Assembly: GCA_963823885.1 (NCBI GenBank)
Contig: CAWGNL010000060.1
Location: 576 to 64,575, forward strand
Direction of reading: 5' to 3'
DNA: 64,000 nt
Source of the DNA: an uncultured bacterium
GTDB lineage: Bacteria > Armatimonadota > UBA5829
Shown here: positions 1 through 64,000 of the stretch, one piece after another
Position numbering within the stretch: position 1 is the first letter of the stretch
How the letters are laid out: the number at the start of each line of letters is the position of its first letter
Notes under the pieces: generated by a model
What the model was told of the DNA's origin: nothing
Database searches by the model: none
Seen by the model: the letters and a program-made list of their open reading frames with translations, nothing else
Position numbers and translations under genes: made by a program

Positions 1-2485
1 GTGGGTTTCTTTCCAATCTAACGGCGACAGCGTCGCCGTCACTTGCTCCTCCTAAGAAACTCCCCAGTTTCGGGAACAAGATTCCCGAAACACCGGGGGT
101 GGGTTTCTTTCCAATGTAATGGCGACAGCGTCGCCGTCACTTGCTCCTAAGAAACTCCCCAGTTTCGGGAACAAGATTCCCGAAACACCGGGGGTGGGTT
201 TCTTTCCAATGTAACGGCGGCAACGCCGAGGTCACTTGCTCCTCCTAAGAAACTCCCCAGTTTCGGGAACAAGATTCCCGAAACACCGGGGGTGGGTTTC
301 TTTCCAATGTAATGGCGACAGCGTCGCCGTCACTTGCTCCTCCTAAGAAACTCCCCAGTTTCGGGAACAAGATTCCCGAAACACCGGGGGTGGGTTTCTT
401 TCCAATGTAATGGCGACAGCGTCGCCGTCACTTGCTCCTCCTAAGAAACTCCCCAGTTTCGGGAACAAGATTCCCGAAACACCGGGGGTGGGTTTCTTTC
501 CAATGTAATGGCGACAGCGTCGCCGTCACTTGCTCCTCCTAAGAAACTCCCCAGTTTCGGGAACAAGATTCCCGAAACACCGGGGGTGGGTTTCTTTCCA
601 ATGTAACGGCGGCAACGCCGAGGTCACTTGCTCCTCCTAAGAAACTCCCCAGTTTCGGGAACAAGATTCCCGAAACACCGGGGGTGGGTTTCTTTCCAAT
701 CTAACGGCGACAGCGTCGCCGTCACTTGCTCCTAAGAAACTCCCCAGTTTCGGGAACAAGATTCCCGAAACACCGGGGGTGGGTTTCTTTCCAATGTAAT
801 GGCGACAGCGTCGCCGTCACTTGCTCCTCCTAAGAAACTCCCCAGTTTCGGGAACAAGATTCCCGAAACACCGGGGGTGGGTTTCTTTCCAATGTAACGG
901 CGACAGCGTCGCCGTCACTTGCTCTTCCTAAGAAACTCCCCAGTTTCGGGAACAGGATTCCCGAAACACCGGGGGTGGGTTTCTTTCTAATGTAACCGCG
1001 GCAACGCCGAGGTCACTTGCTCCTAAGAAACTCCCCAGTTTCGGGAACAAGATTCCCGAAACACCGGGGGTGGGTTTCTTTCCAATCTAACGGCGACAAC
1101 GCCGAGGTCACTTGCTCCTCCTAAGAAGCTCCCCAGTTTCGGGAACAAGATTCCCGAAACACCGGGGGTGGGTTTCTTTCCAATGTAATGGCGACAGCGT
1201 CGCCGTCACTTGCTCCTCCTAAGAAACTCCCCAGTTTCGGGAACAAGATTCCCGAAACACCGGGGGTGGGTTTCTTTCCAATCTAACGGCGACAACGCCG
1301 AGGTCACTTGCTCCTCCTAAGAAGCTCCCCAGTTTCGGGAACAAGATTCCCGAAACACCGGGGGTGGGTTTCTTTCCAATGTAATGGCGACAACGCCGAG
1401 GTCACTTGCTCCTAAGAAGCTCCCCAGTTTCGGGAACAGGATTCCCGAAACACCGGGGGTGGGTTTCTTTCCAATGTAATGGCGACAGCGTCGCCGTCAC
1501 TTGCTCCTCCTAAGAAACTCCCCAGTTTCGGGAACAAGATTCCCGAAACACCGGGGGTGGGTTTCTTTCCAATGTAACGGCGGCAACGCCGAGGTCACTT
1601 GCTCCTAAGAAACTCCCCAGTTTCGGGAACAAGATTCCCGAAACACCGGGGGTGGGTTTCTTTCCAATCTAACGGCGACAGCGTCGCCGTCACTTGCTCC
1701 TCCTAAGAAACTCCCCAGTTTCGGGAACAAGATTCCCGAAACACCGGGGGTGGGTTTCTTTCCAATGTAATGGCGACAGCGTCGCCGTCACTTGCTCCTA
1801 AGAAACTCCCCAGTTTCGGGAACAAGATTCCCGAAACACCGGGGGTGGGTTTCTTTCCAATGTAACGGCGGCAACGCCGAGGTCACTTGCTCCTCCTAAG
1901 AAACTCCCCAGTTTCGGGAACAAGATTCCCGAAACACCGGGGGTGGGTTTCTTTCCAATGTAATGGCGACAGCGTCGCCGTCACTTGCTCCTCCTAAGAA
2001 ACTCCCCAGTTTCGGGAACAAGATTCCCGAAACACCGGGGGTGGGTTTCTTTCCAATGTAATGGCGACAGCGTCGCCGTCACTTGCTCCTCCTAAGAAAC
2101 TCCCCAGTTTCGGGAACAAGATTCCCGAAACACCGGGGGTGGGTTTCTTTCCAATGTAATGGCGACAGCGTCGCCGTCACTTGCTCCTCCTAAGAAACTC
2201 CCCAGTTTCGGGAACAAGATTCCCGAAACACCGGGGGTGGGTTTCTTTCCAATGTAACGGCGGCAACGCCGAGGTCACTTGCTCCTCCTAAGAAACTCCC
2301 CAGTTTCGGGAACAAGATTCCCGAAACACCGGGGGTGGGTTTCTTTCCAATCTAACGGCGACAGCGTCGCCGTCACTTGCTCCTAAGAAACTCCCCAGTT
2401 TCGGGAACAAGATTCCCGAAACACCGGGGGTGGGTTTCTTTCCAATGTAATGGCGACAGCGTCGCCGTCACTTGCTCGGAATGAC
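1..2485. repeat. Tandem array of 26 units (95 or 98 bp). Each unit is an extended REP-A hairpin plus a short GC hairpin. The array runs off the window start.
   Basis: Unit starts were read at 1, 99, 194, 292, 390 ... 1652 ... 2335, 2430. The core is GTTTCGGGAAcaagaTTCCCGAAAC (10-bp arms, 5-nt loop), nested in aagaaactcccc / ggggtgggtttctt. The second hairpin is, for example, GGCGACagcGTCGCC. There is no ORF of 60 aa or more in 1-2372. The array ends in cacttgctcggaatgacat. Confidence 0.95.
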
Positions 2486-2590
2486 ATGATTTACGACGGC
2501 TGTGGCAGAACCAGCACCGCGCCTCACTGTGGGATGGTAGTGAACTCCATTCAGCATCCACGGCACGAGCAAATGGATTCTGAAACAAGT

Positions 2591-3769
2591 TCAGAATGAC
2601 GTGGTAGTCATGGAAGAGTGAGCACTTACAATCATGCGCGCGATGTTGGAGCCGGGTTCCAGCCCGCAAACGGACTCAAGCACGGCTTCGATCCCCTGGC
2701 CCCTGAGCATCGAGTGGAGCTTCACGGCGGCTTCGTCCTCGGGGTTATCATAAGCGAGGGCGGCGGCGGTCGCGCGGCATGTGTTCACCGGGTCTATCCC
2801 GTACTCCATCGCCAGCTTCACTGAGCCGATCAGCCTGTCGTGTGGGCCGAGCTTGCGCAGCGGATCGCGTCCAACCCTGGCAACGGTGTCGCCGAGACCT
2901 TTGTTCGAAAAGCGATGCAGCAAATCGTCGATATGGTCCTGGTGCTGCTCCGGGCTGAAGCCATGCTTGGCGATCAACGCCTGCCCGGTCTCGCCGAGCG
3001 CGCCTAGAACTACCTCGAACACTTGCGTATCGGCCACCGCCTGATAGATATACTCGTGACCTCGCCGGTAACCAAGATACGCACATGCCGCGTGCCCCAG
3101 ATTATGTGTAAAAAGCTTGCGCTCGACGTAAGCGTCGAAGTTGTCGCGGGGTTCGAAGCCGACAATCTCCGGCGGCGGCCCCACAAATCCTCGCCGGGCA
3201 ACCGGGAGCCTCTTATACGCTTCCACGTAGACCGAAAGTGGATCGATTCGCCGCTGATCCTTGGTCATAACGGGGACCATACGGCTCACCACCGATTCCA
3301 CAAGGCCGACGTGCGTATCGAAATACTCGGTGTGCTCGGGGGGCAGGTGGTCCAGTATATAGCCCCGCAGAATCCGGGACGCGTCGAGCAGGTTCTCGCA
3401 GATTATGACGTTGAGCGGCTCGGCTACGTGGGCCTCGGCGCGAAGCCGGATACCCCCGGCGATGGCGGGAGCGACATGCCGCAGCGCGTTGACCCCGACC
3501 GCCGTACACACGATCGACGAATCCATAATCTCGCGGGCGACGGCATCGACATTCCTGCCGTCCACCGCCCTGATCTTGTCGATGTGAACGGTAAAGGTCT
3601 CGTCGCCGACAATGTGAATCGGATAGGAGCCGCGGTTATTTATGAGTTTGATGGTTTCTTCCACTACATCCACGAACACCACCTCATACCCGGACTCGTG
3701 GAAGAGTTGGGCAGTGAAGCCGCGTCCAATATTGCCGGCCCCAAATTGCACTGCTTTCAACATACACAC
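2591..3769 (-). CDS. mtlD: Mannitol-1-phosphate 5-dehydrogenase
   Basis: Intact 392-aa ORF. The N-terminus MLKAVQFGAGNIGRGF... is the MtlD Rossmann motif (compare E. coli MKALHFGAGNIGRGF), and the length is typical. The likely start is the ATG at 3763. Confidence 0.9.
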   Translation of the reverse strand: MCMLKAVQFGAGNIGRGFTAQLFHESGYEVVFVDVVEETIKLINNRGSYPIHIVGDETFTVHIDKIRAVDGRNVDAVAREIMDSSIVCTAVGVNALRHVAPAIAGGIRLRAEAHVAEPLNVIICENLLDASRILRGYILDHLPPEHTEYFDTHVGLVESVVSRMVPVMTKDQRRIDPLSVYVEAYKRLPVARRGFVGPPPEIVGFEPRDNFDAYVERKLFTHNLGHAACAYLGYRRGHEYIYQAVADTQVFEVVLGALGETGQALIAKHGFSPEQHQDHIDDLLHRFSNKGLGDTVARVGRDPLRKLGPHDRLIGSVKLAMEYGIDPVNTCRATAAALAYDNPEDEAAVKLHSMLRGQGIEAVLESVCGLEPGSNIARMIVSAHSSMTTTSF

Positions 3770-3791
3770 CTTCTCATTATTACAATGGTTA

Positions 3792-4145
3792 GTTTCGGGA
3801 TTTCCGGAGCGACTACGGCGTTTGTGCCATACTCGAACGGCCGTGCCCGCTCCTCAAATCCCGAAACACCGGCAAAAGAAACTCCCCAGTTTCGGGAACA
3901 AGATTCCCGAAACACCGGGGGGTGGGTTTCTTTCCAATGTAACGGCGACAGCGTCGCCGTCACTTGCTCAGGATGACATAATAGTTGCGCTAGTGCCTGT
4001 TGCGTTAACCCAACTTCCGCGCTACTCCGAACAGAGTTTCTTAGGAGCGTGTAGCGAGGAATCTCAACGCTGCGCCTGGATTCTTGTTCCGGTGCGTGAG
4101 GCTCATCCGAGCTTCGAGATCCCTCACATTCGTTCGGAATGACAG
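3792..4145. repeat. Repeat cluster: REPIN-B (3792-3870), one array-type unit (REP-A plus GC hairpin, 3875-3978), and an inverted gtcattccgaacgaa-type arm (about 4030-4145)
   Basis: Sequence identity to the other family members listed here. It fills the whole mtlD-DeoR intergenic space. Confidence 0.85.
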
Positions 4146-4269
4146 CCATGCGCTGGATACTACATGATTCCTCGTGAGCACTTACGAAACGTGGCTTGGC
4201 AGCCGTATCGGGAAAGGGGTTTCCCGATATGACGGGCAGGCGGTTTTCCCAACCTTTAACCTCAAACAT

Positions 4270-5116
4270 TTAACCCGCTATAAGTATCTCTACGCCCTGT
4301 GCTTCGATGTTCGCCCGATCATTCTGGGAAATGCCCGGGTCGGTCACCAGGATATGCACCTCTTCCCAGGCGCCGTAACGCGCGAAGGCCTTCTTACCGA
4401 ACTTCCGGCTCTCGGTCACCAGGACCACCTTATCAGCGATTTTCATGATATCCCTCTGGAAGTTCACGACGTGCATATCGAAGCAATAAATCCCTCCGAC
4501 GCTGTCCGCGCCGTCACAGCCGATGAACAGGGTGTCGACGTGCAGATTATGCAGGGTATCTTCGGTCAGCGGTCCGGTACAGGCTGGGGAAATCGCGTCT
4601 GAGAAACCCTCCCAGTAGAAGCACGGTCACCGGAGAGCCATAGAGCGCCTGCGCGGCGCACAGCGAAGTCGTCGCCACCGTGATATCGGCATTCTGAGGC
4701 AGATGGACCGCAACTTCCAGAGGTGTGGCGCCCGCGTCTATCATCACGGTCTGACCGGGACTGACGAGCCCGGCCGCCAGGCTGCCGATAGCCTCTTTCT
4801 CGGCGGAAATCCTGTAATGCGGAAATGCGCTGTGAAGAAAGCGAAGGCGACCGACCGCCACGGCCCCTCCGTGAGTGCGCGTGACAAGCCCCTGCTTCTC
4901 AAGGTCGGCCAAATCCCGGCGGATGGTCATGTCGGAGACTTCGAAACGGCTTGCCAGATGGCGCACGCCAATATCCTGGCCCTCCACCAGCAACTCAACG
5001 ACTACTCTCTGCCGCTCGTTCAACAGCTTCTCCTGTGTTCGGTTCGCACAACCACTATAACGCACGCGGACCAGCCTGTCAAGCTCGTGCAGCCGGTCTG
5101 AGCACGAATCATGCAT
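4270..5116 (-). CDS. DeoR-family transcriptional regulator (frameshifted)
   Basis: DeoR HTH (VRHLASRFEVSDMTIRRDLADLEKQGLVTRTHGGAV) followed by a sugar-binding-type C-domain. The last 68 aa (4270..4476) are in another frame, so there is a frame change near 4480-4600. The true start is probably downstream of 5116. Confidence 0.75.
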
Positions 5117-5359
5117 AAAGCAGCCCGGGGGCCTTGACCCTGGCCGGTGAATATGATATCATACGAACAGGTCAGCCGCCGAAGCGCACACACTCGCACG
5201 TTTTCAAATCAGGGGCTGGGGACTGGGGGCTAGGGAACCAGACGCCGGACCATCGTGCGCGGCGGTAGTTCCGGGCTTTCAGCTTTCCGCTATTTTTCGA
5301 ATGAATCAGGCATGAAGCCTCTGGCTTCACCACTATAGATAAAAAATAACCTCCGGAGA

Positions 5360-5437
5360 GTTTCGGGATTTCCGGAGCGAATACCACGTTTGTGCCCTAC
5401 ATAAACAATGGTTCGCTGCCTCAAATCCCGAAACACC
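5360..5437 (+). repeat. REPIN-B (GTTTCGGGATTTCCGGAGCGA ... GCTGCCTCAAATCCCGAAACACC) in the 5' leader of the E1 gene
   Basis: Long imperfect hairpin with the same arms as the copies flanking the RAYT. Confidence 0.9.
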
Positions 5438-5496
5438 GGGGGTGGCTGCCGTCCCTAACCGTTAAACCGACAACTATTTTCAGAGGAGTAACCAAA

Positions 5497-7737
5497 ATGC
5501 CAACCGCCGAAAAAACGATTTCCGCCCACAAAGACAAACTCAGCAAGGCGCAACTGGCGGATTTTCTACGCCAGATGTGCGAGATTCGATGCTTTGAAGA
5601 GAAAGTCGCCGAACTCCTCAAAGCGGGAATCATAAAGGGAGCCTCTCACCTTTATGCAGGCGAGGAGGCTGTTGCGGTAGGCGCCATTTCATCCATCACC
5701 GAAAGCGACGTCATCGCCAGCACCCACCGCGGACACGGTCACTGCGGGGCCATCGGCGACAAGCACGCTCATTCTCGCGAGGAAAAGCAAGGCCACTGGA
5801 ACAAGATGATGGCGGAGCTGATGGGCAAATCCACCGGCTACTGCAGGGGCCGCGGCGGTTCAATGCACATAGCCGACGTGCAAAAGGGCAACCTCGGCTC
5901 GACCGGTATTGTCGGCGGCAACATTCCAATAGGCACCGGAGCCGCGCTGGCCGAAAAGCTCAAAGGCGCCGGGAATGTGGTCCTGTGCTTCTTCGGAGAC
6001 GGCGCAAGCAACACCGGTTCGTTCCACGAGTCGCTCAACATGGGCGCGACGCTCTTGTGCGGGCTGCCGATAGTCTATATCTGCGAGAACAATCTCTACG
6101 GTATGTCGGTGCCGTTTTGCAGGAAATCCGTCGACGATGCGAGCCAGGCCTCGTGCGGGGAGAATGTAGCGGATCGGGCGAGCGGCTATTGCATGCCCGG
6201 CGAGGTGGTCGATGGGATGGATGTCTTCGCCGTCAGGAATGCGGTGGCCAAGGCAGTCGAGCGGGCCAGAAACGGTCTTGGCCCCACGCTGATCGAGGCA
6301 AAGACTTATCGCTGGTTCGGCCATTCCATAAGCGACCAAAAGATTTATCGCACGAAGGAAGAGGAAGCAGCCTGGAAAGAGCGCTGCCCGATAACCGTGC
6401 TTCGCGGCAAGCTCCTCAAAGAAGGCGTTATGAAGGTCGAGGAGATGGACAAGATTCAAGAGGCGGCCGCCCGGACAATCGAGACAGCCACCAAGTTCGC
6501 GATGGACAGCCCCTACCCCGACGCGAGCGAACTCTTCGACGATGTTTACGTTCCCGTCGACCAAGAGGCACTCAAGACCGAAAAAGCCGTCGAGAGCCGC
6601 CTCAGGGCGGTGATCCGGCCCATGGAGGACGAAATCCGGGGCTTTGTGCGCGAGCAGTCCGGCGGAGCGGCGAAAGGCGCCCTTCCTAAGCTCAATAAAG
6701 CGGCGCAAGACCAGTTCGCGGGCAAGCACGGAACGAGAATCCTCACATACGGGCAGGCAATTGTCCAGGCCCAGCGCGAGGAGATGCTCAGGGACGAGCG
6801 GGTAGTGATCCTCGGCGAGGATGTCGGGCTGTATGGCGGAGCTGTACGCGGCGACGAAGGGTCTTCTCCAGGAGTTCGGCCCGAACCGCGTTATCGACAC
6901 CGCCATTTCCGAAGCCGCCATCGCCGGGGCCGCCGCCGGGGCCGCAATGAGGGGTCTGCGCCCGATTCCCGAAGATCATGTACACAGATTTTGCCACCAT
7001 AGCATCGGACCAGATCGTGCACAACATGGCCTACAATCGCTACATGTTCCGGCGGCAAGACACGGGTCCCGTGCGTTCTCCGCACCGAAGGCGGAGTCGG
7101 ACGAAGCATCGCCGCGCACCACTCCGAGAGCCTCGAGTCGTGGTTTGTCCACATTCCCGGACTTTACGTGGTAATGCCATCCACTCCTTACGATGCCAAG
7201 GGCCTGCTTAAAGCCGCGATCAGGAACGATAACCCGGTCATCTTCGTCGAGCATAAGGTCCTTTACAGCGGCGTGATGGGGCCGGTGCCGGAAGAGGACT
7301 ATGTAATTCCGCTGGGCGTGGCGGATGTGAAGAAGACCGGGACGGACGTGACCATCGTCGCCTACTCCCGGCTGCTGCATCTGGCAATGGACGCGGCGCT
7401 GGAACTCGAGAAGCAGGGCATCAGCGCGGAGGTCATCGATCCGCGGACTCTCGCCCCCCTGGACGCGAGAACCATCGCCGAGTCGGTGCGCAAGACCGGC
7501 AGGCTGGTCAGCATTTCGGAAGGCTTCACGCGCTGCGGCATGGCAGGCGAGATTGTCCGCCAGACGACCGAGTAGACATTCGAAGACGGGCGATTGTGCT
7601 TCGATTACCTCGATGCTCCGCCGGTGGTTCTCGCGGCAAAGGACGTTCCGATCCCGATGAGCGAGCCGCTGGAAGACGCCTGCGTCCCCAGCAGAGACGA
7701 GATCGTGGACCGGGTCAAGTCGCTCTTTGCGGGATAG
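5497..7737 (+). CDS. Fused E1 alpha/beta subunit of a pyruvate/acetoin-type 2-oxoacid dehydrogenase (multiple frame disruptions)
   Basis: ATG at 5497 with RBS agaggag. The alpha part has TPP-enzyme motifs ([15 protein letters not shown]). A linker follows, then the beta part ([37 protein letters not shown]). The frame changes near 6840, 6975 and 7060-7170, and there is an in-frame TAG at 7573-7575. The same frame then continues to TAG at 7735-7737. Confidence 0.85.
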
Positions 7738-7773
7738 AGCCAAGGGGTCGAAGGTTCGGAAGGCTGAAAGTTC

Positions 7774-8522
7774 GGTGTTTCGGGATTTGAGAAGCGAGCA
7801 CAATCGTTCGAATAGGGTGCAGACATCTCAGTCGCTTCGGAAATCCCGAAACGAAACGGCTTTACGCTACAGGATCAAAGGCTCCAAGTCTAGTCCGACC
7901 GGTTCCCCGCGTTCATAAAACCGCCAACTCGAATGCTCCCAGTCTCCGGGAAGTTTCAACCAGTTTCCGCCTAACGGAATTGGCGTGGATGTAGTCGATC
8001 TTGGCATAAAGCTTCGGCTCGCTCCATACCGCGAGTGCGCGCACTTGCTCCTTCCACACGGCGTATTTGCAGCCACCGTTAGCGTGTGCGTCGAGGATTC
8101 CGAGCGTCTCAGTGTTGGCCTGTTTCTCCAGAAGCGCCGGGATGTGCCTGCCCGAGCGACCTCGCCACAGTTTGTTGAACTTGTGCGGCAGGCCGCTTTC
8201 GGGCAGATTTGCCAGCAGATGCAGGTGCTCGGGCATTATCACGAAGGCCGTGATCGACGCGCCGCAAACCCGCGCCGCTTCGGCGATATCGTCGTACACC
8301 ATCTGCCGGATATCCGGCCTGCTCAGCAGCGGCAGCCATTCGGTGATGGTCCCAGTGATGTAATAATACCCCGGCCCGATGTCGATGTTCTTCCATTTCA
8401 TCGTATGGCTCGGCCTCGTGTTCCCTGCGCGTTACGCGGCCTCGTTTCGGGATTTCCGGAGCGGACGGTAAATGCGCGTCCTCATCGTCACGCTGTGGCC
8501 GCTCCTCAAATCCCGAAACACC
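7774..8522 (-). mobile_element. RAYT locus: REP-associated tyrosine transposase gene bracketed by two inverted REPIN-B copies
   Basis: REPIN-B in reverse orientation at 7774-7862 and in forward orientation at 8444-8522, with the Y1 transposase ORF between them. This is the classical RAYT/REPIN arrangement. Confidence 0.85.
7913..8401 (-). CDS. REP-associated tyrosine transposase (RAYT; IS200-like Y1 HUH transposase)
   Basis: 162-aa ORF with HUH motif (MPEHLHLL) and C-terminal catalytic Tyr motif (IDYIHANSVRRKLV), as in the Y1_Tnp family. Confidence 0.85.
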   Translation of the reverse strand: MKWKNIDIGPGYYYITGTITEWLPLLSRPDIRQMVYDDIAEAARVCGASITAFVIMPEHLHLLANLPESGLPHKFNKLWRGRSGRHIPALLEKQANTETLGILDAHANGGCKYAVWKEQVRALAVWSEPKLYAKIDYIHANSVRRKLVETSRRLGAFELAVL

Positions 8523-8615
8523 GGACACAACGCTATCGGAAAAACCAGCCCGAGAAAAGCAAATGCTTGCAAATGCTGCTAACGCGATAAGTTGTCTAGT
8601 CTTGCACAATTCACA

Positions 8616-9703
8616 TTACCTTCTCTCACAGGGGGGGCGACTCTGTTGTCGTATCCGGTCGCGACCGTGTTTCGGCGATGGCAAAACCGCGGCCATAATG
8701 GAATGATCGCTGATAAGCGTGTGCTTGCCGGTGTCTAGATTGACTGCCCAAAGGCTGCGTCCGACAGGGACAATGCCGGCGGGCTTAACGTGACTGGGGT
8801 CGTGAGCTAGGACAACCGCCGTCTTCCCGTCAGAGGTTAGGCCGTAGATGCCCGCCACATTATCAAGGTCAGCCAGGAGGACACGACGCACGTCGCCAGT
8901 TGCCGGTTCGATGGCGTAGATCGCCTGCTCGCTGGCTCCGGGTAGCACCATGCACGCTGTACAGTCTGCCGCGCGACTTCGAGTATGCCATCGAGTCTAT
9001 GCTTTTGTATTTCACCCACGGCTTGACGGTGAGCTTCGCAGTGTCGACCAGGAGCAAGGACGACGCTCCCGCCAACACCAGGCGGCCATTGTCAAGCCAC
9101 ACCGGCGCGCCCGCGGCGTATTCGATTCCGGTTTCGAAAGAAGAACGTCTTTGCCCCCGGGAAACGAACCAACTGAAGCCAATTGTCACCTTCCACGGCT
9201 AGCACGTCTCCGGCGGGAGAGTACCGGGCGTAGTTGGCACCTCCCAGGTCCTTTGCGGGGGACGCGGCAATCAGCTTCCGACGCCCATCCAGCTTCGTCA
9301 GATATACGCCTAGGTGTGTACCCCCGGGATCGTTAATGCTTTTTGACACCAACAGGCCGTCGCCATTCGGCGCCCACTCCTTAAGAAAAGTCTCCTGTCC
9401 GAGCGGCAGTAACTGAATTGTGCGTCTCCGCCCGGTGTGAGACGTATCAAACAAGCCAATCCGAGCACCCTCCGGGATGAGCGCTGCTGTAACCCATTGT
9501 CCGTCCGGAGACGGAACCAAATAGGAATCCGCGACATTGTGTCCGTAGAGCGGCTGGGGTTTTTGCATCGGAGCAATGTTGCGTCTCCACAGCGAGTAGC
9601 TTGGGTATCCCTCGACGAAGACGATGCCGTCGGATAAACTTGCGGCAGGGGGGCAGATGCAAGCCAACACTAGCAATAGAATGAATTGTTTTTGTCTACT
9701 CAA
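8616..9703 (-). CDS. Secreted PD40/TolB-like beta-propeller repeat protein (two frameshifts)
   Basis: Signal peptide MSRQKQFILLLVLACICPPAAS. Repeated SPDG / APNGDG / SPAGD / TSDGK propeller motifs. Three overlapping ORF pieces: 9092..9703, 8869..9189 and 8616..8951. Confidence 0.55.
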
Positions 9704-9740
9704 TCTATGAACCTCACATTCCTAAACACTGGCCATTTCC

Positions 9741-12700
9741 TCACTGAACCGGGGCGTATATGAAGTACTTCCCGCCCTGCGCATGAAGGCAACCCTGCAG
9801 GTTCGCGGGTGTCAAGTTGGTATGGTGAATCTGTGTGACGTCCTTGGGCACAGCCGGATCTGACTCGTCGCCGTCCGCAACCTTGCGCTTACCCGATACC
9901 CAGCTGTAGACAAACGTATCGTTTGCGTGGAATACCTTTGCCTTCGAGTCGTACCTGTCAGAATGAATATGTGATTGCCTCCGTATATATTCGTGTACAC
10001 CATTGCGGGGTATCCCTTTTGAAGCGAGCGAATAACGGGTTGCAGTGGATTCTTGGACTTCTTGAACGCCGCTGCGCTGTAGTTCGTGTAATTGGTCGGC
10101 GCACTTGTGCTGTAGCTCTTGTTCAAAGCTTTTAGGGCAGTGTTGATGTAGTCAGCACTTGGTCTTATGCTCGGCGCTGACATCGCATTATTGTTATTCT
10201 GTCTGTATACGTTGTCGAGTCCATTTGCCCGGTAGAAATACCAGATTAGCATCTGCTGGCTTGCGCGGCCACATCCGCCGTTGCTATGGTTGAATTTGCC
10301 CTTGCCCTGCCAGCCGCCCTGCGGATAAAATGGCACGTCCAGCGGCTGAGGCACTTCCGAGCTGACGACCACGGCAGCCTTCTTAGCTCCCGATCCGGTC
10401 GAGGTCGTGCCGGAAGTTGTATTCAAAGCGCGTACTTGGGTGGAAACCGCCATTCCTTCAGCCTGCGTCGAGCTTGTCAGGGCATCGATGGCGTAGTCCG
10501 ACGTATTCCAATAATCGTCAGTTGCGGTCGCCACTATGTGATGGGTACCGCCTCCGGCCAGTGAGGTGTCCCAGTTGAACAGCCACGTCGTGCCGTTGGG
10601 GTCGTGAGACGCCAGAGCAACTGGATTGCCGTCAACCGTAAGTTCCACGCTCTGAATGCCTGTTGTGGTAAACCTCGGGCAACTGCTGTCCGCCTCCACA
10701 TCAATGCTCACCAGGCCAGACACCGTAGACAGGTTTTCTGGCGCGGCTATGTTTATGGTTGGCGCAACGCTCTGCGTCACCAATGTGAGATACTTGCTAT
10801 CAGCCTGGCTCGCGCCATTCGCGCTGGTAATGCGATAGACATATTCCGCGTTGGCCTGCAAATTGGACAAGACAATGCCGTGGTCCTGCACAAGAGTATC
10901 GTCTTCGACCGAGGTCCAGTTAGGATTATCTGTCGGCCATACTTTGCGGTATGAGACTTTAGAGGTTGAGGCGATGTCGGTATTCCACTTCACAGTGGCG
11001 TTCCCGGAGGAATCCATCCGCGATGATATTTCGAATATGCACGGGCCGTCACCTGAGGTGACCGTGTATCCGGTTGTCACGCTTGTATTTCCAGAACCGT
11101 TCCAGGCCTGAACGTAAAACTGATAGGCGCTATCCGCCGCCACGTCAGGTAGCCAAACAGTGTGTGTTAGGGATGGGTTATCTGTCGAGATTACACTGGC
11201 GATTGCTGAGTCATCGGCCCGGTAGCTCACGCAACCGTAGGCAGGAACGTTGGTGCTCCAAAGTACTGCGACTCTGGCTCCGTAAGCCTGTGCTTGCACG
11301 TTTGTGATAGTCAAACCACTCGTCGGGTTACTCACTGTAACCCAACCCACCACGTCATTTCCATCGTACTGATGCTGGCTCGTGACCTCGAAGCGATAAA
11401 TGCCGGGCGATACCGCCGCGCCCGCGCTATCCAGTGCATCCCAGGTGATGGCGTTGCTCCCGGCGCTCAGGGTTATATTGCTAAGCTGGCGAACTGGCGC
11501 AGGTTCCGGCAAAGCTCCATTCAGAAGATCGGCTCCTGTGATAGGAGATGCGACGCTAATGCAGGAGTTTGCCTGGAATGGGTCGGTGATCTCCACATCG
11601 ACAGTGTCCGTTGTCTGACTGTTGACGATTATGGACACGCTCTGACCCTGGGATGTCCCCACATCCATCGACCTCATTTTCGATGCGGATGCGGGGGCAA
11701 GCCGTGCAGTCGAATGCGTCGCCAGCGATTGGTCGGACTGCTCGCCGTCGGAGATGGACAACTGATTGAAGTACAAATCAAGCTGACTTTCAGCCCCGGT
11801 GACGACTGCCGTAACCAAATGCTCGCCCGACGTGGGGTTTATAGTGAACTGAAAAGTGCCGTCACTGTCCACCGTTGCAGTTCCCTGCCCGCCTGCTGCG
11901 TCAGACCAAGAAACAGGGCCTGCCTGGTTGGTACTGCCATAGACCGTACCGGGCGGCGAGTCCATATCGTCGTCGATCTCGATGAATGGGGACGTGTCCG
12001 GTTGGCCATCGGTTACCGTGATGGTGGATGTCACACAATTAGATTCGCACCCGACACCGGCGTTGTCTTTAGCGAACAGAGTAAGAGTATAAGTATCCGC
12101 GTCGACTGGATTGGCTGAGTCATCCGTGCCATCCCATTGCAGCCAGCTATTCGAGCCGTTCGTCTGGTTGGCTTGATTGTTGATGTTGTTAGTGGTAACT
12201 CCATCCGCCAGGGTCTTTACCAGATCGCCGTCCGAGTCATAGATCAGGGCGGTTACGGTTGCGCTGGTGGCAAGCTTTCTCGGCACAGGCTCCGAAAGGG
12301 TAAACGGTATGGGAAGCGCACTGGTGCTGCCAGTCGTGTATGAGAAACTGCTCGCGACGGACAGGGACAGATTTGCGTTCGGCATGGCATAGCCGTCCTG
12401 TGGACTGAAGCACATGCGTCCCTCATCAACAAAGGAGATGGGATATACGGCTGTATTAACTGGTTGGCCGTTACTGTCCAGACCATTCCAGACGAACGTA
12501 TTGTCTCCTGAACTGTCGCCCGCCGACACAGCAAAGGTGCTGCCGGCCACGGATAGCTGTACCCAGTCAGGGCAGAGGGGATCGCCATTCCAATCTCCGT
12601 GATCGCTCATATGAAAGTGTATAGTCGTTTGAGGCTACCCGGAACAGAGGACCGCCAAGAACCGATGAGGCAGTCGGTGGCTCGGCAGGTATGCCTGCTC

Positions 12701-12890
12701 CCAGCGAAGTGGGACGGCAAAAGACGCGACCTGCCTGGGACTGCAACTGAGTGGGCGCTTCGCCGCCCGCAGAAAACCCGGCGAGCGGCTGCGTGCCGAC
12801 AGCAGGGTCACCGTGGCTCACATGGGTTGACGAGACTGTCGTGGCGAGGACAAAGCAAAGTGCGAACGATTTCTTGGTATTGATCTGCAT
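9741..12890 (-). CDS. Very large secreted multidomain protein (Ig/Fn3-like repeats) with a C-terminal papain-like peptidase_C39-like domain (frameshifted at both ends)
   Basis: Signal peptide MQINTKKSFALCFVLATTVS with SD aaagggg. The 932-aa central ORF is 9812..12610. The C-terminal Cys/His pair is NGGCGRASQQM ... GGNHIFILTGY. After a frameshift near 9960 the true tail reads ...YDSKAKVFHANDTFVYSW...YFIYAPVQ and ends at TGA 9741-9743. Confidence 0.55.
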
Positions 12891-12908
12891 TGAAAACACC
12901 CCTTTCAT

Positions 12909-15303
12909 TCAGCAATCCGATCTAATTACTGTGTGCAGTACCAATGTGCCCACTGGCATCGGCGGTTGTGTGACGCTGACAGTGAACTGCGCGGGAGCGC
13001 TCCACGCGCTCCAGGTGGAAGCATTGCCCACCGTGACGATTGCGGAGTATGTCGAACCGCTATTCAGCAACTGGCCGACCTGTGCTGGAGACGACCCTCC
13101 GATCACCTGCCCCGAGTCCCAAACGAGGCTTGGGCTGGATGAGTTGGTGACGTCGGTTACTCGAAGCTCATAGCGGTCATAGGGAACCGAACCATACACC
13201 GTCCAGGTAATCACGGGAGCGATTTGATTCGTCGTTCCGACGGGGCTTACTATCACTGGTACGCCAGCCCACCCTGACTCATACGCGCCAATATCCACAG
13301 TGCCGTCGTTCGTCCTGGGGTTTCCGTCGGCGTCTGTCCAAGCTGTTGAGACTACCGTAACATCACCTGCGCCGACACACGGCGAGCCGGATTGCAGGCG
13401 GTAATTGCCGCCGGCACTGTCCACAACGACTCCTGATGCGCCAGCTGTCTATATCCACTGCTCCCAGTTGCTGATTAACGTTCGTGCCGTCGATGATGGT
13501 TTCATTGGTCTTCCAGTTCCTCTGGTCTAAGAACGTCTCCCCCGAATGCGCCCAGTCAACGTAACCAAGAAAACCGCCGTAGAGGGCCACCCCGTCAGTC
13601 ATATTGATGGGCTGGCCGTAGGTCCCTTTTGCAACCCAGACTTCGTCTGCCGACACAGCGGCCTGAAGAGCGTGCGATATCGTTTGGAAAGGATGCTGCC
13701 AATCCGTTCCGGAATAAGCGATGTCGTTACCCGTTGTGCAATTGACGTAGTACCTGCGGGGACCAGCCACATAAGTTACATCGTTCTCGTCGCGCACTCG
13801 AACCGTGCGAACAAGATTGCCCCCCAGATTTTGACATCCACTGATTCCGGCCACTGTAACATAAGCTCCCTGCATCGGGGGAGCAATCGGGGGCTGCCCT
13901 GGCCATTGGCTTACCATCACTCCCATGAGGCCCGACCCGTCCGTTATCGCGGACCCATCGTCCACGTAGAAGTCGCCTGCCTGGTCGAATCCGTTGCAGA
14001 CGCCCCATGTCTTGATCAGCAGCCCGATATTATTCAGCCCGGCGGCCCCATCGATGCCTGGCGTGTAGGCATTAAATGGTCCCGAGCCAAGGCCGCGGTT
14101 CGGAAGCCCCAACGGCCCCGGCGCGCTGTTGCCGCCCTCCGTCAGGGTGACACCGCTGCTGTCTATCTGCCGCTCACCGTCGACGCCGGAGTCGATCGTG
14201 CCCGAAACGCTGACGACATCTCCCCTATTGAATGTCGTGCTGCCGGAGTAGAGCACCCGGATACCTTGCCGCCTATCGGATGATTGAACGTAGAGCGCTT
14301 CAGGCAGGTCGTTGGATGTCGTGGTTACGACCAGGCCGGTAAGAGAGGCAGGGAGCGCTGCCCCGTCGGCAAAGGTCTTCGCCCACTCGATCGTTTGTTC
14401 GTGCACGATCTGAACCTGCCCCTGCAGCGACTGGGGGTCGAAGCAGCCAGACGGGCCGCAATCAACGCACAAAATTGGCGTTGACCCCGAGTCGGGGTAA
14501 CCAAGCTGGCCGGTAATCATATTGATCCTATCTGTAAGGCTGCTTGATAGGGCGCCTGTATAAAGTGCCCTTATGGTCCCTGTTCCCGGTGAATCGTCCG
14601 AAACGTCGAGATAGTTATAGGAGGACCCATCTATGACCTCCGAACCGACGGAAGTTATTTGCTTGCATTCGAATTCCACCAGTGACCCCGGCAACTGCGT
14701 CCCGCCTGGCGGACTGGGAAAATCATCCTGAATGCGGACGCTTTGGGCGGACCCTGTGAGGGCGGATGCGTCGAGAACGCTTGCCACGGTTTGGTGGAAT
14801 TGCGGCGGTGGCGGGAGGTTGTCGTTAGGCTCATTGGGCGGGTTGGCCGCGGGAGCGGCCTCGGTTGTGTCGGTGACGGTCAGGTCGAGCATGGGCGACC
14901 AAGGTGTCGGGCTGAAGGGGCCTTTTATAACGGCATGGTAAATTAGCTGCCCGGTTTCCGGGTCCCCATATCCTAGCACTCGGGCATTCTGAATCGCGAA
15001 GTCCCCCCAAGCGGTCAGGCTCGTAGTGCCGATAATATCACATGTTTGCCACAATCTCAACAGGGGACTCGGCGTCGTGAACACGATGCACCGGTCATCC
15101 TGGGCAAATGGCTCGGCTATGAGGATATATGGCTGACACAAATCAGCCTTAATCTTCACGATTGTTTCCCCGTCCAAGTAGACGGAGCTACCGAGCGGCC
15201 TTGACTCCCCGTCGAAAATCGTGCCTGGCCGCTCATTCCACAGCACCACCCCGTCATCCGCAACCCCAACGCCGCAAGCGCCGAACAGCGCCCCGAAAAC
15301 CAA
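12909..15303 (-). CDS. Large secreted protein with a right-handed beta-helix-like region (frameshift near 13400)
   Basis: ORFs 13363..15303 and 12909..13424 overlap in different frames. Motifs include YYVNCTTGND...WVAKGTYG and NYRLQSGSPCVGAGD (pectate-lyase-fold style). The N-terminal start is uncertain. Confidence 0.5.
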
Positions 15304-15629
15304 TAGTACCCGCGGGCAAAACGCTCACTCTACTCATCTTCTCGTTACCCCCTTCTCGCGACTTTTACGACCTGTCCTATACGTGATTCGCCGCCAGGCC
15401 GGTAGCATCCTTCTTATTCGGTGAATTTTCAGTGGGGAATTTTTACGCACCGGCCCGGACCCCTTACCCGCGCGCGTTACTCCCGTCGTCCTCGAATGAC
15501 GCCTCGCCTGTACGGGTAAATACTAAGATGAATCACTACCGTGGAACGAAAATGGGCGCATCGGGGCGGAAGTTCCGGACTTTCCACCTTCCACTTTCAG
15601 CTAAACGCTGTTTTCGGGAGGAACACATA

Positions 15630-16052
15630 ATGAAAGACGATTTTATTTCCACTTTTGAGAGCTTGATAGAAGTGATGAACGAACACGAACTGCACGCGTC
15701 CCTGGATTTCTTCGCGGACAATGCCATAGTCATGGTCCCGCCGACCATTCCGGGCGAACGCAATCTGTTCAAAGGCAAGGATGAGATAGCCGAATGGCTC
15801 GAGATGATCTTTAGTGAAAACCTGCACGTGGGCAACCTTCACGAATTTCGCGTTGAAGGAAACTCGATAAGCGTGGACCACAACGTCCACCTGGACCGGT
15901 TTGCGAGCCTGGGCATGGACACCGTGTCGGGGACGTGCCGGGTGAGCTTCGAGAAGGGCGATATTATCTCGTTTGTCGGCAAGCTCGATGACGAGTCGCT
16001 AAAGAGACTCGATGAGGTGCGCCTGGGTGCAACGCGAGCGAGCGGCGCGTAA
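15630..16052 (+). CDS. SnoaL/NTF2-like domain protein
   Basis: ATG at 15630 preceded by gggagg. The product is 140 aa (MKDDFISTFESLIEVMNEHELHASLDFFADNAIV...), typical of the NTF2-like fold. The upstream part of ORF 15432.. is not protein-like. Confidence 0.55.
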   Translation: MKDDFISTFESLIEVMNEHELHASLDFFADNAIVMVPPTIPGERNLFKGKDEIAEWLEMIFSENLHVGNLHEFRVEGNSISVDHNVHLDRFASLGMDTVSGTCRVSFEKGDIISFVGKLDDESLKRLDEVRLGATRASGA

Positions 16053-16185
16053 ATCCGATTTAATCGCGAAAACGCGAAGAGGCGAAAACGCGAAAATGTC
16101 CGAAGTGGAAGCTCCCGGTATTTTCGCGGGAATCATGCGCAAAGGCGTCGCCTTTATCACTGTGGGAGAAAGAACGCTTTGGACC

Positions 16186-16266
16186 GTCTCGGGATTTCCG
16201 GAGCGAGCCAATGATGTTTCTGCCCTAGATTAACACCTGTGATCGCTCCTCAAATCCCGAAACACC
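16186..16266 (+). repeat. REPIN-B copy
   Basis: gtctcgggatttccggagcga ... tcgctcctcaaatcccgaaacacc. Confidence 0.9.
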
Positions 16267-16299
16267 GGGGGCAGGTTTTCCGCGGGGCGGAAGTCCGGA

Positions 16300-16334
16300 T
16301 TCTAACTTCTAACTTCTAACTTCTTACTTCTAAC
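16300..16334. repeat. Heptanucleotide tandem repeat (ttctaac x5, one copy ttcttac)
   Basis: Direct reading. It lies immediately downstream of the STAS gene stop. Confidence 0.9.
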
Positions 16335-16344
16335 CCCCTACCCG

Positions 16345-16689
16345 CTAGCCGGTGTGACCTCTATGGTCATCAGAGAGGAAAAGCCTATTGTTTTGAGGAC
16401 ATAATCCGGGTGAGAGGCTCTCGCTGACGATCACCTTGAGTCGCCTACCGGTATTGGTCATCGCTCGGCTCGCCGAACCCAGATACTGCAGCACAGCCGA
16501 GTCGATGAAAACGGCATGTCCGAAGTCGACCGCTACTTCTCCCCCCGAGGCAACCGCCTCCTCGAGAAACTCTCGCAACTTCGAGGTATTTGTGAGATCC
16601 AGGATACCGCTGCCTGTAATGACCGAGCCGTCTTCGCCGTGGTCATGCTCGATACTGACAAGGTCGTTCATACTGACGGTTTTCTCCAT
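16345..16689 (-). CDS. STAS-domain protein (anti-sigma-factor antagonist-like)
   Basis: 114-aa ORF. ...LDLTNTSKLREFLEEAVASGGEVAVDFGHAVFIDSAVLQYL... is a SpoIIAA/STAS-type pattern. Confidence 0.65.
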   Translation of the reverse strand: MEKTVSMNDLVSIEHDHGEDGSVITGSGILDLTNTSKLREFLEEAVASGGEVAVDFGHAVFIDSAVLQYLGSASRAMTNTGRRLKVIVSESLSPGLCPQNNRLFLSDDHRGHTG

Positions 16690-16751
16690 AAAAGGTAGAG
16701 TCCAAACCCACCGCGTTGATTATTGCCGCGGGTTCGATTCCCAGCGCCGCT

Positions 16752-17750
16752 TTAGTCCACCAGGCTCACGGATCTGCCGGACTTCGCGGACTCGTACGCC
16801 GCAAGCGCGACTTCCAGGGCCTTCACGCCGTCATCCCCCGTGATCTCGGGAGCAGTGTCCTCGGCGATGCATCGGACAAACCCGGCAACCAGGGCGAGAT
16901 CAGTGTTTTCGCCCCAATACTGCTCGGCGGATCGCCCGGTCTTGGTGGTGAAGACCCCGATCTTCTGAGCGAACATCTCCATATCCGCAACACCTTCGGT
17001 CCCGGTGACGTCCATGTCCACATCCCCCCAAAACGGCCCGGTCTTAGGTCGCGACCAGCTTGCGTCGATGGTGGCGAACATTTTGTTGGAGAAGTCCACC
17101 GAGATAATGCCGGTGTCGTCGAAATCGCCCCCGTACATTTGGTTGCTGATTTCCGCGTAGACCCGTGTCGCTTCCGCCCCTGTCAGGTCTCGAAGCAAAT
17201 CGAGCACGTGCACCGTATGATCGATCACGGAGCCTCCACCCGAAAGGTCGGTATCCACGAACCATCCGCCGGGGCACACCCCATGATTGGTCCCCTTCAC
17301 CGCAAGAATCTTACCCAGCTCGCCACGCTGCACACGCTGCTTGAGGCGCTTGTAAGCAGGATGAAATCTGCAGCCGAAAGCGATCATCAGCTTGATCCCA
17401 CTGCGCTTGGCTACCTCCACGATGGCCTCGGCATCTCCCTTGTTCGTGGCAATCGGCTTCTCGCACAGCACGTGCTTCTCGCTCTGCGCAGCCGTCACAG
17501 CGTGCAGGCGGTGCTTAGCGTTCTCGCTGCAGACGATAACCCCATCCATATCGGTCGCCAGCATCTCCGCAAACGTGGGAAACGCCTTCACGCGGAACTT
17601 CCTTGCCATCGTTTTGGCCCGCGCGGGGTCGTCATCCGCAATTCCGACGAACTCCACGCCGTCAAGCTCCTTCAATGCGGCCGCATACCCCAACGCGTGC
17701 ATATGAGCGAAGCTCATGATACCTATCTTAACGATTCGTTCACTTGCCAA
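16752..17750 (-). CDS. Gfo/Idh/MocA family oxidoreductase
   Basis: N-terminal Rossmann segment IVKIGIMSFAHMHALGYA and EKP motif (HVLCEKPIA). The likely start is TTG at 17750, 6 nt after ggagg. The longer ORF reaching 17843 would run into the repeat element. Confidence 0.85.
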   Translation of the reverse strand: MASERIVKIGIMSFAHMHALGYAAALKELDGVEFVGIADDDPARAKTMARKFRVKAFPTFAEMLATDMDGVIVCSENAKHRLHAVTAAQSEKHVLCEKPIATNKGDAEAIVEVAKRSGIKLMIAFGCRFHPAYKRLKQRVQRGELGKILAVKGTNHGVCPGGWFVDTDLSGGGSVIDHTVHVLDLLRDLTGAEATRVYAEISNQMYGGDFDDTGIISVDFSNKMFATIDASWSRPKTGPFWGDVDMDVTGTEGVADMEMFAQKIGVFTTKTGRSAEQYWGENTDLALVAGFVRCIAEDTAPEITGDDGVKALEVALAAYESAKSGRSVSLVD

Positions 17751-17822
17751 TCGGCACCTCCACAGAAAAGAGCGGAAAGCTGAAAATGGAAAGCCCAAAG
17801 CCCGGAACCTCCGCCCAGCACC

Positions 17823-18294
17823 AGCCGCAACCAAGAAGGCCATCGCCGGAAAATCAATACGGCCTTTCCATAATTCGGAAGGTCGGTGGTTTCTTCTTAC
17901 GTATCTTACAACTGAAATCCGAGGTCACATATCAAAGTTCAGTACAGCTTGTATAGGATTTCAGTTGTAAGGTACTATCGCTTTTCCCCGGACTTCGCTG
18001 GGGAAAAGTGGCCACCTTACGGTGGCAGTTGACCAAGGCAGGCGGTCGGGTTTTTCGCTTTTCGGTTGTTAAGGGATGATTTGGAGGGGGCGGGATTCCA
18101 CCCCCGTCCCTTGAACAACACCTGAGTCGGCTCGGGAGGACTCCCCAGCGTTGCCCTACCCTCCGCCCAGGCAAAGCAAGTATAGCTCATCGGCCATCCC
18201 TTAACAACCATAAAGCGGAAAACCCAAAGGCGGTGCGCCGTCGAATCCGCCTTAGCGACAACAAATTGTTTCTAGGAGGGCGATAAGCGCCTAA
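17823..18294 (+). repeat. LR element copy 1 (about 470-bp structured non-coding repeat; left 15 nt missing)
   Basis: The L module has a 16-bp-arm hairpin CTTACAACTGAAATCC-N35-GGATTTCAGTTGTAAG. The R module has several hairpins and an approximately 29-bp long-range helix. By eye it is near-identical to the copies at 29463, 46587 and 47989. Confidence 0.9.
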
Positions 18295-18299
18295 CGCGG

Positions 18300-19278
18300 C
18301 TAAACCAACACCACGGGCTGGCCCGCACTGATGGACCTGAGCGCGGCTTCCGCTGATACGCACCGCCTCCAGAGCGTCTCTCGCCGTGATCTCGGCTTGC
18401 TTACCCTGTTCCAAACAGTCGATGAAATGTTCCAATTCCAGGTAATACGGGTCCTGGCCGCTGGGGGTCTCCGATATCACGAGGCCAGCGCGATCGGCAT
18501 CCATAGACTTCATCTCGATATTAAGCGGCGCACTCTCTTTGCTGGAATAGCTCAGCACCCCGTTGGTTCCGGCTATCTCCACGCACGTCTCGAAACCGCT
18601 GGGCCTTGCCCAGCTTCCCTCCACGTGAGCTATTGCCCCGCTTTGAAACCTGAGCGTGACCAGCGCGTAATCCGCTGACGGAACCCCCGATTCGACCGCC
18701 CGCGCAAAGACTCTGGTCACTCTTCCCAGGCTCCATCGCAGCCAGTCGAAGTCGTGGACCAACAAGTCCAGCACGACGCCGCCGCTGCGCTTGAAGTCCG
18801 CAAACCACCCCGCCGGCTGGCCCGAGCGGCGGCTGGTGCGCGCGACCATGGTTCTCCCACCGCTCCGCTGGCCACAAGGTCATGAAGCCTTCTGAACTCG
18901 GGACACCACCTCAAGACGTGCGCCACAAAAAGCTGTACCCCGGCCTCCTCGCACACACGCACGGCCTCCTGAGCTTGGCCAACCGTGCGAGCCATGGGCT
19001 TTTCCACGCACACGTGCTTGCCCGCGGCAGCGGCGGCATTTACGGAGTCGATATGGTTCGGGGTGGGCGTGCAGATATCGAGCATATCGACCTCGGAGTA
19101 TTTCAAGAGACTCCGCCAGGCTCGAAAACGGCTGAGCCCCGTACCGGGCGGCAAGCTCCTCAGTAGTCTCCATTATCGAATCACACACCGCAACAAGCTC
19201 GGCTTTCGGCATCCGAGCATAGGCCTCGCAATGGACTTTCCCAATCCCGCCAAGGCCAACGACAGCAACTTTCTGCAT
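18300..19278 (-). CDS. Gfo/Idh/MocA family oxidoreductase, second paralog (3 or more frameshifts)
   Basis: MQKVAVVGLGGIGKVH, HVCVEKPMA, and the C-domain ...DYALVTLRFQSGAIAHVEGSW. The pieces are 18880..19284, 18717..19154 and 18187..18849. The true tail ...AEAALRSISAGQPVVLV ends at TAG 18300-18302 after a shift near 18355. Confidence 0.75.
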
Positions 19279-19303
19279 CAGCACCCCCAGGTTAGAAATT
19301 AGA

Positions 19304-20412
19304 AATTAGAATCCGGACCCCTAACCCGCACAGGCCCCTGTTCGGGCGGATTTGCAATCCGGCCCGTAATGAGCAACCCGGGCATCTCTGATGCCCTACG
19401 GTTCGGCCCGGCAAATACGCACCGCTTCCCGCCACATACCCACAAGTCATGTCATTCCGAACGAACGTGAGGAATCTCCACCTATCGGTTGAATCTCACC
19501 TGCCGGAGCATACATTCCTGCGCAACGTTGAGATTCCTCACATTCGTTCCTAAGAAACTCCCCAGTTTCGGGAACAAGATTCCCGAAACACCGGGGGTGA
19601 AGAAACTCCCCAATTAGAATCCGGACCCCTAACCCGCACAGGCCCCTGTTCCGGCGGATTTGCAATCCGGCCCGTAATGAGCAACCCGGGCATCTCTGAT
19701 GCCCTACGGTTCGGCCCGGCAAATACGTACCGCTTCCCGCCACATACCCCACAAGTCATGTCATTCCGAACGAACGTGAGGAATCTCCACCTATCGGTTG
19801 AATCTCACCTGCCGGAGCATACATTCCTGCGCAACGTTGAGATTCCTCACATTCGTTCCTAAGAAACTCCCCAGTTTCGGGAACAAGATTCCCGAAACAC
19901 CGGGGGTGAAGAAACTCCCCAATTAGAATCCGGACCCCTAACCCGCACAGGCCCCTGTTCGGGCGGATTTGCAATCCGGCCCGTAATGAGCAGCCCGGGC
20001 ATCTCTGATGCCCTACGGTTCGGCCCGGCAAATACGCACCGCTTCCCGCCACATACCCCACAAGTCATGTCATTCCGAACGAACGTGAGGAATCTCCACC
20101 TATCGGTTGAATCTCGCCTGCCGGAGCATACATTCCTGCGCAACGTTGAGATTCCTCACATTCGTTCCTAAGAAACTCCCCAGTTTCGGGAACAAGATTC
20201 CCGAAACACCGGGGGTGAGTTTCTTTCCAATGTGACTGCGACAGTGTCGCTGTCAATTGCTCGGAATGACAGCCACGCGTTGGGCACTCATGATGCCTGA
20301 GCACTTGCCCAGCATAACGTTGAGATTCCTCACATTCGTTCCTAAGAAACTCCCCAGTTTCGGGAACAAGATTCCCGAAACACCGGGGGTGAGTTTCTTT
20401 CCAATGTCAACC
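19304..20412. repeat. Composite tandem repeat: three units of about 309 bp (19304, 19612, 19921) plus related degenerate copies up to about 20412
   Basis: Each unit holds small hairpins (cggatttgcaatccg, gggcatctctgatgccc), a long hairpin gaacgaacgtgaggaatctc-N52-gagattcctcacattcgttc, and a REP-A hairpin. The identical 101-aa pseudo-ORFs at 19447 and 19756 confirm the 309-bp period. Confidence 0.95.
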
Positions 20413-20419
20413 GTGAACC

Positions 20420-21773
20420 CTACACAAATATCAGCACCGGCGACTCCAGGATCGCCTTCAACCCCGCGAGGAATTCGGCGGCCGGCGCGCCGTCCATTAC
20501 TCTGTGATCGAACGATAGGCACAGGTTCATCATGGACCGAATCCTGACCTCGCCATCGATTGCCACCGGAGCATCGGCGATCTCGCACACACCCAGGATC
20601 GCGCTCTGGCCCGGAACGATGATCGGATTAAAGCTGACCACCCCGTACACGCCGAGGTTTGTAATGGTGAACGTGCCATCCTTGAAGTCCGAGGCCGCCG
20701 CCGTCCCCCCGCGCGCGCTGGCGACGAGGTCCTTGATTTCTCTGGATATCCGCGCCAGGCTCTTCGTTTGCGCATCCCTAATCACGGGCGCCACAAGCCC
20801 TTCATCGATCGCTGTGGCGATCCCAAGATTAACGGTCTCGTGAATAACTATCCGATCGCCGTCCAGCGAGGAGTTGACTATCGGCTTGTCCTGAATTGCC
20901 GTCGCGACTGCCTTCGCGATAATATCGGTAAATGAAATCCGTACCCCATAGCGGCTCTCGACCGGTTGCAGGATGCGTTTTCGTAGAGCAGCGCACTCTG
21001 TCATGTCGACCTGGGCGACCAGGGTGACGTGCGCCGCGGTCCGCGCACTGGATGCCACATTCCGCGCCACGGCCTTGCGCACGCCGGGAAATGGAATAGT
21101 GGTTCCGATCGCCGTCGCGCCCGGGCTGCGGGGCTTGCGCGGCTCGCATGATATCGGTGCTGGTGATCTTGCCGGCGACGCCGCTGCCGCTTACGGCGCC
21201 CGTCTCCACCCCCATTTCCGCCGCCATCCTTCCGGCGAGCGGAGTCATCCTGGGAGCCGAGGCCGGATGATCCAGCACATCTCGCTCCAGGATGCGGCCA
21301 CTGGGCCCCGTGCCCTTGCCCGCAAGCTCGGAAATGTCGATGCCGCGCTCCCTGGCAACGCGCCTGGCGGCCGGCGAAGCAAAGATTCTCTCTGCAACCG
21401 GCGGCGCGGTCCCCATGTCGCCTGCATGCGTCGGGACAGCCGGACCAATCGGCGCGCTCGGTTCAGCCGCCTTCTCCGGGGCAGGGGCGGGGACGGGCGC
21501 GGCTGCCTTACCCAGCGCGTCTTCCGCGGACTCGCCGGCGGCTCCTATTAAAGCTATGGGCTCCTTGACCGGCACCGTCTGCTCCGGCCCAGCGTAAATC
21601 TTCAGCAAGACGCCGTCGCTGGGCGCCTCCACTTCCATGTTGACCTTGTCCGTCATCACCTCGAGCAAGGGTTCCCCTGCTTTGATCGGGTCACCCTCGT
21701 TCTTGAACCACCTGATTATCGTTCCCTCTTCCATGGTCTGCCCCAGCAGGGGCATCGCCATCTTCGTCGCCAT
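20420..21773 (-). CDS. Dihydrolipoamide acyltransferase (E2) of a 2-oxoacid dehydrogenase complex (frameshift near 21090)
   Basis: Lipoyl domain (EVMTDKVNMEVEAP), E3/E1-binding domain (ASPAARRVARERGIDISELAGKGTGPSGRI), and catalytic domain with DHRVMDG. Confidence 0.85.
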
Positions 21774-22038
21774 AACCCACTACACACCTTTCATTGCCAA
21801 GTCTAACCCGCATTATTTACGCGCCCATGTTCATTACGCCAATCGTCCGGCTGTTTCCTTCACAAGCCGCAAAAACCTTGTGTAAACCTTTCGCGCCCTG
21901 CTATAATACCCAATGGGCGAGGAAGTTGGCGAACCCGATCCGGCGTTCGGAGACGCCGGACCATCGTCCCGTTGTTTCGGGAAACCCTTCTCCCGAAACA
22001 GGGGGCTTGTTAGCAGCTTTCCACTTTCCGCTATCCGC

Positions 22039-22208
22039 CCTAAAGCGGCGTAGCCGCAACCAAAAAACCATCGCCGGAAAATCAATACCGCCTTTCCGCA
22101 ATTCGGAAGGTCGGTGGTTTCTTCTTACGTATCTTACAACTGAAATCCGAGGTCACATATGAAAGTTCAGGTACAACTTGTATAGGATTTCAGTTGTAAG
22201 ATGCTACG
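22039..22208 (+). repeat. LR element, L module only (copy 2)
   Basis: cctaaagcggcgtagccgcaacc ... cttacaactgaaatcc-N36-ggatttcagttgtaagatgcta. It ends 6 nt before the aconitase ORF. Confidence 0.9.
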
Positions 22209-22213
22209 CCTAA

Positions 22214-24158
22214 ATGGATCGAACAATGACACTCAACCTTGCAAAAAAGATTATCCGCGAGCACCTCGTGGAAGGTGAAATGATTCCCGGTCGGGAGATT
22301 GCGATACGCATCGACCAGACCCTCACCCAGGATGCCACGGGAACAATGGCCTACCTGCAGTTCGAGGCGCTGGGAGTGCCGTCGGTGAAGACAAAACTCT
22401 CCGTGAGTTACGTAGACCATAACACCCTCCAGTCCGGCTTCGAGAACGCGGACGATCACGCGTACCTGCAGAGCGCCGCCGCCAAATATGGCGTCTACTT
22501 CTCCCTGCCGGGAAACGGCATCTGTCACCAGGTCCAACTGGAGCGCTTCGATGTGCCCGGCGACACCCTCCTTGGATCCGACAGCCATACTCCTACCGCT
22601 GGAGGCTTGGGGATGCTCGCAATAGGAGCGGGCGGATTGGACGTGGCCTCGGCGATGGCCGGACAGCCCTTCTACCTGCCGATGCCCAAAGTCTGCCTTG
22701 TCAGGCTGACCGGCAGCTTAAGGCCCTGGGTATCCGCTAAGGATGTGATCCTCGAAGTCCTGCGCATTCTGGGGGTAAAGGGTGGGGTCGGCAAGATTAT
22801 CGAGTACGGCGGGGAGGGAATCCGGAGCCTCTCGGCCACGGATCGCGCCACCATAACGAACATGGGGCCGAGCCGGCGCCACGACATCCATCTTCCCAAG
22901 CGACGATATCACGCGAGCGTTCCTCGCTTCTCAAAACCGGGAGGGCGATTGGAAGCAGGTATTGCCCGATCCGCAATGCGATTATGATGAAGTTATCGAG
23001 GTAAACTTAGACACACTTGAACCTCTAATCGCTATGCCCCACTCGCCGGACAATGTGGTAAAGGTCAGCGAAATCGAGGGGACGAAAGTCGATCAGGTGG
23101 CAATCGGCAGTTGCACCAACTCGTCCCTGCGGGACCTGATGGTCGTAGCCGGCGCTCTCAAAGGCAGGACCGTGCACCCATCGGTGAGCCTCGTGATATC
23201 GCCTGGGTCCAGGCAGGTGTTCGAGATGATCGCCAGGAACGGCGCGCTTGCGGAGTTGATATCGGCAGGGGCCAGATTGCTCGAATCCGCCTGCGGGCCG
23301 TGCATCGGAATGGGACAATCTCCCAAGACCAATGCGGTCTCCATACGCACGTTTCAACCGCAATTTCGAGGGTCGAAGCGGCACCGCGAGCGCTCAGGTT
23401 TACCTTGCCGGGCCGGAAGTCGCGGTGGCAGCCGCCATATACGGCGCGATTACCGATCCGCGCAAGCTGGGCGAGCCGCCTGTATTTCGAATCGCCGCAA
23501 AGCTACCTCGCCGATGACCGAATGGTGATACGGCCTTCGGATGAGCCGCGGTCGGTGGAAATAGTCCGCGGACCCAACATCAAGCCGCTGCCCACGAATA
23601 CCCCTCTGCCCGATACGATCTCAGGGCGGGTTCTGCTGAAGGTCCGCGACAACATTACAACGGACCACATAATGCCGGCGGGCGCCAAGGTGCTGCCGCT
23701 GAGGTCGAACATTCCGGCGATATCGGAGTTCGTCTTCACGGCGGTCGATCCTGAGTTCCCCAGGCGCGCCAGGAAATACCCGGGCGGAGTCATCCTGGCA
23801 GGCGAAAACTACGGCCAGGGTTCCTCGCGCGAGCATGCGGCGCTTGCTCCGATGTATCTGGGGATCAAGGCGGTAATCGCGAAGTCCTTCGCTCGGATTC
23901 ATCGCCAGAACCTGATCAACTTCGGCATCGTGCCCCTCAAGCTTGTCGATCCATCCGACTACGACAGGATCAGCCAGTCTCGACGACGTCGAAATACTGG
24001 ACATTGCGAGCGACCTCATAGACGGCTCGTCGATACTCGTCCTGTTGGACCACAATATCACGATGGGCTTTGAAGTCAGCCACGATCTCTCCCAGCGCGA
24101 GCGCGAAGTCATTCTGGCCGGCGGAGCTTTGAATTACATAAAGAGCAAGGCAAGCTAA
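22214..24158 (+). CDS. Aconitase-family hydratase, single-chain catalytic plus swivel domains (3 or more frameshifts)
   Basis: [29 protein letters not shown] and CGPCIGMGQ (Fe-S ligand motifs), plus swivel [17 protein letters not shown]. The pieces are 22214..22987, 22962..23528, 23111..24073 and 23943..24158. Confidence 0.8.
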
Positions 24159-25492
24159 TGATTACGTCGGAAGCCGGATCGGTAGGAATCGTCCAAACAG
24201 CAAGTTTCACTTTCGCCGAGCCACCCAACGAGCTATTGCTCGACTGCGGGCGCAAACTGGGTCCCATAACCCTCGCGTACGAAACTTACGGCCGGATGAA
24301 CGCCGATAAGAGCAACTGCATTCTTGTGCTGCACGCGCTTACCGGCGATGCCCACGCGGCGGGCCGCAACCACCCCGAGGATCGCAAGCCCGGCTGGTGG
24401 GACAATATGATCGGGCCCGGCAAGGCTTTCGACACGAACAAGTACTTCATCATCTGCTCGAATATAATCTCCGGCTGCAAGGGAAGCACCGGGCCGGGAT
24501 CGGTTAACCCCGCCACGGGCGGGTTCCACGGCATAGACTTTCCAATAGTGACGATATCCGATATGGTCCGCGCTCAGAAGTTCCTGCTCGATCACCTGGG
24601 TATCAGCCAACTGATGTGCGTCGTCGGCGGCAGCATGGGAGGCATGCAGGCGCTGGAATGGACCGTGGCCTACCCCGACATGGTGCGGATGGCGATGCTC
24701 ATCGCAACCACAGCCAGGCTTTCCGCTCAGGCAATCGCCTTCGACGCCGTCGGCAGGCAGGCCATAATGTCCGATCCCAACTGGATGAACGGGGACTATT
24801 ATGGCAAGGAGCTTGCCGAGCGCCGGGCTGGCGATCGCGCGAATGATAGGGCATATCACTTACCTGTCGGATAAATCCATGCACAAAAAGTTCGGCCGCG
24901 ACCTGCAGAATACAAGACGACTCCCGACTATGATTTCGTCACCGAGTTCCAGGTGGAAAGTTATCTGAACTATCAGGGCGAGGCGTTCGTCGAAAGGTTT
25001 GACGCGAACTCCTATCTATACATCACCAAAGCCATGGACTACTACGACGCCGCGCAGCCCAGCGGCGATCTTCGCAAGGAGCTCGCGAAAGCGAAGGCCG
25101 CGTTCCTGGTAATCTCGTTCTCGTCGGACTGGCTGTTTCCATCCTATATGTCCAAAGAGATCGTTTCGGCGCTGAGGCGCAATAACATGGATGTCAGCTA
25201 CGCGGAGATACAATCCGACTACGGCCACGATGCATTCCTGCTGGAAGTCGACACTCTGAGCCGCCTGGTGGTCAACTTCCTGGATAGTACGCGGATCCCA
25301 AAAACGAGCAAGAGGAGTGAGTTCAGTAACCCGGGAACGACATCTCCGTCAGTGCTGAAGAGGCCCGGTTTGTGGGCCGTATCTGAAGCACGGCCGCATT
25401 GCGCGACCGCCCTTCGATACATACTGCTTACGCTCGCCACTCAGGGCTGGCGGGTTCTAAGTTCTGCAAAACTGAACCCTTTGAGCAAGAGC
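24158..25492 (+). CDS. metX: Homoserine O-acetyltransferase (frameshifted; 3' end uncertain)
   Basis: [12 protein letters not shown], nucleophile elbow [12 protein letters not shown], and C-terminal [11 protein letters not shown]. The frame changes between 24830 and 24950. The reading frame runs on into metW, so the real stop is probably lost to an indel. Confidence 0.8.
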
Positions 25493-25493
25493 C

Positions 25494-26141
25494 ATGAGAG
25501 ATGCCCCGAGCGACAATCGCATCAGCCCCGCCGACGACGAGCTCAGGCCGGAGTTTCGCTACGTGATCGAGATGGTCAAGCCGGGCAGCCGGGTACCGGA
25601 CCTCGGCTGCGGCGAGGGACATCTCCTGAAGGCCGCGCAGCACGAGAAGCGCGCGCGCGTCCAGGGGATAGAGAACTCGGACACGGCAATTCAGGAGTGC
25701 GTCGCCAAGGGTTTGTTCGTCTTTCACGGCGACCTCAACGAGGGTTTGGCCGACTTCAACGATCAGAGCATGGACTATGTGAATCCTGACCAATACCATC
25801 CAGGTGCTGCACAGGCCGGATTTTTTGATTAGAGAAGCCGCGCGCGTGGGCAGGCACTGCATTATATCCATCCCCAACTTCGCCCATTGGCGGACCCGGT
25901 TCCAGCTTATGTTCCGGGGGGTGATGCCCAGGACGAAGGTACCTGCCGTTCGAGTGGTATGACACCCCCAACATCCACCTCACCACCATCCAGGACTTCC
26001 GGCGTTTCTGCCGCGAGCACGATCTGATGTTCGAGGAAACTGATCTCGTGCTCCGCCCCAACGGCTGCGCGCTGGTCCCCCACCCTCGCCAATTTCTTCG
26101 CGAATTACGGGATATTCCTGGTGACCAGGGTTAAAGGTTAA
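25494..26141 (+). CDS. metW: Methionine biosynthesis protein MetW (SAM-methyltransferase fold; frameshifted)
   Basis: GSRVPDLGCGEGHLL. It continues in other frames as LQVLHRPDFLIREAARVGRHCIISIPNFAHWRTRFQLMFRG ... LANFFANYGIFLVTRVKG and ends at TAA 26139-26141. Confidence 0.75.
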
Positions 26142-26175
26142 AGGTTGGAGAACCTCTCCAGGCCTTTAACCCCGT

Positions 26176-26352
26176 TAGCCCGCATTATTCACGAATTGAT
26201 AGGCCAGTCTTTTGGCTTGGGTACCCACGCGCTCCCTCTCCTGGATGGAGAGGGCTGGGGTGAGGGGGAAACGCCGTAATTGGGCACAAGCTCATCGACC
26301 GCGGCGTTCCACCCTCACCCCCAACCCCTCTCCCGTGAGGGCGAGGGGAGTT
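26176..26352 (+). repeat. Family-G palindromic element (truncated copy)
   Basis: gcccgcattattcacgaatt ... ccctctcctggatggagagggctggggtgaggggg ... ccaccctcacccccaacccctctcccgtgagggcgagggg. It is the reverse complement of 39889-40105. Confidence 0.85.
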
Positions 26353-26441
26353 CTGCCGCGGTGTTGTTTATAAAAGCACGACGTCGAAATCGAGCGCAAG
26401 GTGTTCCGTCTCCGAGATGCTGATCTTTTTTCGGACTTTCC

Positions 26442-26630
26442 CTGGGTGGCGATTTCCGAATCGCCACCCGAACGCCGAATAAGGGATTTCCGAATCCCGT
26501 GCTTTGCTTGTAGGTCAGGTAAGTCAGAAGGGTTTTTCAGTCCGCTCTGCGACTAGACGGATAGCGCGTTTTACCGGATTCGGAAAATCCGGCGGGATGA
26601 CGCGGTGGCGATTCGGAAATCGCCACCCAG
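26442..26630. repeat. Large palindromic REPIN-C: two inverted GGGTGGCGAtttccgaaTCGCCACCC hairpins, each with an inner smaller hairpin
   Basis: Left arm 26442-26469 and right arm 26604-26630 (ggtggcgattcggaaatcgccaccc). The inner pair is gggatttccgaatccc / ccggattcggaaaatccgg. Confidence 0.85.
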
Positions 26631-26667
26631 AGCCGGTCATCCTTCACGAGCACAGCCGGTAGGGCTA

Positions 26668-27108
26668 TTAGGGTCCTACGAGGCTCGATAGCAGGGTGAT
26701 CGGTAATAGCCTCCCGAGGGTAGGGTCGTTTGTCACAAACAGGGAACAGTTCGCCTCCAATGCCGTGGCGGCATGAATCGCATCAGGAGTCTTCAGACCT
26801 TCGTGGGCTCGGATCAGCAGCGACCGTTCAAGAATCGCCTGGGTGATGGGCTGCAACTGGACTGCTCCGGATGTAAGCAACAATTCCCTAAACAGCTTCT
26901 CCAAAAGGACATCCCGTTCTCGCACCGGCTTGACGAGCGTTTCCAGCAACGCCAGTTCGCTGGAGACAATCCGTGCGTCGCCGGATTTAGAAGAAGCCCA
27001 TGCAGGTTCAAGTAGGCTGCTGTACGGCTCAATCTTTTCGACGCTATATATGAGGCAGTTTGCGTCGAGGTATATCGCGCCCGAGGAAGGCAAGGTCAGT
27101 GGTCCCAC
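26668..27108 (-). CDS. vapC: PIN-domain toxin (VapC-like)
   Basis: 146 aa with conserved acidic PIN positions (YLDAN, SELALLE, TPDAIH, VTND). It overlaps the upstream antitoxin ORF by 13 nt. Confidence 0.8.
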   Translation of the reverse strand: MGPLTLPSSGAIYLDANCLIYSVEKIEPYSSLLEPAWASSKSGDARIVSSELALLETLVKPVRERDVLLEKLFRELLLTSGAVQLQPITQAILERSLLIRAHEGLKTPDAIHAATALEANCSLFVTNDPTLGRLLPITLLSSLVGP

Positions 27109-27335
27109 GAACCGCGCTCCTCTCGAATGTAGGCATCCACCTCTTCGGCGGACTTAAAAAGTCTGTGCCCTGGAGCTTCCGCGAGAATGTCCAGCGCCGA
27201 CCGCCCCCTACGAGGAGTTGCCTCCGAACTGATAATTATCACCTCCACTGTCTCTCCGGATGTCAGATCCGGAGCCGTGACTTCGATCTTTCCGCCGGCA
27301 CCAACAGTGGCTGTCATTTTAACGGCCGTTTGCAT
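27096..27335 (-). CDS. vapB: Type II antitoxin (VapB-like, AbrB/SpoVT-type fold probable)
   Basis: 79-aa ORF directly upstream of and overlapping the PIN gene. GGKIEVTAPDLTSGETVEVIII is swapped-hairpin-like. Confidence 0.6.
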   Translation of the reverse strand: MQTAVKMTATVGAGGKIEVTAPDLTSGETVEVIIISSEATPRRGRSALDILAEAPGHRLFKSAEEVDAYIREERGSWDH

Positions 27336-27405
27336 TGTCGATCATCCTCGTCCTACAAGCGCATTTTCCCCTACATTAAATGATACCACAACTTGACCAT
27401 CACTT

Positions 27406-29079
27406 TCACTTCTTGAACGGCACCACCACCGTGCCTCCATAGCTGGTTCCCGAGGAGTGGCCGGTCACCCCGAACGAGCCGACTTTGTTCACGATAGCCA
27501 TCATCGTGCGGCGGTCCCTCGGCGTCAGTTCGTTTGCGAAAGTGCGGCAAATCCCACTGAGATCGCCGAAGCAAATCCCGCCCGAACGCTTTGCGCCGAG
27601 TGCCTGGTAACCAAGCGGAACGAGTCCGACCCCAAACATTGGCCTTCCCCTTGACCACCTGGATCGCATTGGCCACCCGGGCTTTAGTCTGCCCGCTTAC
27701 CACTACGATCACCTTGTCACCGACCATCGCGTCGGCGAATCGCATTTGCGGGTTCGATGGCGGGCCGAAAATCACATTCTCCCCGGCCACGTCGAGCTTG
27801 CTAAAGGCCATGTCGCCTATGCCCGCGGCAGCGGCATGAACTTTGTTTATCGAATTTCGCACCACAGCCGGCTTGTCCACCGTGAGCACCGCGACGACAG
27901 CGCCAGGGAACCCCTTTGGGCTGGAAGGCCGACCCGGAACGTAATAAACGCCCAGCATCGTAATCCGATCCAGCAGATCAGCGAGTGGGTCGATCCCCAG
28001 CATCTGCTTCGCCTGGGCGAGGTTACGTCCCGATCTGCTCCCTCACCGACGGGTTTTCCATAAGCTGCTTCCGGAACTCCGCCCACACCTTGTCGAACCC
28101 CGCGACAGCCATCGTCACTGAGGCATCCTTCGGAGCAAACGAGACCAGCCTCTCCGGGCTGTCCTCCACTGACGACGGGCTGGGCGCCGCGGTAATGCCG
28201 TGAAAATCGAACCTGACCCCATCGCCGTTCGCTCTGGCCTGCCCCACGGCCGCGATATTGTTCTCCCAGGACTTCTTGAACGAGTCCATCGCGCCCGGCC
28301 CCATCATCGCGAGCGCCATGGACATCATGGAACTCATCAGCTTCGAGGTACCCCGGCCCCGCAAAAGTAGGTGGTGGCAAAAGTCGCATCGTCGGGCTTC
28401 CGCATTTTCGTGAAGTTGGAGTCATCCAGCAGGCTGGGCTTGCCTTTCAGGGTATCGGACCACCTTCTTGAAGCCTTCCTCGCAATTCGAAAAGAGCCAT
28501 GGCGCTCTTCGCGGCGCCAACGAAGCACTCGTTCGGCCCAGCGAAGTAAGAGGCGGACCCGCGCGACACGCCATAGTAATCGCGCCCTTCGTATTCCAGC
28601 CGCCGGAAGCGTATCTGCTGTTCGTTGAGTTTCACTCCGATCAGAGTCAGCAGACTGGACGCGTCTTCCCTATCTCTGGCGCCGATCACGGCCACCATTT
28701 CCGGCTGGAACCCATAAGAATCGTCCAGCACGGCGCCCGCGCCGATGCCACTGAGCTTAGGTATGACATCTCTGGAAAAATCTATGCGAGCCTCCCCGCT
28801 GAGTTCGCGGAGCAACTGGTTCTCTGGATCATTTAAGCCTGCCTGCTTCAAGACGCCCTCGATATACTTAATGGCGGCGTCCTTGCCGGCGGACCCTCTG
28901 ACGTTAACGGTCACCGCCATTGCAACGTCTTTCGGGATAAATGCCGCGGGATCGCCCGAACCCGACAAGACTCGCCAAATAGCCAGCGCCGCGATCCCGG
29001 CAGCCACAGCAATGAAGACCAACACGAAAAGCGGCACGGTGCGCCTTGCGGCCGGCTCGCTGACGATCTGCTCTTCCAT
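27406..29079 (-). CDS. Membrane-anchored hypothetical protein of about 550 aa (3 or more frameshifts)
   Basis: N-terminal TM segment VPLFVLVFIAVAAGIAALAIW. The pieces are 28447..29112, 28023..28364, 27371..28003 and 27406..27669. The start ATG at 29079 follows aaggaga. I cannot verify a family assignment (possibly DUF3352-like). Confidence 0.5.
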
Positions 29080-29294
29080 CTTTGGATATCTCCTTTCACG
29101 GTCGAAAGTCATACGTCGCTACAGATGCGATTCCTCTGAAGATAGTTGTCGGTCGTCAGTCCGGACACCTCGCGCTCGGCGCGTCGCAGCCGGACCCATG
29201 TCAATTGTCAATTATCAATTTCTTGATGGTCGGGCGTTTCCGAACGCCCGACCCAGTTCCCCGGGTTTGCAACCCGCGAGCACGCGTTCCCATT

Positions 29295-29361
29295 GCCGGT
29301 GTATCGGGAATCTTGTTCCCGATACGCACTTAGTTTCGGGAACAAGATTCCCGAAACACCC
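29295..29361 (+). repeat. REPIN-A' (inverted pair GTATCGGGAATCTTGTTCCCGATAC + GTTTCGGGAACAAGATTCCCGAAAC)
   Basis: Direct reading. The same 67-bp unit occurs at 31176-31242, 51299-51366 and other sites. Confidence 0.9.
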
Positions 29362-29462
29362 GTTAACTAAGCACTAGTTGTCAACAATGCGGGACGGTCG
29401 TCATCCGGGTGACCGATCCCCTCCCAATCCGCTGACCCTACAAACCCTACAAACCCTATCAA

Positions 29463-29938
29463 CCCTAAGGCGGCATAGCCGCAACCAAGAAGACCATCGC
29501 CGGAAAATCAATACGGCCTTTCCGTAATTCGGAAGGTCGGTGGTAGTATCTTACAACTGAAATCCGGGGTGACGTATCGGAGTTCGGTACAGCTTCTATC
29601 GGATTTCAGTTGTGAGATACTACGCTTTTCCCCAGACTTCGCTGGGGAAAAGTGGCCACCTTACGGTGGCAGTTGACCAAGGCAGGCGGTCGGGTTTTTC
29701 GCTTTTCGGTTGTTAAGGGATGATTTGGAGGGGGCGGAGATTTCCACCCCCATCCCTTGAACAACACCTGAGTCGGCTCGGGAGAGCTCCCCAGCGTTGC
29801 CCTACCCTCCGCCCAGGCAAAGCAAGTATAGCTCATCCGCCATCCCTTAACAACCATAAAGCGGAAAACCCAAAGGCGGTGCGCCGTCGAATCCGCCTTA
29901 GCGACAACAAATTGTTTCTAGGGAGGCGCTAAGCGCCT
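29463..29938 (+). repeat. LR element copy 3 (full length)
   Basis: L plus R modules. The right end ...ggaggcgctaagcgcCTA overlaps the TAG stop (29937-29939) of padR. Confidence 0.9.
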
Positions 29939-30335
29939 ATTCAACGATTACCGTTCGCGTTACTTCCAACAACTCCCCTATGGCATCGCGATAGGTGGAT
30001 AGCGTTTCCATCCAGCGAACAAGGCACGCACGCCCCGCCATAGTGAGGCTGTATAATCGTTTGGCGGGACCCGTTTCGGACGTATCCCACGTTGATGTAA
30101 CGAGCGCGCGGTCTTCCATCTGGCGCAAGAAGCGATACACCCCTGTCGCGTCCGGCTTTCGTCCACGAAAAATCGGCATCTCCGCCAAACGCTGCACGAG
30201 CGCATAACCATGAGCATCCTCACGTGCCAGCACTGCCAAGATGGCGGGCTGCACCAGTTTATCCAGGTTGCGTCCGGCACAGGGACAGTCACGGTATTTC
30301 TGGTCGGGTAACGGGGCGCCAGGCTGTGTTGTCAT
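29937..30335 (-). CDS. PadR-family transcriptional regulator
   Basis: 132 aa with a winged-helix PadR pattern (AILAVLAREDAHGYALVQRL ... GPAKRLYSLT). Confidence 0.85.
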   Translation of the reverse strand: MTTQPGAPLPDQKYRDCPCAGRNLDKLVQPAILAVLAREDAHGYALVQRLAEMPIFRGRKPDATGVYRFLRQMEDRALVTSTWDTSETGPAKRLYSLTMAGRACLVRWMETLSTYRDAIGELLEVTRTVIVE

Positions 30336-30561
30336 CGAGCATTCTCCAGCGGAAAGTATAAGTCAAGAGTTACGCCGCGTCAAGGCATTTCCGGAAATGT
30401 ATGGCAGCAGGATGTGGAAGGTGAAGAAACCGCCGTGGGGACGGGGAATCGCGACAGACCCCCATCCAGCGACAAAAGTTACAATGCGTGGGATGAAATC
30501 ATCGCCCACGGGGGCAGGGGAGTGATCCCTGCCCCCGTGGCACGGCCTCGGGTTTGGTCCA

Positions 30562-31014
30562 TCATACGGAGGCTGCACACCCCTCCAAAGTCCCGGCGGT
30601 CCGCGCCGAGTTCGAGGTCGATCCCCATTCGAATGAGATCTGCACGGGTGCGCCATCCTTCACGGCCAGGTCGACGGGACACGCATGGCTCTCACGTTCC
30701 AGGAAGATTTGCTCGTCATCCTTCGGGCGGTAGGGCGAACGTATGGTGATGTTGAAGTTGTCGATCTTGTAATTCTTCAACTCGTACGAGGTCTCGGCCC
30801 AGGTTCCCGTCAAGTCGATCCCTCGCCCTTCGGCGGCTTTTGCCATCACAATTATCAGACAGGACCCCAGCCCCATGGCCACTAGATCGATGGGGTTAAG
30901 ATCGACGCCTTTCCCTCCGAAGGCGCAGCATCCCTCAAGGGCAATTTCTTGCCCCAGCTCGTGGTGGACAGCATTCGTGTGGATCATGCAATCCAAAGTT
31001 ACAGTCATTCCCAT
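30562..31014 (-). CDS. OsmC/Ohr-family protein
   Basis: 150 aa. NPIDLVAMGLGSCLIIV ... ESHACPV, with the two conserved Cys typical of OsmC-like proteins. Confidence 0.7.
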   Translation of the reverse strand: MGMTVTLDCMIHTNAVHHELGQEIALEGCCAFGGKGVDLNPIDLVAMGLGSCLIIVMAKAAEGRGIDLTGTWAETSYELKNYKIDNFNITIRSPYRPKDDEQIFLERESHACPVDLAVKDGAPVQISFEWGSTSNSARTAGTLEGCAASV

Positions 31015-31125
31015 GATTTTCCTCCTTGGCGTGCAATTTCTGCTAGAAGAGCTTCGCCACTAAGAGACGCTCTCCACTAGTCGTTGACAATCATATCACC
31101 GTGCTATTGCTCTGTCAATTAGTAT

Positions 31126-31521
31126 TATCTTACAACTGAAATCCGAGGTGACGTATCAAAATTCAGGTACAGCTTGCCGGTGTATCGGGAATCTTGTTCC
31201 CGATACGCACTTAGTTTCGGGAACAAGATTCCCGAAACACCCGTTAACTAAGCACTAGTTGTCAACAATGCGGGACGGTCGTCATCCGGGTGACCGATCC
31301 CCTCCCAATCCGCTGACCCTACAAACCCTACAAACCCTACAAACCCTATCAACCCTAAGGCGGCATAGCCGCAACCAAGAAGACCATCGCCGGAAAATCA
31401 ATACGGCCTTTCCGCGATTCGGAAGGTCGGTGGTTTCTTCTTACGTATCTTACAACTGAAATCCGAGGTGACATGTCAAAGTTCAGTACAGCTTGTATAG
31501 GATTTCAGTTGTAAGATACTA
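31126..31521 (+). repeat. Nested repeat: half of an L hairpin (31126-31175), then REPIN-A' (31176-31242), a 110-bp spacer with ccctacaaa x3, and a complete L module (31353-31521)
   Basis: The left arm plus loop 5' part (tatcttacaactgaaatccgaggtgac.t.tcaaa.ttcag.tacagctt) occurs twice, at 31126 and 31446. The segment 31176-31500 parallels 29295-29600. Confidence 0.85.
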
Positions 31522-31527
31522 TCGACC

Positions 31528-33510
31528 CTATCTCAAAGCCTCGCCTTTTTCGTGTCGTGCTTGGTCTCGGGCGGGGGCTGGTAGAGGGTTTCGCCTGGCC
31601 GTACCCTTGGTCTTGACCTTCGAGGTCTCCGGAGGCGATGCGTTGAGGGCCATTCCGAGACCGAACGCGAGGTACCCCGCGCAGCTCGCATAAGCCGGAC
31701 CGTCGACCACGATTCCCGTTTCCGCGTCCACGCTCTCGCAGGCAATTCCGTTGTCCATCGGCGCTCGCCTGAGGAATTCCATCGCCTCATCGATCCGGCC
31801 GCACATCAGGTCGTTTATCACGCTCACGACCGATGGCCCGGCGCCCTCGCGGACCGATGCCTGCGCAAACGGATGATTGCCTTCGTACAACGGGTTGTGC
31901 TCCGAGTGAATCCATTTCACCGTATTGACATACGCAGGGTCGTCACCCGTGCAAAAGCCGAGAAATGTGAGCAGACTCGAGGCTGCCCGCGGGGTCGTCT
32001 CCCAACTCGAAGTTGCCATTCAGATCGATCTCCCGAGCGAACATCTTGCCGAAAGGCCCCGGCACGATGAAGTTGCCCAGAATCGCCGACCGCACCTGGC
32101 TTGCCAGCGTAGATGCCTCGTCGGACCGATCCACATCGCGAATCCTCTCGTACAGCGATTTGATGTCGAGAAGTGCCCGCCAGACCAGCACATTGGAGAA
32201 GCATACGTATGGCAGCGCCGAAAGCTCGTCCAACGGCCGCAGCAACGTCTCGAACAGCGCCAATTCCGGGTGCCTCTGGGTGGCGAGTATTTGCTGAACC
32301 GTGTTCACACCCGTCTGCACCCGGCGGTCGAAAAGGATCGAATCATCACCGGTAAGCTGGACATAAGTGTTGATTGCGCGTATCGGGGCGCTTATCTGGT
32401 CCAGGGCAATACCCGGCTCCAGGACAACGCCGTCGATAAATCGCGCGGCCACGCCGACATTGAGCAACTGTTCGGTAAAGGCGTACATAAGGAGTTTGCG
32501 CGCTTGTTCCCAGCTTATCTGGAGCACAGCGGGAAGAGTCCACCGCATCGCATCGCGGTCCCGATACGCGGCGCACAACCGGTTCCGCGAGCTTCGCGCG
32601 CATGTGACTACGAGCTCTTCCGTATCCAGGGTGATGGCCTGAGAAAAGAAGTAGTTGTAGAATGAGTTCGTATTCATCAACTGCTTGGCGAAGGAATCGT
32701 CGCAATCGATGGTGTGCTTGTCCAGCCACACTTCGAGGTGATCGAGCAGGCGCTCCCACCCGTGAAGACTCAGTTCGTTCGCGGAAGCTTCGGCGGAAAC
32801 CTCCTCCAGGCCGATGCCGAAGTACACCGGCAGTGCCTTCTTCTCCCCCGGCGATAAGACGTAATCATCCGCCAGTTCGTAGCAAACCGGCGAATCAGCC
32901 GGCGCAAGTATGCCCTCTTGCGACCGCCCGGTGATCTCTTTGCCGCTGTCGGCATCCCAAACCCTCGTGGGCACTCGGGCTTGGGTCGCCATAGCAGTGG
33001 CGAAAACAGGAACGATGTTTCCCCGAAGCTCCATTATGGGCGAAGCGTCCCGCCTGGACCCGATGTTGGCGTACTTCACACCCGACATCGATCTGGACAG
33101 GCACGCCGTGTGCGTGCTTGACTCCCAGCAGCCCTTCCACCCGGCCCTGGTCTTGATCTCCGCCCCGGATATGTTTTCGATCTCCAGCACGCAGACGAAA
33201 CCCCGGCGATCCAGCGGGGCAAATATCGTGACCCTCGCGCTCACTTTGGAAGAGCGCGCCCAGATACGCGGTATCCAGTAGCGGTCCAGCTCGCCCGCCG
33301 CTCCCCCGCCCCAAAGATGTCCTCACCCTCCGCCAGGACAACAGGCCGCAGGAGCGGCAGACGATCTGAACCGTTGATCTCGATGCAGGCCCGGTAAGCC
33401 TTGTGCATGAACCCTATTGTCCTTATTCCGGCGGACGGAATCGAGATATCGGGTATGGATACAAACTCGTTACCGGTGCTTAGCCGCGTTATGTTAGATC
33501 GCTCGATCAT
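31528..33510 (-). CDS. Glycoside-hydrolase-like (alpha/alpha)6-barrel protein, distantly GH125/DUF1237-like (2 or more frameshifts)
   Basis: Pieces are 33241..33510 (MIERSN...), 31943..33244 and 31528..32019. The segment [45 protein letters not shown] resembles the EVDGxGN...DDANxPSLL...LGY...NTR...NPYY pattern of GH125. This family call is tentative. Confidence 0.45.
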
Positions 33511-34781
33511 TCCTGCTCCATCTTCCTCATCACCAACCCGCTCAGGAGCTTGGGATAGAAGTAGGTAGCTTTCTGAGGCATCATCTCCCCCGCGCCGGCT
33601 GATGTCCATGACCGATTTCACCGCGATTCGGTCCAGCAGGAAGGCAATTTGCCGGTTGCCGGAGTCGATCATATGTATTGCTTTATCGGCATCCCTGGTG
33701 TAGCGCACGTGCGCCTCGTGCCTGAGCTTCTCGTCGTCGATACCGAGCAATCTTTCCAATATGAGCGTGTGCAGGATGTTGACTCCAACTTGGTGCATGC
33801 CTCGCATCCGTCCACCAATTCGAACACGCCCGGCTTGGGAATCAGCACCTTCGCATCACCGTTGCGATACATGCCGATGCCCCTGATTCTCTCCACATCG
33901 CTCACCAGAGCGTTCGCGGAAGACTCCACCAAATCGAAATGCTCCAACAGCCTGCTGTCCAGTTCGGCGAGCAAATCGTGGGCGATGCTGTCTATGACGC
34001 GGTGGGTCGAGAGGATTTCCAGATCTTTTTGAGAAGCGTTGACGATAGTCATCAGCGTATAATCCGAAGGCTGCTCGCCGCGCTTGCTCCCGCGTCTCAT
34101 CCTGTTGCAATGGTTGAGGGCTGCTTCGTAACGATGATGCCCATCGGCAATGACGATCTGCCTGTCTTTGAGGAACCGTGTCACCAGGGCGATCTCAGAT
34201 GGGTCGCTGACCATCCGGAGGCTGTGCCGGACCCCGTCGCGGTCCACTACATCCGCCGCTGCCGGCGCGGCCGCCGGTCGGTCCATTACGGCGTCGATCT
34301 CACCCTGTGGATCATCGTACAGGCCATAGATGCTGTCGAGATTGGCGCTTGTCTGTTCGAGCGTGCTCCGCAAACCCGCTCTGGGTTTGGCCAGGGTATG
34401 TTCGTGCGGCAAGATAACCCTGTCCGAGTAGTCGTGCACCTTGACCGCGCAGGTAAAACCGCGAACGGTCTTGAAACTCCCATCGCGCTCGAAATGCTGA
34501 GCGTAGACATAGATCGCTGGCTCTTCGTCCTTCTTGAGCACGCCCTGTGCCAGCCAATCGGCAATGTAGCGCTTCGCCCGCGTGAACCGGTTCTCATCGT
34601 CGTCATCGTTCTCGAACTCCTCGCCCAGTATGAGCCGTACGAAGTTCCGCGGATGAAGCTTGTGATAGTAGACCCGGTCCTCGGGAGAAATAATGTCGTA
34701 AGGCGGACTGACGACCTTGCCCAGATCCCCCACTACCGACTGGTCGTAACGAACCCCCGTAAACGGTGCAATCTCAGCCAA
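33507..34781 (-). CDS. DUF1015-family protein (2 or more frameshifts)
   Basis: [13 protein letters not shown]..., [12 protein letters not shown], and C-terminal [18 protein letters not shown]. The tail [27 protein letters not shown] is in a third frame and ends at TGA 33507-33509, overlapping the next ATG (ATGA). Confidence 0.8.
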
Positions 34782-34815
34782 TGCTCGACTCCTCCGAAAA
34801 TAGCTTATAGCAGAT

Positions 34816-34877
34816 GTTTCGGGATTTTCGCCTAGCCTGGCTCGTCGAAGCTGATCAGCCCGAAATCCCGAAACATC
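34816..34877 (+). repeat. REPIN-B variant
   Basis: gtttcgggattttcgcc ... gcccgaaatcccgaaacatc. Confidence 0.75.
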
Positions 34878-35009
34878 GGGGAAAGCGGAAAGCCCGGAAC
34901 TTCCGTCCCGCGCATTCGCAACGCCCCCAGGCGGCGACTTTGAGAATAGCCACCTCCGGACCCCCGCTGGATTTACGGATCCGGCGGAACCCCCTATCGA
35001 GGCTCTACC

Positions 35010-35020
35010 ATTATATCACA
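35010..35020 (-). promoter_or_regulatory. Putative extended -10 promoter (TGTGATATAAT) facing the DUF1015 operon
   Basis: The reverse complement of attatatcaca is tgtgaTATAAT (TGn plus a perfect -10). The same 11-mer recurs at 52291-52301. No good -35 is present. Confidence 0.35.
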
Positions 35021-35069
35021 GTGACGCAAGTCAGGGGTCAACCCGTAACATCTCAGTCTTTGGGAATTC

Positions 35070-35178
35070 GGAACCCGCCAGCCCTGAGTGCCGAGCGCAA
35101 GCGAGGCGTACCGAAGGGCGGTCTCCAATGCGGCCATTTCGACCCGGTCCACAAACCGGACCTACTCAGCATTGGCGG
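35070..35178. repeat. Family-D palindromic element (ggaacccgccagccctgagt ... actcagcattggcgg)
   Basis: Related copies at 58125-58235 and, shorter, at 46348-46406. Confidence 0.8.
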
Positions 35179-35182
35179 AGTG

Positions 35183-36300
35183 CAGGTGTTTCGGGAATCT
35201 TGTTCCCGAAACTAAGTGCGTATCGGGAACAAGATTCCCGATACACCGGCAAGAATACTATCAGCCATTTATGCAAGTAGGCACTAGATCCCCTATCGAC
35301 ACGTTGGTGAGGGCTTCGGGCCGCAGCTGAACTCTTGGGCGATTTGCAGGCGGCAATCGGATGGACCGGCCGTAAGCGATACGGCGTGCTTGCGCGAGAC
35401 GACAATACGCGGTGCAGGTGTTTCGGGAATCTTGTTCCCGAAACTAAGTGCGTATCGGGAACAAGATTCCCGATACACCGGCAAGCCACGACACTGATTG
35501 CGTGCGCAGCCGCGTGCTGCGTGGCGATGTGCGCCAGCAGCACAGGGCGGGCCGATTGCAGGTGTTTCGGGAATCTTGTTCCCGAAACTAAGTGCGTATC
35601 GGGAACAAGATTCCCGATACACCGGCAAGCCACGACACTGATTGCGTGCGCAGCCGCGTGCTGCGTGGCGATGTGCGCCAGCAGCACAGGGCGGGCCGAT
35701 TGCAGGTGTTTCGGGAATCTTGTTCCCGAAACTAAGTGCGTATCGGGAACAAGATTCCCGATACACCGGCAAGAATACTATCAGCCATTTATGCAAGTAG
35801 GCACTAGATCCCCTATCGACACGTTGGTGAGGGCTTCGGGCCGCAGGCTGAACTCTTGGGCGATTTGCAGGCGGCAATCGGATAGACCCGCCGTAAGCGA
35901 TACGGCGTGCTTGCGCGAGACGACAATACGCGGTGCAGGTGTTTCGGGAATCTTGTTCCCGAAACTAAGTGCGTATCGGGAACAAGATTCCCGATACACC
36001 GGCAAGCCACGACACTGATTGCGTGCGCAGCCGCGTGCTGCGTGGCGATGTGCGCCAGCAGCACAGGGCGGGCCGATTGCAGGTGTTTCGGGAATCTTGT
36101 TCCCGAAACTAAGTGCGTATCGGGAACAAGATTCCCGATACACCGGCAAGAATACTATCAGCCATTTATGCAAGTAGGCACTAGATCCCCTATCGACACG
36201 TTGGTGAGGGCTTCGGGCCGCAGCCGAACTCTTGGGCGATTTGCAGGCGGCAATCGGATGGACCGGCCGTAAGCGATACGGCGTGCTTGCGCGAATAGGC
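35183..36300. repeat. REPIN array: six REPIN-A' copies separated by two recurring spacers (A about 165 bp, B about 77 bp) in the order R-A-R-B-R-B-R-A-R-B-R-A
   Basis: REPINs start near 35183, 35413, 35556, 35700, 35935 and 36078. Spacers repeat almost exactly. All ORFs called here translate the repeats. Confidence 0.9.
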
Positions 36301-36545
36301 AGTGGATTCGACGACTGCGTCGAGCATGCGAGTTTGCTCTGAGGCAACGAGACCCCCGCCGCGCCTTGTTGCCCGATGCCCGGAAGGCGCGGCTCGCGGG
36401 TTCCCTTCCGGCCTTGGAGGGGACCTTCTGCTCCCCACCTCTTCCTAATCTGGACCAAGCGCGCCAGGCCGCAGAGCAGACCGACAACGGAAGCCGGCTC
36501 GGGCGGATGCAGACCATGCCTTCTCTGCCTGGCAGAAGGTGCCAG

Positions 36546-36612
36546 GCGTGCAGCGGGAACTCGAAGGGCTTCATTCCGAGAATTGTCTCTACTTGTCGTT
36601 CCCACCGCATAG
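36546..36612 (-). repeat. Family-F repeat (reverse complement of 55811-55877)
   Basis: gcgtgcagcgggaactcgaaggg...gtctctacttgtcgttcccaccgcatag compared with ctatgcggcgggaacgacaagtcgagac...cttcgagttcccgctgcacgc. Confidence 0.75.
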
Positions 36613-36759
36613 GTGGCTCCCGTTCTCGTGAAGGCTGAGCTCTTACGGCGCTGATTGGCGCGGCGCATTGACGCCACACGGGTTCGGTGGTACACTGATG
36701 ACGGACCATGTTGGAGTAGCGCGGGTCGCAATGCCCATCGAGAGATGGCTGCCGGACGA

Positions 36760-38444
36760 ATGTTCCATATCAAGCAGGCTAGGCCTTCCGCATTCAAAGG
36801 GAGCGGCTGCGCGGACCTCGAACTTGGAACCGCTGTGCCAATCCGCAAGAAAGAGAGTCCTTCGCACGTGGCCAAACGAAAACGCGCTAGAAACCAAGCC
36901 CAGGGGATTACCGCGCCCGATCCCTATCAACGGAAGACGCTCAAGAGCGTCCCGGTCGCTCAAGAATACTGGCCCCTTGCCACCATCATAGTGCTCGCAT
37001 CGGTGCTAATGTTTGCGAACCTGGGCAACCAGTCCCTCTGGGAGGACGAGGCGGAAACCGCGCTCCTGGCCAAGACGGTGTTGACACACGGGGTTCCACT
37101 CGATACAGATGGAAGGAACTTTTTCTCAGTAAAAGCAGGTGCGGACTACGACAAAAAGAGCCACATGCACAAGTGGCATCCGTGGCTCCAGTTTTACCTG
37201 GCTGCCGCTTCGTTCGCTGTTTTGGGGCCCACCACTCTGGCCGCGAGGCTTCCGTTTACGCTCTTCGGCGTAGGTACCTGCGTCCTGATGTACTTTTTTG
37301 GGCGCCGAATGCTCGGAAGCCGGCGCGCTGGCGTGGTGGCGGCGCTGCTTGTCCTGGCAAGCGTTCCCTTTCTTCTCCTGGTCAGGCAGTGCCGTTACTA
37401 TAGCTTGGACGTATTCTTTGCTACCCTGGGACTCTATGGCTACTACAATATGTTGGAGAAGCGAAAGTGGTCGGGTCTCACGTTCTTCCTGGGAGCCTTC
37501 TTCCTGTTTCACTCGCATTATCTGCATTGCGCGGTGCTGTTGGGCACCGTGACGCTGCACAGCCTGATCTGGCGTCGGGACAGGTTGCTTGCGGTGGCGG
37601 CGGTGTCCGGACTGGTTGGCCTCCTCAACGTGCCGTGGATTATATGGTTTGCCGGAATGGCCCAGCAAATGAAAGCACACGGCACGCCGCTGCATCGGCT
37701 GCAGACCTCCGGGCCTGCGCTTGTCACAAAGTTCGAACGGTTCATATTCCCACCACTGGCTTTGATCCTGGTCGTTCCGACGGTGATCGCGAGTTGGGCG
37801 AGGAGCGCCGATTCCCCAGACCAGACAGAAAAGCGGTCCAGGATGTTTCTCTTTTGCTGCTGTTCATCACGACCAACGTCCTGGCCCATGCCCTGACCAT
37901 CGGTGACCCGTTGCTTAGATATCTCGCGCCCGTTATCCCAGCGGCGCTGCTTCTTATGACCATGGCGATTTATTCTTCCATGAGGCTGCACATAACGATC
38001 GGCATCGTCGCGATCGCGGTTTTGGCTTTTGCTATGCGGATGCCTGATTACGCGTACGAAATAACCCATGATCTCCGTTGGCCCGTGGACGGGATCGTTA
38101 AATACCTGAATGAGCAGGGCAAGCCTTCAGACGTGGTGGCGATAACCTACAGCGACCTGCCACTGAAGTTCTACACAAAGATGCGGGTTGTCGGCGGGAC
38201 GTCGGGCGAAGACCCGTCTCCCATAAAGAACGCCCAATGGATCATACTTCGCAAATACGTGAATGGCCCTGAATTGATCCCGGTAATCAACTACATGCGC
38301 CACAACATTGACGCCACGAAATACGAGCGCATACAATTGGACTACCCGGATACGCCCTGGGAGAATAGCGAAGACCCCGCCTTCCATAATTACCGGACTG
38401 CCTACGGCGAAAGCCCGGTTGTTATATACCGCAGGATTTTGTAG
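36760..38444 (+). CDS. GT-C fold membrane glycosyltransferase, ArnT/PMT_2-like (GT39/GT83 type), paralog 1 (frameshift near 37860; start uncertain)
   Basis: Multi-TM protein with the first-loop acidic motif NQSLWEDEAETALLAKT. The pieces are 36655..37896 and 37467..38444. It aligns residue-by-residue with 40191..41813. Confidence 0.7.
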
Positions 38445-38511
38445 GGTGCCAAGAGATTCAGGAAAGCCTCCACCAACCTGTCGATGTAGGCTTTAGTCGG
38501 CCCTTGCCGGG

Positions 38512-39289
38512 TCACTCAGACTGGTTGTTTTTCCTCCGTGTGTTCCTGCCCCTCATTATCGTTCCGCCCAGGCCGGCGATGCCGCACAGAAGGGCGGGAG
38601 TAGTTGAAGGTTCAGGAACCGTGTCGAGGGTTATGGCAGATACGAATAGCCCAGGACTGGCGTTATTCAGCAACTGCCGGGACTCGTCTAGGATCGTGAT
38701 CTCAGTGACCGGGGAACTGGTGTTAAGGCTGAGGGTGAGCATGTCGATGGAGGCCGGCTCATAGAGCCACGGGGCCTGGCTTGTGCCCGTCCAGACTGCG
38801 GACACGTTAGGGCCTGTTGTAGTTCCAACCTTCCCGGCGGCAATAACCCAATCCCTAATGTTGTAACCCACGGTCAAGGCAAACGAGTTAACCGTTGCAT
38901 TGGCATAGGTCACATTAATGTAGCCCATAATGCAGTTATTATAAGCGACCGAGACATCCGTTCCATCGATAAGTACATATGCCGTCTTAGCGTTGCCCAG
39001 ATTACCGGACAAAACCCCGGTCGTAGGTCCACCCAGTCCGTAACCGCTATCCTCGGTGAAAAGGACATTCGACCCTTGGGGTGAGATGTAAAACGGAACG
39101 CCGCCCAAAGTCACCGAGCCGGTGGGCGGTGACTCGTAGTACACCGATAGTGATGAGTTAGCAATCGTAGAGATTGGCACGGACTCGAACGAATCGGCCC
39201 GCCCTGCGCTGCCGTGCGCACATCGCCACCCAGCACGCGGCTGCGCACGCAATCAGTGTCGTGGTTTTCATTGTTTTCATTGCTTTCAT
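38512..39289 (-). CDS. PEP-CTERM sorting-domain protein (frameshift near 39200)
   Basis: C-terminus VPEPSTTPALLCGIAGLGGTIMRGRNTRRK (PEP motif, TM segment, basic tail). The start ATG at 39289 follows aaggag, giving signal peptide MKAMKTMKTTTLIACAAACWVAMCA. Confidence 0.75.
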
Positions 39290-39395
39290 TTTTCTTTCTC
39301 CTTAGCTCCTTTTCGAGCTTACTATGATGTGGTACATCACATGGTCGCGTGCTTAACCAAGTCCCCCCTCGTACCGTGAAATGGGCGAGGTGAAC

Positions 39396-39710
39396 CTATC
39401 TCTTTCTAAGCCAGACGATGCCTCCTAAACCGCGGAGCAGGCCGACAACGGATGCGGGCTCGGGGACTGCCTGGACCGATATATAGTCAACGTCGAGAGA
39501 CGTCCAACTGAATCCACCGGGGACCGTGACTGAGTTGCCGATAGAAATTACCCGTGGGCCCTGGCGGTCGCAACGGTGCTCTGGAAAACCCCGTCCAAAT
39601 ACCGCGTTGAGTGAACTGAAGTCATCGTAAAACGCCAGCACAGCCGAACTACAGGCAGCCAGGGCGATGACGAACAAGCACGACACACAAGCTCGTACAA
39701 CCGCGTTCAT
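39396..39710 (-). CDS. Small PEP-CTERM sorting-domain protein
   Basis: 104 aa with a signal peptide and C-terminal VPEPASVVGLLRGLGGIVWLRKR. RBS ggagg lies upstream of the ATG at 39710. Confidence 0.7.
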   Translation of the reverse strand: MNAVVRACVSCLFVIALAACSSAVLAFYDDFSSLNAVFGRGFPEHRCDRQGPRVISIGNSVTVPGGFSWTSLDVDYISVQAVPEPASVVGLLRGLGGIVWLRKR

Positions 39711-39720
39711 GTTTGTCCTC

Positions 39721-39888
39721 CCTAAAGCGGCGTAGCCGCAACCAAGAAGGCCATCGCCGGAAAATCAATACGGCATTTCCGTAATTCGGAAGGTCGGTGG
39801 TTTCTTCTTACGTATCTTACAACTGAAATCCGAGGTGACATATCAAAGTTCGGTACAGCTTGTATAGGATTTCAGTTGTAAGATACTA
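39721..39888 (+). repeat. LR element, L module only (copy 7)
   Basis: It starts 10 nt from the start codon of the small PEP-CTERM gene and abuts its RBS. Confidence 0.9.
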
Positions 39889-40105
39889 AAGCGCATTATT
39901 CACGTAGCGCGTGTTTGCCCAGCACTTCGTGCTCCCCTCGCCCTCACGGGAGAGGGGCTGGGGGTGAGGGTGGAACGCCGCGCTCGATGAGCTTGTGCCT
40001 GATTGCAGCGTTTCCCCCTCACCCCAACCCTCTCCCATCCGGGAGAGGGAGCACGTGGGTGCCTGAACCAAGAGGCTCGTCTACCAATTCACGAATAATG
40101 CGGGC
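39889..40105 (-). repeat. Family-G element, full copy with terminal inverted repeats (gcgcattattcacg / cgtgaataatgcgggc)
   Basis: The internal long hairpin cccctcgccctcacgggagaggggctgggggtgagggtgg ... ccccctcaccccaaccctctcccatccgggagaggg matches 26176-26352 in reverse orientation. Confidence 0.85.
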
Positions 40106-40190
40106 TAGGGCTTTCTTGACCCCGGGGGGGCCGCGTGTTATGATTTCTTAGCCGTGCCCACGGCAGCCGGACCGAGCGAGACCTAAGGAC

Positions 40191-41813
40191 ATGAAGACAC
40201 AATCGAACAGGTCAAAGAAGACCGACGCACTCCCAAGAAAACAATCCGTTTCGGGAAAGGGGTTTCCCGAAGCAACTGAACAGTCCAAACGCCGCGGCAA
40301 GTTACCCTCCTGGCTGCCGGTGCTTCCTATCGCGATCGTCGCCTCGATCCTGATATTCTCCAATCTTGGAGACTCCAGCCTCTGGCAGGATGAAGCCGAA
40401 ACGGCGCTCGTCTCCAGGACCATCCTCACCCACGGAATCCCCCTCGGCTACGATGGGAAGAACTACTTCTCACAGCAGTTCGGCAAAGACACCAGCAATA
40501 ACCACGCTTGGAAATGGCACCCGTGGCTTCCGTTCTATGTGCTCGCCGGGTTCTTCGCGGTGCTCGGGATTAGCACGTTTGTCGCGAGGTTGCCGTTCGC
40601 GCTTTTTGGGCTGGGGACTGTTATACTCACCTATTTCTATGCGTTGACAATGTTCCGAAGCAGGCGGCTCGCCGTCTTTTCGGCCGCTGTTCTGGCCACA
40701 TCCATCCCGTTTCTCCTGCTTGCCCGGCAGTGCCGCTACTACGCCCCGGATATGTTCTTCTCCGTGCTGACCCTTTATGCCTATGACAATTTCCTCGAAT
40801 CCAAAGAGCGTTCGGACGTCGGCCTGTTCATATCGGCTACGTTGTTGTTCCACGTGGAGGACGTTCACTGCGCGGTGGTTTTGCTGGCGGCACTGGGGCA
40901 TTGCCTTCTACTCAGGCGCGACAAGTCACTTGCGCTGGGCCGGATATGCGTATGCATAGTCGCGGCGAATGCGCCCTGGATCTTTCGGGCTCCACCGGGC
41001 GGCTCAGGCGCTGGATTTCGGTCCCGCCGCCGCATGGCGAAGAGCCATGACGTTCATAGGGTTCGTTGTCTACTTTCCTGTGCGAAAGCGTTTTCCCCTG
41101 CTTGGGCTGTGGCTGCTCGTGCCCGCCGGGGGTTGCCGCACTCTCCAGGCGGCATCACGGGAAGCGGCTCATTATCGCGGACGCCCAGCCATTGCAGGCG
41201 GTCGCTATGCTCGGCGTGTTTGTGGCGCTCAGCATAGTGGTCAACGCTATCGCTTCGCAGGCTGCGTTCTTTGGGGTACGCTGGCCCCGGCTGTTCCGGT
41301 GTGCTGCATAATTGTTGGGCTCGTCATCAACTCGGTGGCGGAGATTCACCTGGGCCTGGGCCTGGCTGCATTCGCCGTCCTGATCTGCCTCAGCCCAATG
41401 AACGATTATCTCTATGAGATAACGCATCACTACTATGGCCCCATCGATGGGATCGTCAAGTTTCTCAACAAGAACGCACGGCCGGGCGATACCGTCGCAA
41501 TCACCTACGAGGATCTGCCCCTCAAGTCTACACCAACCTCAGGGTCGTGGGCGGACTGACCGGCGAGGACCTGTCTTCGGCGGGTAGCGCTAGATGGATC
41601 ATCCCAAAAAAGGCTAGTGGCCCCGAGACCCGCGCGGCACTGGCTTACCTGACCGGCCTAATACGCGAGCACCCATCGGACTACATGAAGATCGTCCTGG
41701 ACTGCCCGGACACCCCGTTCCAGAACCGCGAGGACCCGGACCAGCACTACTACAGAACCGATCAACACGCGGACCCGGTCACGATTACGAACGATGGCGA
41801 AGTTCAGTCATAA
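40191..41813 (+). CDS. GT-C fold membrane glycosyltransferase, ArnT/PMT_2-like, paralog 2 (2 or more frameshifts)
   Basis: DSSLWQDEAETALVSRT. The pieces are 40191..41237, 40969..41559 and 41547..41813. The C-terminal ...LDCPDTPFQNREDPDQHYYRT parallels ...LDYPDTPWENSEDPAFHNYRT of paralog 1. Confidence 0.7.
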
Positions 41814-41859
41814 GCTGGCGCCGGCTCGATGCTCTCCGCTCTCTGCCCTCCGCGGCGGG

Positions 41860-42946
41860 CTAGGCGCTGCTCTTTAGCATCTCCGCCGCGAGGACCCCCG
41901 CCGCCGCCGCGCTAAGGAAGAACTCCTGGTCCTCTTCGAACGACCGGCCCATGCTCAAACATCTTGATCCCTTTTCCTGAAGCTCGATGATGCCGGGGCG
42001 GCCATCCACGATCCTGGTCCTGTGTTTGTAGCTGATGGCTGTGTGGTTCGATCTGCTCCTGAATCGAAAGCAGCCTCATCTGATCCATCATCGGGAGCGC
42101 GAGCACGCACTTGGTGAGGGCGATCGTGCCCAGAGACGTGATTGTGTGGTGGCTCAGGCCCTGGTGCCGGGGCCGCGGGTCCGAGAAACTGATCCGCGCA
42201 ATCGCAATCGCCGATCCGCCAAGAATGTTCACGGCGTTCACGATCTGCCCCTGCTCGATCGATGAAAAGCCGAAAGTCGTGCCGGTGCCGGCGTTGCCCG
42301 GACCGGGACAGACGATTGCGACATCGGCCTGCGCGGCCTGCTTCGCCGCGATCAGCCCAGTGTAGATATTGATCGCCTCGAGATTGCCGCCAAACGCCTG
42401 TCCGACGGTAATAGTGGTGTCGAGCAGCCCCTTCCGAATGAGTTCGTGCACCGACCTGCTGAACGACAGCGGCAGGGCGGCGGTGTCGGTCATGATATAT
42501 GCAACGCGGGCGTGGGGATGCGCGAGGCGCTTCACGGCGGCGGCCGCGGGCGCGAGCTGAGAGTGAAGCTGCCCCACGACAATCGGCATCGCGCCGAGGC
42601 TCCGGAACCCCTGGATGGCCGCCCGGTGCCCGGAATCTTCCTCCTCCACCGAGAGAACCGTGTGCTGCACAGGGGTGTAACGGGCCTTCATGACGTGGCC
42701 CTCTTCGACGTCGCCGGAAATCTGCTCGCCGAGATTGGCCATCACAAAATGATATCCGCCCGAGCCGAGCCGCTTGACCACCGCCGTGGTGTTCAAGAGG
42801 ACCTCGTCACCGGCGCGGACATCCCCCACGAGGCTTGCGTACGCGATGGCTCGGCACCTCACCCCGGCGATATCGACCGTGATCTCCACCGCGTCCCCTC
42901 GGATGGCATCTATCGACTCCACGCGCCCCCGCGCCCGGGTAAGCAA
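41860..42946 (-). CDS. DUF3866-family protein (C-terminal frameshift)
   Basis: The 344-aa ORF 41912..42946 resembles the DUF3866 family. The tail is restored in another frame (...IVDGRPGIIELQEKGSRCLSMGRSFEEDQEFFLSAAAAGVLAAEMLKSSA), ending at TAG 41860-41862. Confidence 0.6.
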
Positions 42947-42948
42947 GG

Positions 42949-44078
42949 CTAATCCTCCACTCCGGCCGCGACCTCGATCAGGGCCCGAGCGTATTCGGCG
43001 GACTTCACGAGTTCGTCCACGGCGATGCTCTCGGTGGGACTATGGGGATGCTCATAGCCGACACCGATTATCACCGACGGCACTCCGCCGAGGTTAAAGA
43101 CATTGGCGTCGCTGCCGCCGCCTCCATCCACAAGTTGAGGTTCGATTCCGACATTCCGGCAGGCCGCCGCCGCCACCTTGACGACCTCGTCGCTCTCGGT
43201 CCAGCAAAACGCGCTGTATTCCCGACAGGACTTTACCTCTGCCCTCGCGCCGATCTTCGCTGCTTCCTCCTCGAAAAGCGCCTTCATGTGAGCGACCTGA
43301 GCCAGGAGTTTTTCCTCGCTGCGACTGCGGGCCTCGGCCCTGATCGTGACCGTCTCGGGGATGATATTTCGGGCCTTTCCGCCCTGGATGACCCCAATGT
43401 TGGCGGTCGTTTCCTCGTCCACGCGGCCCAGGTTCATCCTGGAAATCGCCCTCGACGCCGCTACAATCGCGCTGACACCCTCCTCGGGCGCAATTCCCGC
43501 ATGCGCGGCCTTGCCGGTGATCTCGACGGTAATGTTCTCGTGAGATGGCGCGCTGACGATAATTCCGGCGGTGGGGACTCCGCTGTCAAAAACGTATCCC
43601 AGTCTCGCCCCTCATTCCGGAAAGGTCCAGCGACTTCGCTCCCAACAACCCCGTCTCCTCGCTCACGTCGAGCAGTATCCTGATATCGCCGTACGAGACC
43701 CCGCTCTCCAGGATAGACTCGACTCCCTCGATTACCGCCGCGATACCGGCCTTGTCATCCGCGCCGAGGATCGTCCTCCCATCAGACCTTATCACCCCCT
43801 CGTCCACAACCACGTTCAGACCGTCAGTGGGTTCCACCGTATCCATATGGCAGCAGAAGAATATCTTCCTGGCATTCGCGGCGGTCCCTTTCCTGAAGGC
43901 AATTACATTGCCCGCATTACCGCCGATTTGGGTTCCCGCATCGTCTTCCTCGACCTCGAAACCCAGAGAGCAGAGCTTTGCCGCGACGTAGTCCGCCACA
44001 CCCCGCTCGCACTTGGAGGGAGAGTTGATCCCAACCAGGATCGAGAAAAAGCCGAATAACGCGATCCTTATCAGCCAT
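42949..44078 (-). CDS. M20/M25/M40-family metallopeptidase (peptidase T-like; 2 or more frameshifts)
   Basis: CCHMDTV and ILGADDKAGIAAV metal-ligand motifs, plus C-terminal GGGSDANVF. The ATG at 44078 gives MADKDRVIRLFLDLVGINSPS once one extra base at about 44030 is removed. Confidence 0.8.
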
Positions 44079-45270
44079 GATTTACCTCTAACGATTCATC
44101 CCCTGGGTGGCGATTTCCGAATCGCCACCCCACCCCCCGTTGTTTCGGGAAACCCCTTTCCCGAAACGCACTCCGCAACCCACCGCCGTACAAACACCCT
44201 CGTTTCGGGATTTCCGGAGCGACTATAACGTTCGCTCTATGCTCGGACGAAAGTGCTCGCTCCTCAAATCCCGAAACACCGGCGTTGAATAACGCGATCC
44301 TTATCAGCCATTGATTTACCTCTAAGATTCATCCCCTGGGTGGCGATTTCCGAATCGCCACCCCACCCCCCGTTGTTTCGGGAAACCCCTTTCCCGAAAC
44401 GCACTCCGCAACCCACCGCCGTACAAACACCCTCGTTTCGGGATTTCCGGAGCGACTATAACGTTCGCTCTATGCTCGGACGAAAGTGCTCGCTCCTCAA
44501 ATCCCGAAACACCGCACCAGATCGAGAAAAAGCCGAATAACGCGATCCTTATCAGCCATGATTTACCTCTAACGATTCATCCCCTGGGTGGCGATTTCCG
44601 AATCGCCACCCCACCCCCCGTTGTTTCGGGAAACCCCTTTCCCGAAACGCACTGCGCAACCCACCGCCGTACAAACACCCTCGTTTCGGGATTTCCGGAG
44701 CGACTATAACGTTCGCTCTATGCTCGGACGAAAGTGCTCGCTCCTCAAATCCCGAAACACCGGCGTTGAATAACGCGATCCTTATCAGCCATGATTTACC
44801 TCTAAGATTCATCCCCTGGGTGGCGATTTCCGAATCGCCACCCCACCCCCCGTTGTTTCGGGAAACCCCTTTCCCGAAACGCACTGCGCAACCCACCGCC
44901 GTACAAACACCCTCGTTTCGGGATTTCCGGAGCGACTATAACGTTCGCTCTATGCTCGGACGAAAGTGCTCGCTCCTCAAATCCCGAAACACCGCCGTTG
45001 AATAACGCGATCCTTATCAGCCATTGATTTACCTCTAACGATTCATCCCCTGGGTGGCGATTTCCGAATCGCCACCCCACCCCCCGTTGTTTCGGGAAAC
45101 CCCTTTCCCGAAACGCACTGCGCAACCCACCGCCGTACAAACACCCTCGTTTCGGGATTTCCGGAGCGACTATAACGTTCGCTCTATGCTCGGACGAAAG
45201 TGCTCGCTCCTCAAATCCCGAAACACCGGCGTTGAATAACGCGATCCTTATCAGCCATGATTTACCTCGT
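44055..45270. repeat. Tandem array, five units of about 233 bp plus a partial sixth. Each unit holds three different REP hairpins plus a copy of the SD and first 8 codons of the M20 peptidase gene.
   Basis: Unit starts are at 44055, 44288, 44535 (with an extended gene fragment from 44516), 44768, 45001 and 45234. The hairpins are GGGTGGCGAtttccgaaTCGCCACCC, GTTTCGGGAAAccccTTTCCCGAAAC and a REPIN-B. Confidence 0.95.
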
Positions 45271-46300
45271 CAATGTCACCTTGCTCAGTCCTCGAGGCTG
45301 GTCCGGGTTGTAACCCCTGGTCACAGTCATGTAGTAAGCGAACAACTGCGCTGGTATTATGTAGATCAACGGGCTCAACTCTTCGTCCACGTGGACGGGG
45401 ACCTTGAAAGCCGTCCTGGCCGACGCCAGCACCTCCTCGACGCTGCTCACGACCAGGTTCTCCGCGCCACGCTCTCGCAGGACGCCCGCTATATTCGCCA
45501 TGGACTCATACGCCTTCCCCGGTGGAATGAATAAGAAACACGGGTCCCCTTCGTGAACGGCGGCAATTGGCCCGTGCAGGAAGTCCGCCGCCGAAAAGGC
45601 GTTCACCCCGATGTAGCTTGTCTCCTCCAGCTTGAGCGCGGCTTCCCGAGCGGTGCAATAGTTGAGGCCGCGCCCCACGAAATAGCCCTCACGCATATAT
45701 CGGTATCGTTCGGCCCGCTCGGCAATGCAATCGTGAGTCTCCAAGACGCGGCTCATCGCATCGGCTGTGGCAAGCAGCGAATCGATGCCGAGACACCCCC
45801 CGCAAAGCGACGCGCTCAGCAAATAGAAGCAGGCAAGGGTGGACGTATAAGTCTTCGTCGCGGCAACCGCGTTTTCCTTGCCCGCGTGGCAATGCAGGGT
45901 GTGGTGGGCGATCTTGGTGATTGTGGAAGCCGGTTCGTTAGTTATAGCCAGGGTCAGCGCACCGGCCTTTTTAGACTCCTCGAGGTATTCGGCCACATCC
46001 GGCGCCTGCCCCGACTGTGAGACCCCGATAACCAGCGCGCGATCCAGCTTGAGCCTCGCTTCGTAAAGCGTGAAAACCGAGCAATCGGCGAGCGCCACGG
46101 GCAATTCGTTCCTGATCTCCATGAGGGTCCTTGCCATAGATCCCCGCGTGGTCCGAAGTCCCGCGCGCCGCTATGACGGCAAAGCTCACGCCGCGTTCCA
46201 CACACTGCCTGGAAACCTCGGCCGCGGTCCGCCGCTCCGACTCGACAATCTTCGCGATTGCCTCGGGCTGATCGTTGATCTCGTCCAACATTACCGACAT
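45262..46300 (-). CDS. SIS-domain sugar-phosphate isomerase/deaminase-like protein (GlmS C-terminal / AgaS-FrlB type; frameshift near 46140)
   Basis: AVIAARGTSDHAG, VIGVSQSGQAPDV and the tail ...GYNPDQPRGLSKVTLTR. The pieces are 45971..46300 and 45262..46137. Confidence 0.75.
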
Positions 46301-46479
46301 AACGCAATATACCCTCAGAATAGTCGAAGGTCGAAAGTCAAAAGTCGGGAACCCGCCAGCCCTGAGTAGGCCCGAGGAACGAGGGCCGTATCGAAGGGCG
46401 GTCGCAGGGATCCCTCCTAGCTCAACGGATCTCCGTTTCCATCAACGCTATTCCTTCGCCAGCGACCCCGAGCAATCCT

Positions 46480-46524
46480 CCAAAACGCGCAAAGACCGCG
46501 GAAAAGACATTTCCGCGGTCTTTG
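46480..46524 (-). terminator. Possible Rho-independent terminator
   Basis: Perfect 15-bp stem caaagaccgcggaaa-agaca-tttccgcggtctttg. On the minus strand it is followed by cgcgTTTTgg, so the U-tract is short and offset by 4 nt. Confidence 0.4.
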
Positions 46525-46586
46525 TACAATCGCTAATTCGACGAATTTTGAATTGAAGAGAGTTCTACCGGATCGCCGGTCCCTTC

Positions 46587-47036
46587 CCCAAGGCGGCGCA
46601 GCCGCAACCAAGAAGGCCATCGCCGGAAAATCAATACGGCCTTTCCGTAATTCGGAAGGTCGGTGATTTCTTCTGGCGTATCTTACAACTGAAATCCGAG
46701 GTGACATGTCAAAGTTCAGTACAGCTTGTATAGGATTTCAGTTGTGAGATACTACGCTTTTCCCCAGACTTCGCTGGGGAAAAGTGGCCACCTTACGGTG
46801 GCAGTTGACCAAGGCAGGCGGTCGGGTTTTTCGCTTTTCGGTTGTTAAGGGATTTGAACAACACCTGAGTCGGCTCGGGAGAGCTCCCCAGCGTTGCCCT
46901 ACCCTCCGCCCAGGCAAAGCAAGTATAGCTCATCGGCCATCCCTTAACAACCATAAAGCGGAAAACCCAAAGGCGGTGCGCCGTCGAATCCGCCTTAGCG
47001 ACAACAAATTGTTTATAGGAGGGCGCTAAGGGGCTA
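46587..47036 (+). repeat. LR element copy 5 (full, with an approximately 35-bp internal deletion of one hairpin)
   Basis: It reads ggttgttaagggatttgaacaac where other copies carry the gggatgatttggagggggcgg..ccacccccatccc hairpin. The right end overlaps the TAG stop of gene 47034..47825. Confidence 0.9.
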
Positions 47037-47825
47037 ATTCCCCCCGCCTGCTCCGCCAAAGCCACGCCCACCGCCGCGACCTCCAAAGGCAGGAATCAGA
47101 CCCTGACTGCGCAATGCCTGCATTGTAGCACTCATCGTTTGCTGATACTGAGGGTCCTGGAACAAGCTGCGCTGAGCGTTGAATTGGTCGAGCACCATCT
47201 GCTGGCGGTCGGAGGGGTCCATGTCCATGACGTATTTCGCCTCGGACTGCAGCGCGCTGACGCGCTGCTCGGAGGTCATCTTCGACAGCAACTGCATTCG
47301 CTCGGTCTCGAGCGCAGTCAGCTTGGACGCGGCGTTCTTGCCATCATCGGCTTTCCGCTTGGAAATCAGGTACACCAGCTTCAGTCCGAGCTTGTCCGGG
47401 TCCAGGGTTGGAGCAGTCGATTCCTGCTCCACGAACACCTTCTGCTTGCCTGATGAATCGCACACCACGATCGGGCCGGAGATAGCCGCAACCGCGGCGG
47501 CGCGGGCCTTGATCTGATCGGCGCTCAGCGGTTTGTCCTTGTCCGGCACGGGTAGATACAGCTTCTGCCAGATAAGATCATTCTGCTTGGTGAGCGTATC
47601 CAGAAGCTTGTCGAGTTCCATCGACTCGAAGTGCCCGGTCAGGTTCTTCTTCAAGTCCGCATCGCATATGATCTGCACGCCGGCCTGCTTTCCGATATCC
47701 GCCATGGCCTCATCGAAGGGAGTCGCATTCGCATCCAAATTGACTTTGGGAGCATCGGCCGCGACAACCCCGCAAGCAAGACATACAAAGAGGATGACAA
47801 CGCCAATGATAGTTCCAATCTTCAT
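47034..47825 (-). CDS. Secreted hypothetical protein with a Gly/Arg-rich C-terminus
   Basis: Signal peptide MKIGTIIGVVILFVCLACGVVAA (ATG 47825), a coiled-coil-like middle, and the tail GGRGGGRGFGGAGGGN. Confidence 0.5.
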   Translation of the reverse strand: MKIGTIIGVVILFVCLACGVVAADAPKVNLDANATPFDEAMADIGKQAGVQIICDADLKKNLTGHFESMELDKLLDTLTKQNDLIWQKLYLPVPDKDKPLSADQIKARAAAVAAISGPIVVCDSSGKQKVFVEQESTAPTLDPDKLGLKLVYLISKRKADDGKNAASKLTALETERMQLLSKMTSEQRVSALQSEAKYVMDMDPSDRQQMVLDQFNAQRSLFQDPQYQQTMSATMQALRSQGLIPAFGGRGGGRGFGGAGGGN

Positions 47826-47988
47826 TTCCGTTTCGCCTTTTTCCTTTCCCCCATAGGGTATACGCCAAATCAGCCACAATTACCCGTTGACTCTTTAGAC
47901 GCCGCACCCGCATACCTGGTTACATTACTGGCCGATAGGAGCTAGGGTCAGACGCCCCCTTCCCTTCCCCATATTCTAACTCCTATCT

Positions 47989-48474
47989 CCTAAAGCGGCG
48001 CAGCCGCAACCAACAAGGCCATCGCCGGAAAATCAATACGGCCTTTCCATAATTCGGAAGGTCGGTGGTTTCTTCTGGCGTATCTTACAACTGGAATCCG
48101 AGGTCACATATCAAAGTTCAGGTACAACTTGTATAGGATTTCAGTTGTAAGCGCCTACGCTTTTCCCCGGACTTCGCTGGGGAAAAGTGGCCACCTTACG
48201 GTGGCAGTTGACCAAGGCAGGCGGTCGGGTTTTTCGCTTTTCGGTTGTTAAGGGATGATTTGGAGGGGGCGGAGATTTCCACCCCCATCCCTTGAACAAC
48301 ACCTGAGTCGGCTCGGGAGAGCTCCCCAGCGTTGCCCTACCCTCCGCCCACGCAAAGCAAGTATAGCTCATCCGCCATCCCTTAACACCATAAAGCGGAA
48401 AACCCGAAGGCGATGCGCCGTCGAATCCGCCTTAGCGACAACAAATTGTTTCTAGGAGGGCGCTAAGCGCCTAA
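47989..48474 (+). repeat. LR element copy 6 (full length)
   Basis: The right end ...ggagggcgctaagcgcCTAa contains the TAG stop (48471-48473) of cdd. Confidence 0.9.
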
Positions 48475-48881
48475 CTCCCATCCCTTAGCTCGAATCGCAT
48501 CGGCAAGTAATCGTCCAGTGATAATGTGTCGTAGGCTCCGTCCGCCGCGGCGGCCACTATCACGGTAGGGCCATCCTTAGAGGCGAACTCCGAGAGCACC
48601 TGCAGGCAGGCCCCGCACGGCCTCGCGATTTCGTCTTCCCCGGCCACCACAACCAGCGCGCGGATTTGCGTCTCGCCCTCGAAAACGGCTCTAAGTATCG
48701 CGACGCGCTCCGCGCACACTGATAGAGAGTAGGAGGCATTTTCCACGTTGCAGCCGAAATACACTTTGCCGGACCCGCCCATCGCCGCGGCCCCAACCTT
48801 GAACTTCGAATATGGCGCGTAGGCCGTCTCCCTGGCATTCATCGCGCCCGAGAGCATTTCAAGCAGAGCTGTTTCTTCCAT
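48471..48881 (-). CDS. cdd: Cytidine deaminase
   Basis: Zinc motifs CAERVAI and PCGACLQ. The start MEETALLEML at ATG 48881 gives a tetrameric-type size of about 136 aa. Confidence 0.85.
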   Translation of the reverse strand: MEETALLEMLSGAMNARETAYAPYSKFKVGAAAMGGSGKVYFGCNVENASYSLSVCAERVAILRAVFEGETQIRALVVVAGEDEIARPCGACLQVLSEFASKDGPTVIVAAAADGAYDTLSLDDYLPMRFELRDGS

Positions 48882-48973
48882 GTATAGCTCCGGGAAAGAA
48901 AAAGAGGAAAAGACCAAGCTAGATCCTTTCCTCTTCCTCTCTATTCTTGGCACAAGTGGGGTTCTCGGTTCAT

Positions 48974-49258
48974 CTACTCAGTCGACTTGAAGTAGTAGCC
49001 AAGTGCAAAGCCGAGCGGCCCACCAACTATAGACGCCAGCCTGGTGATTAGTTGCAGCGACTCGGCAAACGTCAAGATACCAGCGATCTCCATAATAACG
49101 GGAACCAGGATAGACGCAATGAAGAGAGCAAGTAACCCGATGGCCAGCCCCGCACGGGTGCTCTCGCGCCTGTGAGGCAGGGAGCGGGTTGTCCTGCGCT
49201 CATAGTCCGTAAGGGAAATGGGTTGAGAGGTCTCCTGAGGCTCTGTTTCGTCACTCAT
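48974..49258 (-). CDS. Small membrane protein (hypothetical)
   Basis: 94 aa with two predicted TM segments (AIGLLALFIASILVPVIMEIAGI; ASIVGGPLGFALGYYF). ATGA overlap with the upstream ORF. Confidence 0.45.
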   Translation of the reverse strand: MSDETEPQETSQPISLTDYERRTTRSLPHRRESTRAGLAIGLLALFIASILVPVIMEIAGILTFAESLQLITRLASIVGGPLGFALGYYFKSTE

Positions 49259-49479
49259 CTCAGGAGCACTTCTTTCTCGGGCCTCCCTGACGCGGCGTCT
49301 GTAAGCGTCAGAATCTGGTTATCCCTTTGCGCATCCAGCGCGAGCCTCATAATCCCGAGTGCGTTGCCGATCACTTCTGACGGCGGAATGCCAAGTTCTC
49401 GGGACATCTCTTGAATACCGTCGTAGACCTTCTGCGACAGCTCGACAACGGGCACTCTTCTAATCGGTTGAGGAGGCAT
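49255..49479 (-). CDS. Small hypothetical protein (74 aa)
   Basis: ORF with reasonable composition, translationally coupled to 48974..49258. No family was recognised. Confidence 0.35.
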   Translation of the reverse strand: MPPQPIRRVPVVELSQKVYDGIQEMSRELGIPPSEVIGNALGIMRLALDAQRDNQILTLTDAASGRPEKEVLLR

Positions 49480-49514
49480 GTATATCTACCCCACTTTCGG
49501 CGGTTCTTCAATAT

Positions 49515-49590
49515 TGGTGGAGGCTAGCGGGCTCGAACCGCTGACCTATTGCGTGCAAAGCAATCGCTCTCCCAACTGAGCTAAGCCCCC
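49515..49590 (-). tRNA. tRNA-Ala (anticodon TGC), CCA encoded
   Basis: The reverse complement GGGGGCTTAGCTCAGTTGGGAGAGCGATTGCTTTGCACGCAATAGGTCAGCGGTTCGAGCCCGCTAGCCTCCACCA folds as a cloverleaf. The anticodon loop is TTTGCAC. Confidence 0.95.
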
Positions 49591-49597
49591 GTTTTAT

Positions 49598-49674
<77 letters not shown>

Positions 49675-49699
49675 ACAAATTTCTTCCCGCACGTAAGGT

Positions 49700-49728
49700 A
49701 TTATAGGCCAGGCAAGAAGAGAAGTCAA
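49700..49728 (-). promoter_or_regulatory. Sigma70-type promoter for the tRNA-Ile/tRNA-Ala pair
   Basis: The minus strand reads TTGACT-17 nt-TATAAT (-35 at 49723-49728, -10 at 49700-49705). This puts the predicted start about 19 nt upstream of tRNA-Ile. Confidence 0.75.
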
Positions 49729-49781
49729 GGCATCCATCGGGTTGTAAGAGCTCACGGTTTATGAGTTCAACTTCTCGCAGC

Positions 49782-49988
49782 ATGTCATTCCGAACGAATG
49801 TGAGGAATCTCAACCTATCGGATGAGTCTCACCGATCGTAACAAGGATATAACCGCAAGGTCGAGATTCCTCGCTACCCGCTCCTAAGAAACTCCCCCGT
49901 TTCGGGAACAAGATTCCCGAAACACCGGGGGTGGGTTTCTTTCCAATGTAACGGCGACAGCGTCGCCGTCACTTGCTCGGAATGACAT
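49782..49988 (+). mobile_element. 207-bp MITE-like element with terminal inverted repeats (ATGTCATTCCGAACGAA ... TTGCTCGGAATGACAT)
   Basis: It contains, in order, the long hairpin gaatgtgaggaatctc...gagattcctc, cctaagaaactcccc plus a REP-A hairpin, and the GC hairpin plus cacttgctcggaatgac. It therefore holds one complete unit of the 1-2485 array between TIRs. Confidence 0.8.
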
Positions 49989-50128
49989 ATGCGGTGACGT
50001 GTAATCATGATCCGCGAGGTGTTACATCGGGTTCAAGGTTGAAAGTTAAAGGTTGAAGGTTGGGGAAGGGAGGTACCCACTCCGATGGGTGGCGATCTCA
50101 GAATCGCCACCTATCCAGCGATGAAACT

Positions 50129-50971
50129 TCAGTCATCCGATCGGTTTTGGGAGCCGTCTTCCCGCGGAAGCGACCACAGAATCGCATAGCGAATACATAC
50201 CGATGCCCCCGTGAGCGCGCTCAAGATCAGGCCATGAATGCCTTCGCGGCAGCCACCCTGCGCGATGTATTTCTTGAGGAAGGTCAGGCCGGGAGTGATG
50301 AGAACATCCGAAACGCGAAACCTCCTGCCCTCCTTGAGCCTCTGTCGCGCCGCGGCCTGGGAGTAGAACACCATTTTCCGCAGATAATCGTCGATCGTGG
50401 GGTTGGTGTAGTGCAGCATATGATTCTTCAGCTTGCCCGTTGGCCCGTCAACAACCATGGTCTCGTGGACAAGCTGTTCGGGGTAATGCGCCTTCTCGCG
50501 CCTTACAAGACGAAGCTGGTAATCAGGATACCAGCCGCAGTGCCGGATGGCCCTGCCAAGAAAGTAACTGAGCCTGGGTATGTAATAGGCATCGAAGTTG
50601 GGCCGCTCGATTATGCTCCGGATCTCCGCTGCAAGCTCACCCGTCACGACCTCATCCGCATCGATTGCAAGCACCCACTCCTGGGTGGCAAGCCCGACCG
50701 CGGCGGATTTCTGGTCCGAATACCCCCTGAACTCTCGCTTAGAGACTTTGTCCGTAAACCGCCGGGCGATCTCGACGGTGCGATCGGTCGACAGCGAGTC
50801 GAGGACCACTATCTCGTTGCAGAACTCCAGCGCCCCGAGGCACCGCTCGATGTTGCTCTCCTCATTGTATGTTATAACCACCGCCGAGAGTCCCAAGAAA
50901 TCTATCCTCCGCTGAAGGCAAGAGATCACTCTTGATGAGTACTTGTCATGCTCAACTTGATTCACTACCAT
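50129..50971 (-). CDS. Family 2 glycosyltransferase
   Basis: LSAVVITYNEESNIERCL, VVLDSLSTDRT and AIDADE (DxD). The start may be internal to the 280-aa ORF. Confidence 0.8.
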   Translation of the reverse strand: MVVNQVEHDKYSSRVISCLQRRIDFLGLSAVVITYNEESNIERCLGALEFCNEIVVLDSLSTDRTVEIARRFTDKVSKREFRGYSDQKSAAVGLATQEWVLAIDADEVVTGELAAEIRSIIERPNFDAYYIPRLSYFLGRAIRHCGWYPDYQLRLVRREKAHYPEQLVHETMVVDGPTGKLKNHMLHYTNPTIDDYLRKMVFYSQAAARQRLKEGRRFRVSDVLITPGLTFLKKYIAQGGCREGIHGLILSALTGASVCIRYAILWSLPREDGSQNRSDD

Positions 50972-51112
50972 CCCATAACTGGGGGAAATGGCCTGTTTTC
51001 TGGGTATTTCACGCTCAGTAGCGTGTGGTTTTGCAAGTACCCACTTTCGGTTTTCTGGGCGTTACCATTCGCAAGTGCGCAGCCGCGCGGACATGGCACA
51101 AACGCGGCGGCT

Positions 51113-51845
51113 ATGTCATTCCGAACGAACGTGAGGAATCTCGACCTATCGGTTGACTCTCACATACCGAAGGATGATACAGGCGCAACGTTGAGATTCC
51201 TCACATTCGTTCCTAAGAAACTCTCTTCGGAGGAGCGCGGAAGCTGCTTAATGCAGAGGGCACTAGTGTCTACTTGCATAAATAGCTAATAGTATTCTTG
51301 CCGGTGTATCGGGAATCTTGTTCCCGATACGCACTTAGTTTCGGGAACAAGATTCCCGAAACACCCGTTACAGCATTCTATCAATCAATTATGCAACTAA
51401 GCACTAGCACAACGATTACGTCATCCTGAGCAAGTGACCTCGGCGTTGCCGGTGTATCGGGAATCTTGTTCCCGATACGCACTTAGTTTCGGGAACAAGA
51501 TTCCCGAAACACCGGGGGTGGGTTTCTGCCGGTGTATCGGGAATCTTGTTCCCGATACGCACTTAGTTTCGGGAACAAGATTCCCGAAACACCGGGGGTG
51601 GGTTTCTTTCCAATGTAACCGCGGCAACGCCGCGGTCACTTGCTCCTAAGAAACTCCCCAGTTTCGGGAACAAGATTCCCGAAACACCGGGGGTGGGTTT
51701 CTTTCCAATGTAACCGCGGCAACGCCGAGGTCACTTGCTCCTAAGAAACTCCCCAGTTTCGGGAACAAGATTCCCGAAACACCGGGGGTGGGTTTCTTTC
51801 CAATGTAACGGCGACAGCGTCGCCGTCACTTGCTCGGAATGACAT
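51113..51845. repeat. Nest of repeats: a 207-bp-type element interrupted by three REPIN-A' copies (51299, 51448, 51528) and extended by two extra array-type units
   Basis: The left TIR atgtcattccgaacgaacg is at 51113 and the right TIR cacttgctcggaatgacat ends at 51845. The 60 bp beyond it (gatttacgacggctgtggcagaaccagcaccgcgcctcactgtgggatggtagtgaac) also follows the array at 2486-2545. Confidence 0.85.
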
Positions 51846-52290
51846 GATTTACGACGGCTGTGGCAGAACCAGCACCGCGCCTCACTGTGGGATGGTAGTG
51901 AACTTGATTCACCATCTCCTTCGCAGGTACCAGATCGTGAATCAAGTTCAGGCCACCACCGCTGACCCAAGCGGGAGCGTCGTCTAAACACCGGAACCCT
52001 GCCCATAATGGCGGTCCGGCGAGCCGAGGCGGCGGCGGGCAAGTCAGCGGTGTACCTCGGGCCGACCTGGGCTACCGGAGTCTCAAGCCACCGGCTCTCA
52101 AATGAAGCGACTGTGGCAGTCGATGCCGACTCCGTACGATTTTAGTGTGTAAGCTTCTTCCGTCTCGGTATGGAGGCCGGAGAACAAATCTTCTGAAGGT
52201 GGTTTTCCCGACATGACGCTATCGTCGCCCCCTAATGCGCAGCCTGAACTCGGGCTCTCTAGGAGCCAGTGATTTTACGGCGCTAGAGAG

Positions 52291-52343
52291 ATTATATCAC
52301 ATTATGAGATATTTTCCTTTTTTTTCTTTTTTTGGGACGTGGC
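52291..52343 (-). promoter_or_regulatory. Putative extended -10 promoter (TGTGATATAAT) with an upstream A-tract (UP-like)
   Basis: The minus strand reads aaaaaaagaaaaaaaaggaaaatatctcataaTGTGATATAATctctctag. It points into the ORF-poor region 51900-52280. Confidence 0.4.
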
Positions 52344-52451
52344 GGGGTTGGCGGGGGGTTGTGGAAGGGCTGGGCCAGCGACTGGCGGCACGGAACGTCT
52401 GTTCGGGTCGCCTCCCTTACACGGTAGGCATGGGGTTACGGCGTTAACCTA

Positions 52452-53284
52452 TTATATAGTGTTTTCAGAAGGATGACAGCAAGGCTGAGCTCTTACGAAG
52501 GCAGGGGTCTTCGATGACGCCGCGTAGGGGTGATCGCGCATTACTTCAGGAAGGGCGCCGGCATCGACGGGTATTGCGCGTTTGAACTCACACGGGTGCG
52601 TGGGATGCAGATTCTCCATATCGCGATTGGTCTTCCACCTCAGCCAAACATCCTCATACCAACCCGGAACCAACTCAAGACGGTGAAGGGTGTTGGCAAG
52701 TTTCTGCCGGATCCTCTCGTCAATCCGCGCGTAAGAAAAGTGATGGCAGACAGCAACGCGCCGCGGGTATCATGCAGCGCCAGCGCTCGTTCGTCCGGCT
52801 GAGTCCGATGAGCTTCGTCCGCGGCTTGAACCGGCTGATCAGATACCTGCGGTAGGGCTCCGGCGGATCTATCACGTAGAACGGATGAATCCCCCAGTAC
52901 GTCCTCATCCTGATTCTGAATTGGCCTATGAACGGACGAAGCGCAATAAACCTCCTGAGTCTGACAAGGTCGGCTGTGGAATACATCTCGTCCGCGTCCA
53001 CTGTCATGAAATAGTCCGACTTGTACCTGAGCGCTTCGAATGTATCGATGCGCTGCTCCATTTCCGATCCCCACTGACCAGCGATAATACTCAGTTTTCC
53101 GCACGGATCGGGGAAAGATCTCACAATATCGAGTGTATCGTCAAGAGGCTCAGCGACGCCGCCCCACGGCACTCCGGTGTTGACGCTTATCGCTATCGCG
53201 CTGGCGAAGTCATAAATCGAGCGCAGGCAGTCACTCTATGTAGTCCTGCTCGTTGTGCGCGCAGACCGATACCCCTATGCGCAT
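52452..53284 (-). CDS. Glycosyltransferase-like protein (GT2-type N-terminus; 2 or more frameshifts)
   Basis: It starts MRIGVSVCAHNEQDYIE (ATG 53284) and then reads ...AIAISVNTGVPWGG..., FMTVDADEMY (DxD). The pieces are 52720..53172, 52640..53104 and 52452..52673. Confidence 0.5.
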
Positions 53285-53298
53285 TCTTTCTCCAAGCG

Positions 53299-54255
53299 TC
53301 AATCCCATACTCCGATATGCTTCCGGTAGCGTTCATCCGAGCACCCGGGCATTCCCCACGCGAGCCAGCGCCATACCGCCCAGTGAGCGCTCAACTTATC
53401 AAAGCCCCTTTTCCACGCGCCCAATGACAATGTGTATGCACCCGCATAAAAGCACACACTTGCAAGTTCAGATACCGCGTCCCTCGCGATCACAACTCGC
53501 CGCGCCGCGGTTCCCAATCTCTTGCCGATGAGCTGGTATTCGCTTCTCTTGAGTTCCACGCGCGCCGCTCGGCGCGAGTATTTCGTCGAAGTGCCACAGT
53601 GGTGCGTCATGACGCTTTCAGGCACGACAACTATCCGAAATCCGCGGTCGCGAATTCTCGCGCACCACTCCACGATCTCGTGATAAAAGAAGAAATCCTC
53701 GTCCATAAGCCCGGCGGCCCGGATTGCCTCGCGCCGGACCATAACAGCCGCCCCCTCGGTTGCTTCGACATCCAAGGCTTGCGAGCCGACCTTTGCGACC
53801 CATGCCCGATAATTGCTCTTGCCCACCCAGGGAACCAAGAGGCGCGTCAGAGTTGGCTGCAGAAGGAGCGTGCGAGACCGCTTTCCGCCGCCATCAACGA
53901 GGGATGGCGCGGACAGACCCACATCCGGGTTCGAGAGCATATAGCTCAGCAACCTCTGCACGGATCCGCCGCTTGCCTCGACATCGCTGTTCGTGAGCAG
54001 CACGAAGTCCCCGCTCGACTCCCTGATGCCGGCGTTCATGCCGCGGGCGAACCCCAGATTCGAAGGCATCTCCACCACTCTCGCCCCGCTGCAAAGCCCC
54101 TTGATTGTCTCCACGCTGCCATCCCCGGAGCAGTTATCCACTACTATCATCTCGACCGGCCCATCCGCAATCGTGGCGCCGGCGCATTCCAGCGCCTTCA
54201 CGGTTTGCGCCGGAGTGCGGAAGTTCAGAACAACGATCGACAGCGGCCCATGCAT
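53299..54255 (-). CDS. Family 2 glycosyltransferase
   Basis: Intact 318-aa ORF. LSIVVLNFRTP, MIVVDNCSGDGS, LLTNSDV, and FFFYHEIVEW (DxD plus the typical C-region). Confidence 0.85.
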   Translation of the reverse strand: MHGPLSIVVLNFRTPAQTVKALECAGATIADGPVEMIVVDNCSGDGSVETIKGLCSGARVVEMPSNLGFARGMNAGIRESSGDFVLLTNSDVEASGGSVQRLLSYMLSNPDVGLSAPSLVDGGGKRSRTLLLQPTLTRLLVPWVGKSNYRAWVAKVGSQALDVEATEGAAVMVRREAIRAAGLMDEDFFFYHEIVEWCARIRDRGFRIVVVPESVMTHHCGTSTKYSRRAARVELKRSEYQLIGKRLGTAARRVVIARDAVSELASVCFYAGAYTLSLGAWKRGFDKLSAHWAVWRWLAWGMPGCSDERYRKHIGVWD

Positions 54256-54318
54256 ACTAGATTATACACGCGCCCCCGCAGGCTGGCAACGAGTACAACC
54301 GATCGATGCGGCGCAGAA

Positions 54319-54489
54319 GGAGACCAGGACGAATTTGCCGGTGTATCGGCAATCATGCTCTCGATACGTAGCAGTTTCGGGAACAAGATTCCCGAAACAC
54401 CCAAGGAGGCCAGGACGAATTTGCCGGTGTATCGGGAATCATGCTCTCGATACGTAGCAGTTTCGGGAACAAGATTCCCGAAACACCCA
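54319..54489. repeat. Two tandem 85-bp units containing a degenerate REPIN-A'
   Basis: aggag(a/g)ccaggacgaatttgccggtgtatcgg.aatcatgctctcgatacgtagcagtttcgggaacaagattcccgaaacaccca occurs twice. Confidence 0.9.
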
Positions 54490-54560
54490 ACCCAACACCC
54501 AAATTCCAAATGTTGAATTTAAGGGAGCCCCTGTCCGATCGCCGCATCCCTTCCCCCAAT

Positions 54561-55643
54561 TCAAAATTCAGAATTCAGAATTCGTTCCGCAAGAACGGTC
54601 TCCAATGCTTTTCTCACTTGTTCAAAGCTTATCTGGTTGTGGCAGTTCGGATACCCGCACGGCTGACACTCGCGAAGACAGAGACGTTCGTCCTTGCCTT
54701 CAACCCTCACTATTTGCGCCGGCGCATCGGTCCAGGGACGCCAGGTATTGATGGAGGCGCCGTGGACGAAAATCACCACCTGCGGGATCCCCATGGCCGC
54801 CGCTATGTGCGCCGGTCCGCTGTCATTTCCAACGAAGACAGATGACCGTCCTATCAGAGCAATAACCTCCGATAGAGGCGCATCACACAAGGCGACCGCG
54901 GGAGTCCGCGCCTTCTGTACGATCGACCGAATTTCTCCACTTTCGCAGGGCGTGCCGATCACTACGGACGGAAGCCCGTATTTTTCGTGCAGGAATTCCA
55001 TTGTCTCGGTGAAGCCAATGGACGCCCACTGTTTATTGGCAGTCGATGCAGTCGGATGCACTACCGCGTATCGCCCATCCAACATATCGCTCGCGATACG
55101 AGAACGGACCGCGATGTCCGCGGCGGGGTCGGCTACAACGCTTGTCGGCGGCAGCGGAAGAGGCGTGGGAACACCCAGCCATTTGAACAAAGCCAGTTGA
55201 TTTTCAACGGTGTGGAGATCGTCCCTTCCCCAGACCTCGCGGGGATCGGGCACGCGCACGTTCGCCAGTCTCGAAGCCGGGTATTTAGCAAGTGCCACTG
55301 TTATCCCGGCCCCTGAAAACAGCGTCAGAAACATCGAGGTAGTGCCGCCGTGCAAGTTCACGGCAAAATCATAATGCCTCGCGCGGCACTGCCACAAGGT
55401 ATTCCACGCAGCCATGGCGGCGTTTGTTCCCGTGCCTGCGGGAACCTCGATGACATTTCGCACATACGGGTGATTTTTGAGCACTGCCGATGTTGCGCTA
55501 TCAAGCACAACGTCGATCTGGATGTCAGGCCGCCATTTCTTGAGGACCGACAGGCATGGCGTGATCAACACCGCATCCCCGATTCGGCGCAGCCTCACAA
55601 GCAGCATCTGGTCAGCCTGATTATCCTGTCTTCTCCCTCTCAT
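54561..55643 (-). CDS. Family 9 glycosyltransferase (heptosyltransferase-like)
   Basis: Intact 360-aa ORF. LLVRLRRIGDAVLITP at the N-terminus and FVGNDSGPAHIAAAMGIP near the C-terminus are GT9 hallmarks. Confidence 0.85.
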   Translation of the reverse strand: MRGRRQDNQADQMLLVRLRRIGDAVLITPCLSVLKKWRPDIQIDVVLDSATSAVLKNHPYVRNVIEVPAGTGTNAAMAAWNTLWQCRARHYDFAVNLHGGTTSMFLTLFSGAGITVALAKYPASRLANVRVPDPREVWGRDDLHTVENQLALFKWLGVPTPLPLPPTSVVADPAADIAVRSRIASDMLDGRYAVVHPTASTANKQWASIGFTETMEFLHEKYGLPSVVIGTPCESGEIRSIVQKARTPAVALCDAPLSEVIALIGRSSVFVGNDSGPAHIAAAMGIPQVVIFVHGASINTWRPWTDAPAQIVRVEGKDERLCLRECQPCGYPNCHNQISFEQVRKALETVLAERILNSEF

Positions 55644-55810
55644 GCTGCGGCGATTATAACCTGACTAGCGGCAGCAGTCAAGCAATTAGCCTGAAAGCAG
55701 AGAGCAGAGGGGCAGAGGGCAGGGACAGGGAACCCCTATGCGGCGGAACGACAAGCCAGGGGAAATTGATAATGGATAATTGACAATTGATAATGGGGGC
55801 GCAGCCACCA

Positions 55811-55877
55811 CTATGCGGCGGGAACGACAAGTCGAGACAATCCGTGGAGTAGAGTCCTTCGAGTTCCCGCTGCACGC
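55811..55877 (+). repeat. Family-F repeat
   Basis: Matches 36546-36612 in reverse complement. A partial copy lies at about 55735-55760. Confidence 0.75.
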
Positions 55878-55970
55878 GAGGCGCCCTTCTATGCGGCAAA
55901 AGGGTTATCGTGATATACTTCCCGCGGTAAGTTTCCCGAGGAGACTCTTCCCGCGGCGGAAGGCTGGATG

Positions 55971-56049
55971 GTTTCGGGATTTCCGGAGCGAATGTGACGT
56001 CCGCCCCATATGCGAAGGAGAGTGCTCGCTCCTCAAATCCCGAAACACC
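55971..56049 (+). repeat. REPIN-B in the 5' leader of GT2 gene 56121
   Basis: gtttcgggatttccggagcga ... tcgctcctcaaatcccgaaacacc. Confidence 0.9.
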
Positions 56050-56120
56050 GGGGGTGGCGGCCGGTCCCTAACTGTCAACCGTCAACTGAGAACCGACAAC
56101 TATTTTCCAAGGAGCGACAC

Positions 56121-56906
56121 TTGAGCGGCAGACTCGCGGTTATTGTCTCCACCTATAACGCCCGCGACACTCTCGCCCGGGTCCTCGATTGCTACTTGCG
56201 GCAGACGCGGCTCCCGGACGAGATGATTGTCGCCGACGACGGTTCCAGCGACGGCACCGGTGAAATGGTCGCACGCTGGTGCGGAAGCGCCACTTTCCCG
56301 ATCCGACACGTATGGCAGCGGGATGAAGGTTTTCGGCTTGCCCGGATTCGGAATCTCGCCGTTAAGGCCGCGTCGGCCGATTACATCATTTTCACCGACG
56401 GCGACTGTCTCCCCCACCCTCGCTTTGTCGAGGACCATGCAAGGCTCGCGAGGCAGGGTTACTTCGTCCAGGGCAAACGCATCCGAGTAGGCAGGGAGAT
56501 TTCGCCATCATTTGAAATCCTAAGCACGCCGCGGCTCCTGGCTTTGGGCCTGACGGGCAAGATTGGCGGGATACATCATCTTTTCCGCCTGCCCGGCATT
56601 GCCTCCCGGAAGGCCGGCCCGCACGGGATCAAGACCTGCAACTTCGCCATTTACCGGGAAGACTTTGTGGCTGTGAACGGGTTCAACGAGGACTTTGTCG
56701 GATGGGGCAGGGAGGACTCCGAACTGGTCGTGCGGCTCTATAAATACGGGCTTCGCCGGATGGACGTATCCAACTCCGCGGTGGTGTTCCATCTCTGGCA
56801 CCCGGAGAGCGACAGAGTATCCCTCGTCGAAAACGACCGTCTTCTCGAGCAGACAATCCAGCAGCCCGGCTATCGGTGCGCGCGAGGCATCGAAGGTAGG
56901 GGCTAG
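56121..56906 (+). CDS. Family 2 glycosyltransferase
   Basis: TTG start at 56121, 6 nt after aaggag. LAVIVSTYNARDTL, MIVADDGSSDGT, IIFTDGDC, and C-terminal GWGREDSEL. Confidence 0.8.
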   Translation: MSGRLAVIVSTYNARDTLARVLDCYLRQTRLPDEMIVADDGSSDGTGEMVARWCGSATFPIRHVWQRDEGFRLARIRNLAVKAASADYIIFTDGDCLPHPRFVEDHARLARQGYFVQGKRIRVGREISPSFEILSTPRLLALGLTGKIGGIHHLFRLPGIASRKAGPHGIKTCNFAIYREDFVAVNGFNEDFVGWGREDSELVVRLYKYGLRRMDVSNSAVVFHLWHPESDRVSLVENDRLLEQTIQQPGYRCARGIEGRG

Positions 56907-57044
56907 GGAAGGGAGAGGCATTGCCTCGCTCGGACGGATTTGCAATTCTCTTCACCACAGCCACTCGGTTTACGGCATCGCTTATGGGCAGATTGCGGAT
57001 CCGCCGGAACAGAGGTCCCTTCCCTAGTCCCCAGCCCCCAGCCC

Positions 57045-57954
57045 CTAGCCCCTGATCCTTCCCATTCCATCCCAAATACCACGGGCTACCGCTCGCATCT
57101 TAAGAGCCTTGTCTCTTTCGAACAGCAGGACCAGAAGCACCTCTTTGAGGCGCGTGATTACGGATTTCATGACCCACCGCCTGTTAGACCGGAAATACTC
57201 GCGCATCACAAACATGAGGTTTCGACTTCGGTAGTATTGCCTGCCGGCGTGCATGTTCGGGGTTACGAGGGTTCGGCCGAGCAGATTATGCCTGGTGGGC
57301 GAGCCAACACTGTGTTCCATAATAGGAGCAGCCGTAATAATGACCCGAAAACCCTTGAGTCTTGCCCGCAGGCAGTACCTCGTCGTCGACGTAATCAATA
57401 AACAGCCCGTCTCTGAATGGCCCAATGGTTTTGGATGCCTCGGTCGAAATAAGGGAACCCGAGGTGATGACCGTCTCCTGGTCCGCCCAGGACCCGCTGC
57501 CGGGGTCCTGCATGTGGAGAGGCGCTCCAACGGACTTATCTATGTAGTTCGCGCCGATGACCGCGATCTTGTCGGGCTGGTCGTGCGTATCGTATACATT
57601 GGCGAACACTTCCAAAGCGTTGGAGTAAACAATCGAATCCTGATCCAGAGCAAGCATCCATCTATAACCGCGCTTCAAGGCCCACTCTCGGCCGATATTG
57701 AGACCCGCCGCGACTCCAAGGTTGGTGGGGTTGAAGACCATCTCCGCGGCGTGCCTGGCGGCTATTTCGGACAGAACCCCAACGGTTCCTCCTGCCGCGG
57801 AATTGTCGACGACAAGGACCTCCGACACCTGGCTTGAGACCACATCCAAAATGCCGATAAGCGCATTACCCGGATGATATGTAACTATGACCGCGCAGGT
57901 GTTTTCGGAATCGGGGCCCTCATATTTAGTGTTTTGAGTCGCGAAGTCAGCCAT
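57045..57954 (-). CDS. Family 2 glycosyltransferase, rhamnosyltransferase-like (frameshift near 57370)
   Basis: CAVIVTYHPG, VLVVDNSAAG, ALDQDS, and LFIDYVDDE.. continuing as YCLRARLKGFRVII in the second piece (57045..57530). Confidence 0.75.
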
Positions 57955-58124
57955 GGGGTCCTATATGTTATACATCGGATTGGACGCAATCCGCAAGTGT
58001 AACGCGGCGCGCTTGTGCCGGAGGAACTCCGCGCTGCTGGTCGTTCGTAGATTTAACTGCCAGGTGGTGGGGCTGAGGTCCTTCCTCGCCGCTGAGCCGT
58101 AAGTGCTCACTCTTGTAGGAATTT

Positions 58125-58235
58125 GGAACCCGTCAGCCCTGAGTGCCGAGCGCAAGCGAGGTGTATCGAAGGGCGGTCGCTCATGCGGCCATGCTTCGAT
58201 ACGGCCCACAGACCGGGCCTACTCAGCAGTGGCGG
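58125..58235. repeat. Family-D palindromic element
   Basis: ggaacccgtcagccctgagtgccgagcgcaagcgagg ... cctactcagcagtggcgg. Confidence 0.8.
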
Positions 58236-58273
58236 AATCTGTTCTCGGAGGACTGACTGTTACGCTGAGCCCG

Positions 58274-58301
58274 TTGACTTTACAGATAAGTCTTGTATAA
58301 T
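58274..58301 (+). promoter_or_regulatory. Sigma70-type promoter upstream of the G5/LysM gene
   Basis: TTGACT (58274-58279), a 16-nt spacer, then TATAAT (58296-58301). The 5' UTR of about 165 nt contains a REPIN-B variant. Confidence 0.6.
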
Positions 58302-58352
58302 GGGTTAGCCCTTGAATATGCGGCGGACGAGTCGGAGAGATCCTTCCCCGAT

Positions 58353-58415
58353 GTTTCGGGATTTCGGGCTGGATCAGGTCCGACGAGCCAGGCTAGGCCA
58401 AAATCCCGAAACGCC
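58353..58415 (+). repeat. REPIN-B variant in the 5' leader
   Basis: gtttcgggatttcgggctgg ... ggccaaaatcccgaaacgcc. Confidence 0.75.
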
Positions 58416-58474
58416 GGGGGTGGCGGACCGCTACCTAACCGTCAACCGACAACTGTTTTCAGAGGAGCAATCAA

Positions 58475-59473
58475 ATGGAACATGAAGAGATGATTCGCAA
58501 ACTGAGGCGAGGGATTCTGATTCACCGTATCTTTATCGCCACAGTCGCGCTGGCGCTGATTTGCGTTTGGGCATATGGGCATTTTCGAGACACAAGGTCC
58601 CTGATTATCGTCGATGGCAAGCCGGTTGTCTGCGTCGGGTCCGAGCAGGTTGCAAAGGACGTCCTCGACCGAGTCAAGAACAGCGCCGGTGGCAACAGCT
58701 CGGAGGTCGAGTTCAAACAGGATGTTTGCGTGGCTCGAGCACCCAAAGGAACATCTCCGGTCAGCCGTCACATGGCGCTGCGAGTTATCGAGCGATCAGT
58801 GACGCTGGTTGTCCCGCGATGGGCGATAATCGTGAACGGCAAGCCGGTTGTAGCATTGCCGGACCGCAAGACCGCCGGGGAAGTTCTGGAACTTGCTAAG
58901 CTCAAGTTCGGCAAGATGGTCCCCAATCTGGCCGAGGAGCCGCAGTTCAAGGAGAAGGTGGCAGTCGATGTCGCGGCGGTGGATCCCGCCATATATCGCG
59001 GCGCCGCCGAAAGCGCGGTAGATTTCCTGTTCCGCCCGGCCCCCGCTCTCGACAAGGACGCTGTCTACTCGGTCAGCAAGGGCGATATGGGCGGATCGAT
59101 CGCGCACCGGTTCGGCATGAAGCTTGCCGCCCTGAAGGCAATGAATCCCGGCGTGAACCTTGGTCGTTTGCAGATCGACGACAAAATTCGGATCAAGGCC
59201 GCCGAGCCCGGCAAGCCCAGGATCACTGTAATCGTCAGGGACCAGAGCCAGCACACCGAAGCTATTCCGGCGCCGGTGCACGAAATCTCCAGCGCGCAAC
59301 TCGTGGAGGGCAGACAGAGGGTCGTCTCGGCAGGCCGGGACGGCAGCCGCAAGATAACTGTCGCCGCCATATACGAGAACGGACGCAAGACCGGGTCCGA
59401 AGTCTTGAGCGAGGAGATAATCCGAGAAGCCGTTCCCAGAGACATTGCCGTGGGGATTAAGCACGCTCGGTAA
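58475..59473 (+). CDS. Membrane-anchored G5 plus LysM domain protein
   Basis: TM segment ILIHRIFIATVALALICVWAY. Two IIV(D/N)GKPVV repeats. LysM (YSVSKGDMGGSIAHRFGMKLAALKAMNPG). C-terminal G5 (VVSAGRDGSRKITVAAIYENGRKTGSEVLSEEII). Confidence 0.7.
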   Translation: MEHEEMIRKLRRGILIHRIFIATVALALICVWAYGHFRDTRSLIIVDGKPVVCVGSEQVAKDVLDRVKNSAGGNSSEVEFKQDVCVARAPKGTSPVSRHMALRVIERSVTLVVPRWAIIVNGKPVVALPDRKTAGEVLELAKLKFGKMVPNLAEEPQFKEKVAVDVAAVDPAIYRGAAESAVDFLFRPAPALDKDAVYSVSKGDMGGSIAHRFGMKLAALKAMNPGVNLGRLQIDDKIRIKAAEPGKPRITVIVRDQSQHTEAIPAPVHEISSAQLVEGRQRVVSAGRDGSRKITVAAIYENGRKTGSEVLSEEIIREAVPRDIAVGIKHAR

Positions 59474-59598
59474 AGTTGACGGTTGTGGATTGGCGCCACG
59501 CCCTCCCTAACTGCCAACTGTAAACAGTCAACCCTAAACCAAGCGGGGCCGGATTGCGAACATACCCGAACAGAGGCTCTTGACTTTCGACTTCCGCC

Positions 59599-60195
59599 AT
59601 GGACATCATCCTCGCCTCAGCTTCGCCGCGCAGAAAGGAGCTTCTCGGGCTTCTTTTCGACAGCTTTCGCGTGGCGCCCAGCCGATTCGATGAGTCGTTG
59701 ACGCCTCGCGACCTCGACCCCCGTGAACACGTTTTGTACTGCGCTCTCATGAAGGCCCGAGACGTGGCCGCGAAGCACGCGCACTCACTGGTAATCGGCG
59801 CGGACACGATAGTGGTGGTGGACGAGCAGATACTGGGCAAGCCATCCGACGTGGAAGACGCTCGCGGGATGCTGCGCATGCTCAGCGGCAGAAAACACCA
59901 GGTCTACACCGGCGTTGCACTGATCGAGAACGGAATCGAACGCAGCGCATGCGAGAGCACCGACGTCTACTTCGCCGCGCTTTCCGAGCAGGTCATCTCC
60001 CGATACATCTCCACCGGCGAACCCCTGGACAAGGCCGGCGCCTACGCAATCCAGGGCAGGGGTGCGCCTCTGATCACGTCGATCTCGGGGTGCTACTTCA
60101 ACGTAGTCGGATTGCCGATCCACAGGCTCAGCGTTTTGCTGCGGGAATTCGGAAGGGAAGGGTTGAATGGGTGTTGGGTAACGGGTGTCGGGTGA
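59599..60195 (+). CDS. maf: Maf-family nucleoside triphosphate pyrophosphatase
   Basis: MDIILASASPRRKELL ..., GADTIVV, KAGAYAIQG. Confidence 0.85.
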   Translation: MDIILASASPRRKELLGLLFDSFRVAPSRFDESLTPRDLDPREHVLYCALMKARDVAAKHAHSLVIGADTIVVVDEQILGKPSDVEDARGMLRMLSGRKHQVYTGVALIENGIERSACESTDVYFAALSEQVISRYISTGEPLDKAGAYAIQGRGAPLITSISGCYFNVVGLPIHRLSVLLREFGREGLNGCWVTGVG

Positions 60196-60253
60196 TGGGA
60201 AGGGAGGTGGTCCCTTCCCATCACCTATGACCCATCACCCGACACCCGTTACC
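60177..60253. repeat. 77-bp palindrome built of heptamers (22-bp perfect arms ggtaacgggtgtcgggtgatgg / ccatcacccgacacccgttacc). It is a likely bidirectional terminator or structural element.
   Basis: It lies between the convergent maf and Wzc-like genes. The TGA of maf (60193-60195) lies in the left arm, and the TAG of the Wzc-like gene (60253-60255) begins at the last base of the right arm. Confidence 0.8.
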
Positions 60254-62394
60254 TATACCTTCGCGGTCCTTGTTTTCGGAAGGCGAGGCGGCAAGGCATC
60301 CTGGTATGATTGGCGGTAATAGAAGTAGCCGCTGCTATCTTCGCGCCTGACGTTGTTCAATATGACCCCCACCAGGTTCACGCCCAGCGATAACAGCCGT
60401 GCATTCAGCTCGGCCTCACTTCCCCTGGACACCCTGCCCGCTGAGTGAACCACAAGGGCGTTGCCAACTTGCGTCGCCACGAGCACCGGGTCCGGGAACG
60501 TCACTCCGGCCGGCGTGTCGTAAATCACGAAATCAGCCAGGTCCTTGACCTGGCCGGCAAAGTCTTTCATCTGAGCCGACCGCAGGAGCTTCGCGGCATT
60601 GCCGGGAATCGGGCCGCTCGGCACCACCAAGAGACCTTGCACCCTCGTGGGAGCGAGCGCATCCTCCAGGCTGGCGGCGCCACCCAGGAGGTTGCTGAGC
60701 CCCACCTTGTTATCCAATCCGAATATCAAGTGCTGCGCCGGATTGCGCATATCGGCGTCCACCAGCACTACGCGGCGCCTTCTCTGGCCAGCGTCACCGC
60801 CAGGTTCGATGCCAGGACACTTCGCCCGGTGTCGGGCTCGGCACTTATCAGGCTCACCGCATTAAACTGACGATTCTGGCCGGCCACCCACAGGTTCGAA
60901 CTCAGAGTCTGATACGCGACATCGATTATCTCCGGGCATCGCTGCCTGGCCAATGAGTGAGCCCGGGTATGCGGTATCGCGGTCAGCACCGGCAGCCCCA
61001 GCAATGCTTCCGCATCGGCGGCAGTCCTGACCGAGTTGTCGGTATAGTTCAACAGCAGAGCAGTTCCTATGCCAAGCAGCGGACCCAGCGCCATCGCCAA
61101 GAACAGTTTCACGAGCGACTTGTTGCCCGCCGGAATCACATAGGCGGGATCGATTGTCTTCAGCTCCACTTCGTGATTGGCTTGTCCCTCTTTCAGCTTG
61201 GCTTCGTCGAGTTTCTGCTTGAGGAGGGCATAAGTGTCGGTGGCAGACCTCGCGTTGGTATCCAGTTCCGCCATCTTGGCCTGCTGTTCCGGAAGCGACT
61301 TCATCTCGCTGCGCACCGCTTCCACTTCTTTTGCTGCCCCGATGCGCGTCGCATCTCCGGCGACTGCGTCTACCTTGGCGCTGAGCAGGCCTTCAAGGGC
61401 AGTCTGATATACCGGATTCTTGCCCTTCTCCTGACCTCCCAGAGAACGCTGCGCGGTGGAGTCCAGTTGCCGACGTGCCTCCTCTATCTCTTTTGTCAGG
61501 GAGACGACTTCCGGATGATTGGGGCCTCTACGTTGTTGTCCGGGACCGCCATTGACCATGGATGCCTTCTGGGTCTCCAACTGGACCAATTGCTGCTGGA
61601 GCTTGCTGCCACTTAGGGTCTTTTTCGGTCGCCTCACTCACAACTTCCCATTCGTGCGGTTTGAGCTGCTCGTACTCGTCGGTAAGCTGCTTCAAGCGAG
61701 CCACGCGGCTTTCGTAATCGGTCTTGGCCCGTTCCATCTCCGTTTTCGCCTGGGCCAACCTCTGAACATCAGTCATGGCCTGTTGATCGATTTGCGCTAT
61801 CTCGTATTTTTCTTTGTATTGCTTCAACGCGTCCTGCGCGCTAACCATACTCTTCTTGGCGGTTTCGAGCTGGGCCTCTATAAACTCGCGGCTTTGCCTT
61901 ACAGCCGAATTGTTGAGTTCGGCATAAGCCCTCTTGAACTCGGCAGCGACCACGTCAGCGGCCACTTTGGCATCCTCCTGAGCCGCTCTTTTTGCGTCCT
62001 CCGACGTGTCGCGCGCTGGGAGCGTGACCTCGACAGCGAGAATATTCGTGTCCTTGACAGGCTGGACCGATGTGGCGGCAAGAATCTCTTCGGGAGTCTC
62101 GTGAACACCCAGGTCCGAAAGGGTACTGACGGCATTGGTCAAAACTCTTTCGCTTGTGGCGATGACGCCGAGGTTCGACAACTTGAGTCGCATGTCCAAC
62201 TGGATCATCTGCTCGGGGTACAAAGGGACGCCTTCGTGCGACATTCCGGTGGACTCCATCAACGTCGTCCGTCCGATATATGAGGGCGGCGTCATAAGAA
62301 TATTCCACGCAACCACTCCGACGCACACAAGCGTACCGAGTAGAATCAGCCAACGTCTTCTTCGGATGATTCTGTAGATTCGCCAAAACTCCAC
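60253..62394 (-). CDS. Polysaccharide co-polymerase / tyrosine autokinase (Wzc/GumC-like; 2 frameshifts)
   Basis: Wzz-type N-domain with a TM segment (61528..62394). Coiled coil, second TM segment and P-loop region (60768..61637). Kinase C-part LVDADMRNP...VIYDTPAG (60253..60768). Confidence 0.8.
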
Positions 62395-62428
62395 TGGCTA
62401 TCCCTCCTGAGGTATCGGAAAAGGCCTG

Positions 62429-63530
62429 CTACAACAATCCGTATTTGCTAATGTAACTGATCGAGAGGACCGAGTTCAAGACGGAGGAAATTTTGTTCCA
62501 GTCAGGTTTCTTGGTTTCCGGAACAAGCACGACATCTCCTGACTGCAAACTGACGTCCTGGCTCATGTCTCCTTTGTCGATAAGCCTCGCCAGGTTGCAC
62601 TTGACACGATCTGGTTTTCCCGGGGATCCGCGCACTACGATGGTCGATCTCATGGCCGCGATCCGTGGGCCCGCCTGCCAGGCTGATGGCCGCCATTACC
62701 GTGGTTTTCTTCTTGAGGTCGTAAATGCCCGGGCGCTGAACCTGGCCCAGCACGTAAATCTTGTCCTGATAGTCGGAAGGCGGTATGTATATGGTATCAG
62801 CGTTGCGGAGTTCATAGTTCTGCGTGAGGTCACCGTCCATCATTTTGCGCAGGTCCAGCGGGATGGGCTTGTCGGAACCCTTGTGCGTGAGCGTAGCACT
62901 CTCAAGCATCGCGGTATCCGTATAGCTTCCCGCCAACGCCACGGCATCCAATACCCTGTCGCCATCCTTGAACACACAGGCGCCCGGGCGGTTCACCTGT
63001 CCCAAGACGCGCACCAGGGGCTGGTGAAGTGTCATAATAGTGATCTGAACCTTCGCGTTGTACAGGATTTGCGCATCCGCAAGCTTCTTCACTATCTCCT
63101 CGGCGAGTTCGCCCTGAGTCAGCCCCGTAGCCTGAACCGGCCCCAGGAAAGGGATATTGACTTTACCATCCGTCGTAACCTGCATCTGAATGTTGGAAAG
63201 CTGCTGCTCGTTCCAGACGTCCAGTCGCAGAACGTCCTCTTCCACTATCCGGTAATTCTCACTAACCGCGGGTGGAACAGTCACAGCCGGGACAGGCACG
63301 GAAGGAGACACCCCGGCAGGTGGGGCAATCGCCGCGTTGGACGAAGCGCTGCTCGAAGTTGGGTACGTGGCTCCGGCCGCCGTCGCCGGATATGGATATG
63401 CGAGCAAGACAATGGCAGCCATGCAACAAAGCGCTGTGTGCGCAAGCGTCGATCTTCTCACCGATTCGCATCCTCCTAAGTCAGTCCTCAGCACTGGTCG
63501 CTCGTTACAATTATCGTCTGCGAGCTTCAC
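62429..63530 (-). CDS. Polysaccharide export protein (Wza-like: Poly_export plus SLBB domains; frameshift near 62650; start uncertain)
   Basis: YRIVEEDVLRLDVW...TTDGKVNIPFLGPVQATGLTQGELAEEI, VRVLGQVNRPG and IYVLGQVQRPGIY. The C-terminal piece is 62429..62653. Confidence 0.8.
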
Positions 63531-63870
63531 ATCTTTAGTTTTAGTATCATGCAGGACGCTTCATTTTACGCTCATCTCATGCAAATAGTTCCCGCCAAGC
63601 CTATATTCTTGGCCTTCTTCAAGCCCCGCCGTGCGTCCAACTCAAGTTTGGCACGTTTATTGCACATAAACAAGTGAGACCAAGGAGGCCGGGCCAATTC
63701 CCCCTGCTCCTTGAAGCTCGGTTGCCCAAATATCGGTCCGGAGCCGGTGGCTGCGGGGTCCATTCTGACCTCGAACCTCGAACTTCCGTCGGGGGCTGCA
63801 TATGTGCGGGGGTCCCGACTCTTGACTTTCTGACTTTGTGACTTTCGACTTTTCCGAAGGAGGATACATC

Positions 63871-64000
63871 GTGAAACGTGCCTTTGCTATACCGATCATA
63901 ATCGCGCTTATCGCGGCGCCCGGGCTTGCAGATACGCAAAAAGCGACAGGAACATTCCTGAAACATCCTGTATCAACAGTACGGGAACTGGTCCGCCAGG
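63871..64000 (+). CDS. 5' end of a secreted protein gene (partial; runs off the window)
   Basis: GTG at 63871, 7 nt after ggagga. It encodes VKRAFAIPIIIALIAAPGLADTQKA... (signal-peptide-like). Confidence 0.4.
   Translation, partial: MKRAFAIPIIIALIAAPGLADTQKATGTFLKHPVSTVRELVRQ

Follow-up and report, generated by a model that had tools for sequence, protein, structure and literature searches.

The 64,000-nt stretch of an uncultured Armatimonadota genome analysed here (the window) opens on a tandem array of at least 25 complete units, which we consider, with a probability of about 0.7, to be a minisatellite internal to a MITE-like element, probably founded by a duplication across a microhomology and then enlarged by slippage and unequal recombination. 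Base 1 of the window already lies within a unit, so the sizes given for the array (25 units, 2.5 kb) are lower bounds. Coordinates of the array and of related features are collected in Table 1.

Tandem Repeats Finder (TRF) reports bases 1-2477 as a single array (period 98, 25.5 copies, 93% matches, score 4324), and cutting at GTGGGTTTCTTTC delimits 26 units. Both analyses bear out the two-hairpin units of 95 or 98 bp described in the earlier note, and its count of 26 head-to-tail units resolves into 25 complete ones (98 bp in 18, and 95 bp in 7, namely units 2, 8, 11, 15, 17, 19 and 25) and an incomplete 26th, which ends at 2477 before the sequence runs into ..CTCGGAATGACAT. The two lengths differ, as that note had proposed, by a CTC at one site, TTGCTC(CTC)CTAAG; the remaining variable columns are five short-hairpin positions, column 18 (G/C), column 22 (C/T) and four that carry rare changes. 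The units follow one another head to tail without spacers, at a length within the ~10-100 bp of minisatellites. Besides the form listed in Table 1, the short hairpin occurs as CGGCG-GCAA-CGCCG and as a chimeric CGGCG-ACAA-CGCCG, and in units 12, 14 and 15 it is chimeric, with the left half of one form joined to the right half of another.

Ten full-length unit types can be distinguished, in the order ABCDDDCEDFGHDHIDJ ABCDDDCE(K). Units 1-9 return 1651 bp further on as units 18-26, a higher-order period of 17 units, and bases 1-826 and 1652-2477 are identical throughout; the recurrence seen at first reading is borne out, and it agrees with the at least partial growth by duplication of a multi-unit block that had been deduced from it. 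The array is non-coding, again as first described, since neither 95 nor 98 is a multiple of 3 and the longest ORFs within it, which overlap and start with TTG, span 40-41 aa. A coding repeat was ruled out by the same unit lengths and the 41-aa maximum. The 25-nt hairpin matches 57 times in the window and the 21-nt unit head 33 times, against 0.00 expected in shuffled sequence. Two array units are predicted to fold at -50 kcal/mol as single-stranded DNA (z = -7.4), and predicted folding is strong on both strands (z about -7), which agrees with the suggestion that such an array would be a strong hairpin former.

Table 1. Positions in the window of the tandem array, its component parts and related features.
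Feature	Position	Strand	Basis
Tandem array of 25 complete units (18 of them 98 bp long, 7 of them 95 bp) and the start of a 26th	1..2477	+	TRF, unit splitting
Duplicated multi-unit block, first copy (units 1-9)	1..826	+	identical to 1652-2477
Duplicated multi-unit block, second copy (units 18-26)	1652..2477	+	offset 1651 bp = 17 units
Short GC hairpin, example, CGGCGAC-AGC-GTCGCCG	22..38	+	unit alignment
Long hairpin, example; outer MITE stem AAGAAACTCCCC / GGGG..GGGTTTCTT; REP core inside at 67-91	54..109	+	folding, pattern matches
Cut last unit leading into MITE right terminal inverted repeat (GCTCGGAATGACAT, 2474-2487)	2430..2487	+	consensus match
Right flank common to main and sister arrays (~72 bp, matching to 51916)	2488..2558	+	2301-2558 aligns with 51659-51916 at 95.7%
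Mannitol-1-phosphate 5-dehydrogenase gene; stop codon 104 bp from array end	2591..3769	-	ORF and domain scan
Solo MITE right half: one unit and right inverted repeat	3868..3979	+	alignment, inverted-repeat scan
Solo MITE right half, diverged, at end of a 309-bp array	20166..20272	+	alignment
Full-length single-copy MITE (~205 bp), right half = one array unit	49782..49988	+	alignment, inverted-repeat scan
Sister mini-array, 2.9 units of 95 bp, same junction, within a composite MITE bounded by inverted repeats at 51113-51126 (left) and 51832-51845 (right)	51565..51835	+	TRF, alignment

The number of units could in principle be a product of the assembly: the real locus would then hold few units, as the array at 51565-51835 does, and a repeat loop unrolled at the contig end would have created the 17-unit periodicity. 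The array stands at the very start of the window, and the contig (77,223 bp) extends no more than 13 kb beyond the window's length, so that the array may plausibly sit at a contig end, the place where a copy number deserves least trust. An assembler that crossed a repeat loop twice could also give 826 duplicated bases without one difference, and the array junction occurs in no other assembly that we searched. A simple loop, however, would not yield ten unit types in a non-trivial order with unique units 10-17; homopolymer runs are identical across all units; and the same contig crosses, on both sides, interior arrays of 0.9-1.2 kb whose units of 233-309 bp are 95-100% identical. Several genes of the window are split by frameshifts, which, taken with the crossed interior arrays, suggests a long-read assembly able to span a 2.5-kb array, and since a short-read graph could not count three identical 98-bp units in a row, the assembly probably drew on spanning reads. 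We consider over-expansion by the assembler unlikely.

Alignment within the window shows the array unit to correspond, by sequence, to the right ~95 bp of a MITE-like element of ~205 bp. This parent element is small, non-coding and multicopy, as is expected of a MITE, and carries terminal inverted repeats ATGTCATTCCGA...; its right half consists of the long hairpin, with a REP at the apex, and the short GC hairpin. In the full-length copy at 49782-49988, ATGTCATTCCGARC stands at both ends with 0 mismatches; it matches 13 times across the window, where 0.8 matches would be expected. The flanking sequence, ..A/TGTCATTCC...GGAATGACA/T.. (here and below, the slash marks a boundary), shows no clear target-site duplication, and no cognate transposase was recognised. 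The end of the array aligns with the copies at 49880-49988, 3876-3982 and 20166-20271 at 93-98% identity, and at 2474-2487, on the minus strand, it agrees without a mismatch with the consensus of the inverted repeat, ATGTCATTCCGAGC, so that the right terminal inverted repeat of the ~205-bp family is indeed where the earlier note had placed it. A related, REP-free MITE of 147 bp lies at positions 3494-3640 of a locus (L015) from another MAG; no match to the MITE was found in the plasmids and phages searched.

Comparison with the single-copy element suggests how the tandem arrangement could have begun. The parental sequences in the copy at 49782-49988 are CCGCTC/CTAAGAAAC and CACTTGCTC/GGAATGAC, and the array junction reads CACTTGCTC/CTAAGAAAC, a microhomology of 2-4 nt relative to that element. 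One tandem duplication would have joined the right end of the element (..CACTTGCTC) to an internal site (..GCTC/CTAAGAAAC) across these 2-4 nt, giving the 95-bp unit, and a 3-nt CTC slip may then have produced the 98-bp form. The shorter form is taken to be the older because the sister array contains 95-bp units only. The right flank, identical in main and sister arrays up to 2558 and 51916, indicates that both derive from a single locus; this locus would have come to exist in two copies, together with about 72 bp of right flank, one remaining at 3 units while the other grew. The unit numbers at the two paralogous loci are 3 and 25, a difference that lends indirect support to a variable copy number. 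Expansion and homogenisation may have proceeded by replication slippage, which hairpins on single-stranded DNA would favour, and through misaligned units that recombined unequally or underwent gene conversion; the latest step would be the duplication at the 17-unit offset that left 826 identical bases. The chimeric short hairpins of units 12, 14 and 15 and this exact duplicate speak for recombination within the array. We expect the left end of the array, beyond the window, to be the MITE left half, ATGTCATTCCGAAC...CTAAGAAAC; because that end lies outside the window, the founding junction is visible only via the sister array and the single-copy elements.

Five further tandem arrays lie in the window (19304-20218, 35413-35773, 44054-45268, 51447-51607 and 54317-54490), all with REP-type hairpins, and these at least five other arrays show that amplification of such DNA is a general tendency of this genome. 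In the collections searched, no independent copy of the array turned up: the junction pattern GTCACTTGCTCCT(N0-3)AAGAARCTCCCCAGTTTCGGG had 0 matches in genome contigs and 0 in the metagenome contigs searched, a pattern of two direct REPs 60-90 nt apart had one metagenome match, which is not an array, and TRF over 34 loci of relatives (about 250 kb) found no large array; locus L036 has only a REP array of 279 bp. To the first reading, these results add the derivation of the unit from a MITE right half over a microhomology, the 3-unit sister array and the five or more other arrays.

The core of the long hairpin is, on comparative grounds, a true REP, the palindrome that pairs with a family of RAYT transposases among relatives in this lineage. 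It reads GTTTCGGGAA-CAAGA-TTCCCGAAAC, with a 10-bp stem and a 5-nt loop, an imperfect palindrome within the 20-40 nt typical of REPs, and REP-type hairpins number 39 outside the array (about 0.63 per kb), with 37 of the 38 located copies intergenic against a rough gene list, as befits a high-copy extragenic repeat. Eleven inverted doublets of the family, GGTGTATCGGGAATCTTGTTCCCGATAC-7 nt-GTTTCGGGAACAAGATTCCCGAAACACC, lie near 29.3, 31.2, 35.2-36.1 and 51.3-51.6 kb, an arrangement able to form the long hairpin of a REPIN; they include a compensated stem variant, GTATC..GATAC. The array units hold single REPs, all direct, and not doublets. In a related MAG (locus L001, 2281-2814), a gene for a 177-aa protein passes the NCBIfam model REP_Tyr_transpos (85.5 bits, cutoff 80), the best PDB match of the protein is E. 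coli TnpArep (4ER8), and the gene is flanked by a 25-mer identical to that of the window, in inverted orientation; the 'REP-type' label first given to these hairpins was therefore apt. This gene was recognised by ORF inspection: a RAYT motif regular expression run over the window and the fetched loci had no match, and was too strict, as it missed this real RAYT. RAYT genes with flanking REPs also occur at L036 and L037, the one at L036, a 64%-identical RAYT, being flanked by a direct REP array of 5.8 x 48 bp. The conserved REP head in the window and its relatives is GGTG (..CACC on the other strand), and not the GTAG or CGTC tetranucleotide that the two large REP superfamilies carry at one end (PMC3733652).

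Such a pairing invites a reading in which the enzyme itself built the array: a RAYT of the lineage (an HUH/Y1 nuclease) would cut beside the REP, and strand transfer or rolling-circle-like copying would yield head-to-tail multimers, the array being both product and store of RAYT substrates. The match between the REP core and the RAYT family of the relatives would fit this, as would the direct REP arrays beside RAYT genes there (L036), the presence of REP-type hairpins in every tandem array of the window, and the second mechanism, possibly with roles of its own, that Bertels and Rainey proposed for ordered REPIN clusters (PMC3116915). The REP, however, is separated from the unit junction by about 14 nt on its 5' side and about 51 nt on its 3' side; the junction falls on ordinary microhomology and shows CTC-slip variation of the kind that slippage predicts; and the junction-to-REP distances in the window's other arrays are unrelated to these. 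Moreover, no RAYT-like ORF was found among the 41 ORFs of the window scanned with Pfam, and the units carry single REPs, not the inverted doublets that are thought to be mobile. We therefore hold enzymatic multiplication to be improbable, and continue to favour a MITE-internal minisatellite grown by slippage and unequal recombination.

The stop codon of the mannitol-1-phosphate 5-dehydrogenase gene lies 104 bp from the array end, which places the array downstream of the gene's 3' end, on the gene's strand. The array might be a selected cis-acting element, a platform of hairpins or inverted repeats for protein binding, whether as a topological or replication barrier, a centromere-like site such as sopC of the F plasmid, or a multiple bidirectional terminator or mRNA stabiliser that serves the flanking genes. 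Read on either strand, every unit shows a GC-rich hairpin with a T-rich run after it, a consensus scan gives 75 terminator-like sites against 6.6 expected, and hairpin potential is kept, with compensatory changes, in all unit variants and in the diverged MITE relative. For termination, though, one or two units would be enough, and the module is the same as in the dispersed solo copies, with REPs at about 0.6 per kb, so that the motif is not specific to one chromosomal site. The dehydrogenase is the sole member of its 90% cluster, its best relative being 74% identical, and the nearest homologues (74% and 70% identical) stand in non-syntenic contexts without such arrays; the units are also too alike to reveal selection. 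A selected role at this site thus seems very doubtful. Retention of the hairpins in every unit and in the diverged relative at L015 is nevertheless compatible with selection on structure.

Regular direct repeats, a palindromic core ending in GTTTC...GAAAC and strong predicted RNA folding could also point to RNA genes in series or to a locus of CRISPR type, but here whole 95/98-bp units recur with no unique spacers between them, no Cas domains were found in the 41 ORFs scanned, and promoter-like sites are absent from the array in a consensus scan, which leaves that reading scarcely credible. At gathering score, Rfam returned two tRNAs only for the window, and for bases 1-600 at E <= 1 only a chance match to rox1 (20 bits, against 58). 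A CRISPR or RNA gene array was ruled out on the absent spacers and the absent Rfam match.

Set beside described systems, the array is an outsized member of an already known class of bacterial repeat clusters, its closest counterparts being the tandem REPIN clusters of Pseudomonas fluorescens and MITE-internal minisatellites. BOX elements of Streptococcus pneumoniae (boxA-boxB(n)-boxC) are likewise modular, MITE-like, hairpin-forming and intergenic, with one internal module variable in tandem copy number, but boxB is about 45 bp long, reaches about 8 copies and has no link to REPs or RAYTs. Enterobacterial BIMEs, which reach about a dozen REPs, share with the array their nature as extragenic REP clusters, conserved linker motifs and a frequent position at gene 3' ends. 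BIME REPs, however, alternate in orientation (PMC2817692), whereas all 25 array REPs are direct and on the + strand, which sets the array apart from BIMEs.

In P. fluorescens SBW25, tandem REPIN clusters go up to 4 REPINs, with a length slightly above 700 bp (PMC3116915, Bertels and Rainey 2011), so that the array is larger than the REP clusters in the literature. The SBW25 clusters resemble it in their head-to-tail, near-identical units of REP and flanking sequence, their extragenic location, their tie to a RAYT family and their absence from some REP-bearing genomes. They differ in holding an inverted REP doublet per unit, where here one REP is nested in a MITE half, and in their extent, 4 REPINs against an array that counts 25 or more units over 2.5 kb or more, has a higher-order period of 17 units and belongs to another phylum. 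The BrickBuilt MITE of Porphyromonas gingivalis (Klein et al. 2015, PMC4596501), which has leader and tail segments and is bounded by inverted repeats, also houses a spacerless tandem repeat and is intergenic, but its 23-nt unit is not REP-based and the repeat is present in all element copies, whereas here amplification affects two loci only. In eukaryotes, as with the MITE-derived satellite DNA DTC84 of the clam Donax trunculus (PMC3879986), an internal MITE module is amplified into tandem arrays, leading from mobile element to satellite; the differences are the eukaryotic genomes, other transposases and arrays that can become genome-wide satellites. A literature search on Armatimonadota REPs, or on bacterial satellites with higher-order repeats, returned nothing specific.

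No dedicated function is indicated, and the array is most likely a by-product rather than a new system; by itself it opens no new mechanism and settles no open question. The effects to be expected are those of any hairpin-rich minisatellite: its copy number would be unstable, replication or transcription might stall at it, and it would place a terminator-like structure behind the 3' end of the mannitol-1-phosphate dehydrogenase gene. There is a small chance that this array and the smaller REP arrays are made or maintained by RAYT, through HUH-mediated head-to-tail multiplication of single-stranded DNA, or that the host keeps them as structural elements; the left part would then extend into a satellite of many kilobases, and the array would be a true bacterial satellite.

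What the locus does offer is an origin whose steps can be read in sequence, from a REP in a MITE hairpin through a microhomology duplication and a 3-unit stage to one of 25 units. Together with its relatives, it documents that Armatimonadota have a REP-RAYT system, with a palindrome conserved among several species-level MAGs. The array reaches 25 or more units with a higher-order period and is several times larger than the ordered REPIN clusters known from Pseudomonas, which illustrates the extent to which a bacterial chromosome can amplify REP- or MITE-derived DNA. Since arrays of this kind break short-read assemblies and show up solely in metagenomes sequenced with long reads, they are probably more frequent among uncultured bacteria than is currently estimated.

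Tandem Repeats Finder treats 1-2477 as one array with a period of 98, 25.5 copies and 93% matches (score 4324). Cut at the unit head, the sequence falls into 25 complete units, of which 18 are 98 bp long and 7 are 95 bp, and a 26th that departs from the repeat at 2477 and then runs on as ..CTCGGAATGACAT. This agrees with the earlier note, which described head-to-tail units of two hairpins whose lengths differ by one CTC; we find that CTC at one site only. The remaining variation lies mostly in the short hairpin, as the note had claimed, with a few single columns besides, and unit typing separates ten full-length types in the order ABCDDDCEDFGHDHIDJ-ABCDDDCE. The proposed 17-unit higher-order period (1651 bp) is exact, because bases 1-826 are identical to 1652-2477. 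The short hairpins of units 12, 14 and 15 are chimeric, with the left half from one form and the right half from another, and show that units have exchanged sequence. The longest ORF in the array is 41 aa, consistent with the reported absence of coding capacity. There are 57 occurrences of the hairpin 25-mer in the window and 0 in shuffles. Folded as ssDNA, two units reach -50.2 kcal/mol, and as RNA of either strand about -90 kcal/mol (z about -7 in both cases).

The array is real in the sequence; its copy number is that of the assembly, and the window starts within it. The perfection of the 826-bp duplicate and the possible position of the array at a contig end leave room for an assembly artefact, against which stand the uniqueness of the middle units, homopolymers that are uniform across units, further near-identical arrays, as long as 1.2 kb, that the same contig spans, and several split genes, which suggest an indel-prone long-read assembly. 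These split or truncated genes (20420-21773, 18187-19284 and 4547-5116) include an E2 acyltransferase split between two overlapping frames (the shift falls near 21090-21130, within a CCCGGGC-rich stretch), a GFO/IDH/MocA oxidoreductase broken into two ORFs, and a DeoR regulator lacking half of its C-terminal domain; they are either long-read assembly indel errors or real pseudogenes.

The array unit comes from a MITE-like element, of which it is the right half. One unit matches the right ~95 bp of the complete MITE copy at 98% identity, solo right halves occur twice more (see table), and the last unit closes with the MITE right inverted repeat (2474-2487, 0 mismatches), as the note had recognised. 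In the single-copy element (slash marking the breakpoint) the internal site reads CCGCTC/CTAAGAAAC and the right end CACTTGCTC/GGAATGAC, while the array junction reads CACTTGCTC/CTAAGAAAC; the founding event therefore joined the internal site and the right end across GCTC (TC in the other subfamily), and the 98-bp form is this junction plus one CTC. A pair of minus-strand tRNA genes (49518-49590 and 49601-49674) is found ~108 bp from the complete copy.

A sister array at 51565-51835 (2.9 units of 95 bp) has the same junction and shares with the large array the right inverted repeat and 72 bp of flank past the repeat (2301-2558 against 51659-51916, 95.7% identity over the alignment). From the common junction, right inverted repeat and flank, both arrays therefore come from one origin: the 95-bp unit is older than the 98-bp unit, and the sister copy remained small while the other copy grew. 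The sister array is part of a composite MITE in which the left half is followed by unrelated DNA, three REP doublets, two of them inside the 80-bp repeat, an inverted right-end copy (51421-51451) and the 3-unit mini-array; its elements seem to have been fused by REP-REP recombination. A 15-nt exact inverted match, TTCACTACCATCCCA and TGGGATGGTAGTGAA (50964-50978 and 51893-51907), encloses the composite and the shared flank, which also lies 3' of the large array (2488-2558), and the composite may be nested in another element with inverted repeats at its ends.

Coordinates of the principal features in the window and in loci from related MAGs
Feature	Location	Description
Complete MITE copy, ~205 bp	49782-49988	ends are inverted repeats ATGTCATTCCGAAC and GCTCGGAATGACAT
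Solo MITE right half	3868-3979	
Solo MITE right half	20166-20272	
Composite MITE	51112-51845	left inverted repeat and left half 51112-51222, intact up to CTAAGAAACTC
Mannitol-1-phosphate 5-dehydrogenase gene	2591-3769	minus strand
Tandem array, 309 bp x 3	19304-20218	
Tandem array, 144 bp x 2.5	35413-35773	perfect
Tandem array, 233 bp x 5.2	44054-45268	
Tandem array, 80 bp x 2	51447-51607	
Tandem array, 86 bp x 2	54317-54490	
Direct REP array, 5.8 x 48 bp	L036 9677-9955	upstream of RAYT homologue
Direct REP array, 2.2 x 42 bp	L036 10537-10628	downstream of RAYT homologue
Related MITE, 147 bp	L015 3494-3640	same inverted repeats and two-hairpin right half, without REP

The long hairpin of the unit contains a true REP, with the RAYT link seen in relatives. 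Beyond the array, its core GTTTCGGGAA-CAAGA-TTCCCGAAAC recurs in the window in 39 further REP-type copies, or about 0.63 per kb, intergenic in 37 of the 38 located against a rough gene list; many are arranged as inverted doublets carrying a stem variant, GTATC..GATAC, with compensating changes on both arms. A search of species-representative genomes with the 19-nt core matched mainly Armatimonadota MAGs. In one related MAG (L001, 2194-2856) the identical 25-nt REP stands on both sides of a 177-aa ORF in inverted orientation, which upholds the note's view of the hairpin as REP-type. This ORF scores 85.5 bits against the NCBIfam equivalog REP_Tyr_transpos (‘REP-associated tyrosine transposase’; cutoff 80 bits), also matches Pfam Y1_Tnp, and has E. 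coli TnpArep (PDB 4ER8) as its top match among solved structures; its ~120 homologues include proteins that JGI names RayT and proteins that NCBI assigns to Armatimonadota. A second locus (L036) encodes a homologue 64% identical to the L001 RAYT between direct REP arrays, and small head-to-tail REP arrays therefore adjoin RAYT genes in this lineage; in a third (L037), a 53%-identical homologue lies between REPs with the same foot and a different apex. The REP head here is GGTG, without the GTAG or CGTC tag that marks the two large REP superfamilies (PMC3733652), and no publication that we found describes a REP-RAYT system in Armatimonadota. In a short-read MAG (L003, 5606-5776) a 100-N scaffold gap immediately follows a REP doublet, which fits with REP repeats breaking short-read assemblies and hiding arrays.

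The REP-free MITE of locus L015 has the layout of the window element (inverted repeat, hairpin, hairpin, short GC hairpin, inverted repeat). Its hairpin AAGGAACTCCCC-TGATT-TGGGGAGTTCCT is the counterpart of the outer stem of the window long hairpin, from which it differs by a compensated A-T to G-C change, and its short hairpin is a different palindrome. Judging from this one relative, the MITE hairpin is probably the older part and, in the window lineage, has a REP in its apical loop.

Multiplication of the array by a RAYT is attractive because direct REP arrays flank the RAYT genes of relatives, but the unit junction lies on ordinary microhomology, away from the REP, and the junctions of the other arrays in the window are unrelated. 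Most likely, the array arose by slippage and recombination as a MITE-internal, REP-bearing minisatellite: microhomology-mediated tandem duplication would have started the repeat, which would then have grown and been homogenised through slippage where single strands form hairpins, along with unequal recombination or gene conversion, and the 17-unit duplication would have been the final step. Unit identity, the junction, the sister array, the chimeric units, the exact block duplicate and the hairpin potential are the directly observed basis for this origin, by which the feature is well explained.

The DNA comes from an uncultured member of the Armatimonadota. The array lies 104 bp beyond the stop codon of the neighbouring dehydrogenase gene, on its downstream side. 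The best relatives of the encoded protein are at most 74% identical and carry the name Armatimonadota, and the protein itself occurs on one contig only (77,223 bp) as the sole member of its 90% cluster; we found no sister strain in the collections searched, and no synteny around the nearest homologues. A simple consensus scan marks every unit as terminator-like on either strand. Transcripts may thus end at single copies, and 25 copies are more than termination needs. We saw no evidence of a dedicated function, and there is little or no support for the array as a cis-element under selection, as a set of RNA genes or as a CRISPR-like locus.

Pneumococcal BOX elements are among the closest described things to the array. 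So are the BrickBuilt MITE, with its internal 23-nt minisatellite (PMC4596501), eukaryotic MITE-derived satellites (PMC3879986), and the ordered tandem REPIN clusters, 16 in number, of P. fluorescens SBW25, the largest of which holds 4 REPINs in just over 700 bp; their authors saw in them a second way for clusters to form and possible roles in function (PMC3116915). BIMEs also count among them, with REPs that alternate in orientation (PMC2817692), a feature absent from the array. Bacterial repeat clusters of this kind are known, and the array is an unusually large one; we found none described for Armatimonadota.

At least five further tandem arrays, every one with REP-type hairpins, occur in the window (see table). 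The 309-bp unit joins ~150 bp of other sequence to the MITE left half and the REP, and at its junction the long-hairpin right arm (GGGTTTCTT) is replaced by a left-arm copy (AAGAAACTCCCC), which looks like a strand-switch at the palindrome. In the 233-bp unit there are different hairpins that share the REP foot (GTTTCGGGAAACCCCTTTCCCGAAAC, and GTTTCGGGATTT..55 nt..AAATCCCGAAACACC), and on its minus strand CAT, preceded by GATTTACCTC, looks like the start of a gene with its ribosome-binding site; the array may therefore multiply the 5' end of a gene. At 35188-36141, a ~1.9-kb intergenic region is dense with six inverted REP doublets, and the 144-bp array forms part of it. At 29301-29467 and again at 31182-31357 a REP doublet is followed after ~100 bp by a microsatellite of 9-bp units (ACCCTACAA, 3.7 and 4.7 copies), suggesting a further repeated composite element. 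Tandem arrays make up roughly 9-10% of the window; this genome thus amplifies REP-bearing DNA as a general trait.

Follow-up and report, generated by a model that had tools for sequence, protein, structure and literature searches.

LR, a family of two-module hairpin repeats inserted beside CCTAA in an uncultured Armatimonadota bacterium

The intergenic regions of a 64-kb stretch of DNA from an uncultured Armatimonadota bacterium (the whole stretch is referred to below as the window) contain several copies of a structured sequence of about 470 bp, LR, which is composed of an L and an R module. Is LR a mobile DNA, a structured RNA, or both? The first-pass annotation, made by reading the sequence, had left these answers side by side, and had noted that the ends of LR recall those of IS200/IS605 (HUH)-type elements. 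Here we argue that LR is most likely a new family of an already known kind of hitch-hiking mobile element, and consider what else its R module may be.

Copies, modules and folds of LR

BLAST of the first copy against the window, together with nhmmer, recovered exactly the seven places that had been noted by eye, namely four full copies (L+R, ~450-490 bp) and three L-only copies, and one extra fragment. The L module is ~170 bp and the R module ~305 bp long. All seven copies (7/7) lie on the plus strand, and the flanks are unique to each of them. The features of the family in the window are as follows (a caret marks a boundary).

17823..18294, plus strand: full LR copy; left end short by 9-10 nt (half of the left hairpin) and by the CCTAA flank; right end ...GATAAGCGCCTAA
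22039..22213, plus strand: L-only copy, in the order CCTAA, L, ...GATGCTACGCCTAA; adjoins the ATG of an aconitase ORF at 22214
29289-29463: REP doublet and a 110-nt module ending in CCCTAA, directly before the full LR copy at 29464
29464..29940 (29463-29939 by BLAST and nhmmer), plus strand: full LR copy; terminal CTA (29937-29939) is the TAG stop of a minus-strand PadR gene
29469..29620, plus strand: L module of the copy at 29464, with the left GC hairpin, the CCTTTCC/GGAAGG hairpin and a hairpin with 16-20-bp arms
29621..29940, plus strand: R module of the copy at 29464; long helix formed by ~29692-29720 and ~29843-29871; terminal hairpin GGCGCtaaGCGCC, then TA(T)
31126..31176, plus strand: left arm of the big L hairpin with its loop, orphaned and joined to a REP doublet (BLAST/nhmmer)
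31354..31531 (31353-31531 by BLAST and nhmmer), plus strand: L-only copy; upstream modules as for the copy at 29464; end ...ACTATCGACCCTAT; stop codon of the minus-strand ORF 31528-32019 formed by CTA at 31528-31530
39721..39889, plus strand: L-only copy; end ...GATACTAA; on the minus strand this end reads GCCGCTTTAG^GGAGGACAAACATG and is followed at once by the Shine-Dalgarno sequence and start codon (ATG) of ORF 39396-39710
46587..47037, plus strand: full LR copy that has lost the GGGGG hairpin through a 35-nt deletion; flanked on the left by one half of a palindromic 'T' repeat; terminal CTA (47034-47036) is the stop of a FecR-like gene
47989..48474, plus strand: full LR copy; minus-strand cytidine deaminase gene 48471-48953 has its TAG stop in the terminal CTA (48471-48473)

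The copies are less uniform than the 'near-identical' repeats of the first-pass annotation. Between full copies the L modules are 88-95% identical (5-12% mismatches) and the R modules 95-98%, and across the seven copies identity is 89-97%; the copies differ by 3-11% and have private substitutions. The copy at 17823 was correctly placed but had been counted as complete, and two of the three L-only copies, at 22039 and 31353, were rightly grouped with L yet keep a few R-side bases of the L/R junction, ending in CCTAA or CCCTAT. The ~35-nt deletion that costs one copy a hairpin was also read correctly. LR copies occur nested or truncated, or in head-to-tail strings that include REP doublets and further modules, each with a C(T)AA end, and the fragment at 31126-31176 is the mark of a rearranged, partly duplicated unit upstream of the copy at 31354. 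The carrier genome is packed with other hairpin repeats as well; REP doublets, long REP arrays and LR copies are interleaved in it.

Alignments and folds contain all the hairpins that had been named, including GCGGCnnnGCCGC at the left end, CCTTTCC..GGAAGG, the 16-20-bp arms, CTTTTCCCC..GGGGAAAAG, GCCACCttacGGTGGC and GGGGG/CCCCC, as well as the long-range helix of ~29 bp with its alternative nearer partner TCCCTTGAACAAC, and the terminal hairpin GGCGCtaaGCGCC. The fold of LR is far more stable than those of shuffled sequences on both strands (z = -8.5 and -8.1). Open reading frames inside LR do not exceed 83 aa and differ from copy to copy; among 5.8 billion proteins they have no homologue beyond the window's own contig, and the search with the longest of them, which matched that contig only, supports the non-coding status of LR. 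Rfam 15 likewise gave no match to LR, either for the whole window at gathering thresholds (two tRNAs only) or for one copy at E<=10, HEARO included; the best sub-threshold match in an LR copy, ctRNA_pGA1, scored 23.9 bits, where the threshold is 45. Among other candidates, integron attC sites were rejected by eye since the base that follows CTAA varies, group II introns and ribozymes for want of an Rfam signal, Y RNA and 6S RNA because there was no match and LR is multi-copy, and CRISPR because there are no unique spacers.

L and R differ in conservation. In the same copies, 23 of 321 columns vary in R and 27 of 158 in L (Fisher p = 0.0013), R is thus the more conserved and contains invariant stretches of ~90 nt, and the right end of L-only copies is quite unlike that of full copies. 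No R-only copy was seen in the ~80 kb of the carrier genome that we examined. These observations suggest that LR is not the single element first proposed but a pair of modules, L and R, that can be separated and that belong to a genome-wide population of hairpin repeats. Either R spread after L or independently of it, we infer, or it is under stronger constraint than L.

The genome is rich in tandem arrays and rearranged repeat mosaics. Many genes of the window appear frameshifted, suggesting an error-prone assembly or a decaying genome. Both features would favour an account in which LR is not mobile at all, its copies being passive repeats that arose by recombination, gene conversion or segmental duplication, or artefacts of long-read assembly. 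We consider this highly improbable. The flanks are unique to each copy and so are some of its substitutions, which argues against assembly duplicates, a possibility raised at the outset; the CCTAA boundaries are sharp and identical; and an exact-pattern scan found additional LR copies in an independent public MAG contig (at least two loci, from one MAG, among the matches listed). The precise filled and empty sites described below also point to insertion.

Insertion beside CCTAA and the probable mode of movement

LR copies are insertions directly beside CCTAA (TTAGG on the opposite strand). Their left flank is (C)CCTAA (CCCCAA once), the left-truncated copy at 17823 being the one that has no such flank, and full copies end on the right in GCGCCTAA (CCTAA) or a one-base variant of it, beyond which the sequence is unrelated between copies. 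CCTAA occurs 62 times on the plus strand of the window and TTAGG 11 times. In a related contig an LR-type composite splits the palindromic T repeat, intact as ...GGGTCCCTTCCCTAA^TTCAAAATTC..., exactly after CCCTAA. The comparison of empty and filled sites is among paralogous T repeats: the repeat is uninterrupted, ...GCTGGGTCCCTTCCCTAA^TTCAAAATTCAAAATT..., at L001(-) near 3011 and at L002(-) near 4113, and filled at L002(-) 954..286, where it reads ...GCTGGGTCCCTTCCCTAA^AGCGGCATAGCCGC..., then L, a REP doublet, a partial L and R, then ...GCGCCTAA^TTCAAAATTCAGG. The second CCTAA at the far end of LR means that the target site is regenerated. From these sequences, a 4-5-bp target duplication (CTAA or CCTAA) and insertion beside the target by an element with its own far-end motif would fit the CCTAA on both sides equally well.

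The minus-strand genes to the right of the copies at 29464, 31354, 46587 and 47989 stop in frame at a TAG that is the terminal CTA of the copy, and the copy at 39721 adjoins an intact GGGAGGA-N5-ATG. The C-terminal tail of the FecR-like protein is 18 aa long, compared with 17 aa in a homologue, and the orthologue in L003, a syntenic relative, also ends in TAG. In L003 the same genes are 218, 4 and 28 bp apart with no LR, while the gaps in the window measure ~0.9-1.2 kb and hold LR and other repeats. Intergenic gaps in L003 (at the FecR-like locus) and in L124-L126 (at the locus of the NlpC/P60 gene of L012, a contig discussed below) are much shorter; at 55-58% protein identity, these orthologues are too distant to serve as nucleotide-level empty sites. 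Within the ~80 kb examined, we saw no insertion polymorphism between strains.

CTAA or CCTAA at both sides of each copy, and a single one in the empty site, could also be the work of a DDE transposase, e.g. of the IS5 or IS630 type, that duplicates a CTAA/CTAG-like target, LR then being a MITE. Indeed, IS5-group elements prefer YTAR targets and make short duplications. However, terminal inverted repeats of 10 bp or more are absent from LR: no more than ~7 nt, target included, are common to the left end (A/G)GCGGCnnnGCCGCAACC and the reverse-complemented right end, and the right end of L-only copies is unrelated. All seven window copies have one orientation and the pile-ups are head to tail, left and right CTAA are unequal in two copies (CCCCAA vs GCTAA, CCTAA vs CCTAT), and the window encodes no DDE transposase. 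A MITE origin is therefore very unlikely.

The same features, namely the want of usable terminal inverted repeats, hairpins at both ends, CCTAA at the flank and at the end, one orientation, pile-ups and the empty versus filled site, together with the RAYT genes described below, point to non-autonomous behaviour of the IS200/IS605 type. Published work on IS200/IS605 describes single-stranded intermediates, subterminal hairpins and a fixed flanking motif matched by one at the element end, as well as gene-less derivatives, PATEs (PMC10055086; PMC6006769). We therefore think it probable that LR is a non-autonomous, protein-less family of mobile DNA, made of two separable hairpin modules and moved as single-stranded DNA by a HUH enzyme in trans, in the manner of PATEs and REPINs. 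The terminal hairpins would be the recognition signals of a tyrosine HUH transposase (IS200/IS605 TnpA or RAYT-like), and its cuts would fall beside CTAA, as in PATEs and REPINs. Insertion at a ...T-TAG stop or at a TTAG^GGAGG stop/RBS junction would leave both signals intact, and the regenerated CCTAA would let later elements use the same site, giving head-to-tail pile-ups in one orientation; it is from site regeneration that both the intact signals and the repeated landing would follow. R may have used the (N)TAG/CTA site at the L end for its later or independent spread. Among the points that speak against movement of LR by a HUH enzyme is the spacing of the end hairpins, whose stems are invariant and loops variable. 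Only 0-1 nt separates GCGGCnnnGCCGC from the left boundary and 3-4 nt separate GGCGCtaaGCGCC from the right one, distances shorter than the IS608-type spacing. In IS608 the distance from hairpin to cleavage site is ~19 nt on the left and ~10 nt on the right; IS608 and ISDra2 have a spacing of ~10-20 nt and a guide tetranucleotide 5' of the hairpin. GC skew on the plus strand is negative throughout the window, so that, if the rules of IS608 hold, the active strand would be the minus strand and LR would have a polarity relative to replication.

What enzyme could act in trans? The 64-kb window encodes no transposase of any type, HUH and DDE included, and it contains no tnpB/iscB gene or remnant and no OrfB_IS605 or related domain. 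L001, a contig that also bears further LR copies, encodes on its minus strand three RAYT-type REP-associated tyrosine (HUH) transposase genes (3424-3957, 4093-4626 and 5032-5565), which match NF047646 at 85-91 bits (best 90.8; cut-off 80) and Y1_Tnp weakly, and whose proteins have visible HVH and YIHANP motifs. Each of these genes is bordered by the genome's REP hairpin GTTTCGGGAA(N4-5)TTCCCGAAAC, which is absent from LR. No tyrosine transposase bordered by the LR end hairpins was found in the window or the carrier contig, and a regular-expression search of all loci found no LR-like termini outside the carrier genome. Taken together, the non-coding nature of LR, its lack of an Rfam family and its HUH-type non-autonomous behaviour agree with the interpretation first offered, although that interpretation treated LR as one element.

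A distant relative of the R helix

Does R have a role besides mobility? We scanned metagenomes for related genomes with the genome's REP hairpin as bait and obtained 120 loci, of which a single one, the distant Armatimonadota-like contig L012, held LR-related sequence by nhmmer and a covariance model; other model matches were different hairpin families. The foot of the long R helix recurs at L012:905-985. L012 and R share the outer 20 nt GGTCGGGTTTTTCGCTTTTC and 17-18 nt ATAAAGCGGAAAACCC[A] without change, while the inner helix differs in sequence and keeps its pairing, with 5 double compensatory changes in 14 pairs, this being a single outside sequence. It lies at the position of a terminator hairpin between convergent genes. 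In a long gapped alignment of L012 with the whole of R, the above-shuffle score is due to the two helix strands alone, and we therefore claim homology for the helix only. L012 had no relevant Rfam match at E<=10. Exact patterns of L in JGI metagenomes and of the R helix and helix foot in viral contigs gave 0 matches each, and distant-mode BLAST gave none in plasmids and phages.

These observations bear on the alternative that LR, or its R module, is a functional structured RNA, instead of or besides being mobile. Such an RNA could be an omega-type guide of a gene-less IS200/IS605 derivative, used in trans by TnpB/IscB, or a 3'-UTR/intergenic module with a part in protein binding or in stabilising or terminating the transcript of the operon. 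The very stable folds of both strands (z ~ -8), the significantly stronger conservation of R with its ~90-nt invariant stretches, and the compensated helix of L012 with its terminator-like placement would all suit this alternative. Copies that directly follow minus-strand stop codons would, moreover, be co-transcribed as the reverse complement, and PATEs often retain omega-RNAs (PMC10055086). However, we found no covariation among the in-genome copies (0 of 141 predicted pairs), and in a G.U-compatible test stem substitutions favoured neither strand (about four compatible with the plus and about two with the minus strand). The orientation of LR relative to genes is mixed, antisense inside minus-strand operons and sense between nuoB and nuoC in L002, and no convincing promoter for LR was found. 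Rfam offers no match even at E<=10, HEARO (the IscB/IsrB omega RNA) included, and no tnpB/iscB gene or remnant accompanies the copies in the window. The compensatory changes come from one outside sequence, and palindromes recognised by transposases, such as REPs, likewise combine a constant hairpin foot with an interior that varies. We thus regard a functional RNA as rather unlikely.

Given the recurrence of the R-helix foot in L012 with its five compensatory pair changes, an added RNA or protein-binding role may nevertheless exist. In its boldest form, R would be an undescribed structured RNA, or nucleic-acid motif recognised by a protein, present across Armatimonadota-like bacteria and carried by a mobile L/R chassis that inserts at TTAG^GGAGG, a proposal that we hold to be unlikely. 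Its signature may be the helix foot GGGUUUUUCGCUUUUC...AUAAAGCGGAAAACCC with an interior that varies freely and yet is always paired. Precise insertion at stop/RBS junctions would have R co-transcribed with operons that stay undisturbed, and such an RNA might serve a transposon nuclease in trans, as a guide or scaffold resembling omega RNAs, or be a new 3'-end module.

If LR is a non-autonomous element moved as single-stranded DNA, hairpin elements mobilised in this way have colonised on a massive scale the intergenic space of an uncultured and poorly sampled lineage, whose protein homologues point to Armatimonadota, and LR is an unusually large, modular family that lands at stop/RBS junctions and leaves both signals intact. 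It would then illustrate neatly how elements of this sort can survive within operons in nature, and its genome would be a source of new pairs of HUH transposases and ends. For annotation, repeats of the LR type inflate intergenic regions, yield spurious ORFs and could pass for regulatory RNAs. Should the deeply conserved helix foot of R prove to be an RNA or a motif bound by a protein, it would constitute a new family.

Comparison with known systems

Among known systems, the omega RNAs of TnpB/IscB (HEARO among them) are long structured non-coding RNAs at an IS200/IS605-type end, sometimes kept in gene-less derivatives (PMC10055086). LR differs from them in having no HEARO or other Rfam match and no nuclease gene nearby.

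LR also resembles modular mosaics. BIMEs of E. coli and BOX of Streptococcus pneumoniae are intergenic, highly structured and likely co-transcribed with their neighbours. As in these, LR modules occur alone or combined (L alone, L+R), between genes and highly structured. The sequences are unrelated, however, and LR has a defined insertion site with a filled and an empty state, the latter not established for BOX.

Like REPs and REPINs, LR is intergenic and often lies right after stop codons, and it is interleaved with the REPIN-like doublets and long REP arrays of a genome whose RAYT genes are bordered by REPs. Read on the other strand, both LR modules start with NTAG followed directly by a hairpin, a layout reminiscent of REPs with a GTAG tag (PMC3733652). 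In contrast to the 20-40-nt imperfect palindrome or inverted doublet of REPs and REPINs, LR comprises 470 bp and about ten distinct helices, and its hairpins are unrelated to the REP that borders the RAYT genes.

Lastly, LR may be set beside PATEs. It differs from these in that no cognate TnpA, TnpB or IscB element with the same ends was found in the window or the carrier contig, in that its hairpins lie almost at the presumed cleavage sites and not 10-20 nt away, and in its build: 470 bp is large for a PATE, the two modules are unequally conserved, and L-only copies have a different right end. Both, however, are non-coding and have hairpins at both ends and no terminal inverted repeats; both have a fixed short motif at the flank and a similar one at their own end; both lie in a single orientation and form tandem or nested pile-ups; and for LR, as for PATEs, mobilisation in trans by a tyrosine HUH transposase would be the natural mechanism.

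Copies and structure of the LR family

We confirmed that the LR element, a hairpin-rich repeat of about 470 bp noticed in the first-pass annotation, is a real family, with small corrections. A BLAST search of the window with the first copy recovered four full copies (at 17823, 29464, 46587 and 47989) and three copies of the left module, L, alone (at 22039, 31354 and 39721; 155-158 nt matched from the start of the query). All seven lie on the plus strand at 89.6-96.8% identity, and there is an additional 51-nt fragment at 31126-31176; profile searches of the window reproduced the copy list identically. The description of the copies as near-identical does not hold throughout, since L is clearly more variable than the right module, R; likewise, the copy at 17823-18294, listed as full, was recovered but is 5'-truncated. 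The alignments showed every hairpin named earlier and the long-range helix (about 29 bp), including the nearer sequence with which it can alternatively pair, as well as the 35-nt deletion by which the 46587 copy has lost its GGGGG hairpin. Folding of one full copy gave -215 kcal/mol for the plus strand and -219 kcal/mol for the minus strand (z = -8.5 and -8.1, respectively, against dinucleotide shuffles).

As had been proposed, LR is not protein-coding: its internal ORFs are at most 83 aa long, differ from copy to copy and found no match outside the window's own 77,223-bp contig among 5.8 billion proteins searched. Nor does it match an Rfam family: an Rfam search of the whole window returned two tRNAs and nothing else, and one LR copy searched at E<=10 gave nothing relevant.

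The family extends beyond the window. Among the matches listed, an exact 21-mer of L hit contig CAVYDK010000022.1 of the MAG 'uncultured Acidobacteriaceae bacterium MFD01112.bin.2.20', which carries more full, L-only and truncated copies with differing flanks (loci L001 and L002). The nearest homologues of proteins from the window (57% G+C) and from L012, a distant Armatimonadota-like metagenome contig, are at most 58% identical, several of them bearing the names Armatimonadetes or Armatimonadota. Sampling of this lineage is therefore poor, and the Acidobacteriaceae label of the MAG may be imprecise.

Several other features were observed in the window. No rRNA genes were detected across its whole length, and the split genes could reflect long-read assembly frameshift errors or genuine gene decay.

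Signal-like sites, tRNAs and split genes in the window
29825-29853, minus strand: promoter-like TTGTTA-17-TATACT (9/12 matches; a scan of 900 bp should yield about 0.6 such sites by chance), within the 3' strand of the long R helix, facing L and the next minus-strand gene; recurs in other copies
48039-48064, plus strand: terminator-like hairpin in L, CGGCCTTTCC..GGAAGGTCG then GTGGTTTCTT; equivalents in other copies, the T-rich tail being deleted in the 29464 copy
49515-49674, minus strand: tRNA-Ile(GAT) and tRNA-Ala(TGC), an arrangement usual in rRNA operon spacers
18187-19284, 19447-21773 and 22214-24073: split or truncated-looking genes, comprising a GFO/IDH/MocA gene spread over two ORFs, an E2 acyltransferase with lipoyl and E3-binding domains only, ahead of short ORFs and a 309-bp array, and an aconitase with N- and C-terminal parts on separate ORFs

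Insertion at a fixed motif

The strongest evidence, which argues that LR is an insertion, is the comparison of filled and empty sites among paralogous repeats. The repeat 'T' is a palindrome, GAATTTTGAATTGAAGGGAC...GTCCCTTCCCTAATTCAAAATTC, with a CCCTAA bulge.

Copies of the T repeat
L001, about 3011, minus strand: uninterrupted, ...GCTGGGTCCCTTCCCTAATTCAAAATTCAAAATT...
L002, about 4113, minus strand: uninterrupted, as above
L002, about 954, minus strand
Window, 46530-46586

In the third T copy the sequence runs ...GCTGGGTCCCTTCCCTAA up to the boundary, continues as AGCGGCATAGCCGC...insert...GCGCCTAA, and resumes with TTCAAAATTCAGG. The insert, composed of L, a REP doublet, a partial L and R, begins exactly after CCCTAA and carries its own CCTAA; the bulge serves as the insertion site of LR-type elements. 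Every copy follows this boundary rule: the left flank is (C)CCTAA, with CCCCAA as the single exception, and full copies end in GCGCCTAA, or else in CCTAT or GCTAA; outside these boundaries the flanks are unrelated between copies. In L003, the syntenic locus of the closest available relative, the FecR-like, SIS, M20 and DUF3866 genes are separated by 218, 4 and 28 bp, and LR is absent. In the window, about 0.9 kb including an LR copy lies between the FecR-like and SIS genes, and the SIS/M20 gap, 4 bp in L003, is filled by a tandem array of 1.2 kb (233-bp period).

In four copies the terminal CTA of LR forms the in-frame TAG stop of the right-hand, minus-strand gene.

Genes ending in the terminal CTA of LR
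29464, minus strand: PadR
31354, minus strand: right-hand gene
46587, minus strand: FecR-like
47989, minus strand: cytidine deaminase

The C-terminal tail of the FecR-like protein is as long as its homologue's and the L003 orthologue likewise stops at TAG, and therefore the insertion left this gene untruncated. At the other end of the 39721 copy, read on the minus strand, GCCGCTTTAG meets GGAGGACAAACATG directly before a ribosome-binding site and a start codon that are both intact. We infer that insertion between TTAG and G preserves both the upstream stop codon and the downstream GGAGG, because LR carries the target's pentanucleotide, which would account for copies within operons. CCTAA is strongly strand-asymmetric in the window (62 versus 11), mostly because all repeat families carry it.

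The two modules differ in their distribution. L occurs alone three times in the window and once in L002, and is cut to its first 107 nt ahead of a nuoC-like gene, whereas R alone was never seen among copies of the window and the MAG-contig loci. On the minus strand both start with NTAG and a hairpin immediately after it (TTAG then GCGCTTAGCGCC for R, (G/A/T/C)TAG then TATCTTACAAC... for L), and two L-only copies retain approximately the last six bases of R (GCGTAG, CGATAG). Among five full copies, 23/321 columns vary in R versus 27/158 in L (p = 0.0013). This pattern fits either a later arrival of R, at the TAG preceding L copies already in place, or an LR that moves as a composite from which R can be lost; alternatively, R may be under stronger constraint than L.

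REP/RAYT background and probable mode of mobilization

The window is exceptionally dense in other hairpin repeats, many of them long palindromes on the foot GTTTCGGGA...TCCCGAAAC. Those of 70-120 bp, some of them followed by ...GGTCCCTAAC, look like REPINs in their conserved foot and variable interior, and the doublets of REP hairpins resemble REPINs as described (PMC3337134, PMC3116915). Three two-copy families of 85-175 bp, inverted within each pair, were also observed; one member adjoins the L-only copy at 39721.

Non-LR repeats of the window and RAYT genes of the MAG contig
1-2477: 98-bp unit, 25.5 tandem copies, extending past the window start; each has REP hairpin GTTTCGGGAACAAGATTCCCGAAAC, second hairpin ACGGCGACAGCGTCGCCGT and one CCTAA
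19304-20218 (period 309 bp), 35413-35773 (144 bp), 44054-45268 (233 bp, in the SIS/M20 gap), 51447-51835 (80/95 bp) and 54317-54490 (86 bp): tandem arrays with REP-like hairpins
5359-5475, 7770-7855, 8444-8524, 16186-16271, 34817-34896, 55965-56087 and 58344-58412: palindromes of 70-120 bp, foot GTTTCGGGATTTCCGGAGCG...CGCTCCTCAAATCCCGAAAC
26176-26350/39932-40107, 25323-25481/58097-58256 and 36534-36618/55803-55890: two-copy pairs
L001:3424-3957, 4093-4626 and 5032-5565, minus strand: RAYT genes (NF047646)

These three genes, tandem ORFs of 177 aa, score 85-91 bits (cut-off 80 bits) against NF047646, the model for REP-associated tyrosine transposases, and have HVH and YIHANP motifs; the one compared with Pfam matches Y1_Tnp weakly. 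Each gene is bounded by a REP hairpin of the GTTTCGGGA...TCCCGAAAC type, and downstream lie partial duplicates of the gene 3' end and a REP. The genome therefore has a REP/RAYT system, and one that looks active. RAYTs are described as single-copy as a rule (PMC5581495).

The most likely reading, which we hold with moderate confidence, is that LR is modular and non-autonomous and that an HUH tyrosine transposase moves it in single-stranded form. Such an enzyme would insert LR beside a fixed motif, and head-to-tail pile-ups would arise at the regenerated target. Both ends carry hairpins, the flanking motif recurs at LR's own end, orientation is identical in 7/7 window copies, and pile-ups occur at 46.5 kb (T-left half, then LR) and at 29.3 and 31.2 kb (REP doublet, 110-nt module, then L). 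Together with the genomic HUH enzymes, this fits IS200/IS605 and REP systems, where a tyrosine HUH enzyme mobilises single-stranded DNA and insertion occurs next to a fixed motif; the published descriptions include gene-less PATEs (PMC10055086; PMC6006769). The likeness to IS200/IS605 ends suggested at first pass thus stands in these respects; however, the LR hairpins lie almost on the boundaries rather than the expected 10-20 nt away, the hairpin flanking the RAYT genes differs from LR's, and no transposase bounded by LR-type ends was seen in the window and MAG-contig loci, nor any transposase or recombinase domain among the window ORFs. A DDE-type MITE is argued against by the lack of a real inverted repeat common to the LR ends and by the quite different right end of L-only copies. 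Either CCTAA may be the target and the other LR's own, so that either strand may be the active one, and a 4-5-bp duplication is also possible. GC skew is negative on the plus strand of the window, which, if IS608 rules hold, would favour the minus strand as the active one.

A conserved helix foot and the question of RNA function

Among the in-genome copies of LR, double changes affect 0/141 predicted pairs; of the one-sided changes, about four are compatible with the plus strand and about two with the minus strand. The orientation of LR relative to neighbouring genes varies. The one hint of an RNA function comes from a single outside example. In 527 kb of metagenome contigs sharing the REP hairpin, LR-related sequence was found in L012 (Ga0116202_10050895) only, as a stand-alone 81-nt hairpin at 905-985, GGTCGGGTTTTTCGCTTTTC-TGGTGTTATGAATG-(16-nt loop)-TATTCATAACACCC-ATAAAGCGGAAAACCCA. 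Its two outer stretches, of 20 and 17-18 nt, match the foot of R's long helix exactly, while the inner helix differs in sequence and still pairs: in a gap-free alignment, double compensatory changes are seen at five of 14 pairs; a covariance model scored it at 98.9 bits, versus 81 bits for the LR deletion copy. It lies between convergent genes, 55 nt beyond the stop codon (TAG) of an NlpC/P60 gene, in a gap of 207 bp, versus 63-80 bp in three orthologous loci, which have ordinary terminator hairpins at this position. Searches of viral contigs and of the metagenome loci gave no other examples. Hairpins recognised by proteins look like this, with a foot that is conserved and an interior that varies freely; the protein could be a transposase on DNA or an RNA-binding protein, and the single outside example fits both. 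On balance, we consider an additional RNA function unlikely.

The LR elements form a genuine family of site-specific insertions, non-coding and rich in hairpins, that had not been catalogued before. The family is noteworthy for being large and modular, for inserting at stop-codon/ribosome-binding-site junctions and for the deeply conserved helix foot within R; among known systems, it is most readily described as PATE/REPIN-like.

Follow-up and report, generated by a model that had tools for sequence, protein, structure and literature searches.

The array at positions 35181-36150 of the window, the 64,000-nucleotide stretch of DNA that was analysed, consists of six identical REP doublets (REPINs) separated by two kinds of spacer, one of which, spacer B, reproduces in inverted orientation the part of a PEP-CTERM protein gene, about 3 kb away, that encodes the signal peptide. 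Repeat clusters of this kind are known, but the array is an unusual example, and nothing in it points to a new system or a function. The reading preferred here, held with moderate confidence, is that a piece of the nearby gene was copied from a template into an already existing REPIN cluster and then amplified between the identical REPINs, in a history of four steps.

Organization of the array

Searches for exact matches located six copies of one 73-nt REP doublet (Table 1), with a mutual identity of 100% across all six units. The doublet runs from TGCAGGTG to ACCGGCAAG and is laid out as TGCAGGTGTTTCGGGAATCTTGTTCCCGAAAC-TAAGTGC-GTATCGGGAACAAGATTCCCGATACACCGGCAAG, in which the two REP hairpins are inverted relative to each other; its arms of 32-33 nt are 91% complementary. 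As single-stranded DNA, the doublet folds into one long hairpin of -31.2 kcal/mol (z = -12.3 compared with shuffled sequences). The window contains 57 matches to the 25-nt REP core, GTTTCGGGAATCTTGTTCCCGAAAC, where 0 would be expected. Rfam searches of the REPIN hairpins gave only generic hits below the threshold, to miRNA models, and no known RNA family matched the array above the threshold. A long palindromic element of a different family is located at 39922-40063 of the window, and its Rfam matches are generic miRNA-hairpin models far below the threshold.

The REPINs share the same boundaries at both ends. The right boundary, GGCAAG/ (the slash marks the boundary), is found in 6 of 6 units, whatever comes next, and the left boundary, T/GCAGGTG, is found in 6 of 6 units, whether the left flank repeat X, spacer A or spacer B precedes. 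The left boundary is non-canonical; many REPINs of the genome lie within a MITE-like element of ~146 nt, the canonical left arm of which ends with ...GTA/GCAGGTG. The presence of the same non-canonical left boundary in all six REPINs, including both REPINs flanking spacer B, suggests that they are copies of one REPIN rather than independent insertions.

The spacers follow the order A-B-B-A-B-A, in agreement with the preliminary description, in which six REPIN copies alternated with two recurring spacers and spacer B occurred three times. The three B copies of 71 nt are 100% identical, and the A copies of 159-160 nt are 98-99% identical, differing at 1-4 positions. Tandem Repeats Finder reported the unit of a REPIN and spacer B (R-B) with a period of 144 nt, 2.5 copies and 100% identity. 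With its six identical REPINs and the repetition of both R-B and R-A units, the array is a tandem REPIN cluster of the ordered type. It contains exact repeats of 260-360 nt; thus the number and the order of its units, which are given as in one MAG assembly, depend entirely on that assembly.

Table 1 Positions in the window of the array units, their flanks and the donor gene
Feature	Position	Strand	Description
Left flank repeat X	35044-35180	+	~137-nt dispersed family; 3' end abuts the first REPIN
REPIN 1	35181-35253	+	Exact matches; inverted arms
REPIN copies 2-6	35413-35485, 35557-35629, 35701-35773, 35934-36006, 36078-36150	+	Identical to REPIN 1
Spacer A1	35254-35412	+	Right arm, locus-specific DNA and GACGACAATACGCGG
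Spacer A2	35774-35933	+	Aligned with A1 and A3
Spacer A3	36151-36294	+	Right arm and locus-specific DNA, unbroken into the unique right flank 36295-36433
Spacer B1	35486-35556	+	Inverted copy of the donor segment; reads ..TTLIACAAACCVAMCASSTGRAD on the plus strand
Spacers B2, B3	35630-35700; 36007-36077	+	Identical to B1
PEP-CTERM sorting-tail relic	36434-36503	-	22 aa, PEPASVVGLLCGLARLVQIRKR, no stop codon after; 130 nt right of the array
PEP-CTERM protein gene	38512-39289	-	Only copy in the genome; body ORF 38512-39252
Donor segment	39192-39267	-	Codons ~9-33 (signal peptide) of the PEP-CTERM gene; one base more than spacer B

Counted from the G at 35253 that is common to the REPIN end, the first 35 nt of spacer A (GAATACTATCAGCCATTTATGCAAGTAGGCACTAG) are the right arm of the ~146-nt REPIN-carrying element, which is arranged as CTAGTGCTTAGTTGCATAA..left arm..REPIN..right arm..TTATGCAAGTAGGCACTAG, with the ends CTAGTG...CACTAG. 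The preliminary description had placed the sequence of spacer A at a second site on the other strand, and these first 35 nt are indeed found at 51263-51297 with 91% identity. The motif is not specific to this locus: the right arm has about 150 copies in the genome, which explains the second occurrence. Beyond the right arm, spacer A consists of ~110 nt of locus-specific DNA, followed in the internal copies (A1 and A2) by the 15 nt GACGACAATACGCGG, for which no source was found. BLAST against the genome located this remainder of ~125 nt only at the array locus, three times. Spacer A3 departs from A1 and A2 after ..GCTTGCGCGA and runs straight into unique sequence without other copies in the genome, indicating that the arrangement of REPIN, A3 and flank is probably that of the original element with its host flank. 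The co-amplified spacer A is DNA adjoining the REPIN at this locus, as A3 continues into the unique flank. This is not so for spacer B, the sole other copy of which is ~3 kb away and inverted.

Spacer B and the PEP-CTERM gene

Alignment of spacer B with the reverse complement of the donor segment showed 71 matches over 76 positions, with 4 substitutions and 1 gap (93% identity), close to the ~90% identity with the opposite strand of the gene 5' region that had been estimated before. BLAST against the 5.05-Mb assembly matched spacer B only to the three array copies and the donor gene (E = 1e-24). The alignment score of 58 compares with 8.8±1.4 (maximum 16) for 1000 dinucleotide-preserving shuffles of spacer B, which excludes a low-complexity, GC-rich similarity; together with the BLAST result of four copies, composition was ruled out as the cause of the match. 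Both BLAST and the alignment bear out that the fragment is from the signal-peptide region of a PEP-CTERM gene 3 kb away on the opposite strand, as had been proposed. The distance from the donor to the array is about 3.1-3.8 kb. With a genome size of at least 5 Mb, the chance that a randomly placed donor lies within 4 kb is about 0.2%.

The donor gene has the features of a PEP-CTERM protein gene, with a sorting domain (TIGR02595, 16.6 bits, cut-off 16), a signal peptide, which is out of frame with the body in the assembly, and two matches to exosortase PF09721 in the genome. The gene had been drawn at 38512-39289. These 778 nt do not form a single reading frame: within the stretch homologous to spacer B, the frame of the signal peptide (MKAMKTMKTTTLIACAAACWVAMCARQ...stop) is offset by one base from that of the body (..HGSAGRADSFESVPIS..), and the body is not in the frame of the signal peptide and of the ATG-rich start (39263-39289). 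The deposited gene call (P0001) begins downstream at MPISTIAN.., without the signal peptide. The gene start at 39263-39289 (minus strand) is made up of three tandem 9-nt units, ATGAAAGCA ATGAAAACA ATGAAAACC (MKA MKT MKT), a slippage-type triplication of the start codon region.

The nearest protein homolog, P0002, is a 56% identical metagenome protein encoded on a 986-nt contig, and G024 is a 41% identical gene in a family-level relative; among 40 relatives, the best homolog of the gene is 41% identical. In both P0002 and G024, the conserved xxVxIxxIAN region is immediately preceded by an N-terminal signal peptide. The homologs' own, unrelated signal peptides at the same position indicate that the segment is native to the gene and that the B copies in the array are secondary. 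No paralog of the gene body was found in the assembly by tblastn, which matched only the gene itself and generic PEP-CTERM tails; a paralog elsewhere was thus ruled out as the source of spacer B.

Spacer B lacks the extra base of the gene, reads TTLIACAAACCVAMCASSTGRAD in one frame and would join correctly to ..SFESVPIS. Since spacer B keeps the signal-peptide and the mature-protein frames joined, whereas the gene has an extra base, spacer B may be a record of an earlier intact, in-frame state of the gene, or else the extra base of the gene may be a local assembly error. A global indel error was rejected as the cause of the frameshift in the gene, as the ORF lengths look normal genome-wide (open frames of at least 300 aa cover 51% of the bases), indicating that the assembly is not generally error-ridden; a real change and a local error both remain. 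The REPINs and the B copies are each 100% identical among themselves, whereas spacer B differs from the gene by 6.6%, indicating that the amplification is younger than the capture. Spacer B has 5 differences from the gene and, within 71 nt, borders on REPIN sequence at both ends; thus a REPIN-flanked second copy of the segment must exist in the sampled population. The existence of this second copy is robust, whatever the length of the array.

The array in its genome

The host genome is a 129-contig Armatimonadota MAG of 69% completeness, with 1748 REP cores. The clusters with four or more cores number 136, most of them with repeated spacers, and the tally of cluster sizes is led by doublets (134) and singlets (125). 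The repeat has the characters of a REP family: it is a short, mostly extragenic and highly repeated palindrome and forms an inverted doublet folding into a long hairpin. A search with PF01797 gave 58 matches, corresponding to about 58 RAYT-type Y1 transposase reading frames, and a representative of these scores 87.7 bits (cut-off 80) with NF047646, 'REP-associated tyrosine transposase'. Some of the RAYT genes are flanked by closely related REP hairpins (a 23-nt variant), such as the gene at C28:41417-41956, which is flanked by GTTTCGGGAAC-TTGTTCCCGAAAC hairpins. RAYTs are described as typically single-copy per REPIN family, domesticated and non-selfish (10.1101/119735), whereas the ~58 copies here point to a transposase behaving like a multi-copy insertion sequence. 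Except for this multi-copy transposase, the genome fits the REP/REPIN-RAYT kind. Contigs begin and end in REPIN arrays, and many arrays with distinct higher-order patterns are resolved in the assembly.

A survey of all 450 distinct inter-REP spacers from the clusters of the genome assigned 356 to other repeat families and 44 to purely local sequence. Spacer B is the only one of the 450 whose sole other copy is distal non-repeat DNA, and this single case speaks against a regular capture process. Recurrent distal capture was rejected, as the other spacers with few hits are other hairpin-repeat families or adjacent host DNA, the latter in the REPIN array at C71:36367-37100. The host DNA repeated in the spacers of that array ends in a tRNA-like T-arm and acceptor (..GGTTCGAGTCCAGGAGGGGGAGCCA); a 58-nt copy of the tRNA-like sequence, 95% identical, is located at C120:4241-4298, and ARAGORN called a gene at neither site.

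Tandemly repeated REPIN clusters including flanking sequence have been reported in Pseudomonas fluorescens SBW25 (Bertels & Rainey 2011, PMC3116915). As in the SBW25 clusters, nearly identical REP doublets with long hairpins are arranged head-to-tail with flanking sequence in extragenic DNA, and RAYT-type transposase genes flanked by related REPs are present in both genomes. In contrast to the SBW25 clusters, the array has two different spacers in an irregular order, one of which copies, in inverted orientation, part of a gene 3 kb away rather than adjacent DNA. The array has six REPINs compared with four in the largest SBW25 cluster, and its genome has ~58 RAYT-type genes and 1748 REP cores compared with the single-copy RAYTs of SBW25 (PMC3116915).

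The array also resembles CRISPR arrays in that palindromic direct repeats alternate with spacers, one of which matches DNA elsewhere. However, the 73-nt repeat is dispersed genome-wide, also as singlets and doublets, the spacers of 71 and 159-160 nt are redundant (3 x A, 3 x B), the neighbours are a DUF1015 gene and a PMT_2 gene with no cas genes, and the 'protospacer' is the cell's own gene. A CRISPR array was ruled out by the redundant spacers, the dispersed repeat and the lack of cas neighbours, and the earlier interpretation of a gene 5' fragment co-amplified with a REPIN holds. Exact-pattern scans of other metagenome and genome contigs gave no match to the array, a protein-based metagenome scan was likewise negative, and no same-genus genome was found for the ancestral or empty site.

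Surroundings of the array

The array is located in a gap of 1.87 kb (34782-36654) between the DUF1015 gene and the PMT_2 glycosyltransferase gene, and the gap is filled with repeats. To the left of the array are a 72-nt repeat family and the 137-nt family X, and BLAST of the flank showed that the X family has at least about 20 copies of 85-96% identity on many contigs. The junction between the end of X and the REPIN (..ctactcagcattggcggag/t/gcaggtg) recurs inside a separate array of 8 units at C83:16311-17600, suggesting that blocks have been exchanged between arrays. The right flank at 36498-36647 belongs to a repeat family with more than 100 copies of 72-91% identity genome-wide.

In the DUF1015 gene (33516-34781, minus strand), which lies 400 nt to the left of the array, the reading frame is broken near 33800 and again near 33590, and the two breaks compensate each other. 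About 66 codons of the gene are out of frame with stops, as compared with 120 homologs of 416-448 aa, and the frame breaks are either real decay or local assembly error. The nearest DUF1015 neighbour is 77% identical and too distant for intergenic comparison.

Parts of the region are duplicated. The PMT_2 gene at 36995-38398 has 57% nucleotide identity to 40339-41758. The PEP-CTERM sorting-tail relic to the right of the array is 74% identical in nucleotides to 39395-39464 and 72.7% identical in amino acids to the tail of a 104-aa PEP-CTERM gene. Its identity to the donor gene of spacer B is 56%, and it is nearer to the small neighbouring PEP-CTERM gene (73% in amino acids). The unit of the small PEP-CTERM gene and PMT_2 is an old direct segmental duplication, the left small gene of which survives only as the tail.

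Origin of spacer B

The preferred history, templated copying followed by amplification, starts from an arrangement that is visible in the array, where a 5'-truncated ~146-nt element, made up of the REPIN and the right arm, adjoins locus-specific DNA and with it makes up the unit R-A. In the second step, R-A would already have been present in two or more copies, like dozens of other clusters in the genome. In the third step, during replication or repair of the hairpin-rich stretch at a stalled fork or a break, a nascent strand ending with ..GGCAAG at the 3' edge of a REPIN would have switched to a template on the opposite strand within the 5' end of the PEP-CTERM gene, at a distance of about 3.1-3.8 kb. 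About 70 nt would have been copied before the return to the start of the next REPIN (T/GCAGGTG), generating R-B-R, with B in the place of one whole A spacer. In the fourth step, to which the pattern of the units points, unequal crossing-over or slippage between the identical REPINs would have multiplied the units in two or more rounds; for example, A-B-A' could have changed to A-B-A-B-A' and then to A-B-B-A-B-A' in two events.

The constant REPIN boundaries indicate that spacer B replaces exactly one inter-REPIN spacer, including the right arm, and thus that spacer B entered an existing array. The proximity of the donor, the inversion, the 93% identity and the exact replacement of a spacer together favour templated copying. 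Template switching across a fork typically leaves an inverted copy, and a template switch was probably the copying route. The junction microhomology of 1-2 nt at each end of spacer B is uninformative. A recent inverted duplication of part of the gene, trimmed afterwards, would give the same end state as a template switch and is a possible route, and the template-switch model does not account for the 15 nt that end the internal A copies. The proposed event resembles template-switch and templated-insertion mutations (short-range, PMC7954356; proteobacterial inverted repeats, PMC5941160) in the short inverted copy of nearby DNA, the minimal junction homology and the hairpin-prone site. However, the donor in classical short-range switches lies within tens to hundreds of bases, compared with about 3 kb here; in addition, the copy was amplified afterwards, and the event is a reconstruction.

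The preliminary description had suggested that the locus may be a remnant of a disrupted PEP-CTERM paralog. In that case, a whole or partial copy of the PEP-CTERM gene on the plus strand would have received REPINs after codon ~8 and codon ~33, the rest would have been deleted and the remnant would have been amplified. In favour of this, the locus is within the old segmental duplication of PEP-CTERM and PMT_2 genes, with the tail relic close by, and other sites in the genome have armless REPINs that were inserted independently. However, a sensitive tblastn search of 34782-36654 showed no other fragment of the gene body, as every match besides spacer B and the tail relic has E > 0.1. Spacer B is inverted and 93% identical to its donor, whereas the local ancient duplicates are direct and 57-74% identical, and the tail relic resembles the small neighbouring gene rather than the donor of spacer B. 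In addition, both REPINs around spacer B share the non-canonical boundaries of the others, as expected for copies of one REPIN. Thus, a paralog relic is a rather doubtful source of spacer B.

It is improbable that the array, or the number and order of its units, is an artefact of assembly, produced by a mis-join or an expansion through the identical 73-nt repeats. The 129 contigs and 69% completeness of the MAG, the exact repeats of 260-360 nt and the contigs ending in such arrays would allow for an artefact, as would the nearby single-base frame breaks, two in the DUF1015 gene and one in the PEP-CTERM gene. However, the 5 differences between spacer B and the gene, together with the REPIN joined on both sides within 71 nt, argue against it, as do the normal ORF lengths genome-wide and the many arrays that are resolved with distinct higher-order patterns.

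Capture by a transposase, in which a RAYT would have used REP hairpins as cleavage sites and transferred or joined REP-B-REP as a composite, is quite improbable. Enzymes of the IS200/IS605 type move whatever lies between two recognised hairpins, the genome has ~58 RAYT-type genes, some with closely related flanking REP hairpins, and spacer B is bounded exactly by REPIN ends. However, the donor segment and its vicinity contain neither a REP nor a REP-like hairpin, the nearest core being 3148 nt away, and no common cleavage motif is visible at the ends of the B-homologous stretch in the gene. The single spacer of this kind among 450 would also be odd for an enzyme-driven process with 58 transposase copies.

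A functional element, with spacer B acting in trans on the PEP-CTERM gene as antisense RNA or with the 227-codon open frame across R-B-R-B (35335-36018) as a real repeat protein, is very unlikely: R+B of 144 nt equals 48 codons with the frame open through the REPINs, and a transcript of the minus strand would match codons ~9-33 of the mRNA of the gene with 93% complementarity, but 2 of the 3 frames of the REPIN are open, so that a long frame is expected by chance, spacer B has neither a start codon nor a ribosome-binding site, neither strand of the array or of its immediate flanks has a promoter-like site (the only one in the region, at 36668-36696, is outside the array), the REPINs are strong hairpins that each score terminator-like on the minus strand, and the metagenome and genome contig scans showed no conservation outside this genome. 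Most likely, the B copies do nothing.

Implications for REPIN clusters

The array shows that DNA from outside the immediate neighbourhood can be present within a REPIN cluster, and it is small evidence for hairpin repeats promoting local copying errors besides simple slippage. The B copy of the array may keep an earlier in-frame start of the gene that is now broken, which could help to date the decay of the gene. A speculative extension, with little probability of being right, is that in hairpin-saturated genomes the REPIN clusters act as hot spots that copy and multiply nearby gene pieces, by which the complete signal-peptide module, in an open frame with the REPINs, would have been duplicated and the copies might feed back as antisense or decoy RNA. 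If this were true, the clusters would provide a natural route for the duplication and spread of coding fragments.

Follow-up and report, generated by a model that had tools for sequence, protein, structure and literature searches.

Organization of the locus

We analyzed a stretch of 64,000 nucleotides (the window) in which genes for a SIS-domain protein, an M20/M28-type peptidase and a DUF3866 protein follow one another on the minus strand, with a tandem array lying between the first two. The genes and the array were as follows.

45262–46300, minus strand: SIS-domain gene (GlmS-isomerase-like), ORFs 45262–46137 and 45971–46300, with one frameshift near 46130; stop codon TAA at 45262–45264, inside A1
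44054–45268, minus strand: whole tandem array, five units (A+B) and a terminal A, delimited by TRF, unit dissection and unit alignment; unit lengths from the SIS side 234, 232, 233, 248 and 233 nt
42949–44078, minus strand: M20/M28-type peptidase gene, in three frames, with frameshifts near 44047 and near 43595
41912–42946, minus strand: DUF3866 gene, third in the conserved SIS-M20-DUF3866 block, with one frameshift near 42050

Each unit consisted of a 35-nt junction sequence (A) and a block of about 198 nt (B), and the order on the coding (minus) strand was SIS gene, five A+B units, A, and M20 gene. In the window, TRF reported positions 44054–45268 with a period of 233, 5.2 copies, 95% matches and a score of 2228, and gave a second period of 481 (2.6 copies, 97%) for the same array. 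The array of five 233-bp units described in the initial annotation was confirmed. The head-to-tail repetition (233 x 5.2) is that of a VNTR or minisatellite, and the tandem position in an intercistronic junction of an operon, between co-oriented genes, is that of the MIRU-VNTRs. As assembled, the five 233-nt units showed approximately 99% identity to one another; their alignment contained four variable columns and one 15-nt block, and at least four unit types could be told apart by substitutions and by the unique 15-nt block with its novel junction. The variants included C/G at unit column 154, and the 15-nt block belonged to the fourth unit counted from SIS. From the SIS side, the array was dissected as follows.

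45234–45268, minus strand: A1, SIS-proximal; real SIS stop, decoy SD (GAGG) and ATG at 45258; 15-aa ORF to TGA at 45211–45213
45036–45233, minus strand: B1; hairpin 1 at 45149–45224, hairpin 2 at 45089–45114, hairpin 3 at 45052–45077
45000–45035, minus strand: A2, internal; extra adenine ahead of the ATG; starts a 15-aa decoy ORF
44803–44999, minus strand: B2; hairpins at 44915–44990, 44855–44880 and 44818–44843
44768–44802, minus strand: A3, internal; starts a 15-aa decoy ORF
44570–44767, minus strand: B3; hairpins at 44683–44758, 44623–44648 and 44586–44611
44535–44569, minus strand: A4, internal; with the extension 44516–44534 starts a 20-aa decoy ORF
44516–44534, minus strand: additional 19 nt from the M20 coding region (codons 9–15), in this unit only; GATCTGG against GATCCTGG in the gene copy (at about 44047); family D4
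44323–44515, minus strand: B4; hairpins at 44435–44510, 44375–44400 and 44338–44363; novel join of its SIS-side end to the extra M20 fragment
44287–44322, minus strand: A5, internal; extra adenine ahead of the ATG; starts a 15-aa decoy ORF
44089–44286, minus strand: B5; hairpins at 44202–44277, 44142–44167 and 44105–44130
44054–44088, minus strand: A6, M20-proximal; functional SD and M20 ATG (44078)

Junction A, GAGGTAAATCATGGCTGATAAGGATCGCGTTATTC (GAATAACGCGATCCTTATCAGCCATGATTTACCTC on the plus strand), comprises the SIS stop codon, the SD sequence, the ATG and eight codons. All six of its copies lay in the array, with none elsewhere in the window, and the SD and ATG were intact in each (6/6). 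The initial annotation had placed the SIS stop and the M20 start within one repeated motif, with the SD and start codon multiplied in every unit; both statements agree with the six A copies, which include the TAA (complement of 45262–45264) and the ATG at 44078. Its decoy start for a 15-aa peptide in each unit was recovered at the level of sequence, with four ORFs encoding MADKDRVIQRRCFGI (15 aa) and one encoding MADKDRVIRLFLDLVRCFGI (20 aa). The stop codon of every decoy ORF was contained in the 5' arm of hairpin 1. The longer gene fragment assigned to unit 3 corresponds to the unit with A at 44535–44569 and the gene sequence at 44516–44534.

Hairpin families of block B

Block B, present once per unit, carries three hairpins: a 76-nt hairpin with 21-nt arms, an 11-bp stem formed by GGGTGGCGATT and AATCGCCACCC, and an 11-bp stem formed by GTTTCGGGAAA and TTTCCCGAAAC. 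The computed RNA fold of a unit had an energy of -101.4 kcal/mol (z = -6.2), and alternative pairings exist because hairpins 1 and 2 share arm sequences (pairs I6-I9 and I20-I24). Solo copies of each of the three hairpins were found elsewhere in the window, where GTTTCGGGA occurred 130 times against 0.9 expected. Hairpin 2 belongs to a GTTTCGGGA...TCCCGAAAC pattern that was present, among the matches listed, in many other Armatimonadota MAGs, and loci drawn from the Armatimonadota MAGs with this pattern contained near-matches (92–97%) to hairpin 2. A, the linkers and the composite B had no copies elsewhere in the window, and the composite was also absent from the loci drawn from other Armatimonadota MAGs. 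Three hairpin families that are unrelated to one another, joined by unique linkers, make up the mosaic of block B. Separately, similar arrays recurred within the window and in other long-read Armatimonadia MAGs.

In a CRISPR array, short direct repeats alternate with spacers that are each unique but alike in length, and cas genes usually lie close by. The array studied here is superficially similar in its 35-nt direct repeats and regular spacing. However, the sequences between the A copies are one 198-nt hairpin block at approximately 99% identity, the repeated 35 nt form a gene junction, Pfam detected no Cas domain among the scanned ORFs, and Rfam gave no match to a CRISPR-DR family; this assignment was rejected.

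The hairpins are short imperfect palindromes with many dispersed extragenic copies, as REP sequences are. REP and REPIN elements carry a GTAG or CGTC tetranucleotide tag at one palindrome end (Di Nocera et al. 2013, PMC3733652). The aligned copies were inspected for this tag, and it was absent from the hairpins, which begin with GTTTCGGG or GGTGGCGATT and have flanks of CCGGTG or CCCAG. No transposase or RAYT domain was detected by Pfam in 50 ORFs of at least 130 aa from the 64-kb window, in which genes are fragmented by indel errors. The initial annotation had described three hairpins of three REP families. The three families and their dispersal in the window stand; as REPs in the strict, RAYT-mobilised sense they are putative.

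The junction in related Armatimonadota

The contig L001 (80% amino-acid identity) contained the SIS gene at 5226–6263, the M20 gene at 6268–7395 and then the DUF3866 gene; the gap between SIS and M20 was 4 nt in contig L002 and 3 nt in L099 and L100. The junctions of these four relatives read ACGAGGTAG-ttta-ATG, ACGAGGTGA-acag-GTG, ACGAGGTAA-cct-ATG and ACGAGGTAA-gca-ATG, and that of the window reads ACGAGGTAA-atc-ATG. An ACG AGG TAx stop context, which doubles as the SD, was common to all four related contigs (4/4), and none of the four had an array-like structure between SIS and M20. The conserved SIS-M20-DUF3866 order with a gap of 3–4 nt and the same ACGAGGTAx junction indicated that the genes were adjacent ancestrally, as the initial annotation had stated when it described the array as splitting and multiplying their junction. 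No conspecific sequence was found: the closest non-self SIS homologue was 80% identical, scans of JGI metagenomes with a B linker and with junction A gave no matches, and the SIS product of the window had no exact protein match on record.

Frameshifts and the quality of the assembly

As assembled, the M20 gene has two frameshifts and the SIS gene one, which the initial annotation had not recorded. SIS homologues (PF01380, Pfam) in Armatimonadota have 345 aa, and tblastn with the L001 SIS orthologue gave 80% identity spread over two frames. The M20 orthologue in L001 has 375 aa with the Pfam domains PF01546 and PF07687. Frameshifts in the window also affected the genes for aconitase, a GFO oxidoreductase and DUF3866. 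Single-base indels after ATC accounted for two of the four variable unit columns, and the frameshifts at GATC are of this kind as well. Since the assembly contains many indel errors, the M20 frameshifts are probably artefacts; the same probably holds for the frameshift at codon 13 of M20 and for some of the one-base differences among the units.

These errors raise the question of whether the array, or most of its copies, was produced by a noisy long-read assembler from a genome with no B block or only one. Poor base-level quality, frequent frameshifts in otherwise conserved genes and the shared ATC context of the unit indels and the GATC frameshifts would fit such an origin. However, substitutions and the unique 15-nt block with its new join set at least four unit types apart, the array runs correctly into conserved genes on either side, a typical long read exceeds its 1.2 kb, and similar arrays are not confined to this locus or this MAG. 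We therefore consider it very unlikely that the array is an assembly product.

The extra M20 fragment

The sequences 44039–44519 and 44520–45000 differed at three positions in 476 nt outside the junction, and the novel junction ...CCCGAAACACCG|CACCAGATCGAG... joins B to M20 codon 15. By sequence comparison, the extra 19 nt are consistent with a later 481-nt tandem duplication having its breakpoint inside M20. A C/G variant common to both B blocks of each 481-nt half is not predicted by a simple duplication, so that gene conversion is needed to explain it. As for microhomology at this secondary breakpoint, ATCCCAAC of the gene resembles ATCCCGAAAC of B, but the join lies several bases away.

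Origin and growth of the array

On either side of block B lies a copy of the 35-nt junction itself, in direct orientation. This duplication leaves SIS with its stop codon and M20 with its SD, ATG and first codons. At the solo hairpin sites, flanking direct repeats were 5–9 nt, equal to the random expectation, against 35 nt at the array. The solo hairpins thus lack flanking duplications, which indicated that the 35-nt duplication belongs to this one locus and is no mark of the element.

In form, A-B-A is what an insertion with a target-site duplication would leave. Block B could accordingly be a mobile element that duplicates about 35 bp of target, or one that targets start codons and operon junctions as MIRUs do, the junction copy being the footprint of transposition; MIRUs have been reported to insert at start codons with coupling preserved (PMC12548453). 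We regard such an element as unlikely, because flanking repeats at the solo hairpin sites of the window were at chance level, no other composite B was present in the window or in the loci drawn from other MAGs, no transposase or RAYT domain was detected in the 50 scanned ORFs of the window, and B joins hairpins of three unrelated families by unique linkers. A further reading, that composites of this lineage spread and amplify replicatively, regularly copying tens of bases of host flank, and that the arrays are a heritable, copy-number-tunable operon control and an independently evolved analogue of MIRUs, is very unlikely.

The array is a locus-specific minisatellite, with a composite of three REP-like hairpins lying inside the formerly 3-nt SIS-M20 junction of a conserved operon. 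In the history that we favor as likely, it grew by amplification, most likely as tolerated clutter. The most likely first step would be the insertion of a hairpin cluster that regenerated both gene ends. The duplication of A would more likely have arisen when the junction underwent a small tandem duplication and later took up the hairpins, or from a template-switch insertion, and selection would retain only an outcome in which both gene ends were preserved. A-B-A would then have expanded to five units, likely by unequal homologous recombination or replication slippage between units of approximately 99% identity. At least one step was probably the 481-nt tandem duplication, whose breakpoint was non-homologous, fell within codon 15 of M20 and left the longer fragment in one unit. 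The near-identity of the units points to recent amplification, and conservation of the SD and ATG is therefore no evidence for selection.

Two further candidates were rejected. The filler between hairpin 3 and A was compared by eye with a longer remnant of the SIS 3' end, and about 5 of 13 positions were alike, which is at chance level. In another array, at 35180–36300, ATGGCTGATA in the 'X' spacer resembled the same gene start or target site and suggested a shared target motif. The X-type sequence recurs at 51263–51300 as ...AAATAGCTAATAGTATTCTT..., which assigns it to another repeat family, so the 10-mer match is due to chance.

Expected consequences for expression

A scan of both strands of the array detected neither a sigma-70-like promoter nor an intrinsic-terminator consensus, in a phylum whose promoters may differ from the sigma-70 consensus, and no hairpin followed by a T-run terminator was found in it; co-transcription is thus not contradicted. 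Rfam gave no meaningful match at the array, and only two tRNAs in the whole window. In the predicted fold, the SD and AUG of the M20 gene lay in a weakly structured stretch outside the strong stems.

Enterobacterial REP/BIME clusters protect upstream mRNA from 3'-5' decay and lower the relative expression of the distal gene. By analogy with known REPs and coupled genes, effects on coupling, mRNA stability and translation are plausible here. The SIS, M20 and DUF3866 genes would still be co-transcribed, through 1.2 kb of strongly folded RNA, and M20 would no longer be translationally coupled to SIS. Ribosomes could initiate at the five decoy SD-ATG sites and make 15- or 20-aa peptides ending inside the first hairpin, and independent initiation at the last, unstructured copy would drive M20 translation. 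The hairpins would probably act as barriers to 3' exonucleases and raise the ratio of upstream to downstream expression.

The array could also be a selected attenuator or rheostat of variable copy number, in which leader-like 15-aa ORFs and alternative GTTTCGGGA/TCCCGAAAC pairings tune M20 and DUF3866 relative to SIS. The end of every decoy ORF in the 5' arm of hairpin 1, the arms shared by hairpins 1 and 2 with their alternative pairings, and the SD and ATG kept in 6/6 copies would suit such a device. However, recent amplification of near-identical units makes the SD/ATG conservation uninformative about selection, the four relatives do without such a structure, a terminator-like hairpin with a T-run is lacking, and many comparable arrays in the genome contain no gene junction. 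A selected device thus appears improbable; in a genome rich in hairpins, the array is most likely clutter that is tolerated and not a designed device.

Comparison with known repeat systems

The locus is an unusually clear example of known repeat behavior and no new class of system. Among known systems it comes closest to tandem clusters of REPINs with their flanks included and to the MIRU-VNTRs of mycobacteria. In Pseudomonas fluorescens SBW25, tandem REPIN repeats were described as 'including the flanking sequences' (Bertels & Rainey 2011, PMC3116915). Both there and here, near-identical head-to-tail hairpin units carry non-repeat flanks and form clusters of hundreds of bases and few units in repeat-dense genomes. 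In contrast to the SBW25 clusters, the flank amplified here along with the hairpins comprises the functional junction of two genes, with stop, SD, ATG and eight codons, each unit has three hairpin families instead of one REPIN, the phylum is Armatimonadota, and neither a RAYT gene (among the ORFs scanned in the window) nor a GTAG/CGTC tag was evident.

The MIRU-VNTRs of Mycobacterium (Supply et al. 1997; reviewed in PMC3184786 and PMC12548453) are 40–100 bp long, with an ORF of the element that spans the unit and overlaps the neighboring stop and start codons; their insertion takes place at start codons, and the downstream gene remains coupled (PMC12548453; PMC3184786). Like these, the present units are in tandem in an intercistronic junction between co-oriented genes of an operon and have one short ORF each, and in both cases the flanking stop and start signals are preserved, so that insertion would do little damage to expression. 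The unit and its ORF are nevertheless not those of a MIRU, since the unit is 233 nt long, its start region duplicates that of the host gene, and the ORF covers only 48–63 nt, leaving about 170 nt of hairpins untranslated.

REP/BIME sequences occupy intercistronic regions of enterobacterial operons, for example malE-malF and hisJ-hisQ (Higgins 1982 and Stern 1988, as cited in PMC3184786). The likeness lies in clusters of stable palindromes transcribed within a polycistronic mRNA, co-transcription being presumed for our locus; BIMEs, in contrast, sit in pre-existing spacers and do not duplicate gene ends.

The coupled 3–4 nt junction of the relatives and the 1.2 kb of hairpins with five decoy starts found here form a natural before-and-after pair. 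Repeat clutter can invade an intergenic space of zero length with neither gene being destroyed, and coding sequence can be captured by tandem amplification at hairpin clusters. If the copy number varies in populations, the array may serve as a strain marker, and it is a possible test bed for the effects of REP-like hairpins and decoy initiation on operon polarity in a poorly studied phylum.

Architecture of the array between the SIS and M20 genes

Analysis with TRF detected a tandem array at 44054–45268 of the window with a period of 233 nt, 5.2 copies, 95% matches, and a score of 2228, together with a secondary period of 481 nt. On the minus strand, which codes for both neighbours, the assembled order was SIS ending in ACG, five A+B units, a sixth copy of A, and the remainder of the M20 peptidase gene. 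A was a 35-nt string, GAGGTAAATCATGGCTGATAAGGATCGCGTTATTC, comprising the last arginine codon and TAA of SIS, a GAGG Shine-Dalgarno (SD) sequence, a 3-nt spacer, the ATG, and the first eight codons of M20 (MADKDRVI); beyond the following six copies, no further A was found elsewhere in the window. B was approximately 198 nt long and contained three hairpins.

Copies of A and hairpins of B
45234–45268, minus strand, copy of A
45000–45035, minus strand, copy of A
44768–44802, minus strand, copy of A
44535–44569, minus strand, copy of A
44287–44322, minus strand, copy of A
44054–44088, minus strand, copy of A
Hairpin 1, 76 nt, 21-nt arms GTTTCGGGATTTGAGGAGCGA / TCGCTCCGGAAATCCCGAAAC
Hairpin 2, GTTTCGGGAAA-GGGG-TTTCCCGAAAC
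Hairpin 3, GGGTGGCGATT-CGGA-AATCGCCACCC

The predicted fold of one unit as RNA consisted of exactly the three hairpins of B, with an energy of −101.4 kcal/mol compared with −76 ± 4 in shuffles (z = −6.2). The initial annotation had described a 233-bp, five-fold array with the junction motif in every unit, and TRF and dissection of the units showed this description to be correct throughout. Its decoy start in each unit, encoding a 15-aa peptide, was also present in the sequence: four internal ATGs opened a 15-codon ORF (MADKDRVIQRRCFGI) and one opened a 20-codon ORF (MADKDRVIRLFLDLVRCFGI), all five ending at a TGA within the 5' arm of hairpin 1. Because the aligned units were approximately 99% identical, differing in four variable columns and one block, the amplification is either recent or the units are under homogenisation.

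The operon junction in relatives

The SIS protein had thousands of 345-aa homologues, the named ones all from Armatimonadota MAGs, and its best non-self match showed 80% identity. In L001, a contig of the Armatimonadota relative that encodes this best match, the gene order was SIS (5226–6263), M20 peptidase (6268–7395), DUF3866, and NlpC/P60. By tblastn, the L001 proteins SIS, M20, and DUF3866 matched the window in the same order, as did the upstream neighbour g4195, and NlpC/P60 had no match in the window. The order SIS-M20-DUF3866 was found in three more relatives, with gaps of 4, 3, and 3 nt, and another gene followed SIS in two further relatives.

SIS/M20 junctions
L001, ACG AGG TAG ttta ATG
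L002, ACG AGG TGA acag GTG
L099, ACG AGG TAA cct ATG
L100, ACG AGG TAA gca ATG
Window (outer halves of the array), ACG AGG TAA atc ATG

From the 3–4-nt gaps and sequences of these orthologous junctions, the ancestral junction was tight, with the SD of M20 inside the last SIS codons, and it was presumably translationally coupled. The comparison confirmed the earlier proposal that the two genes were once adjacent and were split by the array. Two relatives have mannitol dehydrogenase as the immediate upstream neighbour of SIS (MutS2, dCMP deaminase, mannitol dehydrogenase, SIS). The window places this gene approximately 42 kb from SIS (2591–3853 versus 45262–48977) with dCMP deaminase still near SIS, which indicates a rearrangement in this lineage. 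Two adjoining tRNA genes were located on the minus strand at 49518–49674.

Reliability of the assembled sequence

The L001 proteins showed 76–80% identity to the window over the main segments and 67–71% over shorter ones, and their reading frames shifted once in SIS, twice in M20, and once in DUF3866, with conserved protein on both sides of each shift. This corresponded to approximately one single-base frameshift per kb in the three-gene block. The aconitase gene (22214–22987 and 23021–24073) and a GFO/IDH/MocA oxidoreductase gene (18187–18879 and 18880–19305) were also split.

Frameshift sites (examples)
44047
43595
46130
42050
22987–23021
18879–18880

The M20 shift beside the array was an extra C in GATCCTGG, where the copy held in the array reads GATCTGG, in frame; the DUF3866 shift likewise fell at GATC. 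The frameshifts indicate systematic indel errors of long-read assembly, not pseudogenes, and since at least two shifts in the window were at GATC, one of them contradicted by the in-frame array copy, the errors seem to be motif-linked. It follows from this pattern that the M20 gene is probably intact and that errors may account for the single-base indels that distinguish units (ATCATGG versus ATCAATGG; ATCGTTAG versus ATCTTAG). Substitutions and a 15-nt block still separated at least four unit types, which argues against an array made by the assembler; the copy number is that of the assembly.

Hairpin families composing B

Each hairpin of B had solo relatives in the window, in agreement with the initial annotation, which had assigned the three hairpins of each unit to three families.

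Solo hairpins
3792–3873, 5360–5439, 7773–7854, 8440–8524, 16189–16268, and 55971–56051, hairpin 1 type
21968–21999 and 40247–40276, hairpin 2 type
26440–26469, 26604–26630, and 50086–50111, hairpin 3 type

Elements of the hairpin 1 type were approximately 80 nt long, with the 21-nt terminal inverted repeats conserved and a divergent centre of approximately 34 nt; the family looks MITE-like, and no target duplication was visible at its solo copies in the window. The window contained 130 occurrences of the 9-mer GTTTCGGGA, compared with an expectation of 0.9. The pattern GTTTCGGGA...TCCCGAAAC, which includes hairpin 2, was found in many other Armatimonadota MAGs and some other phyla among the matches listed, and several of these Armatimonadota MAGs contributed loci with near-matches of hairpin 2 itself (92–97%). 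The inter-hairpin linkers and the whole composite had no second copy in the window, and Rfam contained no family matching the array. In behaviour, the hairpins of B are REP-like.

Origin and growth of the array

At solo hairpin sites, arrays excluded, the longest direct repeat between the 70-nt flanks was 5–9 nt, equal to that at random positions, compared with 35 nt flanking B at the SIS/M20 array. The hairpin elements do not themselves make long target duplications. One unit carried 19 additional M20 bases (44516–44534) reaching codon 15, as noted earlier from the sequence, and these met B at a unique join, CCCGAAACACCG to CACCAGATCGAG. The 481-nt segment 44039–44519, which extends from gene codon 15 across two units, recurred at 44520–45000 with three differences outside the novel join. 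We read this repeat as the mark left by a tandem duplication that had a first, non-homologous breakpoint in M20 and a second close to where B ends, and because of this mark, illegitimate tandem duplication appears to act at the array and to be able to capture coding sequence. Both B copies of each 481-nt half carried the same C/G variant, which one clean duplication leaves unexplained; gene conversion is needed to account for it.

The most economical history would have three steps, the later ones read from the sequence. As a first step, we infer that A-B-A formed either when hairpins inserted into a junction that had already undergone a short tandem duplication, or when a template-switch insertion copied the 35 nt a second time. 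A-B-A would then have been kept since both gene ends were regenerated; a plain insertion into the 3-nt spacer, with the SD in the upstream gene, would not regenerate both. Growth would have followed by unequal recombination or slippage between 233-nt units and by the 481-nt event.

Expected effects on expression

A consensus scan of both strands of the array, from which the host consensus may differ, found no sigma-70-type promoter and no terminator consisting of a hairpin and T-run, which is compatible with read-through transcription from SIS through the array to M20 and DUF3866. Since the predicted fold placed the SD and AUG in the final A copy outside strong stems, M20 could initiate independently there, and coupling to SIS termination would now serve the first decoy ORF. 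Intercistronic REPs of enterobacteria protect mRNA 3' ends and lower distal expression; by analogy, expression of SIS would be expected to rise relative to that of M20, with processed 3' ends located at the hairpins. Overall, effects of the array on expression are plausible. Because the copies hardly differ at any position, an intact SD and ATG in every one of them does not count as evidence of selection.

Other hairpin arrays

A second array in which flank was amplified alongside hairpins occupied 35180–36300, where the doublet GTTTCGGGAATCTTGTTCCCGAAAC-TAAGTGC-GTATCGGGAACAAGATTCCCGATAC alternated with spacers X (approximately 170 nt) and Y (approximately 80 nt). Their arrangement was X Y Y X Y X, and the final X ran on into unique flank at approximately 36290. 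A copy of X-type sequence was present at 51263–51300.

Further arrays in the window
1–2477, 98-nt unit × 25.5, extending past the left edge; each unit with hairpin GTTTCGGGAACAAGATTCCCGAAAC and a second hairpin (TAACGGCGACAGCGTCGCCGTCA); higher-order periods 291 and 389 nt
19304–20218, 309-nt unit × 3, 98% identical, several hairpins inside; directly upstream of the GFO/IDH/MocA oxidoreductase start (ATG, complement of 19276–19278)
51250–51835 and 54317–54490, short hairpin-doublet arrays, periods 80, 95, and 86 nt

Intergenic multi-hairpin arrays were also present in two other long-read Armatimonadota assemblies, at 5245–5824 of L007 (uncultured Armatimonadia MAG MFD04716.bin.2.274; 202 nt × 2.9) and at 1832–2116 of L037 (142 nt × 2); tandem arrays of this kind therefore characterise the lineage and are not confined to this genome.

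Comparison with known repeat systems

In Pseudomonas fluorescens SBW25, REPINs form tandem repeats "including the flanking sequences" in 16 clusters of up to four units (PMC3116915), and the present array is alike in that flanks were amplified along with hairpins. A GTAG/CGTC tag is described in PMC3733652 as the mark of the two large REP superfamilies. The B hairpin families lacked this tag on inspection of the aligned window copies. A scan of 50 window ORFs of at least 130 aa revealed neither a RAYT nor any other transposase domain. MIRU-VNTRs likewise occupy junctions within operons, contain short ORFs, and leave the stop and start signals of their neighbours intact (PMC3184786, PMC12548453), but their units are 40–100 nt as opposed to 233 nt, and their ORF is element-borne and spans the unit, whereas that of the array copies the start of the host gene. 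The array thus belongs to neither group. A CRISPR reading was rejected: the "spacers" were identical, and the scan of these 50 window ORFs found no cas genes.

The array anatomy and the junctions of relatives supported the evolutionary interpretation in the initial annotation. To our knowledge, such repeats have been little described in Armatimonadota. The array is a minisatellite of composite hairpin units in which a functional operon junction has been duplicated, a variant of known repeat behaviour, and as such a neat illustration that will not surprise specialists.

Follow-up and report, generated by a model that had tools for sequence, protein, structure and literature searches.

The repeats that lie directly behind TAG stop codons in this genome owe that position, in all likelihood, to the ordinary target-site choice of a jumping element, and are not devices for ending genes. 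What had been described as a single "LR element" very probably consists of two independent, gene-less and non-autonomous mobile repeats stacked head to tail, referred to here as module A (R in the original prediction; ca. 320 nt) and module B (L; ca. 163 nt). Both are non-autonomous derivatives of insertion sequences (ISs) of a known kind, with a specific target, and sequence comparisons make it highly likely that their sources are two members of an IS family that is widespread and unannotated. In the mechanism that we propose, A and B would insert in a single orientation beside a short asymmetric TAG-containing site. Insertions inside genes would be lost by selection, and a TAG stop codon would be one of the few in-gene TAGs at which insertion leaves the protein intact. 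Selection combined with the tolerated TAG stops would place roughly a tenth of the copies precisely on stop codons, and a copy in that position is necessarily co-oriented with the gene. The pre-existing TAG would stay as the stop, and the gene would gain a hairpin-rich 3′ UTR as a side effect. Each inserted copy recreates a terminal TAG, so that copies pile up as A-B, B-B and nested composites. The apparent rule that the elements sit at 3′ ends would then result from the oriented TAG-containing site, from counter-selection of insertions elsewhere in genes and from a favourable sample in the window.

The window, a stretch of 64,000 nucleotides, belongs to a MAG of 5.05 Mb (69% complete, 57.7% G+C) and carries the following copies and parts of copies:

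17822-18294, minus strand: A+B copy 1, truncated at the 3′ end of B
29464-29939, minus strand: A+B copy 2, whose first TAG, at 29937-29939, doubles as the stop codon of the PadR-family gene 29937..30335 (PadR domain)
46587-47037, minus strand: A+B copy 3, whose first TAG, at 47034-47036, doubles as the stop codon of gene 47034..47879
47990-48474, minus strand: A+B copy 4, made up of module B (47990..48154) and module A (48155..48474)
48155..48474, minus strand: module A of copy 4, which starts with T-TAG followed by GCGCTTAGCGCC and ends with GGGGAAAAGCG-TAG
47990..48154, minus strand: module B of copy 4, which ends with GCGGCTGCGCCGCTT-TAG, then G, and is joined to A via a common TAG
48440-48474, minus strand: the first 35 nt of module A of copy 4, the stretch originally singled out, with the 5′ hairpin and TAG in three frames
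48471..48473, minus strand: TAG that is the stop of the cytidine deaminase gene cdd (48471..48953) and also positions 2-4 of module A
22039-22209, minus strand: solo B, preceded by TTAG-GCG-TAG (22210-22218)
31354..31521, minus strand: solo B (L copy at 31354-31515), 9 nt after the TAG stop of ORF 31528..32019
39721..39888, minus strand: solo B (L copy at 39721-39882), with a terminal TTTAG that is 11 nt away from the downstream ATG of gene 39396..39710

As can be seen, all seven copies share one orientation, as had been claimed, and the TAG indeed coincides with a gene stop in three of the four full copies. The full copies are 87% identical by column, with conservation starting exactly at the TAG; the A of copy 3 lacks a nested 35-nt hairpin module. 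For copy 1, the original prediction had placed a gene stop at 18300-18302. No ORF of at least 30 aa ends there; the sole long ORF, 18187..18849, has a GFO/IDH/MocA C-terminal domain and continues into A for 34 codons, since copy 1 has TAT in place of the second in-frame TAG. The further claim that the R end always faces a gene stop held for the three full copies but failed for two solo B copies: the 5′ TTAG (22210-22213) of 22039-22209 adjoins the ATG (22214) of a plus-strand aconitase-family gene, and the 5′ side of 39721..39888 adjoins a sequence that recurs beside other copies and is not a gene end. The solo B at 31354..31521 has a flanking TAG in frame with the stop of ORF 31528..32019, and its 3′ flank is (GGTTTGTAG) x4. 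The location of an L module beside the RBS of gene 39396..39710 was borne out.

Several minor features of these loci were recorded. The GFO/IDH/MocA oxidoreductase gene beside copy 1 (window 18187-19284) occupies two or more reading frames, 18880..19284 encoding the N-terminal domain and 18187..18849 the C-terminal one, so that it must be a pseudogene or else reflect an assembly error. The B end TTTAG-GGAGG (window 39711-39722) contributes to, or directly adjoins, the GGAGG RBS of gene 39396..39710. The sequence TTAG-GCG-TAG at 22210-22218 resembles a module A cut down to its first or last 3 nt. TAG-GCG-TAG was considered as an excision footprint and rejected, as it occurs once beside a window copy and has no general support; most of the 58 genome-wide occurrences listed lie in one unrelated recurring sequence, as do most other genomic copies of TAGGCGTAG.

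A genome-wide BLAST search with one LR copy as the query returned 475 HSPs. In total, the genome contains 142 A starts and 178 full-length B copies, ca. 90-98% identical, and a long ORF is absent from both modules. Besides many full A-B composites, there are B-B tandems and nested forms, and 42 A copies end at the A/B junction. Since A copies end at this junction and the two modules are found in varied combinations, it follows that A and B are separate elements that often occur together. In element orientation, A reads N-TAG, GCGCTTAGCGCC ... GGGGAAAAGCG-TAG, and B reads N-TAG, TATCTTACAACTG ... GCGGCTGCGCCGCTT-TAG-G.

The small hairpin that had been reported straight after the stop is present: GGCGC-TTA-GCGCC lies directly 3′ of the stop or junction TAG of A, and the first 23 nt of A contain TAG in all three frames. 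Subterminal hairpins were found in both modules. When the ends of A were compared by eye, only a short CGCTT match was seen as an inverted repeat, and no terminal inverted repeat was evident at the ends of B inspected in the same way. The whole element folds strongly (z = -6.4 versus shuffles). A promoter-like TTGTTA-17-TATACT sequence is located in the nested inner module of A and points in the same direction as the element (46922..46950, minus strand). At the gathering threshold, the only matches to Rfam were two tRNAs. A sub-threshold Rfam match to ctRNA_pGA1 (window 48159-48239, plus strand; 23.9 bits versus a gathering score of 45) covers two hairpins plus a U tract at the would-be left end of the parent IS and lies on the same strand as the transposase of that IS.

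Without exception, the copies follow (T)TAG in a single orientation and have TAG at their own end. The tetranucleotide preceding A was TTAG in 86 cases, ATAG in 20, GTAG in 14, CTAG in 11 and CTAA in 1, while B was preceded by TTAG in 109 cases and CTAA was not among the eight commonest types. The dominance of TTAG and the near absence of CTAA in element orientation indicate that insertion is oriented. Flank logos revealed a T at position -1 in 61-74% of upstream flanks and little else; downstream, RNN-CTT follows the terminal TAG of A-only copies and G (96%) follows that of B. From these flanks, the predicted target of B is TTAGG and that of A is T-TAG-N3-CTT. The latter is matched by TTAG-TAT-CTTAC, with which B itself starts; this explains the frequent A-B composites and also a 14-copy composite in which A lies inside a reversed B at TTAG-TAT-CTTAC. 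Inserted copies have TAG or TTAG on both sides, and a TTAG on both sides could be either a target duplication or a cleavage site borne by the element.

How often a copy falls on a stop codon was determined with genes called by a home-made codon-bias caller, which is crude (4321 genes, 69% coding; padR, for example, was missed). A called gene terminates at the junction TAG in 18 of 131 A copies and in 11 of 120 solo B copies, and an in-frame ORF of at least 100 codons ends at the junction TAG in 25 A and 17 solo B copies. The suggestion of very precise target selection thus stands as far as the short oriented (T)TAG motif is concerned, but not for stop codons or terminators as such, since 81-91% of the copies are not at stops. 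As a null, we took unoccupied motif sites in tolerated DNA and the share of them that are stop codons:

motif TAG: 4.75% at stop codons
motif TTAGG: 3.5% at stop codons
motif TAGNNNCTT: 6.7% at stop codons
extended motif TTAGNNNCTT: 9.1% at stop codons

For A, 18/131 differs from the 4.75% null with p = 5e-5 and from the 9.1% null of TTAGNNNCTT with p = 0.05. For both modules, the observed 9-14% versus a motif availability of 3.5-9.1% amounts to a 1.5-2.6-fold excess (p from 0.05 to 0.004 with the motif-specific nulls). The excess is modest. It could stem from genes that the caller missed or from selection against promoter insertions; some extra preference for gene ends, or some selection, is a possible further cause.

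The original prediction had the element supply the TAG. We compared the C-termini of orthologues in 20-22 genomes of the same family. The cdd protein ends ...RFELRDGS-TAG here and ...RFELKE-TAG, ...RFML+EKK, ...PFTLN+R-TAG and similarly in relatives. The protein of gene 47034, which has a Gly/Arg-rich tail, ends ...GGAGGGN-TAG, its relatives ending ...GEGGN-TAA, ...GRRGN-TAG and ...RGGN+RGAQ-TAG. Both proteins are thus neither truncated nor extended relative to orthologues, several of which also use TAG. A related IS in the complete Armatimonadota genome G181 is informative at the nucleotide level: one 1661-bp copy interrupts a PAS-domain histidine kinase gene (G181:C1:919300-923000; L075 954-2614). 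When the flanks are joined and a single CTAA (TTAG on the complementary strand) is retained, a 677-aa ORF is restored; with none retained, the frame is broken. Since the ORF is restored only with one TTAG, one TTAG was there before insertion and two after it. The TAG therefore very probably predates the insertion, which the original prediction itself had named as speaking against its reading. The comparison of orthologous loci that it had proposed gave agreement of C-termini; an exact empty site was found for none of the window loci in metagenomes or by exact cdd protein look-ups, the nearest relatives having at most 65% protein identity.

These results bear directly on the idea that the element brings its own TAG, inserts in the last codons and replaces the native stop, its three-frame TAG being a portable translation stop. 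We consider this improbable. It would accord with the TAGs in the first 23 nt of A, with the ORF that enters copy 1, and with two called genes that end inside A, at TAG positions 10 and 21, respectively. Genome-wide, however, 18 called genes end at position 2, and it follows from 18 versus 1 and 1 that the junction TAG matters and not a portable stop block. The places at which the cdd and 47034 proteins end, and the single pre-existing TTAG required for ORF restoration in G181, speak against it as well, as does the frequent T before the TAG in the flanks, which indicates a target preference.

The reading of A and B as IS derivatives rests on matches between their ends and those of larger elements. 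The ends of A (q1-47 and q267-320) match IS ends in a groundwater Armatimonadota MAG, G025, in which A-type ends are found 60-160 nt inside contig ends, as expected of an unassembled multi-copy IS, with an ORF tail on the opposite strand. This ORF tail leads to a 141-aa Anaerolineales fragment and from there to a family of ca. 553-aa proteins (40% identity over 129 residues, E = 2e-31). The parent of B is the 1661-bp IS of G181, both ends of which match as the reverse complement of B's ends. It is present there in five 100% identical copies and is, for that reason, probably active. Mycobacterial members of the family have the same end architecture as the A/B family: the left end consists, in this order, of AAG-N5-CTA, a hairpin whose loop is GACTTCGC and GTGGCC..GGCAGT, and the right end of CAACAAATTGTCG-N19-CTAG. 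No full-length parent IS was found in the 69%-complete genome of the window or in metagenome scans, and the literature yielded no direct precedent for a TTAG-targeting IS or for MITEs at TAG stops.

Both parent ISs encode one protein of 506-553 aa, a putative transposase, in which His141, Tyr142, His173, Glu245, Tyr321 and Tyr478 are invariant. Two queries retrieved at least 6956 and at least 7998 homologues at E <= 1e-5 from several phyla; the homologue matches listed, most of them from contigs of 1.6-3 kb, bear the name "hypothetical protein". Pfam searches with queries of 511, 549 and 460 aa gave no match, be it to Y1_Tnp, DDE, DEDD or Transposase_20, and there was none for the IS protein in NCBIfam (searched with the 141-aa C-terminal fragment only), PHROGs or PDB sequences. 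The structure predicted from a mixed alignment (pLDDT 87, pTM 0.77), for which an earlier AF2 model from a shallow alignment (pLDDT 49) was set aside, shows a TBP-like double beta-saddle and a MarR-like winged helix. Foldseek found no match in the PDB at E <= 1e-3. The best partial matches were to the TBP saddle (probability 0.98, target TM 0.53) and, for the C-terminus, to MarR/ArsR winged helices, and the top 50 contained no DDE/RNase H-like, HUH, DEDD, serine or tyrosine recombinase fold. It is conceivable, though rather doubtful, that the modelled protein is a new kind of transposase which would carry out oriented insertion at an asymmetric TAG site by a chemistry unlike that of the DDE, HUH, DEDD, serine and tyrosine recombinases, and whose cut-down copies would be ready-made "stop plus hairpin" cassettes at gene ends.

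The identity of the parents also bears on another explanation, that A and B are REP/REPIN-like elements or IS200/IS605-derived PATEs moved in trans by the genome's Y1 (HUH) transposases, through single-strand peel-and-paste beside TTAG. The genome does contain such enzymes, with 58 Y1_Tnp matches that correspond to an IS200-like element (64 copies) and a RAYT flanked by inverted REPs. A and B share with IS200/IS605 elements and PATEs the subterminal hairpins, the absence of clear inverted repeats and the insertion in a single orientation 3′ of a fixed tetra- or pentanucleotide. As with REP/REPIN-RAYT systems, NTAG is followed by a GC-rich hairpin, which recalls the GTAG of REPs, and copies occur just behind stop codons and in massive intergenic clusters. 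Nevertheless, the ends of A and B are common to ISs that encode a 506-553 aa protein and not a Y1 transposase; this protein matches neither Y1_Tnp nor TnpB in sequence or fold, and no TnpB Zn-ribbon was found in the genome of the window. Neither the hairpins of the Y1 element nor the REPs of the RAYT on contig C73, which is flanked by GGTCCGGGGTTTCCGAACCCCGGACC, resemble the hairpins in A and B; such differences make the genome's Y1 transposases and RAYT unlikely mobilisers of A and B. Further, A and B form long composites with IS parents, unlike REPs, and carry the target tetranucleotide on both sides, unlike IS200/IS605. A link of orientation to GC skew, as in IS200/IS605-style replication strand bias, was rejected (agreement in 157/312 copies). 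The involvement of Y1 enzymes is thus no more probable than an element-borne stop.

Orientation was also compared with genes throughout the genome, as the original prediction had proposed, and proved random, be it relative to genes, to GC skew or to neighbouring copies. The start of A is co-oriented with the upstream gene in 75 cases and opposed in 63 (n = 138, p = 0.35), orientation agrees with the local gene-strand bias for 166/312 copies, and neighbouring copies have the same orientation 81 times and different orientations 88 times. A copy is carried by 6.8% of tandem, 8.6% of convergent and 8.6% of divergent gaps; in tandem intergenic regions, 118 copies are co-oriented and 95 anti-oriented (p = 0.13). 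Under random orientation, seven of seven window copies would lie on one strand with a probability of 0.016. The run is local to the window, and three of the seven copies are necessarily co-oriented because they sit on stops. A terminator scan of the R module gave nothing on the gene strand: the aaggcgg-N13-ccgcctt stem that had been called terminator-like has a 13-nt loop and the tail TGGGTTTTCC, and no GC stem with a U tract was called.

Least probable of all, and very unlikely, is accordingly the proposal that A and B form a selected transcription-termination or mRNA 3′-end module, placed or retained behind genes in the sense orientation; the co-directionality of the seven window copies with mostly minus-strand genes, the hairpin directly after the stop, the strong fold and the fact that REP elements in E. 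coli affect mRNA 3′ ends would all suit it, but the genome-wide counts of 75 versus 63 and 118 versus 95, the equal occupancy of divergent and convergent gaps, the outcome of the terminator scan, and a window copy that adjoins a gene start on the opposite strand do not.

The reading as target-specific IS derivatives agrees best with what is known of MITEs and other non-autonomous IS derivatives, such as the Correia elements of Neisseria and the IS630-derived MITEs at TA. Like these, A and B are gene-less, short and multicopy (ca. 160-320 nt, 140-180 copies, 90-98% identity), and both of their termini are common to full-length ISs. They also share with MITEs a short specific target, an intergenic location, which would often entail co-transcription with neighbours, and the nested and tandem composites. 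In contrast to MITEs, A and B have no clear TIRs, are strictly oriented on an asymmetric target, and have a parent transposase that belongs to no annotated family. A comparison with IS110/IS1111, meant only as to how the system works, brings out oriented insertion at a specific short site, the absence of clear TIRs and a short core at both junctions as common traits; the parent of A and B differs in having no DEDD or Transposase_20 Pfam match, and the target is far shorter and less specific. Members of the IS5 group target YTAR with a 4-bp duplication, and A and B resemble them in the TAG/CTAA within the target and in the 4-bp repeat that flanks the element. IS5 elements have a DDE_Tnp_1 transposase and TIRs and, to our knowledge, are not known to orient relative to the target, whereas in the A/B family neither DDE_Tnp_1, nor clear TIRs, nor unoriented insertion was seen.

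For annotation of this genome and its relatives, it follows that a TAG stop followed by GCGCTTAGCGCC or TATCTTACAACTG should be taken as an insertion junction and not as a regulatory motif, and that ORFs running into A or B repeats should be treated cautiously. The case is a clean example of how a short oriented target motif alone yields an apparent association with stop codons, and the same TAG-containing target explains the head-to-tail stacking of such elements. The abundant unannotated IS family, with its putative transposase that matches no known fold, is a more interesting lead than the stop association itself.

Other repeats were encountered in the same genome. The IS200-like element is ca. 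680 bp long, has 64 full copies (G000 contigs C25, C34, C45, C87, C96 and others; e.g., C25:12892-13570) and encodes a Y1 (HUH) transposase of 165-180 aa. It bears the hairpin GTTTCGGGAAC..TTCCCGAAAC at both ends, and its copies often lie inside one another. In the window, this hairpin builds large tandem arrays, with copies at 1-2536, 20144-20397 and 29294-29373. The RAYT gene (180 aa) is present in two copies, G000:C73:21990-22690 and 25700-26400, each with inverted REPs GGTCCGGGGTTTCCGAACCCCGGACC, a sequence of which the genome has about 90-100 copies. The genome is strongly enriched in short tandem repeats with TAG-ending units, which flank B copies (window 31280-31350 and many other B flanks). 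Among them are GGTTTGTAG x4, heptamers (AGTTAGG/AGTTAGA) and octamers (GGGGCTAG), and slippage or serial insertion and excision are candidate origins. Finally, a third repeat family, CTAG followed by TG(C/T)(C/T)TA(G/C)TTGCATAA, has 284 copies, 268 of them preceded by CTAG, and it, too, can sit immediately on a TAG stop codon, as it does in 13 instances, for example.
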